DNA of 64,000 bases from Planctomycetes bacterium UBA1146. Lineage in GTDB: Bacteria; Planctomycetota; UBA8108. A program made the translations under genes and the position numbers. Positions 1 through 64,000 of the stretch are shown here, piece after piece; position 1 is the stretch's first letter, and each line of letters begins with the position of its first letter. The notes under the pieces were generated by a model. That model saw nothing but the letters and a program-made list of their open reading frames with translations. It searched no databases and was not told the DNA's origin. The stretch is taken from positions 3,233 to 67,232 of the forward strand of contig CAUZHA010000007.1 of the NCBI GenBank assembly GCA_963579555.1, written 5' to 3'.

Positions 1-330
1 TCTTCAAGGTTCAGCGAAGTCACCCGCAACACTCCGCTGGAGGACACCTTGCCGAACATCCTGAACATCTCCTTTGGCGGCGTTGAAGGGAGCTCACTTG
101 CGAAGCTTCTTGATGAGATGGATGTGGCTGTTTCCACGGCCAGCGCCTGTCACTCCGGTAGCGGAAAGGGCTCACATGTACTGGAGGCGATGGGGCTGGA
201 GCCCGCCCTGATTCGCGGCGCGATCAGGTTCTCTCTTGGACACTCGAACTCGATCTCCCAGTTGCCGGAGCTCCTCACCTGCCTGGGAAAAGGTGTCGAA
301 AGATTGAGGCAGCTCGCCGGTACGGAGTGA
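1..330 (+). CDS. Cysteine desulfurase (IscS/NifS family), 3'-terminal fragment; reading frame is open from the window edge
   Basis: Frame 1 is open from nt 1. Translation ...LPNILNISFGGVEGSSL...VAVSTASACHSGS...AIRFSLGHSNS... matches the conserved C-terminus of IscS/NifS (active-site Cys loop SGSAC, then IRFSLG). Confidence 0.8.
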   Translation, partial: SSRFSEVTRNTPLEDTLPNILNISFGGVEGSSLAKLLDEMDVAVSTASACHSGSGKGSHVLEAMGLEPALIRGAIRFSLGHSNSISQLPELLTCLGKGVERLRQLAGTE

Positions 331-353
331 TGTCTCGTTCGGCCGAGGGGCCG

Positions 354-1349
354 TCAAGGACGCCTGGCCCCGGAGCTGGTCCCTGGTCCCTTCAGCTCTT
401 TCTGAAGCTTCCTGGCGCAGCGTTCTGAGTCGACGTAGACCACGCCGTTCTCGGTGAACACCCGGCCCATTTTTTCGGTTTCCCCCCGGGTTCCGCAGAT
501 GGGACAGGTTGAGAAGGTGGGGACATCGACAATCTTCTCGGCGCCCCCGGGTAATTCGAAGAGAGCAGTGGGTGTCTTTTCGCTCTTCAGCTGGCGTGTA
601 TTCACAGAGATGGTATAGCGGGGAAGATCGGTAATGACGGTCAGCTCAGCTTTCAGTGGGATGCCCTGGATTCCGCGGATCTTGTCGAGCACCTCTTCAG
701 AGAAGACTCCAAGTCGGCGATACATCTCGAAATAGCTGCCCGAAGTCTCTGCCAGCTTTCCAGGGAGGGTGGAGGTGAGCACTGCATCGATAATGACGGT
801 ACCATTTTCGATAACGGTGAGGCGCCTGCAGGAAAAACCGAGGTGGTCGGCCGCCTCCTTCCACTCCAGCTTGACGTCCCTCTTTCCACCTTCACGGAGG
901 CCGAGTTTTTTCATCGCAAGCTTACGCTCTCTCGCGGAGTAGGCGCGCAGGATGCGCAATTGTTCCAGCTCGTGAATCCTTCGATTCCGCTGGTTCTCGT
1001 TCAGGTCTCCACTGTGTTCACGGTATTTCTTTCCACCGCCGGGGAGGGTGAAGATGGAGGTCTCTTTTTCTTTTCCGCAGTGCAATAGGAAGACGGTGTC
1101 CAGCACATTGTCTTTTTCCGGAGTGTATTGCTCCAGGCGCAGGCGCCGGCTCTCCCCATCGATCCAGAGAACCTGGCGAACGGAGAGAGTCTTTCCAGAT
1201 TTCCCCCCGGGAAGTCCGCTCGTAACCTGCTCTATTCGGATGGCGTCGATCTTCTCCGCCTCCACTGGCTCCGCGCGGACAGGCGCCGTGAGAAGAAAGA
1301 CCAGCAGAAAGCCGGGGTGGAAGATTTTCGATAGTCTATCGGATTGCAT
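354..1349 (-). CDS. Hypothetical secreted protein with C-terminal Cys4 zinc-ribbon (CPICG...C)
   Basis: N-terminal hydrophobic signal-like segment (FLLVFLLTAPVRA). C-terminal CPICGTRGE...SERCARK motif. Convergent with the upstream desulfurase. Confidence 0.5.
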   Translation of the reverse strand: MQSDRLSKIFHPGFLLVFLLTAPVRAEPVEAEKIDAIRIEQVTSGLPGGKSGKTLSVRQVLWIDGESRRLRLEQYTPEKDNVLDTVFLLHCGKEKETSIFTLPGGGKKYREHSGDLNENQRNRRIHELEQLRILRAYSARERKLAMKKLGLREGGKRDVKLEWKEAADHLGFSCRRLTVIENGTVIIDAVLTSTLPGKLAETSGSYFEMYRRLGVFSEEVLDKIRGIQGIPLKAELTVITDLPRYTISVNTRQLKSEKTPTALFELPGGAEKIVDVPTFSTCPICGTRGETEKMGRVFTENGVVYVDSERCARKLQKELKGPGTSSGARRP

Positions 1350-2130
1350 TTTCAGCCCTGGTCAGAGACTGGAGCTCGTTGATTTCCCATTCCCTCGCCC
1401 TGGTGTAGAGGGGGTAGGTCTTTTCCCTGGCCTGTAATTCGGCCGGATGCCTGATCCAGCGTCCCTGTGAGCGGTGGATGGAAAAGAGATCATGGAGAAG
1501 CTCGTGGTAGACGTTGTATTCCAGGTAGTAGGCCGGTACGCGTTCATCATCCAGGAGCCTGTTGATGATGATGACGTTTCGTTCTCCCGGAGAAGTCTCG
1601 ATCCATTTCCCCATGAGCTTGATTGTCGGGCGCTTGGACCAGCCGATAGCAGGTCGGCTGCTGATCAGTCGACGTTCGGGAACATATTTGCTGATCACTC
1701 TTCGCAGGGTCTTTTCCAGGTCGTAGATCTTTCCCTTGGGGGAGCAGGGCCCGGGCTCGGACATTGTCGCTATGGTCTGGTGCCGGTTCTCGCCAACGTA
1801 ATCAAGGATCCGGGCTCTCAGATTTTTTGTCTCGACCTGGTTCCTGCGGGCAAAGCAGAAGCGAATAACGTCTTCGAGGATTGAATCGGGCGCCATGCTG
1901 AAGAGGACATGGAGTCTCAGTGTTCCCGAATCCTGCTGCTGGCTCAGGGAGACGGGGGTATTCGAACTCCTGGTGAAGATGATATCGAGATTGCCGGCGA
2001 GGACGAACTCCGGCTGGTAGCGCCAGAGCAGGGAGCGGATTTTCTCCTCGGCGTTCGCCTCTCTGTCGGCCTGGGGTTTCCGCCGGGAAGGCAGGGCAAT
2101 GGCTCCAGGCTCTCTTTCTCTTCTTTCCAT
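1336..2130 (-). CDS. YgjP/DUF45-like (M48-type) metal-dependent hydrolase
   Basis: HExxH motif in YNVYHELLHDLFSIH, preceded by RPTIKLMGKWIETS...NVIIINRLL. This matches the DUF45/YgjP pattern (RWGSC...I.iN..L...YVvvHELcHL.h.nHs). Confidence 0.6.
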   Translation of the reverse strand: MERREREPGAIALPSRRKPQADREANAEEKIRSLLWRYQPEFVLAGNLDIIFTRSSNTPVSLSQQQDSGTLRLHVLFSMAPDSILEDVIRFCFARRNQVETKNLRARILDYVGENRHQTIATMSEPGPCSPKGKIYDLEKTLRRVISKYVPERRLISSRPAIGWSKRPTIKLMGKWIETSPGERNVIIINRLLDDERVPAYYLEYNVYHELLHDLFSIHRSQGRWIRHPAELQAREKTYPLYTRAREWEINELQSLTRAENAIR

Positions 2131-2195
2131 ACAGAAATCTTAGGGCGAATCAGTAGCCACCGCAAGAGATCGTGCAAGGGTTCAGCCGGCGAGGA

Positions 2196-2627
2196 CTATA
2201 GCTCGAGCTTCTTGTCGAACTCGACATTCGCCTTGATGCGAAGAAGTATCTTGACCGCGGCCTCCGGCTCCAGCGGTCCCAGACTTTTTGAGACGACCTT
2301 CTTGGAGTTAACCTCGGTTACGTAGCGGTAGGTCTCGCCGCTGGGCAGGAAGAAACCTACGGGGGTCTTCATGTTCTTGATGCTGTAGACAAAGTAGCTC
2401 CCCTCGTTCTCGCCTTCGAGCCTGCGGTGTTCTACAAATCCGGTGGCGGTTCGTTTGACGTCACTTTCCTCGATGACGGTCTCGTAGACCTTGATCCACG
2501 CTGAGAGGACCTCGGTCCTCTCTGTTGCCGGGGCTGCTGCTGGTTTCGGCCCAGGGTTGCTTCCGCAGCTGGCAAGAAGAATCGTCGTCACAGCCATTCC
2601 AAGCCATCCACTTATCGTTGTTTTCAT
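2196..2627 (-). CDS. Small lipoprotein, hypothetical (start placed at internal Met to avoid overlap with upstream gene)
   Basis: MKTTISGWLGMAVTTILLASCGSNP has a signal peptide plus lipobox Cys. The longer ORF (to 2768) overlaps the phosphohexomutase 3' end by 140 nt. Confidence 0.45.
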   Translation of the reverse strand: MKTTISGWLGMAVTTILLASCGSNPGPKPAAAPATERTEVLSAWIKVYETVIEESDVKRTATGFVEHRRLEGENEGSYFVYSIKNMKTPVGFFLPSGETYRYVTEVNSKKVVSKSLGPLEPEAAVKILLRIKANVEFDKKLEL

Positions 2628-2628
2628 T

Positions 2629-5040
2629 TTAATCTTTCTGCTCGGCAGGGTCGCTGGGCTCGATGGCAAAGAGCCGCTCGAGTTTTTTTCGTACAGATGG
2701 ATCGGGAGGGACCTGCCTGCAATACGCCGAAACGGCATCTCTGACCAGCAGTCTTCCATCCGCTCCATATTTTTCCAAACATTGATCTACCCATTCTTCC
2801 ACTTCACCAGCCGACTTTCCAGCAGTGAGTTCAGAGACCAGCTTCGGCAGCACCTCCTGCGAAAAGTCCCGTTTCCATTCCAGCGGAACGAGATCGGATA
2901 TCTCCAGCGCCCAGCGTGGAACGCTGATTCCGATTCGGTCGAGCCATTCGACGCAGAGGCCGAGAGCGAGCTCTCTGGCAAGGGAGTCCGTCTCGGCTTT
3001 GCAGGAGTGGAGGTCTGCAAGTGATCCTCCAGTTCCGATGGGAGGCGCTGAGACCTCTGCGTAGATCTTATGCTTCGGCTCGGTTCCGCTGGGCCGGGCG
3101 ATGAGGCGGGCTCCATCGGCGAGTCTGAATTCGAGAATGTTTCTGGCGGCGCGGTCGGAATCGCAGAGAATCGGGCCGAACGCCCCCTCCTCGTCTCTGT
3201 AATCAACCAGGTCTTCTACGGTTGTATCGTTGATCTGTCCGGGAGGTCTCTTCCTGAGGCTCTTCTGCGCAGCCCGGATGTTGAGGTGCCCCCCGGCTCC
3301 GAGCATTACGGTCGAGACGTGTTGCGTCGATGTGTAGCCAAACTCCAGGTAGAGCTCGTCAAGGTAGGCGAGCAGGTTGCTGCCGCGGTCCTTGAGCGTA
3401 GATGAGAGCTCGGCGAGCAGTAGGGACGCGCCGGCAGCGTCCTTGTCGCGGATGTCGTTCGTGACGAGATAGCCATGCGATTCTTCCGTTCCGAGCAGGA
3501 AGTCGTCCAGCGTCCCCTTGATCTTGTCGAGATAGTGTCCCCGGGATTCAATGGCCGCGAGTACCTTGCAGATGTATTTAAAGCCGGTTGGGAGATTGGC
3601 TACCGATTGCGCTCCGCGCTGGCGAACCAGCCTGTCCAGCAGCGAACTCGTAACCGTGGTGGAGACGCAGAATTTCCTGTGGATATCTTCGTCTGGACAG
3701 GAGTCCAGCAGGTAGGCGGCCAGGAGGAGGCCGATCTGGTTTCCATCTAGGAAGCTCCAGCGGTTTTCAGCGTCGGGAGCCGTGACTCCAAGGCGGTCCG
3801 CATCCGGGTCGGTGGCCAGCGCGAGGTCAAGCTCGCCATCCCTGGCGAAGCCGGTAACGAGCTCCATCGATTCAGGCACCTCCGGGTTCGCCGTACGGAA
3901 CGGAACCGTGGGGAAGGCGCCATCCGGAGCAGCCTGTTCAGGGAGGCAGCTGACCTCGAAGCCGGCCTGGTCCAGCACCCGCTCTACCGAACTGCTCCCG
4001 GTCCCATGCAGCGGGGTGAAGGCCACCCTGGCGGAGCGCGAAGATGGGTCAATGGAAGCCTGGAGGTTTGCCTGGATGTACCGCTCGTGGATCTCCGGGG
4101 GGATGGTCTCCACCAGCCCATCCCGGACCGCGGCCTTCCAGGGGATGCTGGAGCTCTCGGTCGTGTTTTCTACGATCTCCGCCAGCTCCTGGTCCAGGGG
4201 AGGGACCTCCTGGGCTCCGGCCGCGTTGTAGATCTTGGCCCCGTTGTCATCCGGATGGTTGTGGGATGCGCTGATGTTGAGGCCGCCCTGGGCCTCCAGT
4301 GACCTGATGGCAAAGGAGAGCTCCGGTGTCGTTACGTACCCGTCTTCTCCGCCTGGTGGGAACCAGGCCTTGATTCCGTTGGCCGCGTAGATCCTGGCTG
4401 CGATCCTGGCGAAATTTTTCGATAGCATCCCGAGCAAGGGATTATCGATGCCCGGCTTGTAGACTTTCCGCAGATCGTTGAAGACTCTTACGTCGTAGGC
4501 GATGACCACGGAGGGCGGGGCGGCGTCCTGGCGGAGCTTGAGGAAGTCGCAGTGGCCCTGGATGGAGGTGCCGAGGGTGAACGGGTTGAACCTGTTCGAT
4601 CCGAAGCCGACGGGACCCCGCCGGCCGCTGGTGCCGAAGGGGAGATGTTGGAAGAACGCATCAAAGAGCTGGTCGTATGATCCCGTCTGCAGCAGGTGAT
4701 CCAGTTGGGGAAGGGAATCCGCAAATCTGCCATCCAGGAGCCAGCTTTCGAGGTTTTCGATGGCAGTCGCTCTGACTGTCGCAGGCACATCGATGAGGCT
4801 GAAGCCGGCGCTGGTTTTGTCGATGAAATCAGGTACTGACATGGTTCTCAATCGTGCAGGCTGTGACGATCCGCTCCGAGAAGAAAACTCCGGACCCGTA
4901 ATTCCTGCAAGCATCTTGTCGTATTTTATTTGGTCGAGGCGGTCGGGAGGGGTGAGAGACCGGGTTTTCAGCGGTTTCTCCGGTTCGGTCGGGCGCTGGG
5001 CAGCCGTCCGAGTCGGCCACGGGAGCGCTGTTATAGTCAC
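2629..5040 (-). CDS. Alpha-D-phosphohexomutase family protein (phosphoglucomutase/phosphomannomutase-like) with ~165-aa C-terminal extension; alternative start at 4842 (MSVPDF...)
   Basis: FGTSGRRG N-terminal motif; active-site serine loop ISASHNHPDDNGAKIY; metal-binding ATDPDADRLGV; sugar-binding ...SGTEPKHKIY. Then ~165 further residues of no recognisable family. Confidence 0.85.
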   Translation of the reverse strand: MTITALPWPTRTAAQRPTEPEKPLKTRSLTPPDRLDQIKYDKMLAGITGPEFSSRSGSSQPARLRTMSVPDFIDKTSAGFSLIDVPATVRATAIENLESWLLDGRFADSLPQLDHLLQTGSYDQLFDAFFQHLPFGTSGRRGPVGFGSNRFNPFTLGTSIQGHCDFLKLRQDAAPPSVVIAYDVRVFNDLRKVYKPGIDNPLLGMLSKNFARIAARIYAANGIKAWFPPGGEDGYVTTPELSFAIRSLEAQGGLNISASHNHPDDNGAKIYNAAGAQEVPPLDQELAEIVENTTESSSIPWKAAVRDGLVETIPPEIHERYIQANLQASIDPSSRSARVAFTPLHGTGSSSVERVLDQAGFEVSCLPEQAAPDGAFPTVPFRTANPEVPESMELVTGFARDGELDLALATDPDADRLGVTAPDAENRWSFLDGNQIGLLLAAYLLDSCPDEDIHRKFCVSTTVTSSLLDRLVRQRGAQSVANLPTGFKYICKVLAAIESRGHYLDKIKGTLDDFLLGTEESHGYLVTNDIRDKDAAGASLLLAELSSTLKDRGSNLLAYLDELYLEFGYTSTQHVSTVMLGAGGHLNIRAAQKSLRKRPPGQINDTTVEDLVDYRDEEGAFGPILCDSDRAARNILEFRLADGARLIARPSGTEPKHKIYAEVSAPPIGTGGSLADLHSCKAETDSLARELALGLCVEWLDRIGISVPRWALEISDLVPLEWKRDFSQEVLPKLVSELTAGKSAGEVEEWVDQCLEKYGADGRLLVRDAVSAYCRQVPPDPSVRKKLERLFAIEPSDPAEQKD

Positions 5041-5498
5041 CTTGCCGGGGAGTCATCGTCCATCGGTGTTCTGGTAAGGTTATGTTGCATAAATGTTTTG
5101 AGAAAAAAAAGGCTCCTGAATATACTGCTTCACAAGCAGATCGGGAAAAGCACGCAGTTTCCGCATTCGCGGACTGTTGGGGAGATGGAAGGGTTTCCCT
5201 CTCAGGAGATAGCTGTGGTTTGCTTTGCTGGCAGTACCTGCCAGGAAAGCAAGCAGGTGGGCCCCGGAGCAGTTGATAGCTGAGTAAGCGGGTTGGCTTC
5301 TCGGCGGCTGCCTTGCCTGCTTTGCCGGAAAATGAATGAAGAGTGATTGCTGGGAGGTTGCGTGGAGTAGTGTCTGCGAAAGGGCGTTGACCTGAAAGAA
5401 TTTGGCAGGCTCTGGCCTTACGCGGTGGTAATGAGGACGGAAGAAGGCTTCTGTCCAGGTGGAATCACGTCAGGATTAGCTAAAGAAGTAAAGAGGAT

Positions 5499-6263
5499 AT
5501 GTTATCAAGAGTTAACGAAAAGAAGGTCGAGGAACTGACAGTCAGAGAACTGGAAGAGCTCCTCCAGCGGAAGAAGGGAAACGACACGATCGCTGAGCTC
5601 ATGAAGGAGCGCGACCGTCTGCGCCTGGAGATTCGGCGAATCGATGACCAGATTGAGCTCATCGAGCGATCTGATTCTGCTGGGGGCGTGAAGCCCAGGC
5701 AGGGAGCTCCCCAGATGGAGGAATCCTTCAACGCCTCCATCTCTGCGCGAGGAGTTGCCGAGGAAGGAGCGGCCCCTAGCTTCCTGGCCGGCAAGCGAAA
5801 GAATAACCTGAAGGATTATATCGCCCAGGTCCTCCTGCAGGCCCGAGGGCCGCTCTCCGCTTCCGAGATTCAGCGAGAGCTGCCGGGAGTCGGCTATATG
5901 TCCAGCTCGACCAATCCTAGATCTTTCTACAACACCGTTTTCCAGGCACTGCAGCGTTACGATATTTTCGTCAAGGAGAGAAAGAAATATCGTCTCAGCG
6001 ATGAGGCTCTTCGGGAGAACGGGGTGCGGGAGATCCTTCCCAAGAAGAAGACCAGGCTTAAAGACTATATCACCGATATCCTGGGGAAATCTTCGACTCC
6101 CCTCAAGGCCTCTGAGATCGCCAGCAGGGTGGTGATCGCCGGCTATGATACCGACCTCGAGATGGAGGAGTTGAATCAGCGGGTAGCCGGAACACTCAAG
6201 AAATATCTGAATAAGGACTTCGACTGGGACAGCCAGAGGTACCGTCTCGCAGAGCGTTTCTGA
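5499..6263 (+). CDS. Coiled-coil protein with two HARE-HTH-like winged-helix repeats
   Basis: Heptad-rich N-terminus (KKVEELTVRELEELLQRKK...RLRLEIRRIDDQIELIE). Two repeats LKDYIAQVLLQARGPLSASEIQREL / LKDYITDILGKSSTPLKASEIASRV resemble HARE-HTH (ASXL/RpoE-delta N-domain type). The antisense ORF 5505..6344 lacks any motif. Confidence 0.5.
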   Translation: MLSRVNEKKVEELTVRELEELLQRKKGNDTIAELMKERDRLRLEIRRIDDQIELIERSDSAGGVKPRQGAPQMEESFNASISARGVAEEGAAPSFLAGKRKNNLKDYIAQVLLQARGPLSASEIQRELPGVGYMSSSTNPRSFYNTVFQALQRYDIFVKERKKYRLSDEALRENGVREILPKKKTRLKDYITDILGKSSTPLKASEIASRVVIAGYDTDLEMEELNQRVAGTLKKYLNKDFDWDSQRYRLAERF

Positions 6264-6337
6264 TTGTCGAGGTTTAGGAGGTCTCTCTCGGTGGATCGTG
6301 TAGTAAAATGCAGTCTGCTTGAGACTGGAATTACGGT

Positions 6338-6366
6338 TTGACAAGCAGGCGCCAACAAGTTAAAGA
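6338..6366 (+). promoter_or_regulatory. Possible sigma70-type promoter for tRNA-Asp (TTGACA -17- TAAAGA)
   Basis: TTGACA at 6338-6343, 17-nt spacer, TAAAGA at 6361-6366, ~20 nt upstream of the tRNA 5' end. Confidence 0.3.
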
Positions 6367-6385
6367 ATCTGACTGTGAAACTTGT

Positions 6386-6463
<78 letters not shown>

Positions 6464-6469
6464 GTTTTC

Positions 6470-6508
6470 AGAGCCCTTGCGACATAGGTCGCGGGGGCTC
6501 TTTTTTTT
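6470..6508 (+). terminator. Rho-independent terminator after tRNA-Asp
   Basis: AGAGCCC...(GCGAC ATAG GTCGC)...GGGGCTCT stem followed by TTTTTTTT (6501-6508). Confidence 0.6.
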
Positions 6509-6537
6509 GCCCGGATTTAATCTCAGGGCCGCGCTTT

Positions 6538-9500
6538 TCAGCGCAATTTGACCCGCGGGAAGAACTCCGGGATCATGAATCTCCAGATCCATACGTTGCG
6601 CTGCTTGCGCGGAATGAGATGGCATGGATTGATGCTCAGGGTTTTTGTCGCTCCGCGTCCGGTGTCGTCGTCCGTCAGCAGGAGACTGAGTCCGAAATTG
6701 AATCCGACGGGCGGGGGGGAGCCGTTCTTGAACAGGGGGAAGGAGGTCCAGGGAAGAGCCACCTCGTAGATAGCTCCGCTCGAGTCGGGCTTCTTCTTGA
6801 CGGAAAAGAGCCCCTGGGGCTCATTGTCTTCTTCTTCTTCGTTCTCTTCGTCGAGCCCTCCTTCCTGCTCGCCTTCCGCGCGCTCCTGTTCCTTGGCCTC
6901 CTTGCGGCGCTTGGGGATGGTCAGGCCGAGCGTCATCAGCTGGTCATCGCTGCCCTGGCGGTACCCTCCATCCCCGTCAGGGTCGAGGCCGATCAGGAGA
7001 CAGTCGCCTTTCCAGTTCTCCGCCTCTCGATCGTAGGCCCTGAGGATGTCATCTTCGACGTCCAGGGCGAAATAGAAGTACGATTCATCCCAGCCGGTGT
7101 AGAGGATGGCCGACAGATCCTCTTCCCCTTCCCACTGGCGGTTGAGTCCGGGGGCCGGGATCAGGTTGAGGTTGCGGGGCGCGGTCAGCAGTACCCTGTG
7201 GGCGTAGCTCCAGGAGTCCTCCAGCCGGCCATCGATGACAGGAGGCAGCTGGAGCCGGCGAGCGGTGATCTCCCGCGGCTGGGTATGCTTCATGGCCTCC
7301 TGCTTGATTCCCTCGAGAAGGTAGGCGATGTCCTCACGGCCCTTCGTGTTGTCCGAGCTGAGGAGAGCCTCGGATTTCAGCGTCCGGTCGAGCAGGGTTA
7401 CTGCCGAAGGATAGTCGCCCGCCTGGAAGTACGCCAGGGCAAGGTCGATAACAGCTTTCGGTTCCGTACGGTCTTTGAGATATACGCTGAGCAGTCCCAT
7501 TCGCTTCCTGGCGGCGTTGGGCTGGTCCGGGAAAGCGGCGCCGGTCATCCCGCAGCCTCCTCCGTCGGTCAGGAGCACGAGGTGGCCGGACGCCACGGCG
7601 CTGCGATAGGATCTCTTCTCGGTCAGGAAGCTGCTGAGCGGGTTGGGTTCGACAGCTCGCAGGAGCGTTCCCTTCACCCTGTCGTAGATGGAGATCGTCT
7701 GGCCGGGGTCGGGAAAGATGATCGCGTTCTCCAGGATGTGAAGGTGCCGGCTTCGCATTCGGCCAAGGTAGGTCCCGAGGTGGATCTCCTTCTGGGGCCA
7801 GAGGGAGGAGACGTTCATGCCCCGAGTCCCCGGGATGCGGCGGACCTCCAGCGCCAGGAGCTTCAGCCTGTCGCTGCCGTGAATGACGAAGAGCTGGCGT
7901 CCATCGCGGAAGATGGAAAAGTAAGAGGGCTCCTTGCCGAATTTTTCATAGATCCATTCGCGCCTTCCGTTTTCGATGGAGAGTCCGGCCAGTGCGGGCG
8001 TCCCCCCATCCCTCGCCAGCACGGCGATCACCTCATCGGGCGCCTCTGCGGAGTGGGCGATCTGCTCGATGGTTCCTTCTGAGGGCTCAAAGCCCCATAG
8101 CACCGTCCTGTGGGCCAGGTCGAGCAGGAGCACGGCGCTGGTGAGAGGAAGGAGGCAGAGTCCATTGCCAAGCTGGACGGGATCACCAACCCTCCTGGAG
8201 CTGTCGTAGGCCAGGGGCAGCTGGAAGCTCTTTCTCCGGGCGCCGTCTTTTGCCGCAAGGGCGCCGTAGCCGAGGTCGCGCTGGTTGAGCACGAAGACCT
8301 CACCGCCGGCGAGCGCGGGCCTGGCCTGGGCCGGGTCGAATTTCAGCTCCTTCCTCCAGAGCTCAGCTCCGTCATGGCCGAAGCAATAGAGCTGCCGGTG
8401 GCTGCTGCTTACGTAGACCCTGTCGGCTGTAACCAGGCAACCCCTGATTCTCTCGCTGAGCTGCCTGAAGACAGGCTGCTCAGCGCGCGGCAGCTTCTTC
8501 GTGTTCCCTCCGAGTGGAATGGACCAGCGGACCTTGCCTTGCTGGTGGTCCACGGCGAAGAGGTTGCGATGGTCATGAAGGATCAGCAGCTTGCCGGCGA
8601 AGACGCCCCGGAGTTCCTTGTCGCCGCTCCTGGCAAAGCGAAAATTCCTGTACTGGATGGGGTCGATGATGTACCCGGGGATCATGGACAGGTTGATGGT
8701 CCAGGAGGGTATCCCTGTGCTGACGTCTCTGCATTCAAGGATCTCGCTGGCCTGGGTGAAGAAGCTGTTCTTGCAGCTTTCCGGGCGTTCGCCTTCCGGC
8801 TCCAGGAAGATCTTTTCAGGCGAAAGCAGGTCGGCGGGGGAGCGCCAGGTCATCCTCAGCGGCGTGTGCAGCAGCTGGTTGTCGCCTGGCCTGAGCTCAA
8901 CCAGGCCGGGGTCAGCAAGACGCCGACGGATGTAGGACCCTACAGTATCGGAGGCATCCATGCCGGGAATCGGCTCCACCCGCTTGTCGGGATGCGTCGC
9001 CAACAGCTCCTCGTAGAGCGCGCGGGTCTTCGCCCGCTTGCCGGCCCCGTAAAACATCTGGGCGGCGCGCAAGGCTGTCCGGACTGTGTCAAATCGCAGA
9101 GGGTAGTCATCCACGTAGCCCAGAAGTGTCCTGGCTGCCCGGATCGAGTTGCCCCGGTCCAGATACGAGATGGCCAGCTTCTTGTAGGCTGCCGCGGCGG
9201 CCTCGGTGAAGGGATAGAGACGGATGGTCTCCTGGAGGCCATAGATCTCCCCGGATTTCCTGGCTGCTCTGAGCTGGACGGCGGCCTTCGATTCGGTTTC
9301 CTGGAAGACCTCCCCGGGTTTCGGAACCGATTTTCGCAGGGAACGGATTTCAGACCGGATGAATTCTTCCGCAGGTATCTGAAGGAAACCATCGACCCTG
9401 TAAACAGACTTGTTTCCGGGTATACCGGGCAGACGGGATTTATCCGTTGCGGGGCGCTCGACATCGAAGCTGAGCGCATCGTGGAAGGCGGCGAGGGAGC

Positions 9501-11928
9501 CCTTTGATTTTCCATTTTTTTTGAGGAAGAGGCCAAGGCCGATATTCGCGCTGACCTTTCGCGCCGGATTGTTTTCAACTCGAGTACGAATCTTCAGGAG
9601 CTCTTCAGCCCGGCCGGGCTCGGCTTCTCGAGCCAGCTGTTCCAAGGTCTCGGCGGTGGCCAGCTGGATCCTGTCGAGCTCGGAATTGGCCGGAGGCGGA
9701 CTGGGCTTCGTCGCTGTCCAGGATTTCAGGGTGTCGATTCCCGCCTCCAGGTCGCCTGACCGTAACCTCAGCCGGGCGAGTTCCAGCAGGTCGCGGGAGT
9801 CTCTCTTCTCTTTTTTCTCGAGCCGATCAAGATCGCTCCGCAGGTCGCTGTAGGCTACGAATCCCCCGGGGTGGATCACCACGAGGCGATTTTCAGCCAG
9901 CAGCATATTTCCGCCGGCCTCGGGGAAATCCCAGAGATCGCGTGATAGCAGTTTTCCGTCGAGAGCTGAGAGCTGCAGCAGCGAGCGTCTGCTGCTCAGC
10001 AGAATCCTGCCGCCGACAAGGAGGCCTCGTCCCTGGGGGTGGGTGCTCGGGTCAAGCTCGAAGCTCCAGAGGGTCTTTCCACGAACGGCATCCGAAAGCC
10101 CGACAGCGCTGACCCTGGATCCTGCGAGAAAACAGGCGGTATGGTTTCGGCCGATGAGGCTTGAGTGTTCTTCCCGCGAACAGCTCCAGATGGTCGTTCC
10201 ATCGGAGGCGCGAATTGAAAGGAGCCGGGTGGAGTCCTGCGGCGCCGCGATGACATCGCCGTTTCCGGCCGGGATGAGAGCGTTCGGATGCCAGCGGTTC
10301 TCATCTCGAATCGACTCCTTGAGACCGCTGGGGGAGAGAGTGTCGTATTCCTTAATCCAGGCGATCGTTCCGTCCTCAGCGTCTACGCTGGAGATAAATC
10401 CATGGTTGGCCAGGTAGAGAACGTTTTGTTCGATGACCAGGGGAGGCGAGGGGGTTGATCCCAGTCCCAGGAAGTCAGCGTTATCTTTGCTTCCGAGGTA
10501 GGTTTTCCACAGCAGCTCGCCTTCTCCATCCATCCGCACCAGGTAGCAGAGGATCTGTTTTTCAGCCCTGACGTTGATCGGGAGGATGAGTCCGCCTCGA
10601 TGGGGCGTACCCGCGGCGGGAGCTATGCCCCGGGCCGCCTTCTTGTCGTCACCTCCGGCTTCTCGAAGAGCGCCTGTCGACAGGGTGAGCTCCTGCGTCT
10701 CAGGTTCGTAGATGAATTCGCGTCTCCATACGAGCTCTCCCGTTTCGAGAGCCAGGGCCTGGAGGGTGTTTCCATGAACGGCAAAGCAGGTCTCCCGGTT
10801 GCTTACGGGCGCGCCCGGCTGGAGGTAGCCAGTAGTCCGCGGCCCCAGCGCCGCCTGCCAGCGAGGTTTTCCTGAGGAGAGGTCTAAGGCGGTCAGCTGC
10901 CGTTCATGTTGCAGCAGAGCCATTCCGGATGCGAGGGTCGGATGGTAGGGGATCGGGATATCGATTCCACCCTGGTCAGCTCCATCTCGGGCCGTTCTTC
11001 GCTCGCCTACGAACCGTTGGAAGTCCTCTTCGCTTGACTGTTGCCGCCACAGGACCCCACCAGGCCTGAAGCTCTCCTGTGGAGAGCGAATACCGCGGCT
11101 GTAGGAGACCGGATCGAGGAATGGACTGAGGGTCGGGCCGGGCGTGCGGGAGGGCTGTCCGATGGATGCGGGGGATATTTTCAGCAGGCCGGCAATGGCG
11201 GTTTCGAGCTGCGGGGCTCGAGCTTCGGCGGGGTTCGCGGCCAGGATTTCCTTCAGCTGTTCCTGGTGGCGGGAGAAGGCGGTTGCATCAGCGAGCGCCA
11301 GGTCCGCCTGCAGGGCTGATATGAGGCCCCTGGCTTTTTCCTGTGGAGAGAGCCCTGTGATTCCTCCCGCTCCAGGCCGGAGCAGGCGCCTGCTCCAGCG
11401 GCTTGCGGCAGGCCAGTCTCCCTGAAGTATTCTGTAGCCGATCTCTTCCCGCAGGACCACGTCCGCGGTCTTCGATTCGGGGAAATCTCTCAGGATCCGG
11501 TGTCGCAGCAATGCACGGGAACGATCTGTTAGAATCTCCTCGGTGTCCTCCGAATAGAGGCTCCAGAGTCCCTTCAGGGCGGCGTCAACGCGTTTCCCCA
11601 GCCGCTGCCGCCATTGCGTCGGAAGGAGGTGCCTGAAACGTTCAAGGGCCTTTCTGACACCCAGCGAGACACCCGCATCGTTTGATACCACCAGGTTGAT
11701 GGAGGGCTTGTCGAGCAGTCCAATCCAGGTTTCGAGTCCTTCGGTAACACTCTTCCAATCTTTCTCGGCCGAGCGTTCCTGCAGCTCTTGCCAGAGCACC
11801 TGGAAGTCCTGCGAGGTGGGTGGAAAGAGCCCCGATGATTCGTCCTGCTGCGACTTGAGCAGACCGCCGGGAGCGAAGGCCAGAAGCGCCGCGCAAAGCG
11901 TCAGGGCTGAATTGCTGGGTACTCGCAT
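6538..11928 (-). CDS. Giant (1796 aa) secreted PQQ-like beta-propeller repeat / TPR-like protein with C-terminal CBM9-like (DOMON-like) domain
   Basis: Signal peptide (LTLCAALLAFAP). Multiple PQQ/BamB-like blades (e.g. LYCFGHDGAELWRKEL, GTIAWIKEYD, GELLWKTYLG) in two clusters. Helical/TPR-like middle. C-terminus IDGRLEDSWSYAHRV...YFYFALDVEDD...GDCLLIGLDPDGDGG...YEVALPW is CBM9-like and carries a poly-acidic insertion. Confidence 0.8.
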   Translation of the reverse strand: MRVPSNSALTLCAALLAFAPGGLLKSQQDESSGLFPPTSQDFQVLWQELQERSAEKDWKSVTEGLETWIGLLDKPSINLVVSNDAGVSLGVRKALERFRHLLPTQWRQRLGKRVDAALKGLWSLYSEDTEEILTDRSRALLRHRILRDFPESKTADVVLREEIGYRILQGDWPAASRWSRRLLRPGAGGITGLSPQEKARGLISALQADLALADATAFSRHQEQLKEILAANPAEARAPQLETAIAGLLKISPASIGQPSRTPGPTLSPFLDPVSYSRGIRSPQESFRPGGVLWRQQSSEEDFQRFVGERRTARDGADQGGIDIPIPYHPTLASGMALLQHERQLTALDLSSGKPRWQAALGPRTTGYLQPGAPVSNRETCFAVHGNTLQALALETGELVWRREFIYEPETQELTLSTGALREAGGDDKKAARGIAPAAGTPHRGGLILPINVRAEKQILCYLVRMDGEGELLWKTYLGSKDNADFLGLGSTPSPPLVIEQNVLYLANHGFISSVDAEDGTIAWIKEYDTLSPSGLKESIRDENRWHPNALIPAGNGDVIAAPQDSTRLLSIRASDGTTIWSCSREEHSSLIGRNHTACFLAGSRVSAVGLSDAVRGKTLWSFELDPSTHPQGRGLLVGGRILLSSRRSLLQLSALDGKLLSRDLWDFPEAGGNMLLAENRLVVIHPGGFVAYSDLRSDLDRLEKKEKRDSRDLLELARLRLRSGDLEAGIDTLKSWTATKPSPPPANSELDRIQLATAETLEQLAREAEPGRAEELLKIRTRVENNPARKVSANIGLGLFLKKNGKSKGSLAAFHDALSFDVERPATDKSRLPGIPGNKSVYRVDGFLQIPAEEFIRSEIRSLRKSVPKPGEVFQETESKAAVQLRAARKSGEIYGLQETIRLYPFTEAAAAAYKKLAISYLDRGNSIRAARTLLGYVDDYPLRFDTVRTALRAAQMFYGAGKRAKTRALYEELLATHPDKRVEPIPGMDASDTVGSYIRRRLADPGLVELRPGDNQLLHTPLRMTWRSPADLLSPEKIFLEPEGERPESCKNSFFTQASEILECRDVSTGIPSWTINLSMIPGYIIDPIQYRNFRFARSGDKELRGVFAGKLLILHDHRNLFAVDHQQGKVRWSIPLGGNTKKLPRAEQPVFRQLSERIRGCLVTADRVYVSSSHRQLYCFGHDGAELWRKELKFDPAQARPALAGGEVFVLNQRDLGYGALAAKDGARRKSFQLPLAYDSSRRVGDPVQLGNGLCLLPLTSAVLLLDLAHRTVLWGFEPSEGTIEQIAHSAEAPDEVIAVLARDGGTPALAGLSIENGRREWIYEKFGKEPSYFSIFRDGRQLFVIHGSDRLKLLALEVRRIPGTRGMNVSSLWPQKEIHLGTYLGRMRSRHLHILENAIIFPDPGQTISIYDRVKGTLLRAVEPNPLSSFLTEKRSYRSAVASGHLVLLTDGGGCGMTGAAFPDQPNAARKRMGLLSVYLKDRTEPKAVIDLALAYFQAGDYPSAVTLLDRTLKSEALLSSDNTKGREDIAYLLEGIKQEAMKHTQPREITARRLQLPPVIDGRLEDSWSYAHRVLLTAPRNLNLIPAPGLNRQWEGEEDLSAILYTGWDESYFYFALDVEDDILRAYDREAENWKGDCLLIGLDPDGDGGYRQGSDDQLMTLGLTIPKRRKEAKEQERAEGEQEGGLDEENEEEEDNEPQGLFSVKKKPDSSGAIYEVALPWTSFPLFKNGSPPPVGFNFGLSLLLTDDDTGRGATKTLSINPCHLIPRKQRNVWIWRFMIPEFFPRVKLR

Positions 11929-12062
11929 GAATCCCGGGGGCTTCCTGGTAAAAGTGGCCGATTTGCGGCTTCAAACCGAATCAGAACGCACATTTTTTAT
12001 AGGGAGCGTTGTCCCGGCCGTCAAGTCCTGCCTGTGGATCAGGAATATGTTTCCCGGAAGTC

Positions 12063-13019
12063 TCAGGTGCTGAGGTCAACGTCCAGGGAGTGCGAGACGG
12101 CATTGTCGACGACCGTCTGCCGTTCTCGGCGGGGACTGTTGTAGACATGACTGAATACGGCTGAGAGGGTCTCGACGGGCTGGTTTCCTTTTCCCGGGAG
12201 CGACAGGTCTTTGTAGAAGAGCATTAGAACGAGGTCTTCACCCGGCTCTCCGTTGAAGGGGATATTCAGCACGCCGGACCAGCCCGCGCCCGGCGCCCGC
12301 GGCGATCGGTCCTGTGCGTCGGAGCGCCAGAGGCTGCGGGGGGCTTCCATATCGATGGATCCCCAGCTCTGGAGGCATTGCCAGGCGCCGCCGTCCATTT
12401 TACGGCTGACCAGAGCCGCATTCGCTCCGAAACCCCGCTCAAGGGTTTTCCAGGCAAGCTCCTGGCCTTCCTGTGATCGCAATCGGCTGCCGGCGAGACC
12501 GGCAAGTGTTTCGAGGAGCTCGCTCCGGGACAGCTCTCTTCGGTCGGGCCTTTCGGGCTTTGATTCTTCAGGCGCTGCGCAGGCGGGAGGTGCCTTGCCG
12601 CCGCCAGCGGCCATTACCGAGTTGACTGTTTTCAGCAGGTCCTCTTCAAAGTCGAGGATGGGCTTGGTTATGTAGTCCATCGCGCCAAGGCGAAGAGCCT
12701 CGAAGGCGTTGTCCATGCTGTTGCAGCCGGTCGCTATAATGACCTGGACGGCCGGGTCGACCCTCTTCAGCTCACGGAGGACTTCGAGTCCATGCATTCC
12801 GGGCATGACGAGGTCCAACAGTACGAGGTCGATGTCATCGCCCTGCCGCGCGAATATATTCAGGGCCTCGCCGCCGCTCGCAGCGGCGGAAACCTCAAAA
12901 CCGTTGCTCTCAAAGTAGAGTCCCAGGGCGTCCCGGATAAAGGCCTCATCATCGACCAGGAGAATGTGGGGCAGCCTTCCATCACCATTCACCGCGCTTT
13001 TCCCCGGTCTCCGTTTCAT
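12063..13019 (-). CDS. Response regulator: N-terminal receiver domain + ~190-aa C-terminal domain of unknown family
   Basis: ILLVDDEAFIRD...DLVLLDLVMPGMHG...VIIATG...DYITKP has all the receiver hallmarks (DD, D, T, K). Start chosen at MKRRPG, where ATG overlaps the stop of the upstream kinase (ATGA at 13016-13019). The C-terminal half has no recognisable output-domain motif. Confidence 0.8.
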   Translation of the reverse strand: MKRRPGKSAVNGDGRLPHILLVDDEAFIRDALGLYFESNGFEVSAAASGGEALNIFARQGDDIDLVLLDLVMPGMHGLEVLRELKRVDPAVQVIIATGCNSMDNAFEALRLGAMDYITKPILDFEEDLLKTVNSVMAAGGGKAPPACAAPEESKPERPDRRELSRSELLETLAGLAGSRLRSQEGQELAWKTLERGFGANAALVSRKMDGGAWQCLQSWGSIDMEAPRSLWRSDAQDRSPRAPGAGWSGVLNIPFNGEPGEDLVLMLFYKDLSLPGKGNQPVETLSAVFSHVYNSPRRERQTVVDNAVSHSLDVDLST

Positions 13020-14575
13020 GCCTCTACCGCCATGTTGAGGATTGTCGAGAGGTCGTCGAGCTTGAATGGCTTGAGCAGGTGGGAGTGGCAGCTTTCGAGG
13101 ATCTCTTCGGGGAGGCTCTCCGCCAGATTGCCTGTACAAAGGATGATCCTGGCCCGGGGGGCCACCTGCTTGAGCTGGCGGAAGGTGTCGATTCCGTCGC
13201 TGGAGTTTTTCATGCAGATGTCGAGGATGATGAAGTCGAAGTCCCGGGTACGGCAGATCTCGATGGCCTCTTCGCCCGTGGATCGGCAGACGACATTGTC
13301 GGTTCCGAGGAAGTCGCTGAGCATCTCCCTGATCTGCTCTTCATCGTCGATGACCAGGATTCGGTGGTTCCCCTCACGGTTTTCCAGCGCGGCCGGGTCG
13401 CCGGAAGCCGCTGGAACGGCTCCGCCGGCCGCCTGCTCGAAGACCGGCAACGTGATCGAGAAGGTCGTGCCCATGCCTGGAGCGCTATCCACGGTGATCC
13501 GGCCGCCCCGCGACTGGATGATGTTGTAGCAGACCGACAGTCCGAGCCCGGTGCCTTCCTGCCGCCCGCCTCCGAGCGCTCCCTTCGTGGTGAAGAAGGG
13601 GTCGAAGATCCTGTTCAGGTTCTCTTTAGGGATGCCGGAGCCCGTATCGCCAACGGTGATCTCTATCATCTTTTCAGGCCCGGATCTTTTTACGGACAGT
13701 GTGATTTCCCCCCGGGCCTCAATCGCATGGATTCCATTGATGAGGAGATTCAGGATGACCTCCTGCAGCTGTCCGGAGCCGATGGCGGCGGTGGGGACCT
13801 CCTGGATATCGAGTGAGATCTCGATGCCATTGGATTCGGCCTCTTTCTTGATGAGGCAGAGAGCGCCGTGGATGACATCCTGGACATCGCAGGCGGGGTT
13901 TTCTTCTCCTCTGCGGTTGTAGGATGAGAGACTTCCGGTCAACTCCTGCGCCCTCTGGGCCTGGGTGAGAGCCACCTCTACCAGCTGCGGCATATACTTG
14001 GGGTTCTTCTTGGCGAGCTGGGCGTACCCTGAGATTCCGGCCATGATGTTGTTAAACTCATGGGCGATTCCCGATGCGAGGAGTCCGATGGTGGCGATCT
14101 TCTCGGTTCGTACCAGCTCGTACTGTGATTCGACCAGCTGGCGGTTGCGCTCGGTGAGCTCATCTGTGGCGCTCTTCAGGCGCAGTGAGGAGCGGATCCT
14201 CGCCAGCAGTTCGGGGTGCTTGAACGGTTTCGGGATGAAGTCGTCGGCGCCGGCGTCGAGGCCTTCGATCCGGTTGTCGACCGAGCCCTGCCCAGTCACC
14301 AGGAGAATCATTATTCCCCGAGTGGCCGCGTCGCTTTTCAGTTTCCTGCAGACCTCGATCCCATCCACTCCGGGCAGAATCCAGTCGAGCAGGATGAGGT
14401 CCGGTTTTTTCAGGCGAGCGATCTCCAGGGCATCCTCTCCGCTCATCGCGGTCAGTGTTGAGTAGCCCTGCAGCTCGAGGAGACGGGAGATCGCTCCGAG
14501 GAGTTCTTCGTTGTCGTCAACGATCAGGATCGTTCCCGGCTCGGCGGCCTGGTTTTCTTTTACAGTTTCGGTCAT
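13016..14575 (-). CDS. Hybrid sensor histidine kinase, REC-HisKA-HATPase_c-REC, no transmembrane or sensor domain
   Basis: N-REC (ILIVDDNEELL...DLILLDWILPGVDG...FIPKPF). H-box IAHEFNNIMAGISGY. ATP-lid/G-boxes (ITVGDTGSGIP...GTGLGLSV...GGRITVDSAPGMGTTFSITLP). C-REC (ILVIDDEEQIRE...FIILDICM...ILCTGN...LLKPF). Confidence 0.9.
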   Translation of the reverse strand: MTETVKENQAAEPGTILIVDDNEELLGAISRLLELQGYSTLTAMSGEDALEIARLKKPDLILLDWILPGVDGIEVCRKLKSDAATRGIMILLVTGQGSVDNRIEGLDAGADDFIPKPFKHPELLARIRSSLRLKSATDELTERNRQLVESQYELVRTEKIATIGLLASGIAHEFNNIMAGISGYAQLAKKNPKYMPQLVEVALTQAQRAQELTGSLSSYNRRGEENPACDVQDVIHGALCLIKKEAESNGIEISLDIQEVPTAAIGSGQLQEVILNLLINGIHAIEARGEITLSVKRSGPEKMIEITVGDTGSGIPKENLNRIFDPFFTTKGALGGGRQEGTGLGLSVCYNIIQSRGGRITVDSAPGMGTTFSITLPVFEQAAGGAVPAASGDPAALENREGNHRILVIDDEEQIREMLSDFLGTDNVVCRSTGEEAIEICRTRDFDFIILDICMKNSSDGIDTFRQLKQVAPRARIILCTGNLAESLPEEILESCHSHLLKPFKLDDLSTILNMAVEA

Positions 14576-15183
14576 GCGCTTTCATCTCCGGCCGGCTGGG
14601 CTTCTGTCTCTTCACGGCTGAAGTTCAGATTCGAGTCCAGGGTCTCCAGCAGCACGTTGGCATTGGTGATGACGTGCTCTACGTCCTTGCGGACAGCAGC
14701 CGTCAGGTGCTCGTCCATCAGGATCAACTCGGCGTAGCAGAAGACCGCGTTGAGGGGATTTTTCAGGCTGTGGGCAAGGCTCCTCATGCTCTCGCGGTGA
14801 CGGAGCTCCTGGTGCGAGGGATCAAGCAGGATAGACTGCCATCTCGTCATCGCCCGGATGCGGCAGTCCAGCTCCTCCCGTCTTCCCGGGAGTACGACAA
14901 AATCCGTGGCTCCGTTTTCAATCCAGAGCCTGCCCTCTTTCTTGTCGCTTACCACGGCCAGGGTCAAGGGGGGAAGCCCGTCTCTTTCAAGGAGGCTATC
15001 CAGGTCTCCAATCCTGACAAGGTCTGCATCGAGCACGATGCAGAGCGAGGAGGATGCTTGCCGGCGACTTCCCAGCAGGCTTTCGATGCTGCTGTATTCG
15101 TGTACCTGCAGCGAGCGAAGCAGACTGCTGGCCGATCGTAGCCGGCCGGCCGGATCGATCAGGGCTAGTATTCTATCCTTCAT
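14572..15183 (-). CDS. Pseudo-receiver + HisKA-only protein (candidate histidine phosphotransferase, ChpT/Spo0B-like)
   Basis: Receiver-like N-half with degenerate positions (single D in beta1; VLP replaces the T-K-P lysine). C-half carries an H-box (SLAHSLKNPLNAVFCYAELI) but no N/G1/G2 ATPase boxes. Stop overlaps the kinase start (ATGA at 14572-14575). Confidence 0.6.
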   Translation of the reverse strand: MKDRILALIDPAGRLRSASSLLRSLQVHEYSSIESLLGSRRQASSSLCIVLDADLVRIGDLDSLLERDGLPPLTLAVVSDKKEGRLWIENGATDFVVLPGRREELDCRIRAMTRWQSILLDPSHQELRHRESMRSLAHSLKNPLNAVFCYAELILMDEHLTAAVRKDVEHVITNANVLLETLDSNLNFSREETEAQPAGDESA

Positions 15184-15372
15184 GACTTTTTCCCCTGTAT
15201 GTCAATGCACACAAAGAAGATAGCGGTTTTGACAGAAGCTCCCCCGGGACCGGTCGACCCACCCGATTTCCCTGCAGAGAAGATTACGATGCAGAGAATA
15301 TCGGGGCAAAAGGGGGCCTGTAGGGCTTGAGCAGGGCTCCAGGGGCGGTTTACCGGCCCCTCGATCGCTCAC

Positions 15373-16377
15373 TCAGAGCAGTGCCTGGAAGTCTGGCGGC
15401 AGAGGAGCGGCCAATTTGATGTCCTGTTTCAGGCGCGGATGCCAGAAACGGATGGATTCAGAGTGCAGCAGGTAGCGAAGAGGCCAGTCCCGGCGTTCCG
15501 GTCGCTCCCCTGGAGAATCGCCTCCGTAGCGCTCGTCTCCCGCGATCGGATGACCCACAGCCGCCAGGTGGACGCGGATCTGGTTCTGTCGTCCCGTGCA
15601 GGGAACACAGCGAAGCAGGGTGTGATCCTCATAGCTAGCGAGCACGGTAACGAGTGTCCGAGAGTCTTTCAGGGGTTCCTGCTCGAGGGCGGATTTCAGG
15701 CAGCGGCCCTCACCGATCGGTATGTCAATCTCGTTGCGGTCGGGCGGGAAGAGCCCATTGGCAAGAGCCAGGTAGCTCTTTGACACGGACCGTTTTTCAA
15801 ACTGCTGCTGTACGTTCCGGTGGACATAGTTTTTTTTCCCGACGACAACCACTCCCGTGGTGTCCCGGTCCAGCCGGTGACAGAGCTTTGGAATCACCTC
15901 TTCTTTACCGGCATCGGTGGAGTGATAGCGGTGATGGAGATAGTTGATCAAGGTGTCGTAGACATGGCGGCCAACCGGATGTACGAGCATTCCAGACGGC
16001 TTGTTGACCACCACGAGCCATTCGTCTTCGTAGATGATGTCGAGCTTGCGCTCAGAATAGTCATCAGGCAGTCCGAGGCCGCTCGACAGGCGTATCTCGA
16101 CCACATCATCAAAATGTACGCGTCGGCTGGCCTTGGTCTTTTCACCGTTTACAGTCACCCGGCCATCCTTGATGAGACCCTGGAGACGGCTGCGTGATTT
16201 CCAGGCGAGGTTGCTGACAAGAAAGCTGTCGAGGCGCTGGGGCTCTCCTGTCTTGACCACCATCGCGAGGTGGTTTCTCTCCTCTGAGAGGTTTCTTCCT
16301 CGGCCGATCAAGAACTCTTCTCCAGGGAAGGTCTGCCGACACTTTCGCCTGAGGGAGATGGTCGCTCCGGAAGACAC
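15373..16377 (-). CDS. rluD: RluA-family 23S rRNA pseudouridine synthase (RluD/RluC-like) with N-terminal S4 domain; likely start at internal Met 16263
   Basis: S4-like RLDSFLVSNLAWKSRSRLQGLIKDGRVTVNG. Catalytic motif HRLDRDTTGVVVVGK. The first ~38 codons of the longest ORF look non-coding. Confidence 0.85.
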   Translation of the reverse strand: MSSGATISLRRKCRQTFPGEEFLIGRGRNLSEERNHLAMVVKTGEPQRLDSFLVSNLAWKSRSRLQGLIKDGRVTVNGEKTKASRRVHFDDVVEIRLSSGLGLPDDYSERKLDIIYEDEWLVVVNKPSGMLVHPVGRHVYDTLINYLHHRYHSTDAGKEEVIPKLCHRLDRDTTGVVVVGKKNYVHRNVQQQFEKRSVSKSYLALANGLFPPDRNEIDIPIGEGRCLKSALEQEPLKDSRTLVTVLASYEDHTLLRCVPCTGRQNQIRVHLAAVGHPIAGDERYGGDSPGERPERRDWPLRYLLHSESIRFWHPRLKQDIKLAAPLPPDFQALL

Positions 16378-16401
16378 GCGTTCAATTCAGTTCTGGTCAC
16401 G

Positions 16402-16878
16402 TTAGGTCCGAAGGGCAAGAACAAAGGGTTTGTAACTGTAGGGAATACCGTATCGTTTCGCCAACTCCCTGATCTCAGCATGGTATTTCTCGTAGATTGC
16501 CTGCAATTGCTCCGCGAAGTTTCCATCGCAAAAATAGGTACGGCAGCCGAGCGGCCTCCTCTCCCGCTCTACGCAGCGGCCATCTTCCCAGAAGGGGCAG
16601 AGTGCATTGTTGGGAGGGAAAGTCTCGGGATGTTTTTCCCTGACGTATTCAAGCTCCAGGCTGGAGGCGAAGAGAGTGTGGTCGACTTTCTCAAAATCAC
16701 AGCAATCTCCGCGCAGCCAGCACTCGACTCCGCTCTCGCTGATCTCTTTGTCTACACGCCGATAGAGCTTTTCGAGAGCATCGAAAGCTTCGGCAGGCGG
16801 TAGGGCTTTCGGTTCTTCCTGTTGGTTCGGATGGCTCGATTTTTGAGTCATAAACCTGATTATGTGCTTTTTCGCCAA
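16402..16878 (-). CDS. YkgJ-family (UPF0153) cysteine-cluster protein (putative Zn/Fe-chelating domain)
   Basis: CWLRGDCCDF...CPFWEDGRCVERERRPLGCRTYFC matches the YkgJ pattern (Cys cluster, then C.f...g.C.iYe.RP..Cr.y). Confidence 0.55.
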   Translation of the reverse strand: MAKKHIIRFMTQKSSHPNQQEEPKALPPAEAFDALEKLYRRVDKEISESGVECWLRGDCCDFEKVDHTLFASSLELEYVREKHPETFPPNNALCPFWEDGRCVERERRPLGCRTYFCDGNFAEQLQAIYEKYHAEIRELAKRYGIPYSYKPFVLALRT

Positions 16879-17332
16879 CCTATGAAAGAAGGAGTCATTA
16901 AATGAATAGTGTTGGATGTCAGGATATCTGACAGGTGACCGGGCGATGCCGCTTCTGCTCCTGTAGCACTATCTCCATTCAATACAAAGGTTTAGGGATA
17001 ATAATTGAGAGATGGAACAGTGGTTGCATATTTGTTTCTATCGAGCCCTAGGCCTTATTCAGCCAGGATGGGTTCCAGCACCCGACAGATTTCGGGATTT
17101 ACCTATTTCTATTTAAGTTATCGGCTCATTTATTCCGAAAATATATAGAGTGTAGCAGTCTTTTTTGCCGCGATGGCTCAATTGGTTGGAGGAGTCCTTG
17201 ATAGGGCAACGATCATCGCTGAGGAGAAAGCTTTATTGTTTCTTACAGTGCATCACCTGCACTGTTTGCTGTTGGTGCATCATCGTGCAAGCCTCCCCCT
17301 GGCAGGGGTTCGAGCGCGAGGGTGTTTCCATA

Positions 17333-20300
17333 ATGCGGGGAGCAACCGAGGCGTATGGCAAAGCTTACGACTGCTGGTCAGAGATAGAGAGTCTGGCTGT
17401 AAAACTCGCAGAGCCGAGCTTGAAGCAGGCCTCGAGGGCTCGTCGCCTTAATCTGGCGGTCAGTATGCTTGATTCGAATGAATTCAGCGTCCTGGCTAAG
17501 GGTGGCGACGACCCTCGGAGGGCTCCTGTTCTGGTTACCAGGGCCGGGCGGGAGATCGATGGGAAGGAGCTGGGAGAGATCATCAGGATCCTCTCGCTCG
17601 TTCGCCAGCGTTATCCTCTCCAGCACAATGCCGAGGCCCGGGATCTCCCACTGGTCTACGAGGCACTGGCGGTATTGCACGGTATTCACGGTGACAGCAT
17701 CCAGCAGCGGGCGGATGCGCGTTTTCGAAAAGCCCTCGCCGCCATCGAGGCGAGCTCGCGGTCTTCCCCCGAAGGAATCGCCGCGGCGATCAGGCTCCGA
17801 TTCATGCTGCGTGATTTCAAGGGGGCGTGGAATTATTCGAATCTTCATCAAGGCCTTCTTGAAAAGGCAGACCGGGGTACCCGCCTTCGTACTCTCGGTC
17901 TGCTGGCCCGGGCCGTGGAGTTTCTCGGCTACGGCGACAGGCTCCTCTCCATCAGGGAGCAGATTACAGCCCTGGGGGGCAAGGCGGAGCAGGCACCAAG
18001 GCCGCGTTCCCGTTTTGCCGGGCTCGCGGTCGGCTCGCGCGCTGAGCTGACCCTGGTCACCAGCGGGCTGGTCCGCCTGCTCGCCTCCTGTGAATTACGA
18101 AAGAGGGACAGGGCTCTCCTGGCCTTTATCGCCTCCCTGCCCGCTCTCGAGTTGGGAGAGTACGCGTTGGCCAGGGAGCTGCTTGAAGTTGATCTCGAGG
18201 GGATTGGATATCCCTGGCTGGAGGCCGCGGTCACTTCCCGAGCGGGTATGGCCTGCGAACTGCTGGGTGATTTTGAGGGGGCGCTCCATTCGCTGAAGCG
18301 AGCCCGCGCGCTGGCTGTCGCCGCCGGGGCAGCAGCCTTTGTCGCGCGGCTTGACCTGAACGAGGCCGCGGTGCTCATGGCGCTGGGAAAGCCGGTCGAT
18401 GCGGGTGAGCGGGCCCGGGGGCTGGTGAGAAGCCCCGCTGCTTCCCTCGAGGTCAGGATCAGGGCGCGCATACTGATGGGAGCGGCGCTGTATGAGCGGG
18501 GAAGAAGTGAGCCGGAACGTCTGGCCCAGGCCCTGAGGGTCTTCCTGACCGTGGATCGTGAGCTGAACGCCGATGCGGCGAGAAAGCTGCCGGGGAAGCT
18601 GGAGCTGGAGCTGACCAACTCGATCTACAAGGCCAACATCCTGCGCAAGCAGGCCCAGGCCCTTGGTGGCAAAGAAAAGACCGACAGGTATCGCAAGGCG
18701 ATCAGCCTGCAGGACGATGCCATGCGGCGCGCCGGAGAGGCCGGGAATACCAGGCTTTCGGCTATCGCCGGCTCCAATCTCGGGGAGCTTTACCTCGAGT
18801 CAGGATCTTATGAAAGCGCGGAGAAGTTTACCCGGTGGGCGCTCGACAGGGCGGTTGATTCCGGGCAGTTTGAGACCCAGTGGAGATGCCACTGGTATCT
18901 CGCCCGCATAGCCGAGAAGATGGGGCGAAGAGGTGAGGCTGAAAAGGCCCTGGGCGAGGCGGTTCGGATTGTGGAATCCTACCGTGCGAGGATCCTGGAC
19001 GTGGAGTCAAAGACAGGCTTCATGACCGACAAGATGGATATGTACCGCTATCTCGTTCGTCGTGAAATGAACGGAGGGCGAGCTGCCCGCGCCCTGGAGT
19101 TCGCGGAGCGTTCACGAGCTCGCGCCCTGGTCGAATCCATGGGCTGGAGGTTCGTCACGCTGGCTGAACCCAACGGCAGCAGGCTCTATCGCCAGTATGT
19201 TTCACTCAACGGCAGGGCAAACCTTTCCGGGGGCGGTGGAGCGATGAGCCTGCTCGGGGTCAGGGGGGCGCGTGAAGATTTCAATGCCCTGCGCGAGCGT
19301 CTGGCGGCAGTCAAGCAGAGGCTCCAGCTCGCGGCGCTCAAGCAGCCTCTGCTCGGGATGCTGGTAGATGGGGCACCCGCTACGGCGGCCGAGATCATGG
19401 CGGAATTGCCTGCGGATACAGCCTTGCTGGAATACTTCTCGCTGGGCGATTCCCTGGTTGTCTTCCTGGTCCAGGATGGGGAGGTGGCCGTGGCCGAGTT
19501 GAAGGTGAGTCCTCTCGATCTGGCGGATACAGTTCGGCGTTATCTTGCCGGTTCTGCCGCGGACCAGGCGCTCTCCAGCCAGCTCTACAAGGAGCTCCTG
19601 TCTCCCATCGCGGCGCGGGTGAAGAAATCACGCGTCCTGATCATTCCCCATGGCGTTCTTCACAGGCTGCCGTTTGAAACCCTTACGGGGCCGGAGGGTC
19701 TCCAGGTTGAGAGATGGACCATCTCGTATCTCCAGAGCGCGAGCCTGCTGAGGTATCTTCGTTTGAACTCGGTGCGAGGCGGAGCCGGGGGGCCCAGCGT
19801 TGGGCGGAAGCCGCTCAAGCTGCTCGCCCTTGCTGATCCGGACACCGATTACGACCGGGACGGAAAGCCGAATAAGGTGAGCCTGGTACACGCCCGCAAT
19901 GAGGTCGCGGCTTTTTCTCCCGGCTTCCGTGAGAGTGTCGTGTTGAGCGGCATCCAGGCCAAGGAGAGCGTCATTGCAGCGCTGTCGAGGGGGCAGGATG
20001 TTATTCACTTCGCCTGCCACGGCGAGTTCTATCCCGCCAGGCCATGGGAGTCGACCCTGTTTCTCGCTCCGGGCGGGGAGGGCGCGAGGACCAGCTCGCA
20101 AGATGGCAGGTTGAAGGCCTGGGAGATCTACGCGATGGATCTGAAGGGAAACCGGCTGGTGACTCTCTCCGGCTGCGAGACGGGCCGAAATGAAATCCAG
20201 GGAGGAGATGATCCAGTCGGGCTTGCTGCCGCTTTTCTGCATTGCGGAGCCGGGGCCCTGCTGGTGAGCCTCTGGAAGGTGGAGGATGAGGCAACTGCTG

Positions 20301-20446
20301 AGTTGATGAGCTTGTTTTACGATCATTGGATTCGCCATGGCAGGGATCGTGTCGATGCATTGCGACAGGCGAAGCTCGCGATGTTGAAGGGAAAATACAG
20401 TCACCCGCGTCAGTGGGCGGCCTTCGTATTCGTCGGAGACCGTTGA
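17333..20446 (+). CDS. TPR-repeat protein with C-terminal CHAT (caspase-like HC-dyad) protease domain; longest ORF begins at 17165 but its first 56 codons lie in AT-rich non-coding-looking DNA
   Basis: Long helical/TPR-like N-region. CHAT hallmarks VIHFACHGEF (His) and LVTLSGCETGRNE (Cys), plus the LLALADPDTDYD linker typical of CHAT proteins. Confidence 0.8.
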   Translation: MRGATEAYGKAYDCWSEIESLAVKLAEPSLKQASRARRLNLAVSMLDSNEFSVLAKGGDDPRRAPVLVTRAGREIDGKELGEIIRILSLVRQRYPLQHNAEARDLPLVYEALAVLHGIHGDSIQQRADARFRKALAAIEASSRSSPEGIAAAIRLRFMLRDFKGAWNYSNLHQGLLEKADRGTRLRTLGLLARAVEFLGYGDRLLSIREQITALGGKAEQAPRPRSRFAGLAVGSRAELTLVTSGLVRLLASCELRKRDRALLAFIASLPALELGEYALARELLEVDLEGIGYPWLEAAVTSRAGMACELLGDFEGALHSLKRARALAVAAGAAAFVARLDLNEAAVLMALGKPVDAGERARGLVRSPAASLEVRIRARILMGAALYERGRSEPERLAQALRVFLTVDRELNADAARKLPGKLELELTNSIYKANILRKQAQALGGKEKTDRYRKAISLQDDAMRRAGEAGNTRLSAIAGSNLGELYLESGSYESAEKFTRWALDRAVDSGQFETQWRCHWYLARIAEKMGRRGEAEKALGEAVRIVESYRARILDVESKTGFMTDKMDMYRYLVRREMNGGRAARALEFAERSRARALVESMGWRFVTLAEPNGSRLYRQYVSLNGRANLSGGGGAMSLLGVRGAREDFNALRERLAAVKQRLQLAALKQPLLGMLVDGAPATAAEIMAELPADTALLEYFSLGDSLVVFLVQDGEVAVAELKVSPLDLADTVRRYLAGSAADQALSSQLYKELLSPIAARVKKSRVLIIPHGVLHRLPFETLTGPEGLQVERWTISYLQSASLLRYLRLNSVRGGAGGPSVGRKPLKLLALADPDTDYDRDGKPNKVSLVHARNEVAAFSPGFRESVVLSGIQAKESVIAALSRGQDVIHFACHGEFYPARPWESTLFLAPGGEGARTSSQDGRLKAWEIYAMDLKGNRLVTLSGCETGRNEIQGGDDPVGLAAAFLHCGAGALLVSLWKVEDEATAELMSLFYDHWIRHGRDRVDALRQAKLAMLKGKYSHPRQWAAFVFVGDR

Positions 20447-20482
20447 TCATGTGTTTGAAGGCCGCCTGCGGGTGAAAGGAAT

Positions 20483-23400
20483 ATGAAAGTGAAGAGAGCC
20501 AAGGAACTTAGAATGGACACCAGAGGAACGAATTCTCCAGGCTGGTTCGGAGTGTTTTTTCTGCTTTGCGCGATAGCGGGCGGAATCGTAGTCAGCTGCA
20601 AAACTACCGAGCCTCCAGCCGGAGCGCAGAAAGATGAAAGCACCGCGCTCCAGCGGTCATCCGAAAAGCCGGTCGTTGGGGAAGCACCCATTGAGCCGAG
20701 GGCTGTTGTCGAAACAGGTCAAGGGGAGGGCGAGGCGCCGCCCGCCATTGAGGACGGGCTGATTGTCGAGCAAGCTCCGGTCCCTCCGTCAGCGATCGAG
20801 AAGGAGGCGGCTCCAGGGCCAGCTCCGGCCGCTCCGCCGGTCGCTGAGGTCAGCGAGGTCGCTGATGTTCCCACCGCAACCGGACCGGAAATCGTCGACA
20901 CGGCTGACTCGCCGCTGGCGGATAGCCGCGCCCTGGCGCTCCTGGATGAGCTGAATCTTCATCGACCGGCTGTTTTACCCGGCAAGCCTGCTGCCTCGCC
21001 GCCGCGGAAAAAAAAGAGCGAGCCTGCTGAGGGCCCGTCCGCAGCGAACGAAGCTGCCGAAGCGGTCAAGGTGCCGGCGCCGGTTGTCGAGTCTCCCAGG
21101 CCAGAGCCCCCGGCTGGGAACGAGGTGGAGATTCCGGAGATCAACAAAGATGTCCTGGATGCGCTGAACAGGCTGAAGGCTGCGCGGGGGAAGGCTGCTT
21201 CAGATCCCGAGAGCGCGGCGGTGCCGGGAGTTTCACCCGAGGAGAAGAAGGCGCCTCCCGTTTCCGAGCCGGCCCCGGCGGCAGGGGAGCGGAAGGAAGA
21301 GCCGGTTCTCCGCGGCGGCGAGCCCGCGCCCAAACCCGCCCCGGTCCCTGTGAAGGCTGAGCCCGCGCCCGAGCCTGCTCCTCGCCCCCAGGGCTATATC
21401 ACCTTCAAGACCCTCTTTCACAAGGGCGCCACCGAGGCGATCAGTTTTGTTGAGAACGTCAAGCCGGACTGGATCGAGAAAGGCCACCTGAGCAAGGTCG
21501 AGGGAAAGACACACTCTCTGGTGATCTTCGGAGAGACAGATGCTCCCACAGATCCGCTTACCCTTAAGATCGTGGATATGCTCGATCGCTATGACCAGCT
21601 CGACCTTGAAATCAAACGTGAGGTTCTGCGGCCGAAGTATGTAGGCGCCCGCCTGGCGATGGACGCCCTGCTGATGTCGGGCATCTGCAATGTGTGGCAG
21701 CTTACTCCATCAAGCGACGCTCTGACCTGGAAGGAAGGGACCAAGCAGAGGACCTTGTCGCGCACGACCGAGATGTATGTAGAGAAGGGCGGCGGTAGCG
21801 CCAATTCGCCATTGTCCGCGGCTCCGAAGATCCCGTTCGTCTACGACATGCCGAGCAAGGACGCGGTCACAATGCCCACAGGCTATGGAGGTGACAGCAA
21901 CAATGGATCGCTGGTGATGACCTTCGACAAGGCCTCATCTACGGAGATGCGTGGAGGGATGATGACGGTCGGTACAGCTGAAGATCTCGCGAAGATCAGG
22001 GCTTTCGTTGAGACCATCGATGTGCCGGCCCGAAGGATCATGATCGAGGTGCAGCTGATCGAGCTCGAGGCGAATAAGCTCACCGATTTAGGTATCGATT
22101 CCGCCCAGTTCGGCGGTGGTCACATCCTCGGCTCCGCGGGTCTGCCGCTGCCCGGCGAGACTATCGTCCAGCCGGGAATTTCTGGCGCGAGCGCTGAGGG
22201 TTCCTTTGTACCCGATGTGATGAACGAGGGTCTGAAACTGCTCTTTGATGATACCAGCCTGGATATCCAGGGGAGGTTTATGGCTGCTCTGCATATGCTG
22301 GTTCGGGAGGGCGAGGCCAAGGTCCGGGCCCGGCCGAAGATCCTGACTCTCGATGACCGTGTCAGCGCTCTGCATCTCGGCCGTAATGTTCCGACCTTCA
22401 ATTCGACGGGAGTCACTCGGGATACGACCAACGGTAACCTGATCAACGAGGTCCAGAGCGTGGGTACCGTCTACTCCGGTATTACGCTTCACATTCGGCC
22501 GCGGATAACCGGCGGGAAAGATGATCGCATTGCCCTCCAGCTCGAGATCATGGACAACCAGATCGTCGGACGCCAGAGAGTTTTTGAGACGGACCTCGCA
22601 GGAATCCCTGAGGTGATCAAACGCCAGTACATCGGCGAGTGCGTAGCTCACAATCACCGTCCGATCATTCTTGGCGGGCTGATCCAGGAGCAGGAGATCG
22701 ATACGGTCAACAAGATCCCCTTCCTCTCCGATATACCCTACCTCGGGGACCTGTTCCGTCGAACAGTGACCCAAAAGGAGAGGCGGGAGGTCATCATCGT
22801 CGTGACCCCTCATATTCTCAGCGAGGAGGGGATCGATGCTTCTGCCACACCGAAAGAGAGCATGCACTTCGACACCTTCGACAGCGTTCTCTTCAATGAC
22901 CGGCATATTCTCAAGGGAGGAGATGTTCTCGGGCTTGATCCCATTAACGGCGTTCCAGCCATCGGTCCTGACGGCAAGCGTTTTACCGAGATGGACGTGG
23001 TGGACCTGACCCTCCTGAATATCGTCAAAAGAAGACAACTGGTGACCAAGCTCGAGTTGCTGAAGGATTATCTCGGTGGTGAGGAGTTGTCGAAGCTCTC
23101 CTGGATGCAGCGAAAGTGGCCGGAGGGAACCGTTCAGGACTGGCCCGAGGAAGACAAGCCGCTTTTCTTCAAGGTTGCGGCGATCTGTATCGAAAACCTG
23201 AAGGAACTGAATCCGACCATCAGCTTCGCTGAGCTGAGTCTTCCCCGCAGAGAGATCGTGCTGCCGAACTCTCCGTATAACATCAGCCTGTCTTACGACA
23301 AGGTCCAGCGTATACAGAGCCTTGGGCTGCAACAGGTGTTCAGGGGCGGGAGGGTCGAACTCGAGGAGGCTCATATCGAGCTGGTGCGCCGGGCCAGTGG

Positions 23401-23797
23401 GCACAGCATGAGGGCCTTCGGTGTTTTCCTTGAGCGCCAGAAGCGCAAAGACGGGGCCACCGGTCGCGAGGCCGAGGACCACGGTATCTTTAAAGATGAG
23501 TTGCTTCGTCTCCACAGCGGACTGGGCAAGGATTCCTCCGCTTTGAAGGAGCTTCCCTACACGGAACTCTTCAGCGCGATAGAGAAGGAGAACCTGTCCT
23601 TTGACAGTATCGCGACCTTTCTCGAGACGAATATGAAGGAGCGCTACGACATAGAGGGAGCTCCGGATGTGGGTGCGTTCCCGGCCGATCTGGAGGCCTT
23701 TCTGAAAACCACCGTCAGCCTGAAGAGCCGTGCGAAGAAGCTGCAGGACCTCGAAGATCGCTGGATCCTGGTGAACACCGACGAGGAGGACGAGTAA
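20483..23797 (+). CDS. Secretin (GspD/PilQ superfamily outer-membrane channel) with Pro/Ala/Glu-rich N-terminal linker and ~330-aa C-terminal extension
   Basis: N-terminal TM/signal segment (GWFGVFFLLCAIAGGIVVSC). ~280 aa low-complexity PAPEPA region. Secretin core RRIMIEVQLIELEANKLTDLGID...ILTLDDRVSALHLGRNVP...CVAHNHRPIILGGLIQEQEIDTVNKIPFLSDIPYLGDLFRRTVTQKERREVIIVVTPHIL. Confidence 0.8.
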   Translation: MKVKRAKELRMDTRGTNSPGWFGVFFLLCAIAGGIVVSCKTTEPPAGAQKDESTALQRSSEKPVVGEAPIEPRAVVETGQGEGEAPPAIEDGLIVEQAPVPPSAIEKEAAPGPAPAAPPVAEVSEVADVPTATGPEIVDTADSPLADSRALALLDELNLHRPAVLPGKPAASPPRKKKSEPAEGPSAANEAAEAVKVPAPVVESPRPEPPAGNEVEIPEINKDVLDALNRLKAARGKAASDPESAAVPGVSPEEKKAPPVSEPAPAAGERKEEPVLRGGEPAPKPAPVPVKAEPAPEPAPRPQGYITFKTLFHKGATEAISFVENVKPDWIEKGHLSKVEGKTHSLVIFGETDAPTDPLTLKIVDMLDRYDQLDLEIKREVLRPKYVGARLAMDALLMSGICNVWQLTPSSDALTWKEGTKQRTLSRTTEMYVEKGGGSANSPLSAAPKIPFVYDMPSKDAVTMPTGYGGDSNNGSLVMTFDKASSTEMRGGMMTVGTAEDLAKIRAFVETIDVPARRIMIEVQLIELEANKLTDLGIDSAQFGGGHILGSAGLPLPGETIVQPGISGASAEGSFVPDVMNEGLKLLFDDTSLDIQGRFMAALHMLVREGEAKVRARPKILTLDDRVSALHLGRNVPTFNSTGVTRDTTNGNLINEVQSVGTVYSGITLHIRPRITGGKDDRIALQLEIMDNQIVGRQRVFETDLAGIPEVIKRQYIGECVAHNHRPIILGGLIQEQEIDTVNKIPFLSDIPYLGDLFRRTVTQKERREVIIVVTPHILSEEGIDASATPKESMHFDTFDSVLFNDRHILKGGDVLGLDPINGVPAIGPDGKRFTEMDVVDLTLLNIVKRRQLVTKLELLKDYLGGEELSKLSWMQRKWPEGTVQDWPEEDKPLFFKVAAICIENLKELNPTISFAELSLPRREIVLPNSPYNISLSYDKVQRIQSLGLQQVFRGGRVELEEAHIELVRRASGHSMRAFGVFLERQKRKDGATGREAEDHGIFKDELLRLHSGLGKDSSALKELPYTELFSAIEKENLSFDSIATFLETNMKERYDIEGAPDVGAFPADLEAFLKTTVSLKSRAKKLQDLEDRWILVNTDEEDE

Positions 23798-24558
23798 TGG
23801 TCCGTTTCCGGACGCTATGGCCGGCACTCCTTGCGATCACTGTGCTGGGCGGCTGCTCCTCGACGCCTGAAGAAAAGCTGACTCCTACCGATTGGTTGCG
23901 GGAGAACTCAAGTGTGCTGCGAGATCTCGAGAGCTTCGAGAAGGGGCGTCAACAGCGGGCGGTAGTCCGTCTCAAAAGCCTCGGGGCTGATCGAGGCGGC
24001 GCCGTGGTGGTCGCCTTGCTGGCGGATTCCCAGATTGACTACCGAGGCGAGGTGCTCCTGGCCCGTCTTCTCGCCGATTGGAGGGACAAAAGGGGTACCA
24101 GGTACCTGTTGAAGTACCTGATGCACCAGGACCAGGGCGCTGTGGAGATTGCCAGCGAGGGGCTCCTGGCTTTTGATGGCGACCCCTTGGTTATCCGGGC
24201 CCTGCTTGAGATGCTGCAAAATCCATCAGTCCAGCAGCGGCTGGCGGCTGTGGGGGTGCTCTCTGGGATGGAGAGCGATGAGCTGATGGAGCGTTTCCCT
24301 GAGCTCTACCGAAAGGAGGGCGAGAAGCTGGTGCGGGGGGTTCTGGTGAGAACAGTCCTCCAGGGGAAGCATCCCCGCCGGGATGAGTTTCTTCTTGAGG
24401 CCTTGCTCGATGCCGACCTGGCTATCAGGGAGATGGCCTGGGGGGCATTGAAGAAGCGGGCCCGGTTGCCGGAGGTCAAATATGAACCGTCCGGGGGCGA
24501 GGCCGCCAGGGCGAAAGCCGTCAGCAGCCTGAAGCGCTGGCTTGCAGGGGACAGCTGA
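23797..24558 (+). CDS. HEAT/PBS-repeat lipoprotein, translationally coupled to the secretin gene
   Basis: Start ATG overlaps the secretin stop (TAATG). Lipobox TVLGGCSS. Repeated alpha-helical HEAT-like units (LLADSQIDYRGEVLLARLLAD..., VQQRLAAVGVLSGM..., DLAIREMAWGALKK). Confidence 0.6.
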   Translation: MVRFRTLWPALLAITVLGGCSSTPEEKLTPTDWLRENSSVLRDLESFEKGRQQRAVVRLKSLGADRGGAVVVALLADSQIDYRGEVLLARLLADWRDKRGTRYLLKYLMHQDQGAVEIASEGLLAFDGDPLVIRALLEMLQNPSVQQRLAAVGVLSGMESDELMERFPELYRKEGEKLVRGVLVRTVLQGKHPRRDEFLLEALLDADLAIREMAWGALKKRARLPEVKYEPSGGEAARAKAVSSLKRWLAGDS

Positions 24559-24698
24559 GAGGGTGGCCCCCTGGTCCAGTGGCAGGATCTATTGCTGCGT
24601 TGTTTCTTTTCAATAATCATCTATACTTACCATTCAGGTAGTGGCTGTGGTTTATGTCTGTCCGGTTTCATTGTGGTTGAGAGATCGGATGCTTCTGG

Positions 24699-25232
24699 AT
24701 GTCCAGGAGAGGGATTTCTATGAGTAACGAGGTATGGAAAGAGTTCGCGGCGCACGAGGTGACGCACAGCGTTGCGCACTATCTCACCACCATCCAGGGA
24801 CTCAGGCAGTTGAAGGGCTACGCCATACTGAAGGATGTGGCGAATGGTCTGCAGGTGACCAAGGGATCCGCGTCTGTGCAGATCAAGAATCTCAAGGAAC
24901 GAGGCCTCGTTACAGAGATCGATCGTCATCATCTCTGCCTTACCGAAGATGGCGAGAAGGTTGCCATGCAGGTGGTTTACAATCGTGGGGTGATCACGAG
25001 TTTTTTCCACAAGGTGCTTGGTCTCAATTCCGAAAGCGCTGAAATTGATGCCTGCAAAATCGAGCATCTCCTGAGTCATGAGGCCAGCGAACGACTTCTC
25101 GGCCTGGTTCAATTACTTTCCCAGGATGACCCTGTTGTGGCTGGTTTCCTGAAGAAGTTCAAGTCTTTCAAGGTTATCTGCCCAGAGCACGAAAACTGCA
25201 ACGTTTGTGAAGACGTTTGCCTGGAGGGGTAG
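24699..25232 (+). CDS. DtxR/MntR-family metal-dependent transcriptional regulator with C-terminal Cys-rich tail
   Basis: N-terminal wHTH HSVAHYLTTIQGLRQ...ILKDVANGLQVTKGSASVQIKNLKERGLV parallels DtxR/IdeR. C-terminus CPEHENCNVCEDVC is an extra Cys cluster. Confidence 0.7.
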   Translation: MSRRGISMSNEVWKEFAAHEVTHSVAHYLTTIQGLRQLKGYAILKDVANGLQVTKGSASVQIKNLKERGLVTEIDRHHLCLTEDGEKVAMQVVYNRGVITSFFHKVLGLNSESAEIDACKIEHLLSHEASERLLGLVQLLSQDDPVVAGFLKKFKSFKVICPEHENCNVCEDVCLEG

Positions 25233-25415
25233 TAAATCGATTCTAAGGGTTTGCCTCTGCCCAAATGACCGTAGCTTCGTATTGCATAACATTATGCGGT
25301 ATAAAGGCATGCGGCCTCTCTGAGAGCCCTTGAGAAAGGGTTCTCAGGCTCTTCAGGCAGCTGGTTTGAGCTACAGATCAGTAGTTTGGCTTGCAGATCT
25401 TCAGTTAGGACACAC

Positions 25416-25438
25416 AAACCCTTTAAATATAAGGGTTT
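25416..25438. promoter_or_regulatory. Perfect palindrome AAACCCTT-TAAATATA-AAGGGTTT, candidate operator between the DtxR-like and ferritin-like genes
   Basis: 8-bp inverted arms around an 8-bp AT spacer, ~130 bp upstream of the ferritin-like start codon in an otherwise GC-rich genome. Confidence 0.35.
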
Positions 25439-25567
25439 ATATCAATTAAGTGTTGAAAAGTAGCGTTCCTGGTCGAATAATACATTTGGTGTGGTAATTG
25501 ACAGGCATCCAGCCTGCTGATATGAGTTCCGCCTAATCAACACTATGAGAATCACGGAGAAGAGAGA

Positions 25568-26020
25568 ATGGATAAAGTAATCGAGTTTCTGAACAAGGCG
25601 TTGAGCATCGAATATTCAGCCGTCATCCAGTATTGCCAGCACAGCGCCCTGGTGCAGGGTATCGACCGGGCTGTTTATGAGGAATTCTTCAACGAATCAA
25701 GTGAAGAGGCCCGGGGGCATGCAAAGCTGGTCTCTGACTGGATCGTTTCTCTCGGGGGAGTGCCGACGATAGAGGCTGCGAATATCAAGCAGGCCACCTC
25801 GGTGGTGGATATGCTCCAACAGGACCTGGAAACGGAAATGGAAGCTCTCGATACCTATCGCAGCGCGCATGCGGCGGTTGCGGATAACGAGCCGATCAAG
25901 TTTATGCTCGAAGAGCAGATCATGCAGGAACAGAAGGACGTCTGGGAGATCGAGAAGTTCCTCTCGATGCACAAGATCGAGGTCAAGAGCAAGAATATCA
26001 ATCTTGCCGCCAACGACTGA
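25568..26020 (+). CDS. Ferritin-like diiron protein (bacterioferritin-like)
   Basis: 150 aa. LNKALSIEYSAVIQYCQHSA...EARGHAKLVSDWIVSLGGVP...EMEALDTYRS...MLEEQIMQEQKDVWEIEKFL parallels the Bfr four-helix bundle with E/H metal ligands. Confidence 0.7.
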   Translation: MDKVIEFLNKALSIEYSAVIQYCQHSALVQGIDRAVYEEFFNESSEEARGHAKLVSDWIVSLGGVPTIEAANIKQATSVVDMLQQDLETEMEALDTYRSAHAAVADNEPIKFMLEEQIMQEQKDVWEIEKFLSMHKIEVKSKNINLAAND

Positions 26021-26044
26021 GGAGCGAAGGCGCTCTATCCGGGA

Positions 26045-26150
26045 CGGGACCGGTCTTTCCGCGTAGGGCCGCGGGACCGGTCTTTCCGCATAGGGCCGCG
26101 GGACCGGTCTTTCCGCATAGGGCCGCGGGACCGGTCTTTCCGCGTAGGGC
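26045..26150. repeat. Tandem direct repeat, 27-bp unit x ~4 (GGGACCGGTCTTTCCGC[G/A]TAGGGCCGC)
   Basis: Units at 26045, 26072, 26099, 26126. Units 1 and 4 have G and units 2 and 3 have A at position 18. The array is intergenic, immediately after the ferritin-like stop. Confidence 0.9.
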
Positions 26151-26170
26151 CGATCGTCCAGCCAGGGCGC

Positions 26171-26557
26171 TCAGCTGGTTTCCAGATCGAGGAAATCGGC
26201 CAATTGGAGAATCTGGTGAGCCGTGTCCGTGGAAATATTATCCGCGGAATGACCGGCTTTCCGGTTCTTTCGGGTGCTGTTTCCCATTCGCCGGGATTCC
26301 TGCCTGGCACAGGACAAGGCGCCCAGGAGGGTCTCGAGCTGTTCCGGGTCGAGCCGGATGGTTTTCTGGGCGTACCAGCCGATTCCCGGTCCGTAGCTCA
26401 GGTCCTGGATGATGATCTGCTGATGCCCGCCATCGTCGAGCTCAACCCGGACGTCGATCCGGCGCTGTTCATCGATCGAGCCGGGTTGGGGTTGATCGTA
26501 TTTCCTGGCGTTGTCGGCGTCCATGAAGACTCTGCTCTTGTTGAGAGGGGATACCAA
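26171..26557 (-). CDS. Hypothetical protein (possibly DUF3467-like); strand assignment uncertain versus overlapping + ORF 26204..26572
   Basis: High GC3 codon pattern. Segment RLDPEQLETLLGALSCARQE resembles the C-terminal helix of DUF3467-type small proteins. No strong motif. Confidence 0.3.
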   Translation of the reverse strand: MVSPLNKSRVFMDADNARKYDQPQPGSIDEQRRIDVRVELDDGGHQQIIIQDLSYGPGIGWYAQKTIRLDPEQLETLLGALSCARQESRRMGNSTRKNRKAGHSADNISTDTAHQILQLADFLDLETS

Positions 26558-26730
26558 AGGTTTGTTAGGTAAACCAACTATTAGTTTGTATAGCCGAACT
26601 ATGGTTCGGTGGCAACTACTCAGATAGCTTTTTATGGAAAATTATCAGGCCACTTTTTTCCGGGCGTTCGGGGGGGTGGTCTTGCGATCTTCAGTTCTCT
26701 GCGAGAGAATACACGGCCTCATTGCAGGAT

Positions 26731-26807
26731 GGGCGTGTAACTCAATTGGCTAGAGTGCCACCCTTACAAGGTGGAAGTTCCCAGTTCGAGTCTGGGCACG
26801 CCCACCA
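26731..26807 (+). tRNA. tRNA-Val (anticodon TAC)
   Basis: Acceptor GGGCGTG/CACGCCC + A + CCA. D-arm AACTCAATTGGCTAGAGT. Anticodon stem CCACC/GGTGG with loop CTTACAA. T-arm AGTTCGAGTCT. Confidence 0.9.
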
Positions 26808-26839
26808 TTTTTTCTCCAGGCCCTGCCTTCGAGCCGAAC

Positions 26840-28186
26840 TCAGAGACTGTAGCCGGTCTCGGCGTGCTCGGCGAGGTCGAGGCCCTGTTCCTCGTCCTCG
26901 TCGCTGACGCGCAGGCCGACCAGCTTGTCGATCACCCAGAACACCGCGATCGAGGCGGCCAGGGTGTAGACGACGGTGACGCCGCCGCCGATCAACTGAG
27001 CCTTGAGCTGGCCGCCCATTCCAGCGTCAGCTCCGAGGCCGTAGCCGCCGCCGCCGAGAGACTCCGAGGCGAAGACGGCGACCATGACCACTCCGATGAA
27101 GCCGCCGACGCCGTGGACGCCCACCACGTCGAGCGAGTCATCGTAGGCGAAGCGTTTCTTTACGGCGGTCGAGGCGAAATAGCACAGGGCGCCGGAGGTG
27201 AAGCCGATCGCCAGTCCGCCCTCGGGACCGATGAAGCCCGAGGCGGGGGTGACCGCCGCGAGCCCGGCGATGGCGCCGGTGGCGGCGCCAAGGACGCTGG
27301 GCTTGCCGTTGGCTTTCCATTCGATGAGCATCCAGGTGAGCGTCGCTGTCGCCGCGGAGAGGTGGGTGACCAGGAGAGCCATGGCGGCATTCCCGTTGGC
27401 GGCCAGGGCGCTGCCGGCGTTGAAGCCGAACCAGCCGACCCAGAGCATGGCGGCGCCGATGACCGTATAGGTCAGGTTGTGGGGGATCATCTGCGTATCG
27501 GGATAGCCCTTACGCTTACCGACCATGATGCAGGCAACGAGAGCCGCTACCCCGGCGGTGATGTGAACGACGATTCCGCCGGCGAAATCCATGACACCCT
27601 GGGAGGCAAACCAGCCGCCGCCCCATTGCATGTGGCAGATCGGCAGGTAGACCACGATGAGCCAGAGAGCGGAGAAGAGCATCACCGCGATGAATTTCAT
27701 GCGCTCGACAAAGGCGCCGATCACCAGTGCCGGGGTGATGATGGCAAACGTCATCTGGAAGGCGCAGAAGAGGGTCTCGGGGATGGTCGTACCGGGATAA
27801 AGCTGTTCTCTCGCCCCGCCGCCGAGCAGGGCTTTCGACAGGCCGCCGAAGAACTGGTTTCCTTCATCGAAGGCCACGCTGTAGCCGAAGACCACCCAGA
27901 GCACCGAGATCAGCGCAGTCATCGCGAAGCAGTGCATGAGCACCGACAGCACGTTCTTGGTCCGCACCAGTCCGCCGTAGAAGAGCGCCAGGGCCGGGAT
28001 CGTCATGAAGAGTACCAGCGCCGTCGAGACCAGGATCCAGGCGGTGTCTCCGCTGTCAGCTTCCGCGACAGGGACGGGGTCGGCTGCCGACAGGGGGCTT
28101 GCCAGCAGGGTCGCCAGCAACAAGGCGAGAAGCGGCAGGACTGAAAGAGACGAAACAGACGGTCCGAATGGTTTTCTGCTCAGCAT
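26840..28186 (-). CDS. amt: Ammonium transporter (Amt/MEP family)
   Basis: Signal peptide, 11 hydrophobic segments, and the Amt signature DFAGGIVVHITAGVAALVACIMVGKRKGY. Confidence 0.9.
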   Translation of the reverse strand: MLSRKPFGPSVSSLSVLPLLALLLATLLASPLSAADPVPVAEADSGDTAWILVSTALVLFMTIPALALFYGGLVRTKNVLSVLMHCFAMTALISVLWVVFGYSVAFDEGNQFFGGLSKALLGGGAREQLYPGTTIPETLFCAFQMTFAIITPALVIGAFVERMKFIAVMLFSALWLIVVYLPICHMQWGGGWFASQGVMDFAGGIVVHITAGVAALVACIMVGKRKGYPDTQMIPHNLTYTVIGAAMLWVGWFGFNAGSALAANGNAAMALLVTHLSAATATLTWMLIEWKANGKPSVLGAATGAIAGLAAVTPASGFIGPEGGLAIGFTSGALCYFASTAVKKRFAYDDSLDVVGVHGVGGFIGVVMVAVFASESLGGGGYGLGADAGMGGQLKAQLIGGGVTVVYTLAASIAVFWVIDKLVGLRVSDEDEEQGLDLAEHAETGYSL

Positions 28187-28296
28187 TTTTACTCCGCGGC
28201 TTTGGGGATGAAGCTGCAGAGATTATCTGAAAACCGTCCGGTTAAGTCCAGAGGGCTCACCTGAATAGATGAACGCGTTGAGTGCCGCCTCGGCGG

Positions 28297-29358
28297 TCAG
28301 GTGGTGCGTTCTTTTTTCTTAGCCTTTTTCTTCAGGGCCTTCTCGAACTTGAAGAGCCGGTCCTCCATTTCCTCGCGCTGGGTTTCAGGGGCGAGCTTGA
28401 TGGCCTTGCGCTGGGTCTCGACGGCTTCCTTGAGCTTGCCGCTTCGGAAGAGACACTCTCCGAGGGTGTCGAGGATGAAGGCCGCCTCGGGTTGGAGCCT
28501 GGCCGCCTTCCTGGCCAGCTCGAGAGCTCTCCCGAGCTTCTCATCGTGGATCGCCAGGAACCAGGCGTAGTTGTTGAGAAGGGTGGCGTCAGTTTCACCG
28601 ACATGCCTGATGAGGTATTCGCCCACGGCGACCACCTTGGCGACCTCATCTCCATCCTGGTAGGCCCGCATGAGCAGCCTGGCATGGTCGACAACCCCGG
28701 CCTTGTCCTTCTTCTTGTCGAAGTAGGCCTGGAGCCCGGCGATGTCCCTGCTGCGGCTTTTCATGAAGCTCAGCAGGGCCATGCGTCCTTCGGCGACCTC
28801 TCGAATGGCCGAGCCCGCGTCCTTCGCGTCGAGAACTTTTTTGTACAGGGCTTCGGCCTTGGCGTACTGCCGTCGCTCTTCTTCTTTTTTCCCGAGCTCG
28901 ACCGCGACCTCCAGGTTCTTCGGCTCCTGCTCTGCCTTCTTCTTGAGCGCGCCGTAGGATTTTCCGGCGAGGATCGGCTTGATGGCGCTGATGAATTGGT
29001 CGGGAGGGCGGAAGCCGGTGATGCGGTCGAGCTCTTCACCCTTGGCATCGACCACGAGGAGGGTGGGGAAGCCGCGGACGCCGTAGCGCTTGACGATATC
29101 CTTTCCCTCGCCCTTCTCGGCGTTGATCTTGATCGAGACGAAATTCTTGTTCAGCAGGGCGGCGACGTCTTTGTTCGGATAGGTCTCACGGACCAGTACT
29201 TTGCACCATCCTCACCAGTCGGTGTAGAAATCGATGTAGACCAGCTTCTTGCTCTCAGCGGCCTTCTTCAGGGCACTGTCAAAGGAACCATCGGTCCATT
29301 TGACACCTTCAGCGGGAGCGGAGAGGAGCACGGTAGAGAGCAGCAGCGCCAGCGACAT
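28297..29358 (-). CDS. Candidate selenoprotein: periplasmic thioredoxin-fold (UxxC) + TPR protein with in-frame TGA (29212..29214) at the first CxxC position
   Basis: Minus-strand frame from ATG 29358: MSLALLLSTVLLSAPAEG...KKLVYIDFYTDW-[TGA]-GWCKVLVRETYPNKDVAALLNKNFVSIKINAEKGEGKDIVKRYGVRGFPTLLVVDAKGEELDRITGF... It runs in the same frame into ORF 28297..29055, which carries the TPR helices. UGWC replaces the thioredoxin-like CGWC. Confidence 0.6.
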
Positions 29359-29521
29359 GGTTCACCTCACAGGCTATAGTTTCCGATTGACGGTCGGAGC
29401 TCGACCGCTTTGATGATCAGCTTACCTGGCCTGATCCTACCGCCACGGACACGCAGAGGCAATCCATCGCGTGTTTTCGTTGGCTTGTTTTTCCAGTTGC
29501 CCAACGGCCTCAGCGTTTTCA

Positions 29522-31564
29522 TCAGGGATCGCAGGCGGCGGGGCAGCCCTCGATGCCCACGCAATTCGGGCCGAGGGCGTGGGGGCGGCCTCCCTGGAAG
29601 AGATAGGCCAGGGAGGTGATTCCATCGGAAATATCTATCCGGCCATCCCCGTTGGAGTCCATGCCTGCGGGGCAGCCCGGCGGAACCTGGCCAAGGAAGA
29701 GGTAGCCGAAGAGCCCGATGGAGTCGCTGATATCGACATTCGCATCCTGGTTGAAGTCTCCCGGAACCTGTCCGCCGCCACCGGCTTCAGCCGCTTCGGC
29801 CGTGGCTGGGGCTGAAGGCGCCGACTCGTTTCCAGCCAGGTCGACCGCGGTTACGGTGTATTGGTAGGAGATTCCGTTCTCCACGTTGGTGTCGGAGAAC
29901 AGGAACTCGGTGATCTCTGTCGCGAGTAGCTTTCCATCCCGGTAGATGTTGAAGGTCGCCAGGTCCTCGACGAGCTCCATCTCCCAGGTCAGCTCGATGG
30001 AGCCCGCCTGGGCGAAGGCCTCGAGAGCCGTGGGCGGCGGGGGAGGTAGGTCGCCGGCGTTTTCAGCCGTCACCCGCAAGACGAAGTTCCCGACGTTGGC
30101 GTTGTAGCCGTGAACCAGGATGAAATAGACCTGGTCGTCGAGAACCTCCCAGGTGACGCCGGACTGCAACCCGCAGAAGTCGTCGTTGGACCCTGTGCAA
30201 AGCGGCGCATCGCAGTCGCCTTCAAAGATGCTCAGGCGTGTGTCGTAGTCGCTGCCGCAGGTTTCTGCGGTCAAGGTGAATCCATTGAGGCCCTCGACCG
30301 TGTACCAGAGCCCCGGGGCGCTGCTGGCGCCGCAGTTGCTGTTTTCCGCGTCGGGGCGAGCCTCGCTGAAAGTCTGCCCGGTGATCTCGACGATCCCGTT
30401 GATGAGCTCCAATTCGAGCGCTCCCGAACAGAGGTCGTTCTCCTGCATGTCGCAGGCATCGCCGATGCCATCTCCATCGCGGTCCGACTGGTCGACGTTC
30501 GCTTCCGTGGGGCAGTTGTCCTCTTCATCCGGGATTCCATCATTGTCCTGGTCGCCTTCAGCGGGGGGCAGCTGGGCGGTGACGGCCAGGAGATAGCTGC
30601 CCGCGCTGCTTCCGTAGCCATGAACCAGCACGAAGTAGCTGAGTCCCTTCTCGGTGTTCCAGTTGACCATGGACTGCAGGCCGCAGGCATCGTCGTTCTG
30701 GGTTACGCAAAGGGGCGCGTCGCAGTCTCCATCGAAGATGCTCAGGCGGGTATCGTAGTTGCTGCCGCAGGTCTCGGCCCGCATCGGCTGGCCGTTGCCG
30801 ATGATCTCAAACCAGACTCCCGCCGCGGTGCTGGCGCCGCATTCAGCGGTCTCGGGATCGGCCGTGCCGGTGGTTGTCGTTCCGGAAACGGTCGCTGTCA
30901 GGACAGCTCCACCATTGGCGTCAATGGCCTCGGCGAAATCCAGCAGGGTCGAGTCAAGACAGAGGTCATTGGGAGGTACGTCGCAGGCATCTCCAATGCC
31001 ATCCCCGTCTTCATCCTCCTGCCCGGGATTGGCTGTGTTTGGACAATTGTCATCGTCGTTTGCTAACCCGTCGATGTCCGGATCCCGTCCATCTTCAAAG
31101 AAAACCCTCAGTGAATAGACCCCAGCCTCAACCGCGTTGAGGCCGTGAACGAGAATGAAGTAGGTCACCCCATCAGCGGCCTCGAAGCGGACCCGGGCGT
31201 CATCTCCACAGAGATCATCGTTGCTTACCACGCAGCTCAGTTTTTCGCAGTCGCCTCTGAAGATGCTCAGGCGCGAATCAAAAATGCTGCCGCAGGTCTG
31301 GGCGTATACCGGCCGGCCGATTCCCCGCAGGCTGTACCAGACCCCGGGCGAGTCACTCGGTCCGCAGTCGGCATCCTCGGCGCCATCGGTTGCTCCGTTC
31401 GCGGTGTCGCCCTGGGCGGCGAACGGAATCCCGGATTCAAGGACGATGAGCTCGGCATTCTGGCAGAGATCATTCTCCGGTTGCGCGTCGAGGACCCCTG
31501 GCGAGATACAGCAGGCGAACAGGGCGCAGATAAGTGGAAGGCTCGGTAAAGCTCGAATACCCAT
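29522..31564 (-). CDS. Secreted multidomain surface protein: 3x Cys-containing ~110-aa repeat domain, TSP3-like Ca-binding linkers, FN3, C-terminal dockerin-like pair
   Basis: Signal peptide. Three repeats with motifs CG.s...GvWy...TCGS.yDTRLSIF.GDCd...C...NDD.CG...YFILVHGY. Linkers DNCPxxANxxQxDxDGDGIGDACD (thrombospondin type 3-like). FN3 (ELTWE...YQYTVTAVDLAGNES). Dockerin-like DFNQDANVDISD...NGDGRIDISD. Confidence 0.75.
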   Translation of the reverse strand: MGIRALPSLPLICALFACCISPGVLDAQPENDLCQNAELIVLESGIPFAAQGDTANGATDGAEDADCGPSDSPGVWYSLRGIGRPVYAQTCGSIFDSRLSIFRGDCEKLSCVVSNDDLCGDDARVRFEAADGVTYFILVHGLNAVEAGVYSLRVFFEDGRDPDIDGLANDDDNCPNTANPGQEDEDGDGIGDACDVPPNDLCLDSTLLDFAEAIDANGGAVLTATVSGTTTTGTADPETAECGASTAAGVWFEIIGNGQPMRAETCGSNYDTRLSIFDGDCDAPLCVTQNDDACGLQSMVNWNTEKGLSYFVLVHGYGSSAGSYLLAVTAQLPPAEGDQDNDGIPDEEDNCPTEANVDQSDRDGDGIGDACDMQENDLCSGALELELINGIVEITGQTFSEARPDAENSNCGASSAPGLWYTVEGLNGFTLTAETCGSDYDTRLSIFEGDCDAPLCTGSNDDFCGLQSGVTWEVLDDQVYFILVHGYNANVGNFVLRVTAENAGDLPPPPPTALEAFAQAGSIELTWEMELVEDLATFNIYRDGKLLATEITEFLFSDTNVENGISYQYTVTAVDLAGNESAPSAPATAEAAEAGGGGQVPGDFNQDANVDISDSIGLFGYLFLGQVPPGCPAGMDSNGDGRIDISDGITSLAYLFQGGRPHALGPNCVGIEGCPAACDP

Positions 31565-31746
31565 TACAGGCTCCTTCGCTGGGAAATGGATTTGTTTCAG
31601 CAGGAGCCCCTATTTTACCAAGTGATTTTTCCGTCTGCACTCTTGTTGGAGATGCGGAGCATAAAAAAAGAGAGGCCCGGATCCCTTGGGATCCGGGCCT
31701 CTCAGGTGACAAGGAGCGCTCTCGCGTTCCCCGTTACAGCGAGCTG

Positions 31747-34700
31747 TTACTCAGCACAGGTCGCCGTGTCACACCCTTGCGAAACGTCGCCGACGTCCGT
31801 GGTGCGACCACAGGTCGCGGGAGCCGGGTGGTCAGCACCACCGAGGAACAGCCACCTCAGGGTGTAGCTGGGGTCGGAGATGTTGACGCTTCCGTCCTGG
31901 TTGGCGTCGGCAGCCGCCAGGCATGGCGGGTCGCCGCCACCGAGGAACAGCCAGTTCAGCGTGGCGCTCGGGTCGGAGATGTTCACAGTTCCATCTCCAT
32001 TGGAGTCGCCGCGGGCGAACGGACCGATACCCGGATCGAAAGGCGTAGCTTCTGCCGCGCTCGAAGCATCCGACTCGTTACAGGAGTCAGAGGCCGTGAC
32101 GGTGTAGCTGTAGGTGGTGTCGTTAACGGCGGTGTCGTCAACATAGGAACTCTCGGTGAGTCCCGAAGCCAACTCGGCGCCATCTCTGCTGACGGTGTAG
32201 CTGGCCAGATCAGCCGCACCGCTGTCATCCCAGTCGAGGCTGACCTGGTTGTCGCCCTCAACGGCCGCGAGGCCGGAAGGAGCGCCAGGAGCTTCGACAT
32301 CGGAGCTGACACTGTAGCTGGTCGAACCAAGGCTCGGCCTGTAGGTCTGGCCTCTCCAGGTGACAACCGACTGTACCGGACGACCGCCTCCGACAAGGCC
32401 GTTGACGACATCGAGGCTGACGGTTGCGGCATCAGCGCCATCAGGATTGGTGCTTTCGACAGTCACCGTAGCGACTGAGGAGCTGCCATCCGCGGCCAGC
32501 GAAACAGGCTGAGTGAAGGAAATGATGACGGCCGTAATGGCTCCATCATTTCCAGCTCCCGAGGTGAGCTCGGAGAGCTCGAAGCCACCGTCGATCAGGC
32601 CGCCGGCATCGGTGCCATCGGTCGAGATCGCGGTGATCGAACCGCCGCTTGCGGTAACGCCCAGTGAGTAGCTCTGGGCTCCCTCGTCGGAGGGGTTGTC
32701 GCTGGTCACGAGGACGACATCGACATTAGCCGAGCTGGTAGCTCCCGCACAACCGCCACTTTGGTCGGCAGCGCCGGAGAACTCGTAAGCGAAGGTCGGG
32801 TTCGGAGCCACTCCGGCACCGAGCTCGTACAGGGTGATGTTGGCGACTTCCTGGTCGGCCGTGGCGCCACCGGTTCCGCCGGTGAAACCAATGATCAGGT
32901 CGCCGGTGAGCGGCACCACATGGCTGTCGACCACCACCAGCTCATCGTTGAGCGTGACAGTGACGTGCCCGTTGGGCGCGTACTTGACGGCTACGTGGAC
33001 GCCATCCTCGGTGAAGAGGCTCGGCAGGTCGCCGGCTCCGACTCCGAGGTCCATGTTCGTCGCGACATGCGCGTTGACCATGGTGTTGGCAAGAAGTCCG
33101 ACGTGGTAGCTGCAGTCGTTGTTCGGCGAACCGCCGGTGGCCGGATCAAATCCGCCCACCCAGTTGTCGAACTCGACCGAGAAGCTACCGTGGCCTTCGG
33201 TGCGCTGCAGGAGCGCGTTGCCCCACAGGCCCTCAGCGCCGCCGCCGTCTCCACGCAGGGAGTCGAGGGCGAGGTCGGCCGGGAAGGCGCCCATCGGGTC
33301 GCCGGTTCCGCCAGCCTCGATCATCGTGACGGTGAAACCATCAGCGGGGTTCGGGTCGGCACCGGGGTCACAGCCGACCGGTCCCATGAACGCGTCGAAC
33401 TCGAGCACGAAGCCCGAGCTCAGGTCCAGGGGCTGGGGCAGCCAGACCGCGTTGGCCGAGCCGCCGACGGCGTTCGAAGTGATACGGAGGTGACCGTTGT
33501 CGAGCACCTCGGGACGGTATCCACCGCCCTGGACGACAACCAGGCCGCTGTCGGCGGGGTCGCCGGCGGCGAGGTCGAGGGGGCCGATCTCGTCGCCGCG
33601 AACACTCTCGTCGGCGCCGGGATCATAGGCCTCGATCGAGACCTGGTCGAAGACCGCACTGCCGACATCGCCGGAGTGGTTGGTCAGGGCGAGTCCGACG
33701 AGCAGGGTGTCGGGACGATCCGGATGGGAGTCGCCGCCAATCGTCTGCCACTGGATCGGGTCGCCATTCTCATCCTCGAACGCGAGCTGCGTCTGGATGA
33801 GGGCTCCGACACGGTACATACGCATCCAGGTGGGACGGCGGTTGACCCGCTGTCCGGCGTCCGGATCAAAGCCCGCGAGGGCTCCGTCGTCGACCTGGTA
33901 GTTGTCGCTGCTCGATCCGTTCTCCCCTTGGTTCTGCCGCCATGAGTGGCGGGGAAGATCAATCTCAGCTTCGTTAACTCCGGAGAGATTGGTCTGGATC
34001 ATCGAGTAGCGGGCGTTGGAGTGACAGGTCTGGCGGGCCATAAGGCCGTGCTTACCCCAGCGTCCACTCGCTCCATCGATACGGTCGGCAATGTGGGCCG
34101 TCGCGACGAAGTTACCCGTGACCGCCTTGTAGGCGAACGCGAAGTGATCTCCGCCGTTCCAGATGTCGGAACCGTTGGCTTCGACGGTGTAGCTGTCGCT
34201 GTCAGCGTCGTAGGTGACTCCGCCCTGGTTCGCATCTCCAATGAGGTGCGAGTTGTCGAAGTCGCCGATCGGACCCGTCGCGTCGGCCGCGAAGGGAACG
34301 CCGCTGATACCGTCAACGGGAGTCGGTCCGCCACCGAGGTCGAAGGTACCGCTGGCGCTCGAAGAGCCGCTGTCGGAATAGGCGAGCGTATAGCTCAGTC
34401 CCGCGTTCACGTCCGCGACGGTGGTTTCCCACACGATGCTCACGCTGGTGGTGACCTCTTCATCTGTGGGTGAGAAGATCTCAACCTCGGCGAGGCTCAG
34501 GAACGCCTCTGGAATCGAGACGCGGACAATCTGTCCATCAGCGTCAACATCGGGAACAGTAAAGTTCACGGCGCTGTTGGCGTTGAGGCCGGCGCTCTCG
34601 AAGACCACGTTGCGGTCGATATCGAGGACCTGGACCGTGAAGTTGGCCAGCCGCTCGCTGCAGCAGTCCAGACGGTTCCAGAGCCTGATCGATTCGATGT

Positions 34701-37551
34701 AGTAGGAGGCCTGGAGGTCAACTTCCCACCAGGAGTCCATACCGTCCGTATGCGTGACGGAGCCGCCGCCCCACTGGCCATCGGTGTTGCCGTCGATCGC
34801 GCGCCCGGGAGCGCCTCCAAAACCCTCGGAGGACTGGGTGGCGACACCGTTGGGCCCGACGTTGAGCGAGGCGAGGCCCTGGGTCGACTCGATCGTTCCG
34901 CCGTTGGAGATGTCGGTGATCGTATAGGCGTCGAGGGCGGCCACGGGGCCGAAGCTCTCGACTACGGTTATCGCGTCGCCGGCCACTCCGCCACCGTTAC
35001 CGGTGATCTGGAAGGGCACGGAAGCCTGCGGGCAGGCGTTGGGGGAGAGGGTAGCCGTACGGGCCACACAGAGGGTCGGCTGCCCGACGGTGTCGGCATC
35101 GCCGGCGCCGAGAAGAGTGATCTCGGGGATGCCGCCGCCCCGGATCGGCAGGCTGTTGACCTTCGCGCCGTTGTACTCGACAGCGACGCGCATGTTCCAG
35201 CCGCCTCCGCCTTCCCATACCAGCGCGGAGAGCTTATTGACTCCCGGCAGGAGAACCGCTGGGCGGCGCTCCTGGCAGTCCCCGGCGCTTCCGCGGCAGG
35301 CGCTCACGTTGGTGATGATGTTGCAGTTGAGCATAGTGAGGACCGAGTCGTCACTTGCCGTACAGATGTCGACCGCCAGTGGAGAATCAGTATTATTCTG
35401 CACGTAGGTCGTGGCGATGCTCATGACGTTGTCATTGGGAATCCCTCCGCCGATCCCGGCGTTCTGGAGGGTCACGGCGATGCCCTGGAAATCGACCAGG
35501 TCGCCGTCGGGAAGCTCAACGCCGAGGTTGTCGGCGACAAAGGCGTGGGTCACCCAGATCGGACCATCGCTGAGACCTCCGTTGTTGAAGCCGTTGGAGG
35601 GAGAGGCACCAAAGTCGATGTCCCACTCGTCGCCGGCCTTGGGGTCTTCGGTTCCCAGATCGTAGGGAGGAACCCAGTTCGAGCCCATGACTCCCTGGCC
35701 GCCGCCGCCGCAACCGAGGGGGTTGAGCAAGGGGGCCATCCAGTTCCAGCCGCTGGCCTGGATCCAGCCGTTGCGGGCGATTCCGAAGTCGATATCGCAG
35801 CCCGCGACACCTCCAGCCTGGCCCTCGAGATCTCCACCGCCTGAGCCGTGGAATACGATTCCGAGATCGTTGGCATCGTTGATCACCTGGTCGGTCAGGG
35901 TCCGGAGTCCGAAGCGCATGTTGAAGCCACCGCCGCCTTCCCAGACGTGGGTGGTGATCTTGTTCATACCGGGAAGCAGGGTCGCGCAGTTGCGCTCCTG
36001 GCAGTTGCCGGCGCTGCCGCGGCAGGCGCTGGCGTTGGTGATGAGGTTCTCGTTCAGGTCCGCGCGAATCGAGTCATCACTCGAGGTGCAGAAGTTGACC
36101 CAGATCGACTCATCCGTGGTGTTTTCGACGTAGGTCGTCGAGATCGCCACGAGGTTGTCGGTGTTGGCACCGAGAGCGCCTACGTAGGCGTCGAAGTTCA
36201 CCAGGTCGTCCTGGCCGTTGACTGCAACGCCGTTGTCGTTGAGGAAGGCAGTGGTGGCCCAGGTGGGCAACTCCGCCACGGCCGTCAGGGTCCAGCCTCT
36301 GGACTCTACCGCGCCGAAATCGATGTCCCACTGGTCACCGGCTTGCGGTTCCTCGTCGAACAAGTTGAAGCCTGTCCAGTCGCCGGCCATGCGGCCCACG
36401 CCGCCGCCGCCGCAACCACCGTCCTGGTCAAGGATCAGCATGTTCCAGGCCTCGGCCTGGATCCAGCCGTTGGGGTTGACCGGCATGGCGCCGGGCTCGC
36501 CGAGGCTGACGTCGAGCTGGTAGGGGCCGCTGTCGCTGCCCCAGCCGTGCACGAGAATGTAGTAGGTCACGTCCTCTTCTGTTTCCCAACTGATGGAGGA
36601 CAGGCAACATTGTCCGGGCCTGACACAGGCATCGTCGTTGTTGAGGATAGCTGTGAGCCCAGCGACTGCGGTTCCAGAGCCGCCGCCGACATCGTTGCCG
36701 ACGAACGCGTTGATCTCGTTGAAATCGTCGTTGAGAGAGAGGTAGGTCACCGTCTGCGGGATAGCTCCATCGGAGTTGTGGTCACTGTTGGCGAAACCGA
36801 CAAAGACGGTCTCGGGCATCGTGCCGCGATCCTCGGCATGTCCGGCAGTCCAGGAGGCATCGTCACGCGGGTCGGCAGGGGCCTCGGCGGACCACCACGA
36901 CTGGAATACGTTGCCGCGACGGGTCAGACGAGTGTACACGGGGCGCGCTCCTGCGCCGTCCATGAGGATCTCGTACATGCCACCACCGGCGACGCCGTGC
37001 TCACGGCGACCGGCCTGGCGGGACACGTCATCGTTGGAGGGCCCGTGGAACTGGGTCTGCATGAACTCAGATTCGCGGGTCAGCTCGCGGCGGGCCATGA
37101 GGCCCATCTTGCCCCAGCGCCCGGCGTTGGTGTCGTGCGAGTAGTCGACCATCTCGATGGCAACATCGAAGTCGCCGGTTATCTCGGTGTAGTCAAACTG
37201 GAAGTCATCGCCACCGGTCCAGATATCGCCACCAGAGGTGCTGGTGTTGGCGGTCGCAGGGGCGCAACTGCCGGTGAAGACGCTCAGGGCCGTGTCGTAG
37301 GCAGAGCCTTCACCACAGGTGCCTACCGTGGCTACTCCGCGGTTACCGACGATCGTGTACCAGACGCCAGGGGCGTTTGGAAACAGGGCGCCTGCATCGG
37401 GCGTCGCATCGGCGGTAGATCCAGTTGCGGAATCTCCACTCTCCAGAGCGATCGCGCCACAAGGCTCATCGTTCTCTTGCGAGAATACGGTCGAGCCAGT
37501 CGAGGCCAGGAGTCCGAAGACCGCCAGCAAAACAATAAATCTCTTACACAT
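31747..37551 (-). CDS. Giant (1934 aa) secreted cell-surface protein: N-terminal Cys-containing repeat domain, internally duplicated ~200-aa modules, F5/8 discoidin-like, LamG/ConA-like regions, FN3, C-terminal dockerin-like pair
   Basis: Signal peptide. N-domain shares the TCGS..YDT.LS.F.G.C / YYILVHGW motif with the 680-aa neighbour. Duplicated GWIQA..W...GCGGGG...AGD.WDIDFGA...ACRGSAG.CQER...VWEGGGG.NMR modules. Discoidin-like NVGPNGVATQSSEGF...WWEVDL. FN3 + dockerin-like tail (GDSNGDGTVNISD...DANQDGSVNISD). Confidence 0.8.
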   Translation of the reverse strand: MCKRFIVLLAVFGLLASTGSTVFSQENDEPCGAIALESGDSATGSTADATPDAGALFPNAPGVWYTIVGNRGVATVGTCGEGSAYDTALSVFTGSCAPATANTSTSGGDIWTGGDDFQFDYTEITGDFDVAIEMVDYSHDTNAGRWGKMGLMARRELTRESEFMQTQFHGPSNDDVSRQAGRREHGVAGGGMYEILMDGAGARPVYTRLTRRGNVFQSWWSAEAPADPRDDASWTAGHAEDRGTMPETVFVGFANSDHNSDGAIPQTVTYLSLNDDFNEINAFVGNDVGGGSGTAVAGLTAILNNDDACVRPGQCCLSSISWETEEDVTYYILVHGWGSDSGPYQLDVSLGEPGAMPVNPNGWIQAEAWNMLILDQDGGCGGGGVGRMAGDWTGFNLFDEEPQAGDQWDIDFGAVESRGWTLTAVAELPTWATTAFLNDNGVAVNGQDDLVNFDAYVGALGANTDNLVAISTTYVENTTDESIWVNFCTSSDDSIRADLNENLITNASACRGSAGNCQERNCATLLPGMNKITTHVWEGGGGFNMRFGLRTLTDQVINDANDLGIVFHGSGGGDLEGQAGGVAGCDIDFGIARNGWIQASGWNWMAPLLNPLGCGGGGQGVMGSNWVPPYDLGTEDPKAGDEWDIDFGASPSNGFNNGGLSDGPIWVTHAFVADNLGVELPDGDLVDFQGIAVTLQNAGIGGGIPNDNVMSIATTYVQNNTDSPLAVDICTASDDSVLTMLNCNIITNVSACRGSAGDCQERRPAVLLPGVNKLSALVWEGGGGWNMRVAVEYNGAKVNSLPIRGGGIPEITLLGAGDADTVGQPTLCVARTATLSPNACPQASVPFQITGNGGGVAGDAITVVESFGPVAALDAYTITDISNGGTIESTQGLASLNVGPNGVATQSSEGFGGAPGRAIDGNTDGQWGGGSVTHTDGMDSWWEVDLQASYYIESIRLWNRLDCCSERLANFTVQVLDIDRNVVFESAGLNANSAVNFTVPDVDADGQIVRVSIPEAFLSLAEVEIFSPTDEEVTTSVSIVWETTVADVNAGLSYTLAYSDSGSSSASGTFDLGGGPTPVDGISGVPFAADATGPIGDFDNSHLIGDANQGGVTYDADSDSYTVEANGSDIWNGGDHFAFAYKAVTGNFVATAHIADRIDGASGRWGKHGLMARQTCHSNARYSMIQTNLSGVNEAEIDLPRHSWRQNQGENGSSSDNYQVDDGALAGFDPDAGQRVNRRPTWMRMYRVGALIQTQLAFEDENGDPIQWQTIGGDSHPDRPDTLLVGLALTNHSGDVGSAVFDQVSIEAYDPGADESVRGDEIGPLDLAAGDPADSGLVVVQGGGYRPEVLDNGHLRITSNAVGGSANAVWLPQPLDLSSGFVLEFDAFMGPVGCDPGADPNPADGFTVTMIEAGGTGDPMGAFPADLALDSLRGDGGGAEGLWGNALLQRTEGHGSFSVEFDNWVGGFDPATGGSPNNDCSYHVGLLANTMVNAHVATNMDLGVGAGDLPSLFTEDGVHVAVKYAPNGHVTVTLNDELVVVDSHVVPLTGDLIIGFTGGTGGATADQEVANITLYELGAGVAPNPTFAYEFSGAADQSGGCAGATSSANVDVVLVTSDNPSDEGAQSYSLGVTASGGSITAISTDGTDAGGLIDGGFELSELTSGAGNDGAITAVIISFTQPVSLAADGSSSVATVTVESTNPDGADAATVSLDVVNGLVGGGRPVQSVVTWRGQTYRPSLGSTSYSVSSDVEAPGAPSGLAAVEGDNQVSLDWDDSGAADLASYTVSRDGAELASGLTESSYVDDTAVNDTTYSYTVTASDSCNESDASSAAEATPFDPGIGPFARGDSNGDGTVNISDPSATLNWLFLGGGDPPCLAAADANQDGSVNISDPSYTLRWLFLGGADHPAPATCGRTTDVGDVSQGCDTATCAE

Positions 37552-38402
37552 AACTGTGTAACCTCCAATTAGGGGTAATAAACCGATTTGTTTGATGAAT
37601 GTATTTAGGAACTCACAACCCGGACAGTGATGGAGTGGCTGTAATCACTACAGCCCCATCTGTTCCAAACGATTCGTTCCAAATACGACCCTACTAAATC
37701 ACCGCTGCCTGATGGGACAGACAGCGCAGACAGTAAATTTTCCTTTCGTACCCAAACGTACCGGCAATTACTGCCGCTACGCGCTCCTGAGTATATCAAT
37801 ACTTGATTCGCTGAAAAAGCACTTTATTACAGGGTTTTCAGCCGATGAGGATGGATTGTTTCAGGGTTGAGGATGGATACATCAGTTCTGTTGAGTTCCA
37901 AGCAGGCGTTGCCAGGCAATGGTTCTGTGAAGTAAATAAAATATGTAGTCATGCTAGCGAATGGGGTGAATCCTGAGGTAGGTGGGGGAGTTAGGATTCG
38001 CCTGCCTTAGTCAAGGGGGACTGAGCGACAGCCCTCGTTGCTCTCTTAAAACAGTCTATTACCCGTAAAGTATTACTGTGTAATGACTAATAGTTTTTCA
38101 GGTAGCCGGAGGCCTGGGGTACGCTACCGAAAAGCTGAAAGACCGAGGGAGAAAGAGGTGGTTCACTCTAGCCAACCCAATATAGAGAACTGGGTTGAGT
38201 AGTTATCGATCTCCAGCAGAGTCGATTTGATCAGCTGGAGTCTCATTTGCAGCCTGATGACGGCCAGTCGAGAGGGCCGTTATGAGCAGCGCGGCGCCTG
38301 CGATCAGGAGGAATAAACCAAAGAGCAGAGTCGCAATGGATGTTTACCCTAAAGTGTTGCATTTATTGGTGTTCGGGCGGTGATGATCGCTGGCGGAATG
38401 CA

Positions 38403-40124
38403 TCATTCTTTAAGCAGATGCTCTCTATTCGCCTCGAGATTTTCAAAAGTGGATGAGTTCCCTCCGGGCCAGCGAATGATGACCTTTTCAGCCTTCTTTG
38501 AGCCTGCCAGGCCAAAGTGAAGCCTGAGATCGTTCTGGCAGACATAGCTGCCCCCGCTTCGCACCTCGGCCACCTGGGTTTGGCCAGACGCTGTGACGCT
38601 CGCCCGGGCTCCCAGCGCGTAGGGATCTTTCTTTCCCTTGAGCTTCAGTGAGAGCCAGGTGTTTTTATTCGGCGTCTCGTTGATGAGAAGAGACGGACGC
38701 TCGCGGGAATTGCAGATGACGATGTCGATGTCCCCATCATTGTCGATGTCTCCGAAGGCGGCGCCGCGGCTGGAGAGTTTCTCTCTCAGGCCGCTCCCGC
38801 CGCCTTTGGTGATCTCGGTGAACCGCTTGTTCTCTCCTCGATAGAGCTGGTTCCGCTGACGATATTCAGAGGATTGGTCGTATCTGTCGATCTGGTCCTC
38901 GAGGTGACCGTTGGCGATAAACAGGTCCAGTTGTCCATCATTGTCGTAATCAAGCAGCCGAGTTCCCCAGCTGACCATTGGCAAGGTTGAATCTCCAAGG
39001 CCCCGGCTCAGCGCCTGATCGGAGAAACCGAACTTGCCCTCGTTGCGGTAGAGAGCGTTCAGCTGTTTGTGGTAGTTGGTGACGACCAGGTCGAAGCTCC
39101 CATCTCCATCGAAGTCGCCCGCATCGACCCCCATGCTTCCCTGCTCGGCTCCATCGAGTCCGACCGCGGCCATCGCCTCCGTGGCGATGTTCTTGAAGGT
39201 TCCGTCTTTCTGGTTTTCGAAGAGAAAGTTGTCACTGACATCGTTGGCCAGGTAGATGTCCGGCCAGCCATCGTTGTTGAAGTCGCAGACGGCGATGCCC
39301 ATTCCCCATTTGGGGCCGGGCTCCGGGTCGCGAGCTATGCCGGAGCGCTTGCTGACATCTTCAAATGTGCCGTCGCCGTTGTTTCTGAACAGGGAGTCGT
39401 GTACCGGTGTGTACTGTCCGGGGGCGCAATAGCCGGGAGTGTTGTTGTTGAAGCAGGGCTTGCTCGAGGCGAAGTCGACCTCACAGTAATTGCTGACGTA
39501 GAGATCGAGGTGTCCATCCCGGTCATAGTCGAGAAAGCAGGCGCCGGCGCTGAAGCGCGTGTCATCGACTCCGGCCTCGGAGGTCACCTCCGTAAAGGAG
39601 AAGCCTTCTTTTGCGCCGTTGTTACGGTAGAGATAGTTTCGTCCGAAGCCCGCGACATAGATGTCAAGGTCTCCATCTGAGTCGTAATCACCCGCTCCGC
39701 AGCCGATGGAAAACCCCCGGGCTTCAAGGCCTTTCTGCCTGGTCACGTCCTCGAAGGTTCCGTCCCCCCGATTACGGTAGAGTGCGTTGGGAGGGCAGGA
39801 TGCTAGGTCTTCAGGTGGGGGCAGGGGGCAGCCGTTGAGGAAGTAGATGTCGAGGTGTCCATCATTGTTGAAGTCGATGAGTCCCACTCCTGAGGCCAGC
39901 GTCTCGACGATGTAGTATTCGCCCGTGCTTCCGTCGGTGTGTTGGAAGGTGATTCCGGCCTCCGCGGATTTTTCGAGGAACCGGGCAGAGGAGGCGTCCT
40001 TGCCGCGGACGGTCTTGTTGGTATCTTCCTTGCAGCCTGTTGTAGAGAGCAGCAGCAGTACAGCCAGGGAGGCCTTGAAGGTCTGAACGCAGCCGGATTG
40101 TGGAGGTCGGTTTCCAGTCATCAT
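38403..40124 (-). CDS. FG-GAP repeat / ASPIC-UnbV (CRTAC1-like) lipoprotein
   Basis: Lipobox LLLSTTGC. Repeated FNNDGxxDIY / DYDxDGxLDLYV / DFDGDGSFDLVV FG-GAP/VCBS blades. C-terminal LRLHFGLAG...IRWPGG ASPIC/UnbV signature. Confidence 0.8.
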   Translation of the reverse strand: MMTGNRPPQSGCVQTFKASLAVLLLLSTTGCKEDTNKTVRGKDASSARFLEKSAEAGITFQHTDGSTGEYYIVETLASGVGLIDFNNDGHLDIYFLNGCPLPPPEDLASCPPNALYRNRGDGTFEDVTRQKGLEARGFSIGCGAGDYDSDGDLDIYVAGFGRNYLYRNNGAKEGFSFTEVTSEAGVDDTRFSAGACFLDYDRDGHLDLYVSNYCEVDFASSKPCFNNNTPGYCAPGQYTPVHDSLFRNNGDGTFEDVSKRSGIARDPEPGPKWGMGIAVCDFNNDGWPDIYLANDVSDNFLFENQKDGTFKNIATEAMAAVGLDGAEQGSMGVDAGDFDGDGSFDLVVTNYHKQLNALYRNEGKFGFSDQALSRGLGDSTLPMVSWGTRLLDYDNDGQLDLFIANGHLEDQIDRYDQSSEYRQRNQLYRGENKRFTEITKGGGSGLREKLSSRGAAFGDIDNDGDIDIVICNSRERPSLLINETPNKNTWLSLKLKGKKDPYALGARASVTASGQTQVAEVRSGGSYVCQNDLRLHFGLAGSKKAEKVIIRWPGGNSSTFENLEANREHLLKE

Positions 40125-40140
40125 GGAGGTGCGGGATCCG

Positions 40141-41568
40141 CTAATTATTTCCGGGTAGTCTCTGTTTCAATTGGGCCAATTTTTTTTGCAGGTCTTCCCT
40201 GCCGACCCTGTCTTGTGCCGGCAGTCTTCGAATACCTTCTTCCAGGGTTTCCCTGGCCTCTTCAAGAAGTCCCGCTTCGAAGTAGGTTCTCGCCAGTAGA
40301 TTGTACGCGGTGGCGTTTGGAATCTTGCTGTAGTTGACCGCGTTTTTCGCGTACGTGAGAATCTTCCCCAGGGTGCTGGCGTCCTTGGAGCCGAAGTTGA
40401 TGAGGATTTCAGCCAGTAGTCCATTGGCCTCAGCGTGTTCTGGTGACAGCGTGAGGGTTTTCCTGGCGGCCTTCTGCGCGGCGACGGCATGAATGCTCTG
40501 ATTGCCTTTTCCAGACGCCAGCGCCCTGAGATGGGCCTCGGCCAGCTTTAAGGAGAAGAAAGGATTGTCTGGCATTGAGCTGGCCGCCTGGCTGGTCGCG
40601 GTGATCAGCTCGGCTGCAGTCCCGTACTTGGAGACAAGATCCATTCGCTTGATATGCGCAGTGCGGTTTGCCGGGTCCAATTGCAGGGTCTCCTCGACCG
40701 CATCCCCTGCGAGGCTGCGGAATCTCGCCTGGCGCTGGTTATTGTCCGCGGCACGATTGTGTTCTTTCGTAAACAGCTCGGCAGCATCCAGCCAGGTGAG
40801 CGCCGCATCTTTCTTCTGCCGCTCCCGGCCACCGTTGTCAGCATTCTTGCGGTTGGCGAGAGCCTTCTCCTCCTGGCCCTTCTTGACGGTTTTCCAGCGT
40901 TCCAGGTAGGAGTCCGCCTCTTCTCCTTTGTCCAGTCGGCGCAGTGCTTCCGCGAGGCCATAGAGCGCTTCGCGACTGTCGGGCTCCAACTCGATTGCGG
41001 CTCGGTAGGCGGCGGCGGCCTCTTTCCAGAGCCCGAGGGCCTTGCAGGTGATACCGAGATTGGCATGGGTCCAGGCATCGCTGGTTTCGCGGCGAATTTC
41101 AGTCCGGAAGGCCTCGATGGCTTCTTCATGTTTCTGCATATGTGAAAGCACCTGTCCAATGCGAGTCCAGGCGCCCTTCGCTGCCGGGTCGTATCGCAGG
41201 GCCATGTGGCAGGCATTGATCGCTTCGGAGCCTCGGTTCGTCAGTGAGTAGATCTCGGCAAGTGACAAATAGACGTCGACCGTGACCGGGTTGACCTTGA
41301 GCCCTTGACGAAAGAGCGCCACGGCCTTCTCGTTCATCCCAAAGCGTTCGTGGACGGAACCGATGTTGAACAGCGCCCGCGCTCTCTCCTGCGGGACCAG
41401 GGACCGCGCGCGCCTGGCAACGGCGATGGAGTATTCGTAGAGGTTCTTTTTCGATGGCAGGGAGAGATCTTCCTGCGGTTTCTCGCTGCAGGCCGGGACG
41501 AAGAACAGGAGCGCTGTCAGCCCGAGAGCGGCCGGCCGCATGGGGGAAGCTCGCCTCATTTCATTCAT
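40141..41568 (-). CDS. TPR-repeat protein with signal peptide
   Basis: N-terminal signal (LGLTALLFFVPACS lipobox-like). Multiple 34-residue TPR units with A/Y/L periodicity (e.g. AWTHANLGITCKALGLWKEAAAAYRAAIELEPD). Confidence 0.7.
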   Translation of the reverse strand: MNEMRRASPMRPAALGLTALLFFVPACSEKPQEDLSLPSKKNLYEYSIAVARRARSLVPQERARALFNIGSVHERFGMNEKAVALFRQGLKVNPVTVDVYLSLAEIYSLTNRGSEAINACHMALRYDPAAKGAWTRIGQVLSHMQKHEEAIEAFRTEIRRETSDAWTHANLGITCKALGLWKEAAAAYRAAIELEPDSREALYGLAEALRRLDKGEEADSYLERWKTVKKGQEEKALANRKNADNGGRERQKKDAALTWLDAAELFTKEHNRAADNNQRQARFRSLAGDAVEETLQLDPANRTAHIKRMDLVSKYGTAAELITATSQAASSMPDNPFFSLKLAEAHLRALASGKGNQSIHAVAAQKAARKTLTLSPEHAEANGLLAEILINFGSKDASTLGKILTYAKNAVNYSKIPNATAYNLLARTYFEAGLLEEARETLEEGIRRLPAQDRVGREDLQKKLAQLKQRLPGNN

Positions 41569-43886
41569 GCCGGAGCCTCCTTCGCGCCATCAGGGGCGGG
41601 TCCATCGCCGGGTTGTCCGGAAGGGTCTTCACCCCCTGTTTCGCTAGCGCCAGGCTGCCTGAAGAAGAGGTAGGCGCAGATACTCGTAAGGATAAAGATT
41701 CCAGCCGCCACGGGGAAGAAGGTGTCAAAACCGAATGCGATCGGGAGAAAGAACGCCGTCATCGATCCAAGCCCGGCACCTACCGCGTCCATGGCAAAGA
41801 CGGCCAGGGGGTTGTGAGATGCCTGCTCAAAGAGTACGGGGAAATAGCTCCCCGTGACAAAGGCGACAGGCGCGAGCAGGAGGATGGTGGCGGTCGGCGA
41901 CAGCTCTGGCTGAAGGAAGAGCAGGAGGATGCAGAAGATCGAGCCGGTTAATTGAAAGATGGGCAGGAGGCGAATCGAGCTGAAGATGCTGCCGAGCCCG
42001 GAGAGAATGAGGAAGCTGATGGCTCCCAGGACCAGCGCGTCGTGAAAGACATAGAGTTTTTTGAAGAGCGCGAGGATCAGGTAGTGCTCCAGGATGAGGA
42101 AGTTGGCTCCAATGAGGAAGCTGATCAGGATGACCTGCAGGTAGCTGCGTCCTTCGATTTTCGGGTCGCCTCGTTTTCGCAAGGCGAAGACAAGGACGAC
42201 TCCAATACAGCACAACAGGCCCGCTGTTATCGCGAAGAGCTTGCTGACCTGCGCCAGTGAAAAAATATGGCTTACGTTTCCTGCCAGGAAAGGCTGGTCA
42301 TCGCTGATGGCGGAGAAACCTTCCTCGTCGATGACGGTGTAGGGGCCGCAGCGTGCCGACGGATTCGGGGGCAGCCTGATCCCGTAATCCTCAGCCAGGA
42401 GGAACTTGTCGACCTCATCGAGGTCAAGGAACGGGGCATCCTTGTTCCGCCCCGCCAGGATGAGGAATTCCTGTGAGTTGAAATAGGCCTTGACGACAAG
42501 GTTGACCTTCTCGCTGCGCAGGGTCTGCACATACTGGTTGGTCAGGATCCCCTTGGGATCAAGCCCTGTGGGATACCAGATCGCAAGGAGCCCTTTTTCG
42601 CTGAGACGGTCGCGCAACGTGACGTAGGCATCAACGGTGCGGATCATATTGCCCGGCTCCAGCATCATCTGGGGATAGCCGCCTACGCTCGGCAGGTAGA
42701 TCAGGTCGAATTTCCGGTCCGAGCTTTCCATGAACCCCCTGGCCTCATGCCGGATGGGGCTGACTTCCTCGCCCTCGTAGACCCTGGAAAACTTCTCCTT
42801 CAACTCTTCGCCACGGACAGCCTTGAGTACGGCCGGCTCGAGCTCTAAAGCGACGATTTCCTTGAAGTCGAATCTCGGCTGACGAGCCCAGCGGACCTGG
42901 CGCCCTCCGCCTGATCCGATGATGACGATGCTGCCGCCCCTGGGGGCGTAGTTGATGGGCAGCATTCCGAGTGACCGCTCGGTAAATCCGTATTGGGGCG
43001 AAAACTCCCACTGCATCAGGTCGTTGTAGAACCCGGTAAATTTCGGGCCGGGATCGCCCTCTTTGTGCGCCTTGTTTTCCATGATCTCGGTGAGGCTGTA
43101 GTCGCCCCATTCCTGGAAGGCGAAGTCGAAGCCCTTATCGGTATAGGCCGCAGTGGATTGCGGGCTGTCTCCCTTGTAGAGGCGGAGGAAGCCTTCCTCG
43201 ATCGGGTTGTAGGGGACCATCGCGGCGCAGAGAAGGATGGCCGTCTCGATGACGAGAAATTTTCTTCCCGGTCCTCGTTTCGCTATGAGGACAGAGGCGA
43301 GGGTTACGAGAAAAATAGACATGCAGATAATACGGGCGATTCCGAGGGCGGGGAGGGCGAACTGGATGAAGATGTATGCGAATGCGGCTCCGAATAGATA
43401 GAGTCCGTAGACCAGGGGCATCCGTCCGCGCAGGCGCTCTCGCCCCACCTGGTAGCCGAGGTATTCGCTCAGGCCGTAGGCGCAGAAGAAAGGTACGAAG
43501 AGGCCCGTAAAGGTTCCCATCTGGATCAGCAGCTTATAGAGGTCGACCTCAAAGAGGTGGGCTCTGAGGTAGTCGAAATGTTTGCACGAGAGAGCCGCCG
43601 CGACCGACAGGAACATCACAGCCTGTACGATCCAGAGTGTTTTGCTGAAGGCTTCAAGGTTGATCTTGAAGAAGCGTACGCCAATGAAGGCGCCGAGGGG
43701 AAAACCGATAAAGAGCAGGTCGAAGAACAGCGAGGGCATGATGAAGAAGCTGAGCAGCTTGAAGAGCGCCAGCGTGAACAGCACTGTTGCGGTGGAGAGG
43801 AGGAACAGGGCCGTCGCCAGCCTTGTTGAGGAAAGTTGGATATCACTGCCCTGACGGTCTTTGGTTGTTTCCTGTACGCTTTCCAT
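41565..43886 (-). CDS. Polytopic membrane protein with spermidine-synthase-like (aminopropyl/methyltransferase fold) central domain
   Basis: ~8 N-terminal and ~5 C-terminal predicted TM helices. Central soluble domain GGSIVIIGSGGGRQVRW...ALELEPAVL...FDLIYLPSVGGYP...GLLAIWYP parallels the spermidine synthase Rossmann core. Start overlaps the stop of the TPR gene (ATGA at 41565-41568). Confidence 0.6.
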   Translation of the reverse strand: MESVQETTKDRQGSDIQLSSTRLATALFLLSTATVLFTLALFKLLSFFIMPSLFFDLLFIGFPLGAFIGVRFFKINLEAFSKTLWIVQAVMFLSVAAALSCKHFDYLRAHLFEVDLYKLLIQMGTFTGLFVPFFCAYGLSEYLGYQVGRERLRGRMPLVYGLYLFGAAFAYIFIQFALPALGIARIICMSIFLVTLASVLIAKRGPGRKFLVIETAILLCAAMVPYNPIEEGFLRLYKGDSPQSTAAYTDKGFDFAFQEWGDYSLTEIMENKAHKEGDPGPKFTGFYNDLMQWEFSPQYGFTERSLGMLPINYAPRGGSIVIIGSGGGRQVRWARQPRFDFKEIVALELEPAVLKAVRGEELKEKFSRVYEGEEVSPIRHEARGFMESSDRKFDLIYLPSVGGYPQMMLEPGNMIRTVDAYVTLRDRLSEKGLLAIWYPTGLDPKGILTNQYVQTLRSEKVNLVVKAYFNSQEFLILAGRNKDAPFLDLDEVDKFLLAEDYGIRLPPNPSARCGPYTVIDEEGFSAISDDQPFLAGNVSHIFSLAQVSKLFAITAGLLCCIGVVLVFALRKRGDPKIEGRSYLQVILISFLIGANFLILEHYLILALFKKLYVFHDALVLGAISFLILSGLGSIFSSIRLLPIFQLTGSIFCILLLFLQPELSPTATILLLAPVAFVTGSYFPVLFEQASHNPLAVFAMDAVGAGLGSMTAFFLPIAFGFDTFFPVAAGIFILTSICAYLFFRQPGASETGGEDPSGQPGDGPAPDGAKEAPA

Positions 43887-44163
43887 ATCAAAAAAAAACT
43901 ATCTGAAGCTCAAAATCATGCAAGGAGTTTCCCATCTTTTAGATTTTTTTATTTTCACAAATCCTTGTGGAATAAACATATATGATACCGTTAGCGTAAA
44001 TTTTGGGGATGCTGCCATCCGCCTCCATACCCAAGCGGTAAAATCGGTATTGTGTTTGAGTGAGGAGGTCTCCAAGGCTCCTTGCGCCCTTTCAGTTCCG
44101 ACCCTTTGGGCAAGTTGTTCTTTAACTCTCACCGGCCGGAACCGGTCTCTCCCGAGGCTCTAA

Positions 44164-45180
44164 TTGGGTCATTTGGATATGATGAGAATCGAAGCTAAGA
44201 GGAATGCAACTGCGAGCCAGGGCCTTTTGCCCTGTTTTCAGCATCTGCTGCATGCATTGAGCCTGCAGGCCGTGGTGCTGTTTGCCGTTCTGTTGATTTC
44301 AACTACAGCTTCCCAGGCCCAGGTCGGCCCCGGGGGCGGAGGAGCTTCCTTCTTCGTGGGCTCTAACCAGCGCGGCGAGGGCGGTTCTCCCCTGGCAGTC
44401 AGAGGCTTTCCGAGCCAGAGAGCGGAGGTCTTCTTCTACTACAATTCGCCGGAAGATGGCATTCCCGGCCCGGCGCAGAACGACCATCTCCAGGGCTTCT
44501 CGATGGTCTTCTGCTATGATTGCCGACTGAACTGTATCGAGGAGTCGTTCAGGATTCCGCCTGAGGCGATCACCTCCGTGATCGCAGCTGACTTTGTCGA
44601 ATTTCAATGCGACAACGATCCCGGCGATGGCGACGGTTGTGAGATGCTGCTGGCCGTTCTTGTTGAGACATTGCCCCCATTCAGGGGTGACACGCTGCCG
44701 CCCACCTCGCAGCCGCTGATGGTGGGTAGCGTTCAGTTCGAGATCGACTCCAGGGTGAGTTGTGGTGAGGAGCTTCCGATCGAATTCTGCGATGGCGCCA
44801 ATGTACGCGGCCGGGTTCCGCTGCAGAATGTCTACTCGGCAGCGAACCAGTCCCTCAGCGCAAGGACGGTCAATAGCGGGGTGGTCATCGACTCGGCCAG
44901 GCTCTTCCAGAGGGGTGACTGCAACTTCGACAACAGGGTCACTATCAGCGATCCGATATCGGTGCTCATGGCTACGGTTCTGGCGCAGGAATTTGACTTC
45001 GTGCCCAGTTGCGAGGACGCCTGCGATGGAAACGATGATGGCGTGCTCGACATCGGGGACGCGGTTTACCTGCTTCGCTGGATGTTCCGTTCCGGTTTGC
45101 TGCCGCCCGCTCCGGGTCCTTATATTTTCGGGCTGGATCCGACCGAGGATGCTCTCGAATGCACGATGCCATGTGAATAG
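44164..45180 (+). CDS. Hypothetical secreted protein with C-terminal dockerin-like domain
   Basis: Hydrophobic N-segment (LQAVVLFAVLLISTTASQA). C-terminal GDCNFDNRVTISDPISVLMATVL...CDGNDDGVLDIGDAVYLLRWMF dockerin-like pair. Confidence 0.5.
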   Translation: MGHLDMMRIEAKRNATASQGLLPCFQHLLHALSLQAVVLFAVLLISTTASQAQVGPGGGGASFFVGSNQRGEGGSPLAVRGFPSQRAEVFFYYNSPEDGIPGPAQNDHLQGFSMVFCYDCRLNCIEESFRIPPEAITSVIAADFVEFQCDNDPGDGDGCEMLLAVLVETLPPFRGDTLPPTSQPLMVGSVQFEIDSRVSCGEELPIEFCDGANVRGRVPLQNVYSAANQSLSARTVNSGVVIDSARLFQRGDCNFDNRVTISDPISVLMATVLAQEFDFVPSCEDACDGNDDGVLDIGDAVYLLRWMFRSGLLPPAPGPYIFGLDPTEDALECTMPCE

Positions 45181-45217
45181 AGAGTGGTCCGGCGCTCCGG
45201 GCTCTCCCCGGGAGGCG

Positions 45218-46243
45218 TCACTCTCCAGTGGTTACGCGAACCTTATAGGCTCCAGTCGCAGTGTAGTTCATGCGGAAGGGGATCACGCCCAATTGCAGGG
45301 TGCCCTCTGCCCTGGTGATGGTCTTGTAGTTGGCGCCGATGAGGAACGGGGTTCCCTTTCGACCGATCTTTCCTACGAGCGACAGCATCGGGAAGTTTTT
45401 ATAGGTATTGCCGGTGTAGCGAGTGGTCCCCTGGGGGCCGCTGTTGAGGTTGTAGTTCTTGACCAGCAGGTTTCCGGAGGCTCGGATCCTCAGGGTCGTC
45501 CCAGGCGCGACAAAGAGCTTCGTGTCGGCCCAGTTTCCCGGAACGACCTGCTTGCCGGAGATGGAAACCGTCTCCTGTATATTCCCTGTGGAGCGGAAAT
45601 CCACTCCGAGGATGTCGGCAATCTTGATGTCGAGGATGCCGTAGCGGCTCTTGATTTTGAAGCTGCTGTCCTGGATGGATCCACGGATCTTGAACCGCTT
45701 GGTGATGATCTCATCCGAGCCTCCGATCAGGGCGGGAAACTCATCTCCATGCTTGTTGCTCTCCTTGGCTCTCGACTTGATCTCTCCAATGAGCAGTGAG
45801 CATCGGTTTCGCAGCTCTTCGTCAGCGGAGCTCGTTAATTTTTCGAGATAAGGAAGAGCCCTGGAGCCGAACTCGCGCAGGGCATCCATGGCGGTTTCCC
45901 GCTCCTCGAATTCAGGTTCCCCCAGCCGCTGGATCTCGAGCTCGATAAGCTCGTCGGGATCATCCTCTATTCGCAGGGTCAGCCGAAGTCGGACGAGGTC
46001 GGAGGAGGGGACCTTCAGGACACCGTAGCGGGTTTTTACCTGCAGAGAATCGAAACCGGGAACACCCGTTATCCTGCTTCCATCCCTGAGAAAGAAGATA
46101 GGCGGAGGCAGCGCGGATTTTTCAGCCGGCGTGGCCTTCGGGGAGCTTTTTCCCTGGGCGCTCAAGCCGGCGGCTCCCCAGAGGATGCTGATGACCACCA
46201 GCCAGGTTGGGTGTCGAGACCAGAGTTCGTGGGGTGAAATCAT
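45218..46243 (-). CDS. Hypothetical secreted protein
   Basis: Signal peptide (WLVVISILWGAAGLSAQG). Coding-like composition. No recognisable motif. Confidence 0.45.
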   Translation of the reverse strand: MISPHELWSRHPTWLVVISILWGAAGLSAQGKSSPKATPAEKSALPPPIFFLRDGSRITGVPGFDSLQVKTRYGVLKVPSSDLVRLRLTLRIEDDPDELIELEIQRLGEPEFEERETAMDALREFGSRALPYLEKLTSSADEELRNRCSLLIGEIKSRAKESNKHGDEFPALIGGSDEIITKRFKIRGSIQDSSFKIKSRYGILDIKIADILGVDFRSTGNIQETVSISGKQVVPGNWADTKLFVAPGTTLRIRASGNLLVKNYNLNSGPQGTTRYTGNTYKNFPMLSLVGKIGRKGTPFLIGANYKTITRAEGTLQLGVIPFRMNYTATGAYKVRVTTGE

Positions 46244-46577
46244 TCGCTGCTCGTTTTGGATGGCCTGCGGGAATTTCTCAGTGAGTCTCCGGGGATGCCG
46301 ATCCAGATCATCACCGGTCTTTTATCGTATAACAGTTACGCGAGTCGGACCAAGGTGAATGCCGGAATGGTACCGATAACCGCCAAGGCACTTCTGGCAA
46401 GAGTCCTGGCAGGCCTCATGCTATAAGGTAAGGCTGTCGAACTGAGTCCATATTCTTGACCAAAGGCAAATGGAAGCCTTAGAATCAGGTTGGACGGGGA
46501 CTCGGTATCAGGCTGAAAACGGTTTTAAAACAACAGCCGGCATGTACAGCCCATCAGTTTTGAGGAATTATTGAAGA

Positions 46578-46666
46578 ATTGAGTACGGGTAGATTGAGTA
46601 CAGGTAGATTGAGTACAGGTAGATTGAGTACAGGTAGATTGAGTACAGGTAATTGAGCACAGGTTA
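46578..46666. repeat. Tandem direct repeat, 15-bp unit x ~6 (ATTGAGTACAGGTAG), ending 7 nt before the start codon of the downstream gene
   Basis: Units at 46578, 46593, 46608, 46623, 46638 (14 nt) and 46652 (variant ATTGAGCACAGGTTA). Confidence 0.9.
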
Positions 46667-46672
46667 CTGTCC

Positions 46673-47866
46673 ATGCGAAAAATACTTACCACCGCGTTAA
46701 CGGTCCTTTTTCTTTTCACGTCTTCCCTCGGCTACGCTGATCCCCTCAAGGATTCGCTCGACAAGGGAGTCAAGTTCCTGGCGAAGAACCAGAACCCCGA
46801 TGGAGGCTATGGCCCGTTTGGCAGTGAGTCACGGGTAAAGGACGTTTCCGATGTCGGAATCACAGCCTTCATAGTTTATACCTGCGCCATCCACCCGCGG
46901 AAATACACGGTTGTTGACGGGCCGTTCATGTCCAAGGCGGTAGCCTATCTCCTCGCGCATCAGCAGCCCGATGGAGGGTTCTACCATTCAAAGGATCCGG
47001 TGCTGAAGAATTATCGTACCTCGGTCGCCTTGATGGCGCTGGTCAAGCTCGACAGGGTCGCCTACTCCGAGCCCATCAGGAGGGCGCGGGCGTTTATCGT
47101 TACCCAGCAGAGAGACGAGCGTACGAATTACTCCAAGGATGAACACCTCAGCTTCGGGTCGGTAGGCCAGAGCGGCTCCCTTCGCGGTGATCTTTCCAAT
47201 GCGGCTTACGCCGCCGAGGCGATGCGCGAGGCGGGCTTTTCCGCCAGTGAACCCTTCTGGAAAAAGCTGCAGCTCTTCGTTTCACGCTGCCAGAACAGCC
47301 CCGCGGGTGACGCGCTCCTGGGCAAGTCAGGTATCGGGTCCACGAAGGATTGGGGGTTTCGGTATGCTCCGAATGATACGAGGGGTCCCAGCGAGTCTCT
47401 TGATGATGGGAGCACCGCCTATTCTTCTTACGGAAGCATGACCTACCAGGGCTTGAAGAGCCTCCTCTATGCCAATACCGACAAGAAGGACCCCAGGGTG
47501 CAGGGCGCCTTCAAGTGGATCTCGGCCAACTTCAGCCTGGCGGAGAATCCAGGCATGCGGACGCCGGCGAATCCCAAGGCCGGCCTCCAGGGACTTTATT
47601 ATTACTATCACACCATGGCCAAGACCCTCTCGGTCTATGGCGAGCCCATCCTTGTCGACTCCAAGGGAGTGAAGCATAGCTGGGCCGCGGAGCTTTCTGA
47701 TCATCTTATGAAGCTGCAGGGCCCGGACGGGCACTGGCAAAATACCAGCGGCAGATGGTGGGAAAACCTTCCTACGCTTGATACCGCTTATGCGATGATC
47801 GCATTGTCGCTTTGCCGCGATGATCTTGCCCGCCAGGCGGCCAGCAAGGCTGGCTCTGAGAAATAA
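46673..47866 (+). CDS. Secreted prenyltransferase/squalene-oxidase-repeat (terpenoid cyclase-like alpha/alpha toroid) protein
   Basis: Signal peptide. Repeated QxxDGGW/F motifs (NQNPDGGYG, HQQPDGGFY, LQGPDGHWQN) typical of PT/SQ-cyclase repeats. Confidence 0.7.
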   Translation: MRKILTTALTVLFLFTSSLGYADPLKDSLDKGVKFLAKNQNPDGGYGPFGSESRVKDVSDVGITAFIVYTCAIHPRKYTVVDGPFMSKAVAYLLAHQQPDGGFYHSKDPVLKNYRTSVALMALVKLDRVAYSEPIRRARAFIVTQQRDERTNYSKDEHLSFGSVGQSGSLRGDLSNAAYAAEAMREAGFSASEPFWKKLQLFVSRCQNSPAGDALLGKSGIGSTKDWGFRYAPNDTRGPSESLDDGSTAYSSYGSMTYQGLKSLLYANTDKKDPRVQGAFKWISANFSLAENPGMRTPANPKAGLQGLYYYYHTMAKTLSVYGEPILVDSKGVKHSWAAELSDHLMKLQGPDGHWQNTSGRWWENLPTLDTAYAMIALSLCRDDLARQAASKAGSEK

Positions 47867-47952
47867 GATTGGCTCGGCTCTCCGGCTCGCTGGTTTTCGG
47901 GAAACCGGCTGAGGAAAACCCGGGGAGCCTGAAGAAGACAGGGACTTGATTC

Positions 47953-49200
47953 ATGGATATAGCTCCATTCAGGGGCTTGAGGTTCGACCTCGGTAAGGTT
48001 GCCGAAAAGGTCGGCCAGGACGCGCCCGTGGTGACCGCGCCGCCCTACGATGTTCTCTCGCCTGAAGCCCACCAGGCCATCCTGGATGCTTCCCCGTGTA
48101 ATATCGTTCAGTTGACTCTCGGTGACAGGCCCGGGGAGGTCCCTTCTTATGAGGGACGCGCGCAATTGCTCCAGGGCTGGATTGAATCGGGTGTCCTGGC
48201 GTATGAGGACAGTCCCGTTTATTACGTCTGTACGGTCGAATATACCGTTCCCGGGACCGACACCCGGGCCCGGATGGTTTCCTTCGTTGCCCTGGGACGG
48301 CTTCATGAATTCGATGAGAGGATTGTCCAGCCTCATGAGCAGACCTTTCCAAAGGTGGTCCGGGATCGCCAGAGCCTGCTGGAGGCGACGCGCTGCAATC
48401 TCGAGAGCATCCTGCTCCTTTACAATGATGCCGCCGGCGAGATCGATTCTCTTCTCGATGAGGTTTCCAATGGCGAGCCGGTCATGGCGGTCGAGGCGTC
48501 ATCCGGAGAGGTCCACGCCCTCTACCCTGTTACCGACCCCGCCAGCACACTGAGGTTGACGGAGCTCATGGGTGAGCAGCGGCCGATTATCGCCGATGGG
48601 CATCATCGTTACACCACGGGTCTTCTCTACAGGAAGGCCCTGGAGGAATCCGGGCAGCAGGTGCCCGGGACCGATTGGAAGATGATGACCTTCGCGAATC
48701 TCCGGAGCGAGGGGGTCTCGATCCTCGCGACTCATCGTCTTCTCAAACTGCGCGATTCGGGCGACGTTCCCCGGGCGCTCGCGCTATTGGATGAATGGCT
48801 CGACCCTGCAGGAGAAGATGACTGGGAGATAAGGGTGGAGACGGCTGATGCGGCGAGGTGCTATCGCCTTGGCGAGAAAGCTCTCACCGGCAAGAGCGGA
48901 GCAGCCGCCACCAGCTACGGAATCGTACAGGATGAGATCATCGGGTCCTGGCTTGCGCCTCTCGCGGACGAAGAGCCGGAGGTCTCCTTCTACAAGGATG
49001 GGACGGGAGAGGATGAAGCTCTACGGGCCGGCCGCGGAGACCTGCTCTTTCGAATGCGCCCGGTGGGCCGGGGCGAATTCCAGGAGGTCATCGATGGAGA
49101 GGAGGTCTTCCCTCATAAGACCACGTATTTTTACCCCAAGCTGTGGAGCGGATTGGTGCTCTGGCGCCTTGAAGATGTGGAATCTCCAGCAGGAGACTGA
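47953..49200 (+). CDS. DUF1015 family protein
   Basis: N-terminus MDIAPFRGLRF...VTAPPYDVLSPE and overall length (~415 aa) match DUF1015 proteins. Confidence 0.6.
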   Translation: MDIAPFRGLRFDLGKVAEKVGQDAPVVTAPPYDVLSPEAHQAILDASPCNIVQLTLGDRPGEVPSYEGRAQLLQGWIESGVLAYEDSPVYYVCTVEYTVPGTDTRARMVSFVALGRLHEFDERIVQPHEQTFPKVVRDRQSLLEATRCNLESILLLYNDAAGEIDSLLDEVSNGEPVMAVEASSGEVHALYPVTDPASTLRLTELMGEQRPIIADGHHRYTTGLLYRKALEESGQQVPGTDWKMMTFANLRSEGVSILATHRLLKLRDSGDVPRALALLDEWLDPAGEDDWEIRVETADAARCYRLGEKALTGKSGAAATSYGIVQDEIIGSWLAPLADEEPEVSFYKDGTGEDEALRAGRGDLLFRMRPVGRGEFQEVIDGEEVFPHKTTYFYPKLWSGLVLWRLEDVESPAGD

Positions 49201-49228
49201 TTTACGCCTGGTCATCCGGGAGAGATCT

Positions 49229-50575
49229 CTATCGCCGCGCGCGGTCCACCAGCCATCTCTTCCACTCGCTGACCTCCTCGTTTCTTTTCGAGGTGGGAGC
49301 GGAGGTCCAGAAAGCCGGGCTGACGATGGTCGGCTTGGAGGCCATTTTCGAGAGCGCTGACGCTGCCGCCGCACGCACGATGGGGCGGGAGTCTTCGAGT
49401 GTGTCGACCAGCAGGGGGATCCAGTCGTTCCTGAGAGCGCGGTGGCGCTCGAGATTGCCTACAAGACGGGCTCTCAGCAGGGGGCTGGCCTCGCTGTCTG
49501 CGATGATGGCCTGGAGACGGGTAAGCGCCTTCGCCGTCTGTTCAGGCTCGAGGAAGGGAGCCTGGGGATTGCTCGACAGCAGCCTCAGGAAAGAAATATA
49601 GGCATCCTCCCGCGTTTGCGGGAAGGGAGCTTCGAAGAGCTTCACCAGCGTTCCCAGGGAGCGCCTGACATCGGTCCCGCGGACCTTGCAGAGCTCATTG
49701 ATAGCCCACGCCGAGGTCATCTTCTTTTCGGGGAGGGCAAGGCGGGCGAGCCGGCTGAGCTCAGTGACGAGGTCAAGCCCCAGGACGCTCGTTCTCCAGC
49801 TACTCTCCAGGGCCGAGATCTCGGTTTTGTCCATGGCGTGAACCCTGTTGATTCTCTCCTTGAGAGACAGCGCCGTTGGGAGCTCCCTGGTGAGCAGGTG
49901 GTAGACGATGGACCAGGAGAGTGCGTAGTTCATCTCGCGGGTCTCTTCGTCATGGAAATCTTTCCAGTCGCTTTGCAGCAGCTCTGCCAGCAGCGGCCGG
50001 TCCTTTTTTTTCGTGATTTCGCGCTGGGCAATCTTGAGCAGAACGGGATTGAGCAGGGGGAACTCCGCCCGGTCCTTTTCGATGACTCCAACCTCGAGGT
50101 TTCCGGCAAGTCCTTCGTTGAGCCAGCACTTGCCGGAGATCCCCGGCAGCTCGTTGACGAGAAAGTGGTGGGCTATCTCGTGCAGGAGCACCTGGTCGAG
50201 GTCGGAGACCAGGTTGGAGGCGGCGGCCCGGCTGTCGATCCGAATCATCTGCAGGAAGGGTACGTAGTATCCCAGCAGGTCGGGGTTGTAGGAATAGTCG
50301 AGGACTCCTTCGGCCTGTCCATCGAGAAAGATTCTCGTGGTCCAGGGGAAGGGTTTGGAGATCTCAAAGACCTCCGCGAGAGAATCATAGATGGTTTCGA
50401 TCTGGTCGCCGGTCTTCTCGAGGAAGCCTTGCCCATCGTTTGTATAGACGACAAAACCATCCCGGCTGAGACGGTTCTTGTAGGCGAGACCGCACCCGCA
50501 GGAGACCAGGCAGAGGGTGATAACGGCTGCGAACCTGGTTGCGTGAAGGACAGGGTCCATGATTCGGGATGGCAT
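49229..50575 (-). CDS. Lipoprotein with HExxH motif (putative MA-clan metallopeptidase-like, DUF1570-like) and C-terminal HEAT-like helices
   Basis: Lipobox LVSCGCG. VLLHEIAHHFLVNE...WLNEGLA (HExxH + downstream E). C-terminal helical repeats (PIVRAAAASALSKMA). Confidence 0.5.
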   Translation of the reverse strand: MPSRIMDPVLHATRFAAVITLCLVSCGCGLAYKNRLSRDGFVVYTNDGQGFLEKTGDQIETIYDSLAEVFEISKPFPWTTRIFLDGQAEGVLDYSYNPDLLGYYVPFLQMIRIDSRAAASNLVSDLDQVLLHEIAHHFLVNELPGISGKCWLNEGLAGNLEVGVIEKDRAEFPLLNPVLLKIAQREITKKKDRPLLAELLQSDWKDFHDEETREMNYALSWSIVYHLLTRELPTALSLKERINRVHAMDKTEISALESSWRTSVLGLDLVTELSRLARLALPEKKMTSAWAINELCKVRGTDVRRSLGTLVKLFEAPFPQTREDAYISFLRLLSSNPQAPFLEPEQTAKALTRLQAIIADSEASPLLRARLVGNLERHRALRNDWIPLLVDTLEDSRPIVRAAAASALSKMASKPTIVSPAFWTSAPTSKRNEEVSEWKRWLVDRARR

Positions 50576-50592
50576 GATCGGCGAGGGTCCGT

Positions 50593-50979
50593 TCAGTAAT
50601 AGATATAGGTTCTCGATTTGAGGGAGAGCTTCAGCCTCTCCTCGTCTTCACAGCCGGCCAGCGAGGTCGAGATCTTGACCCTGGCGACTCGTCCAGGCGC
50701 GTCGCCGCCTTTTCCGGATACGAAAAATTCGCAGAAGACCTCATGCACCGGATGGTTTGTGGGGGATGGGGCGCTGAAGAATCTCATCGCCTCGACTGTC
50801 GCGATCCGCCTGTATTCCTCCAGGTTCAGCTTCTTCGAGAGACTGATGGAAGCCACCACGACATCCTTCTGAGGCCACGATGTACGTCGTGGATACGAGG
50901 CGACGGCTTGACAGCCTGCTATGCAGGATGTGGCAACCAGGAGGATGGGGAGGCCGCAGAGCCGGGAGGAAGCTCGCAT
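50593..50979 (-). CDS. Small hypothetical lipoprotein
   Basis: Signal/lipobox LLVATSC. 128 aa. Weak support. Confidence 0.3.
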   Translation of the reverse strand: MRASSRLCGLPILLVATSCIAGCQAVASYPRRTSWPQKDVVVASISLSKKLNLEEYRRIATVEAMRFFSAPSPTNHPVHEVFCEFFVSGKGGDAPGRVARVKISTSLAGCEDEERLKLSLKSRTYIYY

Positions 50980-51236
50980 GAATAACTCGATCAGGTTGGA
51001 AGTCTCGGCCAGGAACTTTCGCGAGCAGCGTGCCGCTCCCGAATCCGTGAAGCCGAGCTTGAGTTTTTTTCAGTGTCGGGCGCCGCTTGGGCGGGCCATA
51101 CACCGATTGTACCAGCCAGGCCCTCAAACCCTGTGGCCGTCTTGTCGCGGGCTTCCCGATGACGGGGGGATGTTAGGTTCCTGGAGGTGGCAGGTCAGGG
51201 ATGAGGAGCTGCCGCCCGGCGCGAGCGCAGTCGTGC

Positions 51237-51785
51237 TCAGGCGTTGATCAGCATACCTTCACGCAGGGCATCCGCGGTTTGCTGGTCCTTCAGCTGGGCG
51301 ACCAGGCTCAGCGAAAAATCCAGTGAAGTTCCAGGTCCGCGGCTGGTCGTGATGTTCCCGTCGACTACCACCCTCTCCTCGGAGCATTCGGCTCCATCTA
51401 ACCCGTTCTCGAAGCCCGGATAGCAGGTGGCCCGGCGTTCCTGGAGGACCCCGGCGCGTCCGAGTACGATCGGGGCGGCGCAGATGGCCGCCAGCATCCC
51501 TCCCCTTGAGTGGGTCGACCGGATGAGCTCGATCACCCGGGGATTGTCACGCAGGTTGGTCGCTCCGGGAAGACCGCCGGGCAGCACGATGGCAGCCCAG
51601 TCTTCTTCCTGCCCTTCGGCAAGCGATTGGTCTGCAGCCACCTGGAGACCGTGCGCGCCGCGGATGGTGTCGCCATCGACTCCCAGGATGATGACATCGA
51701 GCTCAGCGCGACGCAGCACATCGATGATGGTGACAGCCTCGATCTCCTCAAATCCCGTGGCCAGCAAGACTCCAATCCTGGACAT
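51237..51785 (-). CDS. DJ-1/PfpI (ThiJ/YajL) family protein
   Basis: GVLLATGFEEIEAVTIIDVLRRA...AIVLPGG...MLAAICAAPIVL carries the conserved nucleophile-elbow Cys. Confidence 0.85.
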   Translation of the reverse strand: MSRIGVLLATGFEEIEAVTIIDVLRRAELDVIILGVDGDTIRGAHGLQVAADQSLAEGQEEDWAAIVLPGGLPGATNLRDNPRVIELIRSTHSRGGMLAAICAAPIVLGRAGVLQERRATCYPGFENGLDGAECSEERVVVDGNITTSRGPGTSLDFSLSLVAQLKDQQTADALREGMLINA

Positions 51786-51882
51786 AAGCTCTACTCCGTG
51801 TCTCCGATCTGCGGTGGATAGCGCCGTTTTACTGAAACTTGCCCGAGCCTTCCACCACCCTGATGATAAAAAAATCCGGACA

Positions 51883-53115
51883 TCAGTCGAGTCGGCCTCT
51901 TATCGTCTCAATGCTCGCGGCCTCGACAAGCTCGAGCACCTCCTTCTCGGTGTCGAGAGACTTCTCGGCGGCTTCCAATTGTTCCGGGGTCGATCTTGTC
52001 GCGGGTTTCGGAGGCATCAGGAATGAACAGCAATCGTCGTGTGGCTCGATCGAGGTATCGAAGCTTCCCATCCGCCTGGCGTCCTCGATGATTTCCGCCT
52101 TGTGCATGCCGACCAGCGGCCTGAGGATCGGCATGGTGGCGACGCTGTCGATGGTGTGCAGGTTCTCAAGGGTCTGGCTGGCCACCTGCCCGAGGCTGTC
52201 GCCGGTTACCAGGGCCAGGGCGTCTTCCTTCCTGGCGATGGCCTCGGCGGCCCGCACCATGTAGCGGCGGTAGAGGATGACTCTCAGCCTCGAGGGACAT
52301 TCGGTGATGATCCGGTTCTGGGTGCCGGCGAAGGGAACCATGTAGAGCCTGGCGCTCCGGCCGGGCGGGAGGATGCGCTCGGCCAGTTTCCTGACCTTGT
52401 CCTGGCTGGCTATGCTGGTATGGGGGTAGCTGTGAAAGTGGATGAAGAGAGCGTCCGCTCCTCGCCTCATGATTCTCGCGGAGGAGACGGGTGAGTCAAT
52501 CCCCCCCGAGAGCAGGCAGGCCACTCTCCCTGTGCTTCCTGTCGGCAGGCCGCCGAGCCCGGGGAGCCGGTCGAGGGCGAGGAAGCAGTCGTTGTTGACG
52601 AAGAAGAGGTAGAGGGAGAGTTGAGGTTTTTTGAGCCGCACCTTCCAGCCAGTCCGCCCTTGCACGTGGGCGCCGATGGTCGCGTTGGCATCTGTGGAGG
52701 TAAAGGGCAGCTCCTTGTTGGCCCGGCGGGAGACAACGGCGAAGCTCTCCGGCTGTTCGCCGCGGGCAAGCAATTGGTCGATGATGGAATCCATCGCTGC
52801 CCTGACGCTGTCGAGGTCCGCCGAGGTGGAAATACAGGGCGAATAAACCGCGATTCCAGGTATTCGTGAGAGCCGCCCGCAGACCTTGTCGAGGGGAGTC
52901 TCGCTTGAGAGCCTGAGCAGGAAGCGGCCGAAGCGGGGCTGCAGATGAGATCCGCCGAGATCCTTGATCGCGGCGCGGATGTTTTTCAGCAGCCGGGATT
53001 CAAAGTGTCGCCGGTTGCCTCGCTTGAGGGCGATCTCGTCGTAGTTGACCAGCAGGTTTCGAGCCTCCAGCCGATGGTATGAAGATCCAGTGGTTTTGTT
53101 TTCAGATGGAGGCAC
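51883..53115 (-). CDS. thiI: tRNA 4-thiouridine synthase / sulfurtransferase ThiI
   Basis: N-terminal THUMP-like region. PP-loop LLSGGIDSPVSS. Overall ThiI-like length (~400 aa, no rhodanese domain). Confidence 0.85.
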   Translation of the reverse strand: MPPSENKTTGSSYHRLEARNLLVNYDEIALKRGNRRHFESRLLKNIRAAIKDLGGSHLQPRFGRFLLRLSSETPLDKVCGRLSRIPGIAVYSPCISTSADLDSVRAAMDSIIDQLLARGEQPESFAVVSRRANKELPFTSTDANATIGAHVQGRTGWKVRLKKPQLSLYLFFVNNDCFLALDRLPGLGGLPTGSTGRVACLLSGGIDSPVSSARIMRRGADALFIHFHSYPHTSIASQDKVRKLAERILPPGRSARLYMVPFAGTQNRIITECPSRLRVILYRRYMVRAAEAIARKEDALALVTGDSLGQVASQTLENLHTIDSVATMPILRPLVGMHKAEIIEDARRMGSFDTSIEPHDDCCSFLMPPKPATRSTPEQLEAAEKSLDTEKEVLELVEAASIETIRGRLD

Positions 53116-53222
53116 GGTCGCTATTCAATCAGCAGGCGCTGGAGGGCCTTTCGCCGCAGGAAAAAAGAAGCTGCACGGTTTGGAATGGAAAAAAGAGTCG
53201 ATTTAGGTTTTCTTTCGAGGCC

Positions 53223-54458
53223 ATGAGTGAAACATCAGAAGGTGCCTTCTCCGAGTCGGCCCAAGAACATTCTAACCCGCCGTCCTATTCAGTTCCTACG
53301 CTGGAACTGAAAGGGGAGAAGACTCTCAACGCCCATCCGTGGATTTTCCGCCGCATGTTCAAGTTTTTCCCATCGGGTCTTTCCGATGGAGATGAGGTGG
53401 CCGTGCAGGCCTCCGATGGTGAGCCGGTCGGCAGAGGCTTCTACCATGGCAGATCCCAGATCGCGGTGCGGATCATGACGCCTGATGCAGAGTGCCAGCT
53501 TGATGACGATTTTCTTCGGAAGAAGTTGGAGGTCGCGCGCGATCTGCGGCTGGAGATTCTCCGGCTCGACAAGGTTACAGATTCCTGGAGGGTGGTTCAT
53601 GGGGAAGGGGACGGACTGGGCGGACTGGTGATCGACAAGTTCAACGACCTGCTCGTTGTGCAGCCATACAGCTACGCCTTCTACCGCCGCAGGGCGGAGC
53701 TCGGAGCGATCCTGGAGGAGATGTTTCCCGGCTCTCGCCAGGTGCTCAAGCCGCCTAGCGTGGCCGCTCAGCGTGAGGGTGTTCCGGAGTACCAGCCGCC
53801 CGGCGCAGGCGAGGAGCAGGAGGTGGAGATCACAGAGGGCAAGGTGAGGTTGCTTGTAAGTCCCTCGGGTCATAAGACGGGTTTCTTTCTCGATCAGCGG
53901 GAGAACAGGGCCAGGCTGGCCACCATGGTGCGGGGGAAAAAGGTGCTCGATGGGTGCTGCTATACCGGGGCCATGGCGATCGCCGCCCGTACTCTTGGAA
54001 AAGCCGGTCGCGTGGTGGGGGTGGATCTAGATGAAGAAGCCCTGGCGATGGCCAGGCGAAATGAGAAGCTCAATCGAGCCAGCATCGAGTGGGTGCATGA
54101 GGACATCTTTCATTACCTGAAGCGGCAGCGGCACGCGGTTGAGCCTTTCGAGGTCATCATCATCGATCCTCCAAAATGGGCGCGAGAGAGGGATCGGTTT
54201 GAAGAAGCGGAGCGGCGCTATCTTGATATCAACAAATTGGCAATGCAGGCTATCGCTCCAGGGGGAATCCTTCTGACCTGTTCCTGCTCCGGCCTGGTTT
54301 CCCAGGAGCACTTCCTGCGGATCCTGCAGCATGCGGCTGAGCTTTCCGGCCGGGATTTCCGCATCTTCCACCATGGGGGCGCGTCATCGGATCATCCTGT
54401 TTCTGCTCATTGTCCGGAGTCGCGCTACCTCAAGGCGGTTTTTGGCAGGGTCTTTTAG
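53223..54458 (+). CDS. RlmI/YccW-family class I SAM-dependent rRNA methyltransferase (PUA + MTase)
   Basis: Methyltransferase motifs VLDGCCYTGAMAI (motif I), IIIDPPKWA (motif IV DPPxF/W), TCSCSG. Start placed at Met 53223 because the longest ORF overlaps the divergent thiI start. Confidence 0.8.
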   Translation: MSETSEGAFSESAQEHSNPPSYSVPTLELKGEKTLNAHPWIFRRMFKFFPSGLSDGDEVAVQASDGEPVGRGFYHGRSQIAVRIMTPDAECQLDDDFLRKKLEVARDLRLEILRLDKVTDSWRVVHGEGDGLGGLVIDKFNDLLVVQPYSYAFYRRRAELGAILEEMFPGSRQVLKPPSVAAQREGVPEYQPPGAGEEQEVEITEGKVRLLVSPSGHKTGFFLDQRENRARLATMVRGKKVLDGCCYTGAMAIAARTLGKAGRVVGVDLDEEALAMARRNEKLNRASIEWVHEDIFHYLKRQRHAVEPFEVIIIDPPKWARERDRFEEAERRYLDINKLAMQAIAPGGILLTCSCSGLVSQEHFLRILQHAAELSGRDFRIFHHGGASSDHPVSAHCPESRYLKAVFGRVF

Positions 54459-54755
54459 GATGGTTCCTGCAGGGGCAGGTGGAAGCCGAAAAGTGTCAGA
54501 TAATCTGTCACTTGGCAAAACAGTCTCAGGGTTATCCATAACCTGGCATTGGGAAATATAGACTTATGACAACATATGCCTCTTTTTCCGAATGGCATGA
54601 CGATTGCATTTACAGGGGTAGAGACCCAAAACCCAACACCCTACGTTCCTCCTTAACAGGAGCCCGCCAAATAAAGGGCCGTGTGGTGGGGACTTAACCA
54701 AGTCCTCTCCACGCGGTCCTCCTCACATCCGGGGGGAATCGGGGACCCGATGGGC

Positions 54756-55559
54756 TCAAGCCGCGCTGGACAGGTTTGCGCAGGTGAATGCAAGCCCGGA
54801 GGCCGCGACCTGGAGGGTGAAATTATCCGTTCCGTGGGGTGAGAGTCCTTCAACGAGCGTTGCTCCCGTTGCGATTACAGCAGCCGGAAGCAGGCTGTCG
54901 GTGAGGGAAAGCGGCGGTAGTGGGTTGAGGGTGGTGGCTTGGATGAGCACAGCGATCGCGAAGGAGACGACGAATACAGCCAGGCTTCCTTCCAGTGAGC
55001 GTTGGGAAGCTTCACAGCCGGGAAGATTCCAGCTGCGGTAGCGATGCCGACCGAGCCGAATCCCCACTGGTTCGGCTATAGCGTCGGCGATTCCACAGAT
55101 TGCGAATCCGAAGAGAGCGTGCTCTCCAAACAGCGAGAGTGAGCAGATGCCGCCGGCCGCAGTGGCCAGGAAGGGGATGAGGATGTGAAGAGATCTTCGC
55201 GGGTGGTCGGATTCCCGGGCCATGGCCTCGTAGAGCGGGTTGCCATCGCCGCGCAACAGGCAATAGCCGATATAGATTGCCGCGAGGCAGCCCAGCAGGT
55301 TGACGCCCGCCGGTCCGTAGCTGGCGTGGACATAAATGGCGAGAAAGAAGATTGAGAAATGGAAGAGCTTGCGGGTGTCTCCCGTTCTCAGGCCCTGGCG
55401 CAGCTTGAGCCAGCCGGCGATCCCTCCGGATCCCAGGATCCACATCGTCAGGAAGGGTACCAGGAACGCGGTGACGAGCAGGCCGGGCAGCTCGGGTTTC
55501 CAGATTTCAATGCTGATCTCGGAATCTCCAGTGTGAGAACCGCCTGCCTGGGGGGTCAC
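54756..55559 (-). CDS. Integral membrane CTP-dependent kinase/cytidylyltransferase-superfamily protein (CdsA / dolichol-phytol kinase-like)
   Basis: 6-7 TM helices. C-proximal ICGIADAIAEPVGIRLGRHRY resembles the G-D-x-x-A...G...G catalytic loop of the CdsA/VTE5 superfamily. Confidence 0.5.
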   Translation of the reverse strand: MTPQAGGSHTGDSEISIEIWKPELPGLLVTAFLVPFLTMWILGSGGIAGWLKLRQGLRTGDTRKLFHFSIFFLAIYVHASYGPAGVNLLGCLAAIYIGYCLLRGDGNPLYEAMARESDHPRRSLHILIPFLATAAGGICSLSLFGEHALFGFAICGIADAIAEPVGIRLGRHRYRSWNLPGCEASQRSLEGSLAVFVVSFAIAVLIQATTLNPLPPLSLTDSLLPAAVIATGATLVEGLSPHGTDNFTLQVAASGLAFTCANLSSAA

Positions 55560-57419
55560 TCAGTCTCGCTGATCCTTGCGCCGCAGCTTTGCGTTCAGGA
55601 CACGCTTTCTGAGCCGGTAGCTTTTCGGGGTGATTTCGAGAAGCTCATCATCCTCGATATACTCGAGAGCTTCTTCGATCGACATGATCCGCGGGGGACT
55701 CAGGAGAATGTTCTTGTCACTGCCGGAGGCGCGGACATTGGTCATCTTCTTCTCGCGGCACAGGTTGACCGTGATGTCGTCCTCCTTGCAATGCTCACCA
55801 ACGATCATTCCTTCGTAGATCGGGTCGCCTGGGGCGACGAACATGGGGCCGCGGTCTTTCAGATTGAACAGCGCGTAGCCGACGGCTTTGCCTCTTTCGC
55901 TGGAGACCATGACGCCAGCTGCGCGGCCCGGTATCGAACCCTTGTGAGGTTCGTATCCATCGAAATTGTGGCAGACGATCGCCTCGCCCGCGGTGAGGCT
56001 CATCAGGCGCGAGCTCACACCGATCAATCCCCGGGCGGGAACCTTGAACTGCATGAGAATTCGCTCACCCTGGAGCTCATACCTGGTCATTTCTCCCCTG
56101 CGCGCACCGACCAGCTCGATCACCTTGCCAGAGCTTTCTTCTGAGGTCTGTACGTGGAGCAGCTCCATCGGTTCTTTCCTCTGCCCATCTTCTTCGATGA
56201 AGATGGGCCGCGGCTTGCCCACCTGGAATTCATAGTCCTCTCGTCTCATATTTTCGATGAGGATTCCGAGATGGAGAGTTCCTCTGCCCGAGACTTCGAA
56301 GGATCCGCCCAGTGGCAGATCCTCAACACGAAGCGCGACATTGGATTCGAGCTCTTTATAGAGCCGCTGGCGGAGCTGCCTCGAGGTCACGAATTTTCCT
56401 TCTGTTCCGGCGAAGGGGCTGTTGTTGACCTGGAAGACCATCGAGATGGTCGGCAGGTCGATGTCGATGCGCGGAAGGGGATCGGGGCTCTCCGGGTCGG
56501 TGATGGTGTCACCAATCTCGACTTCACCGATTCCTGTTACCGCACAGATGTCGCCGGCGGTGACCTTGTTGATCGGCGCTCGACCAAGTTTGTCGAAGAT
56601 GAAGAGGTCGGTTACGCTCTCTTCCCTGCTCTCTTCCCGTCCGCAGACCATGATCCTGTCCCCGGTTTCGATTGTGCCCTTGGTGACCCGTCCGATGCCA
56701 ATACGCCCGACATAGTCGTTGTAGTCGATGGTGGTGATCTGGAGCTGTAGAGGGGATTCCTGCTCGACGATTGGAGGAGGAATCTGGTCGATCATCATGT
56801 CGAGCAGCGGGGTTACGTTATCATTTTCATCTTCCGGGCTGAGCCGAGCGTAGCCGCCTGTTGCCGAGGCGTAGACGATCGGGAAATCAAGGACGTCCTC
56901 GCCGCCGAAATCGCTGACTGTGTCGAGCTCGAGCTCTTCAGCCAATTCAAGGAAGAGCTCGCCGATCTCATCGACAACCTCGCTGAGCCGGCTGTCGGGC
57001 CGGTCGATCTTGTTGATGACGACCAGCGGGCGCAGCCGATGGCCAAAGGCCTTCTTGAGGACGAAGCGCGTCTGGGGCATGGGGCCCTCCGCGGCATCCA
57101 CCAGCAGCAGGACTCCGTCAGCCATCTGCAGGACTCGTTCCACCTCGCCGCCGAAGTCGGCGTGACCTGGAGTGTCGATCAGGTTGATCTTGACGCCCCT
57201 GTAGGGCAGAGAGATGTTCTTGGCAAGGATGGTGATTCCGCGCTCCCGCTCGAGATCGTTGGAGTCGAGGATGCATTCACCCAGGTCCTGGTGGCTGGGG
57301 AGCGAGTCCGTTTCCTTGAGCAGCTTGTCGACCAGGGTCGTTTTTCCGTGGTCAACGTGAGCGATTACCGCGATATTGCGGATACTTTCGATAGGCTTGA
57401 GTTTTGTACTTTCAGTCAT
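55560..57419 (-). CDS. typA: Translational GTPase TypA/BipA
   Basis: [22 protein letters not shown] (G1), [13 protein letters not shown] (G2), DTPGHADF (G3), NKID (G4). Domain order and length (619 aa) as in BipA. Confidence 0.9.
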
Positions 57420-59266
57420 TTCCCGAGGCGGTTCCGGCTATTTTAGACCCTGTTAACATGAGGGGGAAACCCGGTATTATATCGACACATCTTGGGGTGG
57501 CAAATGATCACCATCAGGTTTTTTCTTCTTTCCGGGGAGTGTGCCCATTGGATCGTACCCAGGTCGTCAAGACCCTGCATTTCATGGCTGATTTGCTCGA
57601 TCTGGAGTCCGATAATCCGTTTCGATCGCGGTCTTTCCGTAGTGGAGCGAGGGCTCTGGAGGGCCTGGAAGATGACCTGGTGAAGCTTGTGGAGGCCGGG
57701 GAGCTGACCTCGGTGAAGGGCGTAGGGGAATCTATCGCCGGGATCATAGCCGACCTGGTGACCACAGGAGAGACAGCTAGGCTTGCGGAATTGCACGTGG
57801 CGGTCCCGGCTGGGGTTCGGGCCATGCTCGATGTACCCGGTCTCGGACCGAAGAAGATTCGCGTGATCTGGAAAGATATGGGGCTCGATGACCTCGATTC
57901 CCTGACCGAGGCCTGCAGCGAAGGCCGCCTTGCCAGCTTCAAGGGTTTTGGCTCCAAGACAGAGAAGAAGATCCTTCAGGGGATCGATTACATCCAGTCC
58001 GTGTCGGGTATGTATCTGAGAGCTGAATGCGAGCAGGTGGTTGCGGAATTGCTCGAATACATGACGGGGTGCGCGGTTGTCAGTCGGGTGGAAATCGCCG
58101 GCAGCTACCGGCGGGCAAAGGAGGTGATGAAGGATCTCGACCTCGTGGTTTCGACGGCGGACCCTGCCGCGGTCGTTGACCACATCTGTGCCTGGAACGA
58201 GGAGGCCGAGATCATAGCCAGGGGGGAGTCCAAGACCAGCCTGCGCTGCCCAGGCGGACTCGGGGTCGACTTTCGGATGGTCGAGGAGTCTCAGCTTCCT
58301 TTCGCGCTCTGTCATTTCACCGGCTCGAAGGAACACAATACGGCGCTGCGCGCCCTGGCGAAGAAGCAGGGCCTCAAGCTCAATGAGTACGGGATCTTTC
58401 GCGGCGACGAGTTGATCGAGTGCGCCAGTGAAGAGGATATCCATCGAGTGCTTGGTCTCGATTTCATTCATCCCGAGCTCCGTGAAAATTTTGGAGAGAT
58501 CGAGCAGGCTGCCGACTCCAGCCTGCCAGACCTGGTCGAGGAGGAAGACATCAGGGGGCTGGTGCATATGCACACCGAATACAGCGATGGGGAGGCGAGC
58601 ATCGAAGAGATGGCCGAGGCGGCGCGCTCTCATGGTCTCTCCTATATGGGAGTCACCGATCACAGCCAGTCAGCTTTTTATGCAGGGGGGCTCAAGCCGG
58701 ATGACGTGAAGAGGCAGCACGAGGAGATCGATCGTCTCAACGATTCAATGAAAGGGTTTCGGATTTTCAAGGGGATCGAGTCCGACATACTCGCGGACGG
58801 TTCCCTCGACTATGAGGAGGATGTGCTGAAACTTTTTGATTTTGTGATCGCCTCGCTTCATTCGAGTTTCAACCAGCCTGTCGAAGAGATGACCGAGCGG
58901 GTGCTTCGGGCCATCTCCAATCCCTATACCACGATGCTCGGTCATGTAACCACGAGGTTGTTGCTGAGGCGGGATGGAGTTGCCCTTGACATGGAGCGGG
59001 TACTCAGCGCGGCCTCGAAGGAGGGAGTCGTGGTGGAGGTCAACGCGAATCCCAGGCGCCTGGATCTTGACTGGCGGCATGGGCCCCGGGCGCGGGAGCT
59101 TGGCTTGTTGACCAGCGTCAATCCCGATGCGCATCGGGTCGCCGGAATCGGAGATATCCGTTTTGGCGTGGGGATCGCCCGCAAGGCGGGCTTCGAGGCC
59201 GAGCGGGTGGTCAACACTCTCGATGCGGCTTCCTTTGGCGAATTCATCTGCAAGCGAAGAAGCTGA
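57404..59266 (+). CDS. polX: Family X DNA polymerase with C-terminal PHP domain (PolX); true start probably 57539-57584
   Basis: HhH N-domain (QVVKTLHFMADLLDLESDNPFRSRSFRSGARALE). Pol-beta nucleotidyltransferase core (...GSYRR..., FTGSKEHNTALRALAKKQGLKLNEYGIF). PHP motifs (LVHMHTEYSDG, GVTDHS). The longest ORF overlaps the divergent typA start. Confidence 0.85.
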   Translation: MYFQSFPEAVPAILDPVNMRGKPGIISTHLGVANDHHQVFSSFRGVCPLDRTQVVKTLHFMADLLDLESDNPFRSRSFRSGARALEGLEDDLVKLVEAGELTSVKGVGESIAGIIADLVTTGETARLAELHVAVPAGVRAMLDVPGLGPKKIRVIWKDMGLDDLDSLTEACSEGRLASFKGFGSKTEKKILQGIDYIQSVSGMYLRAECEQVVAELLEYMTGCAVVSRVEIAGSYRRAKEVMKDLDLVVSTADPAAVVDHICAWNEEAEIIARGESKTSLRCPGGLGVDFRMVEESQLPFALCHFTGSKEHNTALRALAKKQGLKLNEYGIFRGDELIECASEEDIHRVLGLDFIHPELRENFGEIEQAADSSLPDLVEEEDIRGLVHMHTEYSDGEASIEEMAEAARSHGLSYMGVTDHSQSAFYAGGLKPDDVKRQHEEIDRLNDSMKGFRIFKGIESDILADGSLDYEEDVLKLFDFVIASLHSSFNQPVEEMTERVLRAISNPYTTMLGHVTTRLLLRRDGVALDMERVLSAASKEGVVVEVNANPRRLDLDWRHGPRARELGLLTSVNPDAHRVAGIGDIRFGVGIARKAGFEAERVVNTLDAASFGEFICKRRS

Positions 59267-59388
59267 TCGCATACCTGGGCTAGAATCCAGCTTGTCTTTA
59301 TTGCCGCCGGTCTTATCCTTGCAGATGCCGGATGCGGTCAGCCAGGCCGCCGTTCAACCAGCCTTACCCTCTCCGGCAACGGGGAACC

Positions 59389-61116
59389 ATGCGCCACATT
59401 TCTTTCTTCCTGACAACGATCGCCTGTTTTTTCATTCTCAGCCTGCATCTCGGCCGGCTCCGGGGTGACGAGGAGCCGGCTGTTTCAGCCGAGCTGTCCC
59501 GGTCACTGGCAGAGAAGGGAAGCGTGGTTGTCTGCGTGCAATTGCGAGATCCCTCGCCCGGAAGCGACTCGCTCAGCGAGCGCTGCGCAAAATACGCTCG
59601 TTCCCAGGAGCTCTTTCTCGCCGCGCTCGACCCGGGCGGCTACCGTTTGCGCTACCGGTACCGCTATTCGCCCGTGGTGGTGATCGAGGTGCTCAAGCCC
59701 TCGGTCCTTTCCCGGCTGAGCCGGAGCGCTCGGGTGAAGAATGCGAAACCCGATCTCGAGGGCGGGGGCGGGCTCCAGCAGAGTCTTCAGCTGACGCGCA
59801 CCAACAGGGTTCACTCTTTCGGCATCGAGGGGGCCGGGACCGTGGCCGCCGTTCTCGACACCGGCATCGATGATGACAATGAAAACTTCGAGGGAGCCAT
59901 CCTTCACCAGTATCATTTTACGGGGTCGGGCTCGGAGCAGGGCGAGGGCGCCTCCGATGGCCATGGGCACGGCTCCCATGTGGCCGGGATCCTGGCCTCT
60001 CGCGGTCTCAGCGCTCCGCAGGGAATGGCGCCCGCCGCCAGCCTGATCATCGTCAAGGTGCTCGATGATGAGAACAGGGGCTTCACCTCGGATTGGGCAA
60101 GGGGAGTCGAGCACATCATTGAGCTTCACGATACCGACAACGGAATCAGGGTGGATGTCATCAATATGAGCCTGCAGACCGATACCGAGTACGCTGGCTC
60201 CTGTGATGGTTCACGCCAGGCTTTTTCTAATGCCTGCGGCGTGGCCCGCTCCAGGGGGATCTCGGTGCTGACCTGCGGAGGGAATAACGGAAGCACCACG
60301 GAGATGACCATGCCGGGCTGTTTCTCAACAACCACGACCATCGGCTCGGTCGTGGACACCCCGCCTCTGCGGCTGTCGGATTTTACCAGCAGGACCGCCG
60401 ATCTCAGACTCCTCGCTCCCGGGCAGCCGATTCTGAGCGTCGGTCTCAATGGCGGAACACGCACTCGCTCAGGCTGCTCGATGGCTGTTCCGCACGTCGC
60501 GGGTCTCTATTGTCTTCTGCGACAGGTGGACCCGTCTATTTCTCCCTGGGAGCTGGATGAGCTGGCATCTCAAACTGGCCAGGATATTTTCGATGAGGGC
60601 ACCGGGCTCCAGTTCCCGCTGATCAACTCCGAGGCAGCTATCGCGCGTTTGAGAGGCAATGACTGCAATGAAAACGGGGTGGGAGATGACAGGGACATCG
60701 CCGCGGGGGGAGGCAGCGAGGATTGCAATGAGAACGGCATTCCGGATGAATGCGATATCTCAGGCGGCCGCTCTCGTGATGAGGACGGAAATGGCGTTCC
60801 GGATGAATGTTTCTTTTCGCCTCTCTTTTACCGCGGAGATACCAATGATGATGGTCTTATCGACCTGGCCGATGGCGTTACGGTCTTTGTCTTCCTCTTT
60901 CTCGGTTCGGTCTCTCCGGGGTGCCTGGATTCTGTCGATGTCGACAACGATGGCCGGGTAGAGATCACCGATGGCATCAAGGTTCTTGCCTATCTCTTCT
61001 CCGGCGGAGCGCATCCTCCCGACCCAGGCGTTCCGCCCGGGCCTTGCGGCCCGGACACGGAAGCTCCAGGTTCTCCGGGCAACCTGGGCTGCGAATCCTA
61101 TTCAAGTTGCCAGTAG
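59389..61116 (+). CDS. Subtilisin-like serine protease (S8) with C-terminal dockerin-like domain
   Basis: Signal peptide (MRHISFFLTTIACFFILSL). Catalytic triad regions VLDTGIDDDN (D), HGHGSHVAGILAS (H), GCSMAVPHVAGLY (S). C-terminal DCNENGVGDD...DCNENGIPDECD and GDTNDDGLIDLADG...VDVDNDGRVEITDG dockerin-like repeats. Confidence 0.85.
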   Translation: MRHISFFLTTIACFFILSLHLGRLRGDEEPAVSAELSRSLAEKGSVVVCVQLRDPSPGSDSLSERCAKYARSQELFLAALDPGGYRLRYRYRYSPVVVIEVLKPSVLSRLSRSARVKNAKPDLEGGGGLQQSLQLTRTNRVHSFGIEGAGTVAAVLDTGIDDDNENFEGAILHQYHFTGSGSEQGEGASDGHGHGSHVAGILASRGLSAPQGMAPAASLIIVKVLDDENRGFTSDWARGVEHIIELHDTDNGIRVDVINMSLQTDTEYAGSCDGSRQAFSNACGVARSRGISVLTCGGNNGSTTEMTMPGCFSTTTTIGSVVDTPPLRLSDFTSRTADLRLLAPGQPILSVGLNGGTRTRSGCSMAVPHVAGLYCLLRQVDPSISPWELDELASQTGQDIFDEGTGLQFPLINSEAAIARLRGNDCNENGVGDDRDIAAGGGSEDCNENGIPDECDISGGRSRDEDGNGVPDECFFSPLFYRGDTNDDGLIDLADGVTVFVFLFLGSVSPGCLDSVDVDNDGRVEITDGIKVLAYLFSGGAHPPDPGVPPGPCGPDTEAPGSPGNLGCESYSSCQ

Positions 61117-61139
61117 CGCCAGCCTGTGAGGGGCGGCGG

Positions 61140-64000
61140 CTACTGCTGTCCCTCGATGGTGATCGCCATGACGATAGGAGCCGATCTGTCTGTTCCCTTG
61201 ATGAGCTCGATTGCACGTATGGTCTCCGCTCTCCTGGGACGAATGGTGAGGTAGCGGATCTGTTGGGTGCGCAGCTTGAAAGCCAGCTTGGAGCCGGGTA
61301 CGTCGAAGTGACCGATGTAGTCGGCGAAATGGATTCCATCGAGCAGGGGGTGGTTCTCTTGCTTACCATCGGCGTAATGGAGGCGGACAATCATGCTGAC
61401 GGTTCGATGGGGATCTCCCTGCGAGCCCCACCCGCTCACTCCGCTGAGGAAATGGATGGTTCCTGCCGGCGCGTTGCAGGGCAGCTTCACAGCCTTCGGC
61501 ATCTTCGGCGGGAAGTTGCCGTTCGGGCCGTTGAGCATGATCACGTTCGGTACCGTATCGCCCTGGGGGTCGACGAGATGGAAGGGGACGCCCTCGAAGG
61601 TCTTTGGCTTCCAGTCAGGAAAGATAAGCCGCTCCTGTCCCGATGCCTTGCTGAAGAACATTCCCGCGGTCGAGACGATGGTCGCTTGTTTCCCGATTGG
61701 AATGGGCATGAAGCGTCCGCGCTGGGTAAGGAACTCCAGCAGGTCGCCGAGCCCTTCAGCCGACAGCTGCTTCTCAAAACCCTCCGGCATGAGGGAGAGC
61801 TTGCTGGAGACCAGTCGCTTGAGATCTTCCCGCAGGACGATATGTTTCGCTCCCTCCGCATCGTAGATCTCGAGCGCGTTGCGGTTCTCGGAGGCGAGCA
61901 AGCCGGTGAGAATCTTTCCCTTGTGGGTGATCACCGTGTACTGCCTGTAGTTTCCCTCTACGCTCCTGTTGGGGTCGAGGATATGGATGAGCAGCTCTTC
62001 CTTGGGGTGGACGGCCATGCCGGTGAGCTCCGGTCCGATGTTCTTCCCCTCGCCGCTGTGCACGTGGCATTTTGAGCAGAGCTTTTTATAGAGTTCCTTG
62101 CCATTGCCCGGGTTTCCCGGCTTGCGGATCACGGCGAGCATGCTGTCGATAACCTTCTGGCGGTCGGGGTTCGGAAGCGAGCCGGCATTTGCGAGGAGCT
62201 TCCTGGCCAGGGCGGCCACACCCTTGTCCGGGTGACGGGCGAGGCCCTGCTTCTGGTCGAGGGACAGCGCCGAGAGATCGAGGCCGTCCTTCTGCGCTTT
62301 CTCCAGCAGGCTGCGCGACCAGTCGGCTCGCTTCAGTACGACCCGAAGAACTTCCTGCTTTGTTCCAGGGGTCAACGAATCGTATTTACCAAGCAGGGAT
62401 TGGCCGACACCGGGCGCCTGGCTCTTCGATACCGCCCCGAGAAGGCCCCTTGCGAGGGAGGGCGAGGCGGTCGGGGTGATCTCGTCGATGATCTCATTCG
62501 CTATGTTCTTGTCGCCTCCATGGAAGGAGACCAGCTCGGAGGCGGCCTCGATTCGTTCCTCCTCCGGGGCCGCGGGAGATGTCATCGTTTTCACATAGCC
62601 CGAGATGACCTCCTCGATATGGGTGTCGAGGGCTGTGGTTTTCCAGCGGGCGGCCAGGGAGAGGAGCTGTCCCTTGACCGGTCCCGAGACCCGGGTGAGC
62701 ACCTTTGTCAGTGCCTTTTCCTCGGCGGCGTTGAACTTCACGGCGCGTCCCTCCGGCCATCCCTTCGCCAGGCCCCGGACGATGGGGTCCGCGATCAAGC
62801 GGTTCGTCCCGGCGCAGGACAGGACCAGGGATCCGGCGTTCCCGGCCGGGGCGCCGCGGGCGTAATGCTCGGCGATTCGCTCGATCATCTCGAGATGCCT
62901 GGCGTCCTGCCGGGCCGCCGCCGGCGAGCCCGCCACGGCCTGGAGGAAATGAATGTCATGCCGGGCGGCGGCGCTGGTCGCCGCGTCGGGGATCCAGCGG
63001 TCGCCGGAGTTGGCCGGCAGGTTGATAGCCGCGGCGATTGCCGCGGCCGCGTCTTTTGACGGCGGCATTTCCGAGAGGGCGAGGAAGGCCGCCAGGCGAA
63101 CCTGTCCAGCTGGATCGCGAAGGCTGCCGGCCTTGATGATGGCTCTTGAGCTGGTGTCTGTGCGAGGCGCCACCTTGAGAGCCGTCCGGCGGACTCCTGC
63201 TGAAGGATGCCCCAGCGCTCCGAGAGCGGCTCCGGTAGCCGAGGGTACCGAACCATCCATCGCGCCGATTCCGTGCATTGTCCAGAGCGCGTGGATCGCG
63301 GCGGTATTGAGGCCGATCTCATCGACCTTCCGGTCAGCCGCGAGCCGGCTGAGGGCCGGCACCACATCGAGGTTTCCTCTCTCCACCAGCAGGCGCTGGG
63401 CGTTCTTTCGCCAGAAGAGGTTGTTGTTGGATAATTGGGCGACCAGCTGGGCGGGGCTCGCCTTCTGGAGATCCTGGGGCCTGTAGGCGTTTCGGCCATT
63501 GTAGACCAGCCGGTAGATGCGCCCGTGAACCTTGTCGCGCAGGGGTGTTACGTAGGCGTTGCCCTTTCCGTTCCTGTAGCCCCTGGGGGTCGGGTTGTGC
63601 TGGACGATATAGTTGTACCAGTCGATCATCCAGACCATGCCGTCGGGGCCGACCTCGGACATGATCGGTGCCGTCCATTCGTCATCGCTTGCCAGCAGAT
63701 TCCAGCTGTTGCGGGTCAGGTAATCGCTGCCGACGCCTTCGATGAGGAAGGTGGCGACGAGGTGGCCGGTCGGTCCGTTGACGAAGGCCGCGCGGTTCCA
63801 ATAGTGCTTCGGGTAGCTGCGGGCGGTATAGAGCGCGTGTCCTGCCGCCGCGGTAAAGTTGTCGTGATGATCTACCTGCCTGACGTTCGGCGTGATCGGG
63901 TAGAAGCGGGCGGTTTGCGAGCTCGTGTCGAGACGCTTCGACGACCAGCCCCTCACCGCCTCGTAGTAGCGGTTGGCGATCGGCATATAGACACTCGGGT
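61140..64000 (-). CDS. HEAT-repeat / cytochrome c (CxxCH) protein of the 'membrane-bound dehydrogenase + heme-binding domain' type; 5' end runs off the window
   Basis: Frame open to the window edge. N-part PTGHLVATFLIEG...VGPDGMVWMIDWYNYIVQHNP is dehydrogenase-propeller-like. HEAT helices follow (LSRLAADRKVDEIGLNTAAIHALW...). Heme motif LCSKCHVHSG. Confidence 0.75.
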   Translation of the reverse strand, partial: PSVYMPIANRYYEAVRGWSSKRLDTSSQTARFYPITPNVRQVDHHDNFTAAAGHALYTARSYPKHYWNRAAFVNGPTGHLVATFLIEGVGSDYLTRNSWNLLASDDEWTAPIMSEVGPDGMVWMIDWYNYIVQHNPTPRGYRNGKGNAYVTPLRDKVHGRIYRLVYNGRNAYRPQDLQKASPAQLVAQLSNNNLFWRKNAQRLLVERGNLDVVPALSRLAADRKVDEIGLNTAAIHALWTMHGIGAMDGSVPSATGAALGALGHPSAGVRRTALKVAPRTDTSSRAIIKAGSLRDPAGQVRLAAFLALSEMPPSKDAAAAIAAAINLPANSGDRWIPDAATSAAARHDIHFLQAVAGSPAAARQDARHLEMIERIAEHYARGAPAGNAGSLVLSCAGTNRLIADPIVRGLAKGWPEGRAVKFNAAEEKALTKVLTRVSGPVKGQLLSLAARWKTTALDTHIEEVISGYVKTMTSPAAPEEERIEAASELVSFHGGDKNIANEIIDEITPTASPSLARGLLGAVSKSQAPGVGQSLLGKYDSLTPGTKQEVLRVVLKRADWSRSLLEKAQKDGLDLSALSLDQKQGLARHPDKGVAALARKLLANAGSLPNPDRQKVIDSMLAVIRKPGNPGNGKELYKKLCSKCHVHSGEGKNIGPELTGMAVHPKEELLIHILDPNRSVEGNYRQYTVITHKGKILTGLLASENRNALEIYDAEGAKHIVLREDLKRLVSSKLSLMPEGFEKQLSAEGLGDLLEFLTQRGRFMPIPIGKQATIVSTAGMFFSKASGQERLIFPDWKPKTFEGVPFHLVDPQGDTVPNVIMLNGPNGNFPPKMPKAVKLPCNAPAGTIHFLSGVSGWGSQGDPHRTVSMIVRLHYADGKQENHPLLDGIHFADYIGHFDVPGSKLAFKLRTQQIRYLTIRPRRAETIRAIELIKGTDRSAPIVMAITIEGQQ

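Follow-up and report, generated by a model that had tools for sequence, protein, structure and literature searches.

Is a TGA codon that interrupts a thioredoxin-like (Trx-like) reading frame a genuine stop, or is it read as selenocysteine (Sec)? This question is raised by a minus-strand locus in the window, that is, the whole 64-kb stretch of DNA that was analyzed (G+C content, 59%). Translation from ATG 29358 yields MSLALLLSTVLLSAPAEGVKW...LVYIDFYTDW, followed by TGA and then by GWCKVLVRETY...RGFPTLLVVDAKGEELDRITGF..., and the frame remains open until a terminal TGA. Exactly one internal TGA is present, within FYTDW-U-GWCK, where it occupies the place of the first Cys in a thioredoxin CxxC motif. 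A sequence-only reading of this DNA had described the same order (signal peptide, LVYIDFYTDW, TGA and GWCKVL onward) and had placed the stop at the site of the nucleophilic Cys. Minus-strand translation reproduced the frame, and Cys was indeed found at this position in homologues. We also screened the window for other redox motifs with an in-frame TGA; there were 114 matches, mostly in non-coding frames, and none besides the TGA at 29212 was convincing.

One reading frame on both sides of the TGA

Features assigned to the locus are listed in Table 1. ATG 29358 is the first start codon past an in-frame stop located two codons upstream, which rules out a longer N-terminus. As the sequence-only reading had pointed out, the program-made ORF list splits the gene at the TGA, giving 29212..29358 (48 aa) and 28297..29055 (252 aa). 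A similar split was common among relatives: nearly all of the closest database proteins were truncated gene calls that begin just past the TGA, and a "gene" of 47-48 aa was called directly upstream of the truncated protein in 9/9 relatives whose DNA was fetched. In addition, a full-length Cys-containing homologue, P0005 (351 aa), covered 100% of the query and was 53% identical to the window protein.

Table 1. Location and basis of the features assigned to the locus (positions are those of the window).
Feature	Positions	Strand	Basis or details
Predicted selenoprotein gene, whole; 353 codons including one Sec codon	28297..29358	minus	single frame from ATG 29358 to TGA 28297-28299
Shine-Dalgarno-like GAGGTG	29363..29368	minus	read from sequence; GAGG 6 nt upstream of ATG 29358
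In-frame TGA, predicted Sec codon, residue 49, first position of U-G-W-C	29212..29214	minus	homologue alignment
TGC, putative resolving Cys of UxxC motif, residue 52	29203..29205	minus	TGC in 20/20 orthologues
SECIS-like element, 15-nt invariant core U-GGUC-CGUGA-GACC-U	29181..29195	minus	invariance in 20 orthologues; bSECIS rules
Stem-loop proper, GGUC-CGUGA-GACC	29182-29194	minus	inside SECIS-like core
Apical loop, CGUGA	29186-29190	minus	inside SECIS-like core
Predicted N-terminal signal peptide, about aa 1-17; hydrophobic core LALLLSTVLLSA, A-P-A before E-G	29308..29358	minus	hydropathy; inferred cleavage site
Thioredoxin-fold domain, about aa 20-130, DsbD-gamma/DsbH/Thioredoxin_7 type, cis-Pro motif GFPT	28969..29301	minus	Pfam, NCBIfam, 2KUC
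C-terminal all-helical TPR-like domain, about aa 135-345	28324..28956	minus	TPR_2, TPR_12, TPR_19; homologue model

If the UGA were a true stop, the locus would encode two products, a secreted peptide of 48 aa and an internally initiated TPR protein of 252-300 aa that lacks the active site. All public gene calls that we examined annotate the locus in this way, and GTG, ATG or TTG codons occur shortly past the UGA in some orthologues. However, the apparent downstream starts differ among orthologues (MLVRETY, LVRETY, MSKHF, MKIDAE, MRGFPT), so that no start is conserved. The two parts invariably share one frame, with exactly one stop between them. The 48 codons ahead of the TGA are conserved and vary synonymously. 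Judging from a homologue model, they encode the signal peptide as well as strand beta1 and the beginning of the active-site helix within a single Trx fold, which the split would sever between beta1 and that helix. The possibility that the upstream part is an independent gene, which the sequence-only reading had named as a potential refutation, did not hold. Moreover, Cys-bearing relatives are single full-length proteins, and two separate products would leave the conservation of the downstream hairpin (see below) without explanation. We consider this arrangement very improbable.

Distribution of TGA and Cys codons among relatives

Alignment to Cys-containing homologues, suggested earlier as a check, identified the TGA column as a Sec/Cys column: TGA was present in 47 distinct related sequences and TGC or TGT in 42 others. 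As in known selenoproteins, this UGA is aligned both with Cys and with UGA in other organisms. The TGA-bearing relatives span about 31-99% identity, and a tree of the family contained at least 11 Sec/Cys switches, with the deep clades being all Sec. Such retention and repeated exchange are consistent with the earlier suggestion of Sec-for-Cys replacement rather than random decay.

Could the locus nevertheless be a pseudogene? Or could an error of sequencing or assembly have turned a real TGC/TGT codon into TGA? A fresh nonsense mutation or a base-call error would give one in-frame stop, as is seen here, and gene callers agree with such an interpretation. However, four independent metagenome assemblies contained the identical gene with 0 nt differences, and the same TGA was found in 19 diverged orthologues. 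This retention extends to 55% identity among the 20 distinct orthologues and to about 31% in other clades. In addition, the codons on both sides of the TGA show synonymous variation, and both halves are in frame and under purifying selection. The explanation by decay or error, including the assembly error that had been raised earlier as a concern, can already be regarded as effectively refuted.

A conserved hairpin downstream of the UGA

The sequence-only reading had noted a short hairpin, GGUC-CGUGA-GACC, about 20 nt 3′ of the UGA, and had proposed that it could be part of a bacterial SECIS element. We located this hairpin where described; it starts 17 nt past the UGA, and the distance from the UGA to the loop is 21 nt. 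The bSECIS rules (PMC13188914, Fig. 2) specify a loop of 3-9 nt, an upper stem of 4-16 bp, a G within the first two loop positions, a UGA-to-loop distance of 16-37 nt and a minimum free energy (MFE) of -7.5 kcal/mol or lower. With its 5-nt loop, a G at loop position 2 followed by U, a 4-bp stem, the above spacing and a constrained MFE of -9.3 kcal/mol, the hairpin fits these rules; its upper stem has the shortest length that the model allows, and the isolated hairpin amounts to about -3.2 kcal/mol. The rules were passed by 36/47 TGA loci, 18/42 Cys loci and 32% of codon-shuffled controls, and they are weakly specific because 32-43% of controls pass.

Folding energy of the region as a whole was uninformative. 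In an unconstrained fold, the 70 nt past the UGA were not more stable than shuffled sequences (z = +0.49), and TGA loci were indistinguishable from Cys loci in the mean folding energy of 52 nt (Mann-Whitney p = 0.84). For this reason, we abandoned global stability as a criterion and relied on position-specific hairpins and on conservation at synonymous sites. Of the RNA fold that had been recommended earlier, the position-specific hairpin stood, while stability of the region was unexceptional.

Conservation of the core was more instructive. In 20 distinct Sec orthologues, the 15-nt core showed no nucleotide change, whereas flanking codons varied synonymously; third-position entropy was 0 at five consecutive codons of the core in this set. 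The Arg codon in the loop was CGT in 20/20 orthologues, and CGT represents 10% of Arg codons in the window. In the closest Cys-containing orthologue, which is nested among Sec orthologues, GAT replaces GTC and the stem is broken; i.e., the Val of the Sec subfamily reverts to the family-typical Asp where Cys replaces Sec. Different hairpins occupy the same offset in other Sec clades, some of them showing compensatory pair changes, and the hairpin is progressively lost in Cys-containing relatives inside a Sec clade. The core occurred once in the window and once per locus in 19 Sec orthologue loci, and nowhere else there; the only candidate for a second copy in the window was a match with 3 mismatches, which is at chance level. 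This pattern reveals constraint beyond the protein code and supports RNA-level constraint on the hairpin core. Together with the fit to the bSECIS rules, the invariance in 20 orthologues strengthens the earlier proposal of a bacterial SECIS element.

Two further structures were predicted by energy, a lower stem (GGAU...AUCC) and a small 5′ hairpin (GGUGC-AAA-GUACU). Since they were kept inconsistently among orthologues and their changes were one-sided only, neither is claimed. Within the window's own subfamily, there was invariance only, with no covariation and no support for a lower stem. An Rfam search over the window at the gathering threshold detected two tRNAs only, and a permissive Rfam scan of positions 29100-29280 gave chance-level matches and no SECIS family.

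Decoding of the internal UGA

TGA is the main terminator in window genes. It ends 17 of the 27 Pfam-supported genes, including the predicted selenoprotein gene itself, at positions that fit full-length domains, showing that the codon is not reassigned. Reassignment of UGA is known in some bacterial lineages, and a genome-wide change of its meaning to Trp or Gly, like that in genetic codes 4 and 25, would make the internal TGA an ordinary sense codon. In addition to the terminator usage, this is contradicted by the confinement of in-frame TGA to the catalytic Cys column of the Trx-TPR family, where it never occurs at Trp or Gly columns, and by the presence of the same pattern in lineages whose G+C content ranges between 32% and 67%; no in-frame TGA was seen at conserved Trp or Gly columns of housekeeping genes in the window. 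The chance of reassignment is negligible.

We did not detect selA, selB, selD or tRNA-Sec genes in the window or in the flanks of relatives' loci (34 loci for tRNA-Sec). Consistently, SelA, SelB and SelD were absent from the Pfam annotation of about 37 window ORFs, in which the sole translational GTPase was BipA. This observation, together with the shortness of the conserved hairpin, would be compatible with suppression of the UGA without Sec, in which a near-cognate tRNA inserts Trp or Cys and the hairpin stimulates the event; downstream RNA structures can stimulate stop-codon read-through in other systems. However, the UGA is found only at the redox-active Cys column, where it alternates with Cys in the switches described above, and such alternation is the signature that defines selenoproteins (PMC13188914). 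The hairpin also has bSECIS geometry, including the loop G-U at 21 nt, Sec decoding genes have been documented in other Planctomycetes (PMC4807772), and insertion of Trp would inactivate the CxxC motif. Suppression by a near-cognate tRNA appears improbable, if less so than the alternatives discussed above. Our preferred interpretation, to which we assign a probability of about 0.88, is that the internal TGA encodes Sec and that the locus is a genuine Sec-encoding gene.

In such a gene, the internal UGA would be read by Sec-tRNA(Sec) and SelB, and the mRNA hairpin, which lies inside the coding sequence with its loop 21 nt downstream, would recruit the SelB complex. The same gene would end at an ordinary UGA without such a hairpin.

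Domain organization and possible function

In the predicted product, a signal peptide is followed by a Trx domain of DsbD-gamma/DsbH-like type and, at the C-terminus, by a helical domain resembling TPR. Pfam families Thioredoxin_2, Thioredox_DsbH, Thioredoxin and Thioredoxin_7 (PF13098, PF03190, PF00085 and PF13899, all above gathering scores) were matched over aa 8-127, and TPR families over about aa 270-330. The structure that was modeled is that of the Cys-containing homologue P0005, which is 53% identical to the window protein. This model (pLDDT 94.9) consists of a Trx domain and helical repeats, with 11 C-terminal helices at pLDDT > 95. Helix H49-58 begins at the CxxC motif, and GFPT is followed by strand E98-102, i.e., the CxxC-type motif is at the N-terminus of alpha1 of a Trx fold that also has a cis-Pro loop. 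The TPR-like domain of the model had structure matches to consensus TPR, LapB, OGT and MamA. Low pLDDT at the N-terminus of the model matches a signal peptide, and family members have canonical Sec-type or lipoprotein signal peptides, suggesting that the window protein is exported, with a probable cleavage site after A-P-A.

Sec49 would be the attacking nucleophile and Cys52 the resolving residue. In the periplasm, the TPR domain may bind client proteins or a partner; Sec49 would then attack a client disulfide or sulfenic acid to form a mixed selenenylsulfide, which Cys52 would resolve, leaving an internal Se-S bond. A DsbD/CcdA-type electron shuttle in the membrane, which is not encoded nearby, could then reduce this bond again. 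Gene neighborhoods contained no conserved redox partner; the neighbors were an ammonium transporter and a TSP3-repeat protein. The reductase activity, the function of the TPR domain and the nature of the electron donor are suggested by domain homology alone, and we propose a periplasmic reductase or client-binding role tentatively, at somewhat less than even odds.

A broader and rather unlikely scenario is that the exported Trx-TPR family represents a periplasmic, selenium-dependent "chaperedoxin", in which the TPR domain would hold envelope clients while the Sec site rescues oxidized cysteines. If so, envelope redox repair in many marine bacteria would require selenium, given that about half of the family members sampled, which come from several phylum-level lineages, contain Sec. 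In this scenario, the invariant mini-hairpin (13-15 nt) of the subfamily would be a reduced SECIS element that dictates Val in place of the family-typical Asp and could serve as a minimal SelB-binding element for Planctomycetota.

Implications

The gene is split into a fragment of 47-48 aa and a truncated TPR protein in the window and in every relative examined. Given these split calls, and given that no NCBIfam model was reached by the window protein at its cutoff, public protein sets lack the active-site half. With a dedicated model for the Trx-TPR family, dozens to hundreds of selenoproteins would be recovered. The locus also adds a well-supported candidate for an exported selenoprotein to Planctomycetota, a phylum that is unmentioned in the text of the 2026 inventory. 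Moreover, the set of 20 orthologues provides a clean natural experiment on SECIS constraint: the 15-nt core does not vary, the loop always contains the same rare Arg codon, and Val gives way to the family-typical Asp when Cys replaces Sec. This set could guide design of minimal SECIS elements. Finally, the pairing of Trx and TPR domains suggests client-directed periplasmic redox repair that uses selenium. Known principles of Sec decoding are unchanged by these findings.

Comparison with known systems

Compared to known systems, the window protein appears to be a real but fairly ordinary kind of bacterial selenoprotein. Its architecture had been considered unusual in the sequence-only reading; it turned out to be less so. 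The exported Trx-TPR family to which the protein belongs is large, with Sec in about half of the members sampled, and DsbD-gamma-type selenoproteins with a Trx fold and UxxC had entered catalogues by 2008 (PMC2398784; PMC13188914). The catalogued proteins share with it Sec in place of the N-terminal Cys of CxxC, a Thioredoxin_2/DsbD-gamma-like domain, abundant Cys homologues, a bSECIS-type hairpin in the coding sequence just 3′ of the UGA, and a marine setting. Compared by description with WP_011366075.1 and the GOS reads, the window protein adds a signal peptide and a C-terminal TPR-like domain of about 210 residues. The 2026 inventory has no entry for a TPR-fused selenoprotein, the TPR-fused family is unnamed in NCBIfam, and our literature search found no paper that joins selenoprotein, tetratricopeptide, thioredoxin and UxxC. 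Motif strings of the window family were absent from the part of GOS Dataset S1 that was covered.

In Foldseek searches with the P0005 model, YbbN/CnoX, a "chaperedoxin" composed of thioredoxin and TPR (E. coli, 3QOU; Salmonella, 3QDN), was the top two-domain match (325-344 aligned columns, E about 1e-6). Both proteins have an N-terminal Trx domain followed by a C-terminal TPR-like domain. However, identity to the model was 14-15%, TM 0.25-0.32 and rmsd about 22 A, and this poor global superposition indicates that the domain arrangement differs and that whole-protein homology with a comparable arrangement does not extend to YbbN/CnoX. In the sequences examined, the CnoX-type TPR_20 was not found in the window protein and was only faint among the precomputed Pfam families of another homologue, P0014. 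On the basis of this model, the likeness is one of architecture only. CnoX is cytoplasmic, and the E. coli protein has SxxC rather than CxxC. Unlike CnoX, the window protein is predicted to be exported, has a UxxC motif and contains a Trx domain of the DsbD-gamma/DsbH subtype.

The best sequence and fold matches of the Trx domain were 2KUC, a Bacteroides "putative disulphide-isomerase" (E = 1.7e-23 to the Trx domain; TM 0.85), DsbH (2JU5; TM 0.72) and DsbD-gamma (TM 0.71-0.76), all TM values referring to the Trx domain of the P0005 model. All are exported, as is predicted for the window protein, but they rely on Cys and lack a TPR domain, and DsbD-gamma is attached to an electron transporter in the membrane. 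The window protein scores far below the NCBIfam cutoffs for equivalog membership (DsbD, 66.3 bits vs. 330; DsbH, 38.7 bits vs. 190), and it is thus related to these families without being a member of them.

Parallels in design are provided by two fusion selenoproteins, TsoB (NF045694, rhodanese/DsbD fusion-like) and the Trx7/PDZ selenoprotein (NF041199), in which a Trx-type domain is fused to another module, as in the window protein. The C-terminal DsbD-like Trx domain of TsoB was the top NCBIfam match, at a score far below the threshold (74.9 bits vs. a cutoff of 805). The Sec motifs are UxxxxU in TsoB and CxxU in Trx7/PDZ (PMC13188914), whereas the window protein has UxxC, and its fusion partner is a TPR domain in place of rhodanese and PDZ, respectively.

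Reading frame and Sec/Cys conservation

Translation from ATG 29358 runs MSLALLLSTVLLSAPAEGVKW...KKLVYIDFYTDW up to an in-frame TGA at residue 49, and the same frame resumes as GWCKVLVRETYPNKD...RGFPTLLVVDAKGEELDRITGF... until the terminator, also TGA. An in-frame stop lies two codons 5' of this ATG, which is the first start thereafter, and GAGG occurs 6 nt 5' of it. The mechanical ORF list and the minus-strand translation agree in all details with the frame, TGA and motif described in the sequence-only reading. The locus is a single gene.

Features of the selenoprotein locus and other genes of the window
Feature	Coordinates	Strand	Size or content
Selenoprotein gene	28297..29358	-	353 codons
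In-frame TGA	29212-29214	-	
Terminator TGA	28297-28299	-	
Upstream ORF fragment (ORF list)	29212..29358	-	48 aa
Downstream ORF fragment (ORF list)	28297..29055	-	252 aa
Hairpin	29181-29195	-	U-GGUC-CGUGA-GACC-U, 15 nt
Hairpin Val codon	29191-29193	-	GTC
Upstream neighbor			TSP3-repeat protein, 680 aa
Downstream neighbors			Ammonium transporter, tRNA-Val
Iron-related pair	24699-26020	+	DtxR-type iron-dependent repressor adjoining ferritin/Dps-like gene
Consecutive genes	17165-24558	+	CHAT-domain protein (1093 aa), secretin-domain protein (1104 aa), HEAT-repeat protein
Giant protein	6538-11928	-	1796 aa; PQQ/BamB-like beta-propeller and CBM9 domains
Giant protein	31747-37551	-	1934 aa; F5/8 type C domain
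Overlapping ORFs	12063-15183	-	Response regulator, hybrid histidine kinase, HisKA-only protein (12063-13139 overlaps 13016-14575; 14572-15183 abuts)

In a search of 5.8 billion proteins, nearly all close homologs were truncated gene calls (53-85% query coverage), several of which started with MLVRETY or LVRETY, a few codons past the TGA position. A 47-48 aa "gene" was called directly upstream in all nine truncated homologs with fetched DNA (9/9), which reproduces the split of the window gene. Full-length homologs (P0005, P0017 and P0021-P0025) had Cys at the residue-49 position, mostly within FYTDWCGWCK. Next, the codon corresponding to residue 49 was identified by alignment in all fetched loci: 91 related ones drawn from collections of genomes and metagenomes, and 12 obtained by exact-protein look-ups. 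Duplicates were removed before counting. The codon was TGA in 47 distinct sequences and TGC/TGT in 42, at identities of about 31% to 99%, as expected if this column is Cys/Sec, which had been proposed from the sequence. Given full-length Cys homologs and the alternation of TGA and Cys at one column, a reading as two genes is untenable.

A neighbor-joining tree of 80 family members required at least 11 Sec/Cys switches; entire deep clades were TGA, with scattered Cys members (L043, L065, L070, L080) nested within. Interpretation of the locus as a pseudogene is therefore untenable. The same applies to an error of sequencing or assembly, which the sequence-only reading had named as a possible refutation, since four independent metagenome assemblies carried the window gene with zero nucleotide differences, TGA included. 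TGA also terminated 17 of the 27 Pfam-supported window genes, among them the selenoprotein gene; thus, TGA is an ordinary stop in the source genome and its reassignment is untenable. As judged from these alignments, the family shows a Sec/Cys pair at the nucleophilic CxxC position. We estimate a probability of about 0.9 that the window gene is a genuine selenoprotein gene.

Sec-bearing members outside the Planctomycetota subfamily (metagenome loci L024, L025, L033-L091) were mostly from AT-rich genomes (G+C 32-48% over the 60 nt read), and most carried lipoprotein-type signal peptides, indicating that the Sec form is spread over very different lineages. Separately, two relatives (L096:78-980 and L095:412-1314) encoded an identical 300-aa downstream product and matched in DNA 3' of the TGA throughout the stretch compared. 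Just 5' of the TGA they differed (LVMADFYKDW vs PVFIDFYTDW), pointing to recombination around the active site or to a chimeric assembly there.

A hairpin downstream of UGA

Folding downstream of the UGA gave a divided answer: overall stability offered no support, as the 70 nt 3' of the UGA folded no better than shuffles, and a hairpin with bSECIS geometry was present. Mean folding energy did not differ between TGA and Cys loci. Global RNA stability is uninformative at this gene; position-specific analysis is informative. The published bacterial SECIS model has four constraints (PMC13188914, Fig. 2), and the GGUC-CGUGA-GACC hairpin, suspected earlier by eye, agrees with all of them: a loop of 5 nt, an upper stem of 4 bp, G followed by U from loop position 2, and a UGA-to-loop distance of 21 nt (constrained MFE -9.3 kcal/mol). 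All four rules were passed by 36/47 TGA sequences, compared with 18/42 among the Cys sequences and 32% among codon-shuffled controls. By themselves the rules have only moderate specificity, and the compared sequences are phylogenetically non-independent.

The 15 nt of the hairpin were identical in 20 distinct TGA-bearing orthologs sharing 55-99% amino-acid identity. Third-position entropy was zero at codons +6 to +10 (L, V, R, E, T), and codons on either side varied freely (GGA/GGC/GGG, AAA/AAG, GTA/GTG/GTC, TAT/TAC, CCG/CCC/CCA). The Arg codon was CGT in 20/20 orthologs; CGT makes up 10% of window Arg codons, and CGC predominates at the remaining Arg columns of the gene. The window and each of 19 ortholog loci contained a single copy of the hairpin core, with no further occurrence in those sequences. 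The stem was invariant in this subfamily (conservation without covariation), a lower stem had no support there, and no Rfam SECIS family matched the hairpin region. The codon pattern shows that the hairpin, which has bSECIS geometry, is constrained as RNA.

One Cys ortholog, P0005 (codon TGT; loci L092:6001-7056 and L093:1042-2097), groups inside the Sec subfamily and shares 81% identity with P0007, a Sec form. In the hairpin 5' arm of P0005, GAT (Asp) replaces GTC (Val), destroying the stem. Cys relatives usually have Asp here (CKVLD, CDTLD, CKRLD), and P0005 reverts to it; the hairpin thus seems to dictate Val in the Sec forms, a constraint that Sec-to-Cys conversion lifts.

Other Sec clades had different hairpins at the same offset from UGA. 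In (A/G)(A/G)ACC-AGUU-GGU(U/C)(U/C), two columns showed a compensatory AU-to-GC change. The CGGC-UGGAU-GC(C/U)G clade used the rare codons CGG-CUG in AT-rich genomes, and its member L069 had a compensatory GC-to-AU change that also replaced Ala with Val. A third hairpin, AGGUUGGA-GGA-UUCAACCU, was kept in full (10 bp, as in the Sec sisters L068, L072, L076, L085, L088 and L091) by the Cys relative L065 and progressively lost through successive stem-disrupting substitutions in L070, L061 and L074, an apparent decay series following Sec loss.

Protein architecture and possible function

With Cys substituted for the in-frame stop, the window translation matched Thioredoxin_2, Thioredox_DsbH, Thioredoxin and Thioredoxin_7 in Pfam, each above gathering score (residues 8-127), and TPR families at about residues 270-330. 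NCBIfam gave only sub-threshold matches for the window protein and seven other Sec subgroups (TsoB C-terminal DsbD-like domain, 74.9 bits, cutoff 805; DsbD, 66, cutoff 330; DsbH, 39, cutoff 190), and no curated NCBIfam family, selenoprotein-specific or other, claimed the window protein. Its N-terminus has a short hydrophobic signal-like segment with A-P-A followed by E-G. Relatives of other lineages carry canonical Sec-type or lipoprotein signal peptides (...IFGC, ...LFSSC, ...FISC), suggesting that the family is exported.

P0005 is the closest full-length natural homolog and shares 53% identity with the window protein; its AlphaFold2 model, built on an alignment of 28 sequences, had pLDDT 94.9 and pTM 0.85. 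In the model the N-terminus is disordered, a Trx fold occupies residues 25-129 with CxxC opening helix 49-58, and residues 134 to 350 form eleven helices that matched consensus TPRs, LapB, OGT and MamA (Foldseek, PDB). The gene product has a Trx plus TPR fold with export signals. In P0004 (469 aa), an ortholog with 93% identity encoded on a 2394-bp ENA contig, the TPR domain is followed by a C-terminus that is APH/PF01636-like and unrelated; the contig is probably chimeric or rearranged.

UGA would be decoded via the hairpin by SelB and Sec-tRNA(Sec). In the periplasm, Sec49 could attack client disulfides or sulfenates and Cys52 would resolve the intermediate; the TPR domain may bind clients or a partner, and a DsbD/CcdA-type shuttle with its gene at another locus would return the oxidized protein to its reduced state. 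The specific function, a reductase with client-binding TPR, is tentative, with chances somewhat short of even.

Genomic context

Relatives of the window were Planctomycetota MAGs (UBA8108, UBA1662 and others). The immediate neighbors were kept in close relatives and differed in distant orthologs, so the neighborhood points to neither an operon partner nor an electron donor. The 64-kb window contained no selA, selB, selD or tRNA-Sec. Complete Sec machinery is found in other Planctomycetes, including strains P1 and P2, Gemmata obscuriglobus and Isosphaera pallida, and the candidate list of that study includes "thiol-disulfide isomerase-like thioredoxin" selenoproteins (PMC4807772).

Several other genes were observed. 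The iron-related pair, near the selenoprotein locus, was kept in identical assemblies L104-L106. A secretin is an unusual partner for a caspase-like CHAT protein. Both giant proteins were mostly without Pfam match. The kinase cluster may contain mis-set starts or a split kinase gene.

Comparison with known systems

Top Foldseek PDB matches to the P0005 model were E. coli YbbN/CnoX (3QOU) and its Salmonella homolog (3QDN). Both domains were spanned but at TM 0.25-0.32 and 14-15% identity, so the architecture is shared with YbbN/CnoX and the arrangement is different. The Trx domain alone was close to 2KUC (TM 0.85, 38% identity), DsbH 2JU5 (TM 0.72) and DsbD-gamma (TM 0.71-0.76). The inventory PMC13188914 has no entry for a TPR-fused, exported Trx selenoprotein, a search of one literature library found no paper combining these features, and the examined part of the GOS dataset had no match to the family motifs. 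By the inventory's practice of giving fusions separate entries, the TPR-fused form, compared by description only, is possibly a new family. The underlying principle will not surprise a specialist; family-wide Sec usage, split gene calls at all examined loci and clean evidence of SECIS constraint on coding sequence are useful. Trx-fold UxxC proteins are the commonest kind among bacterial selenoproteins, and the window gene most likely works like them and belongs with them at the domain level.
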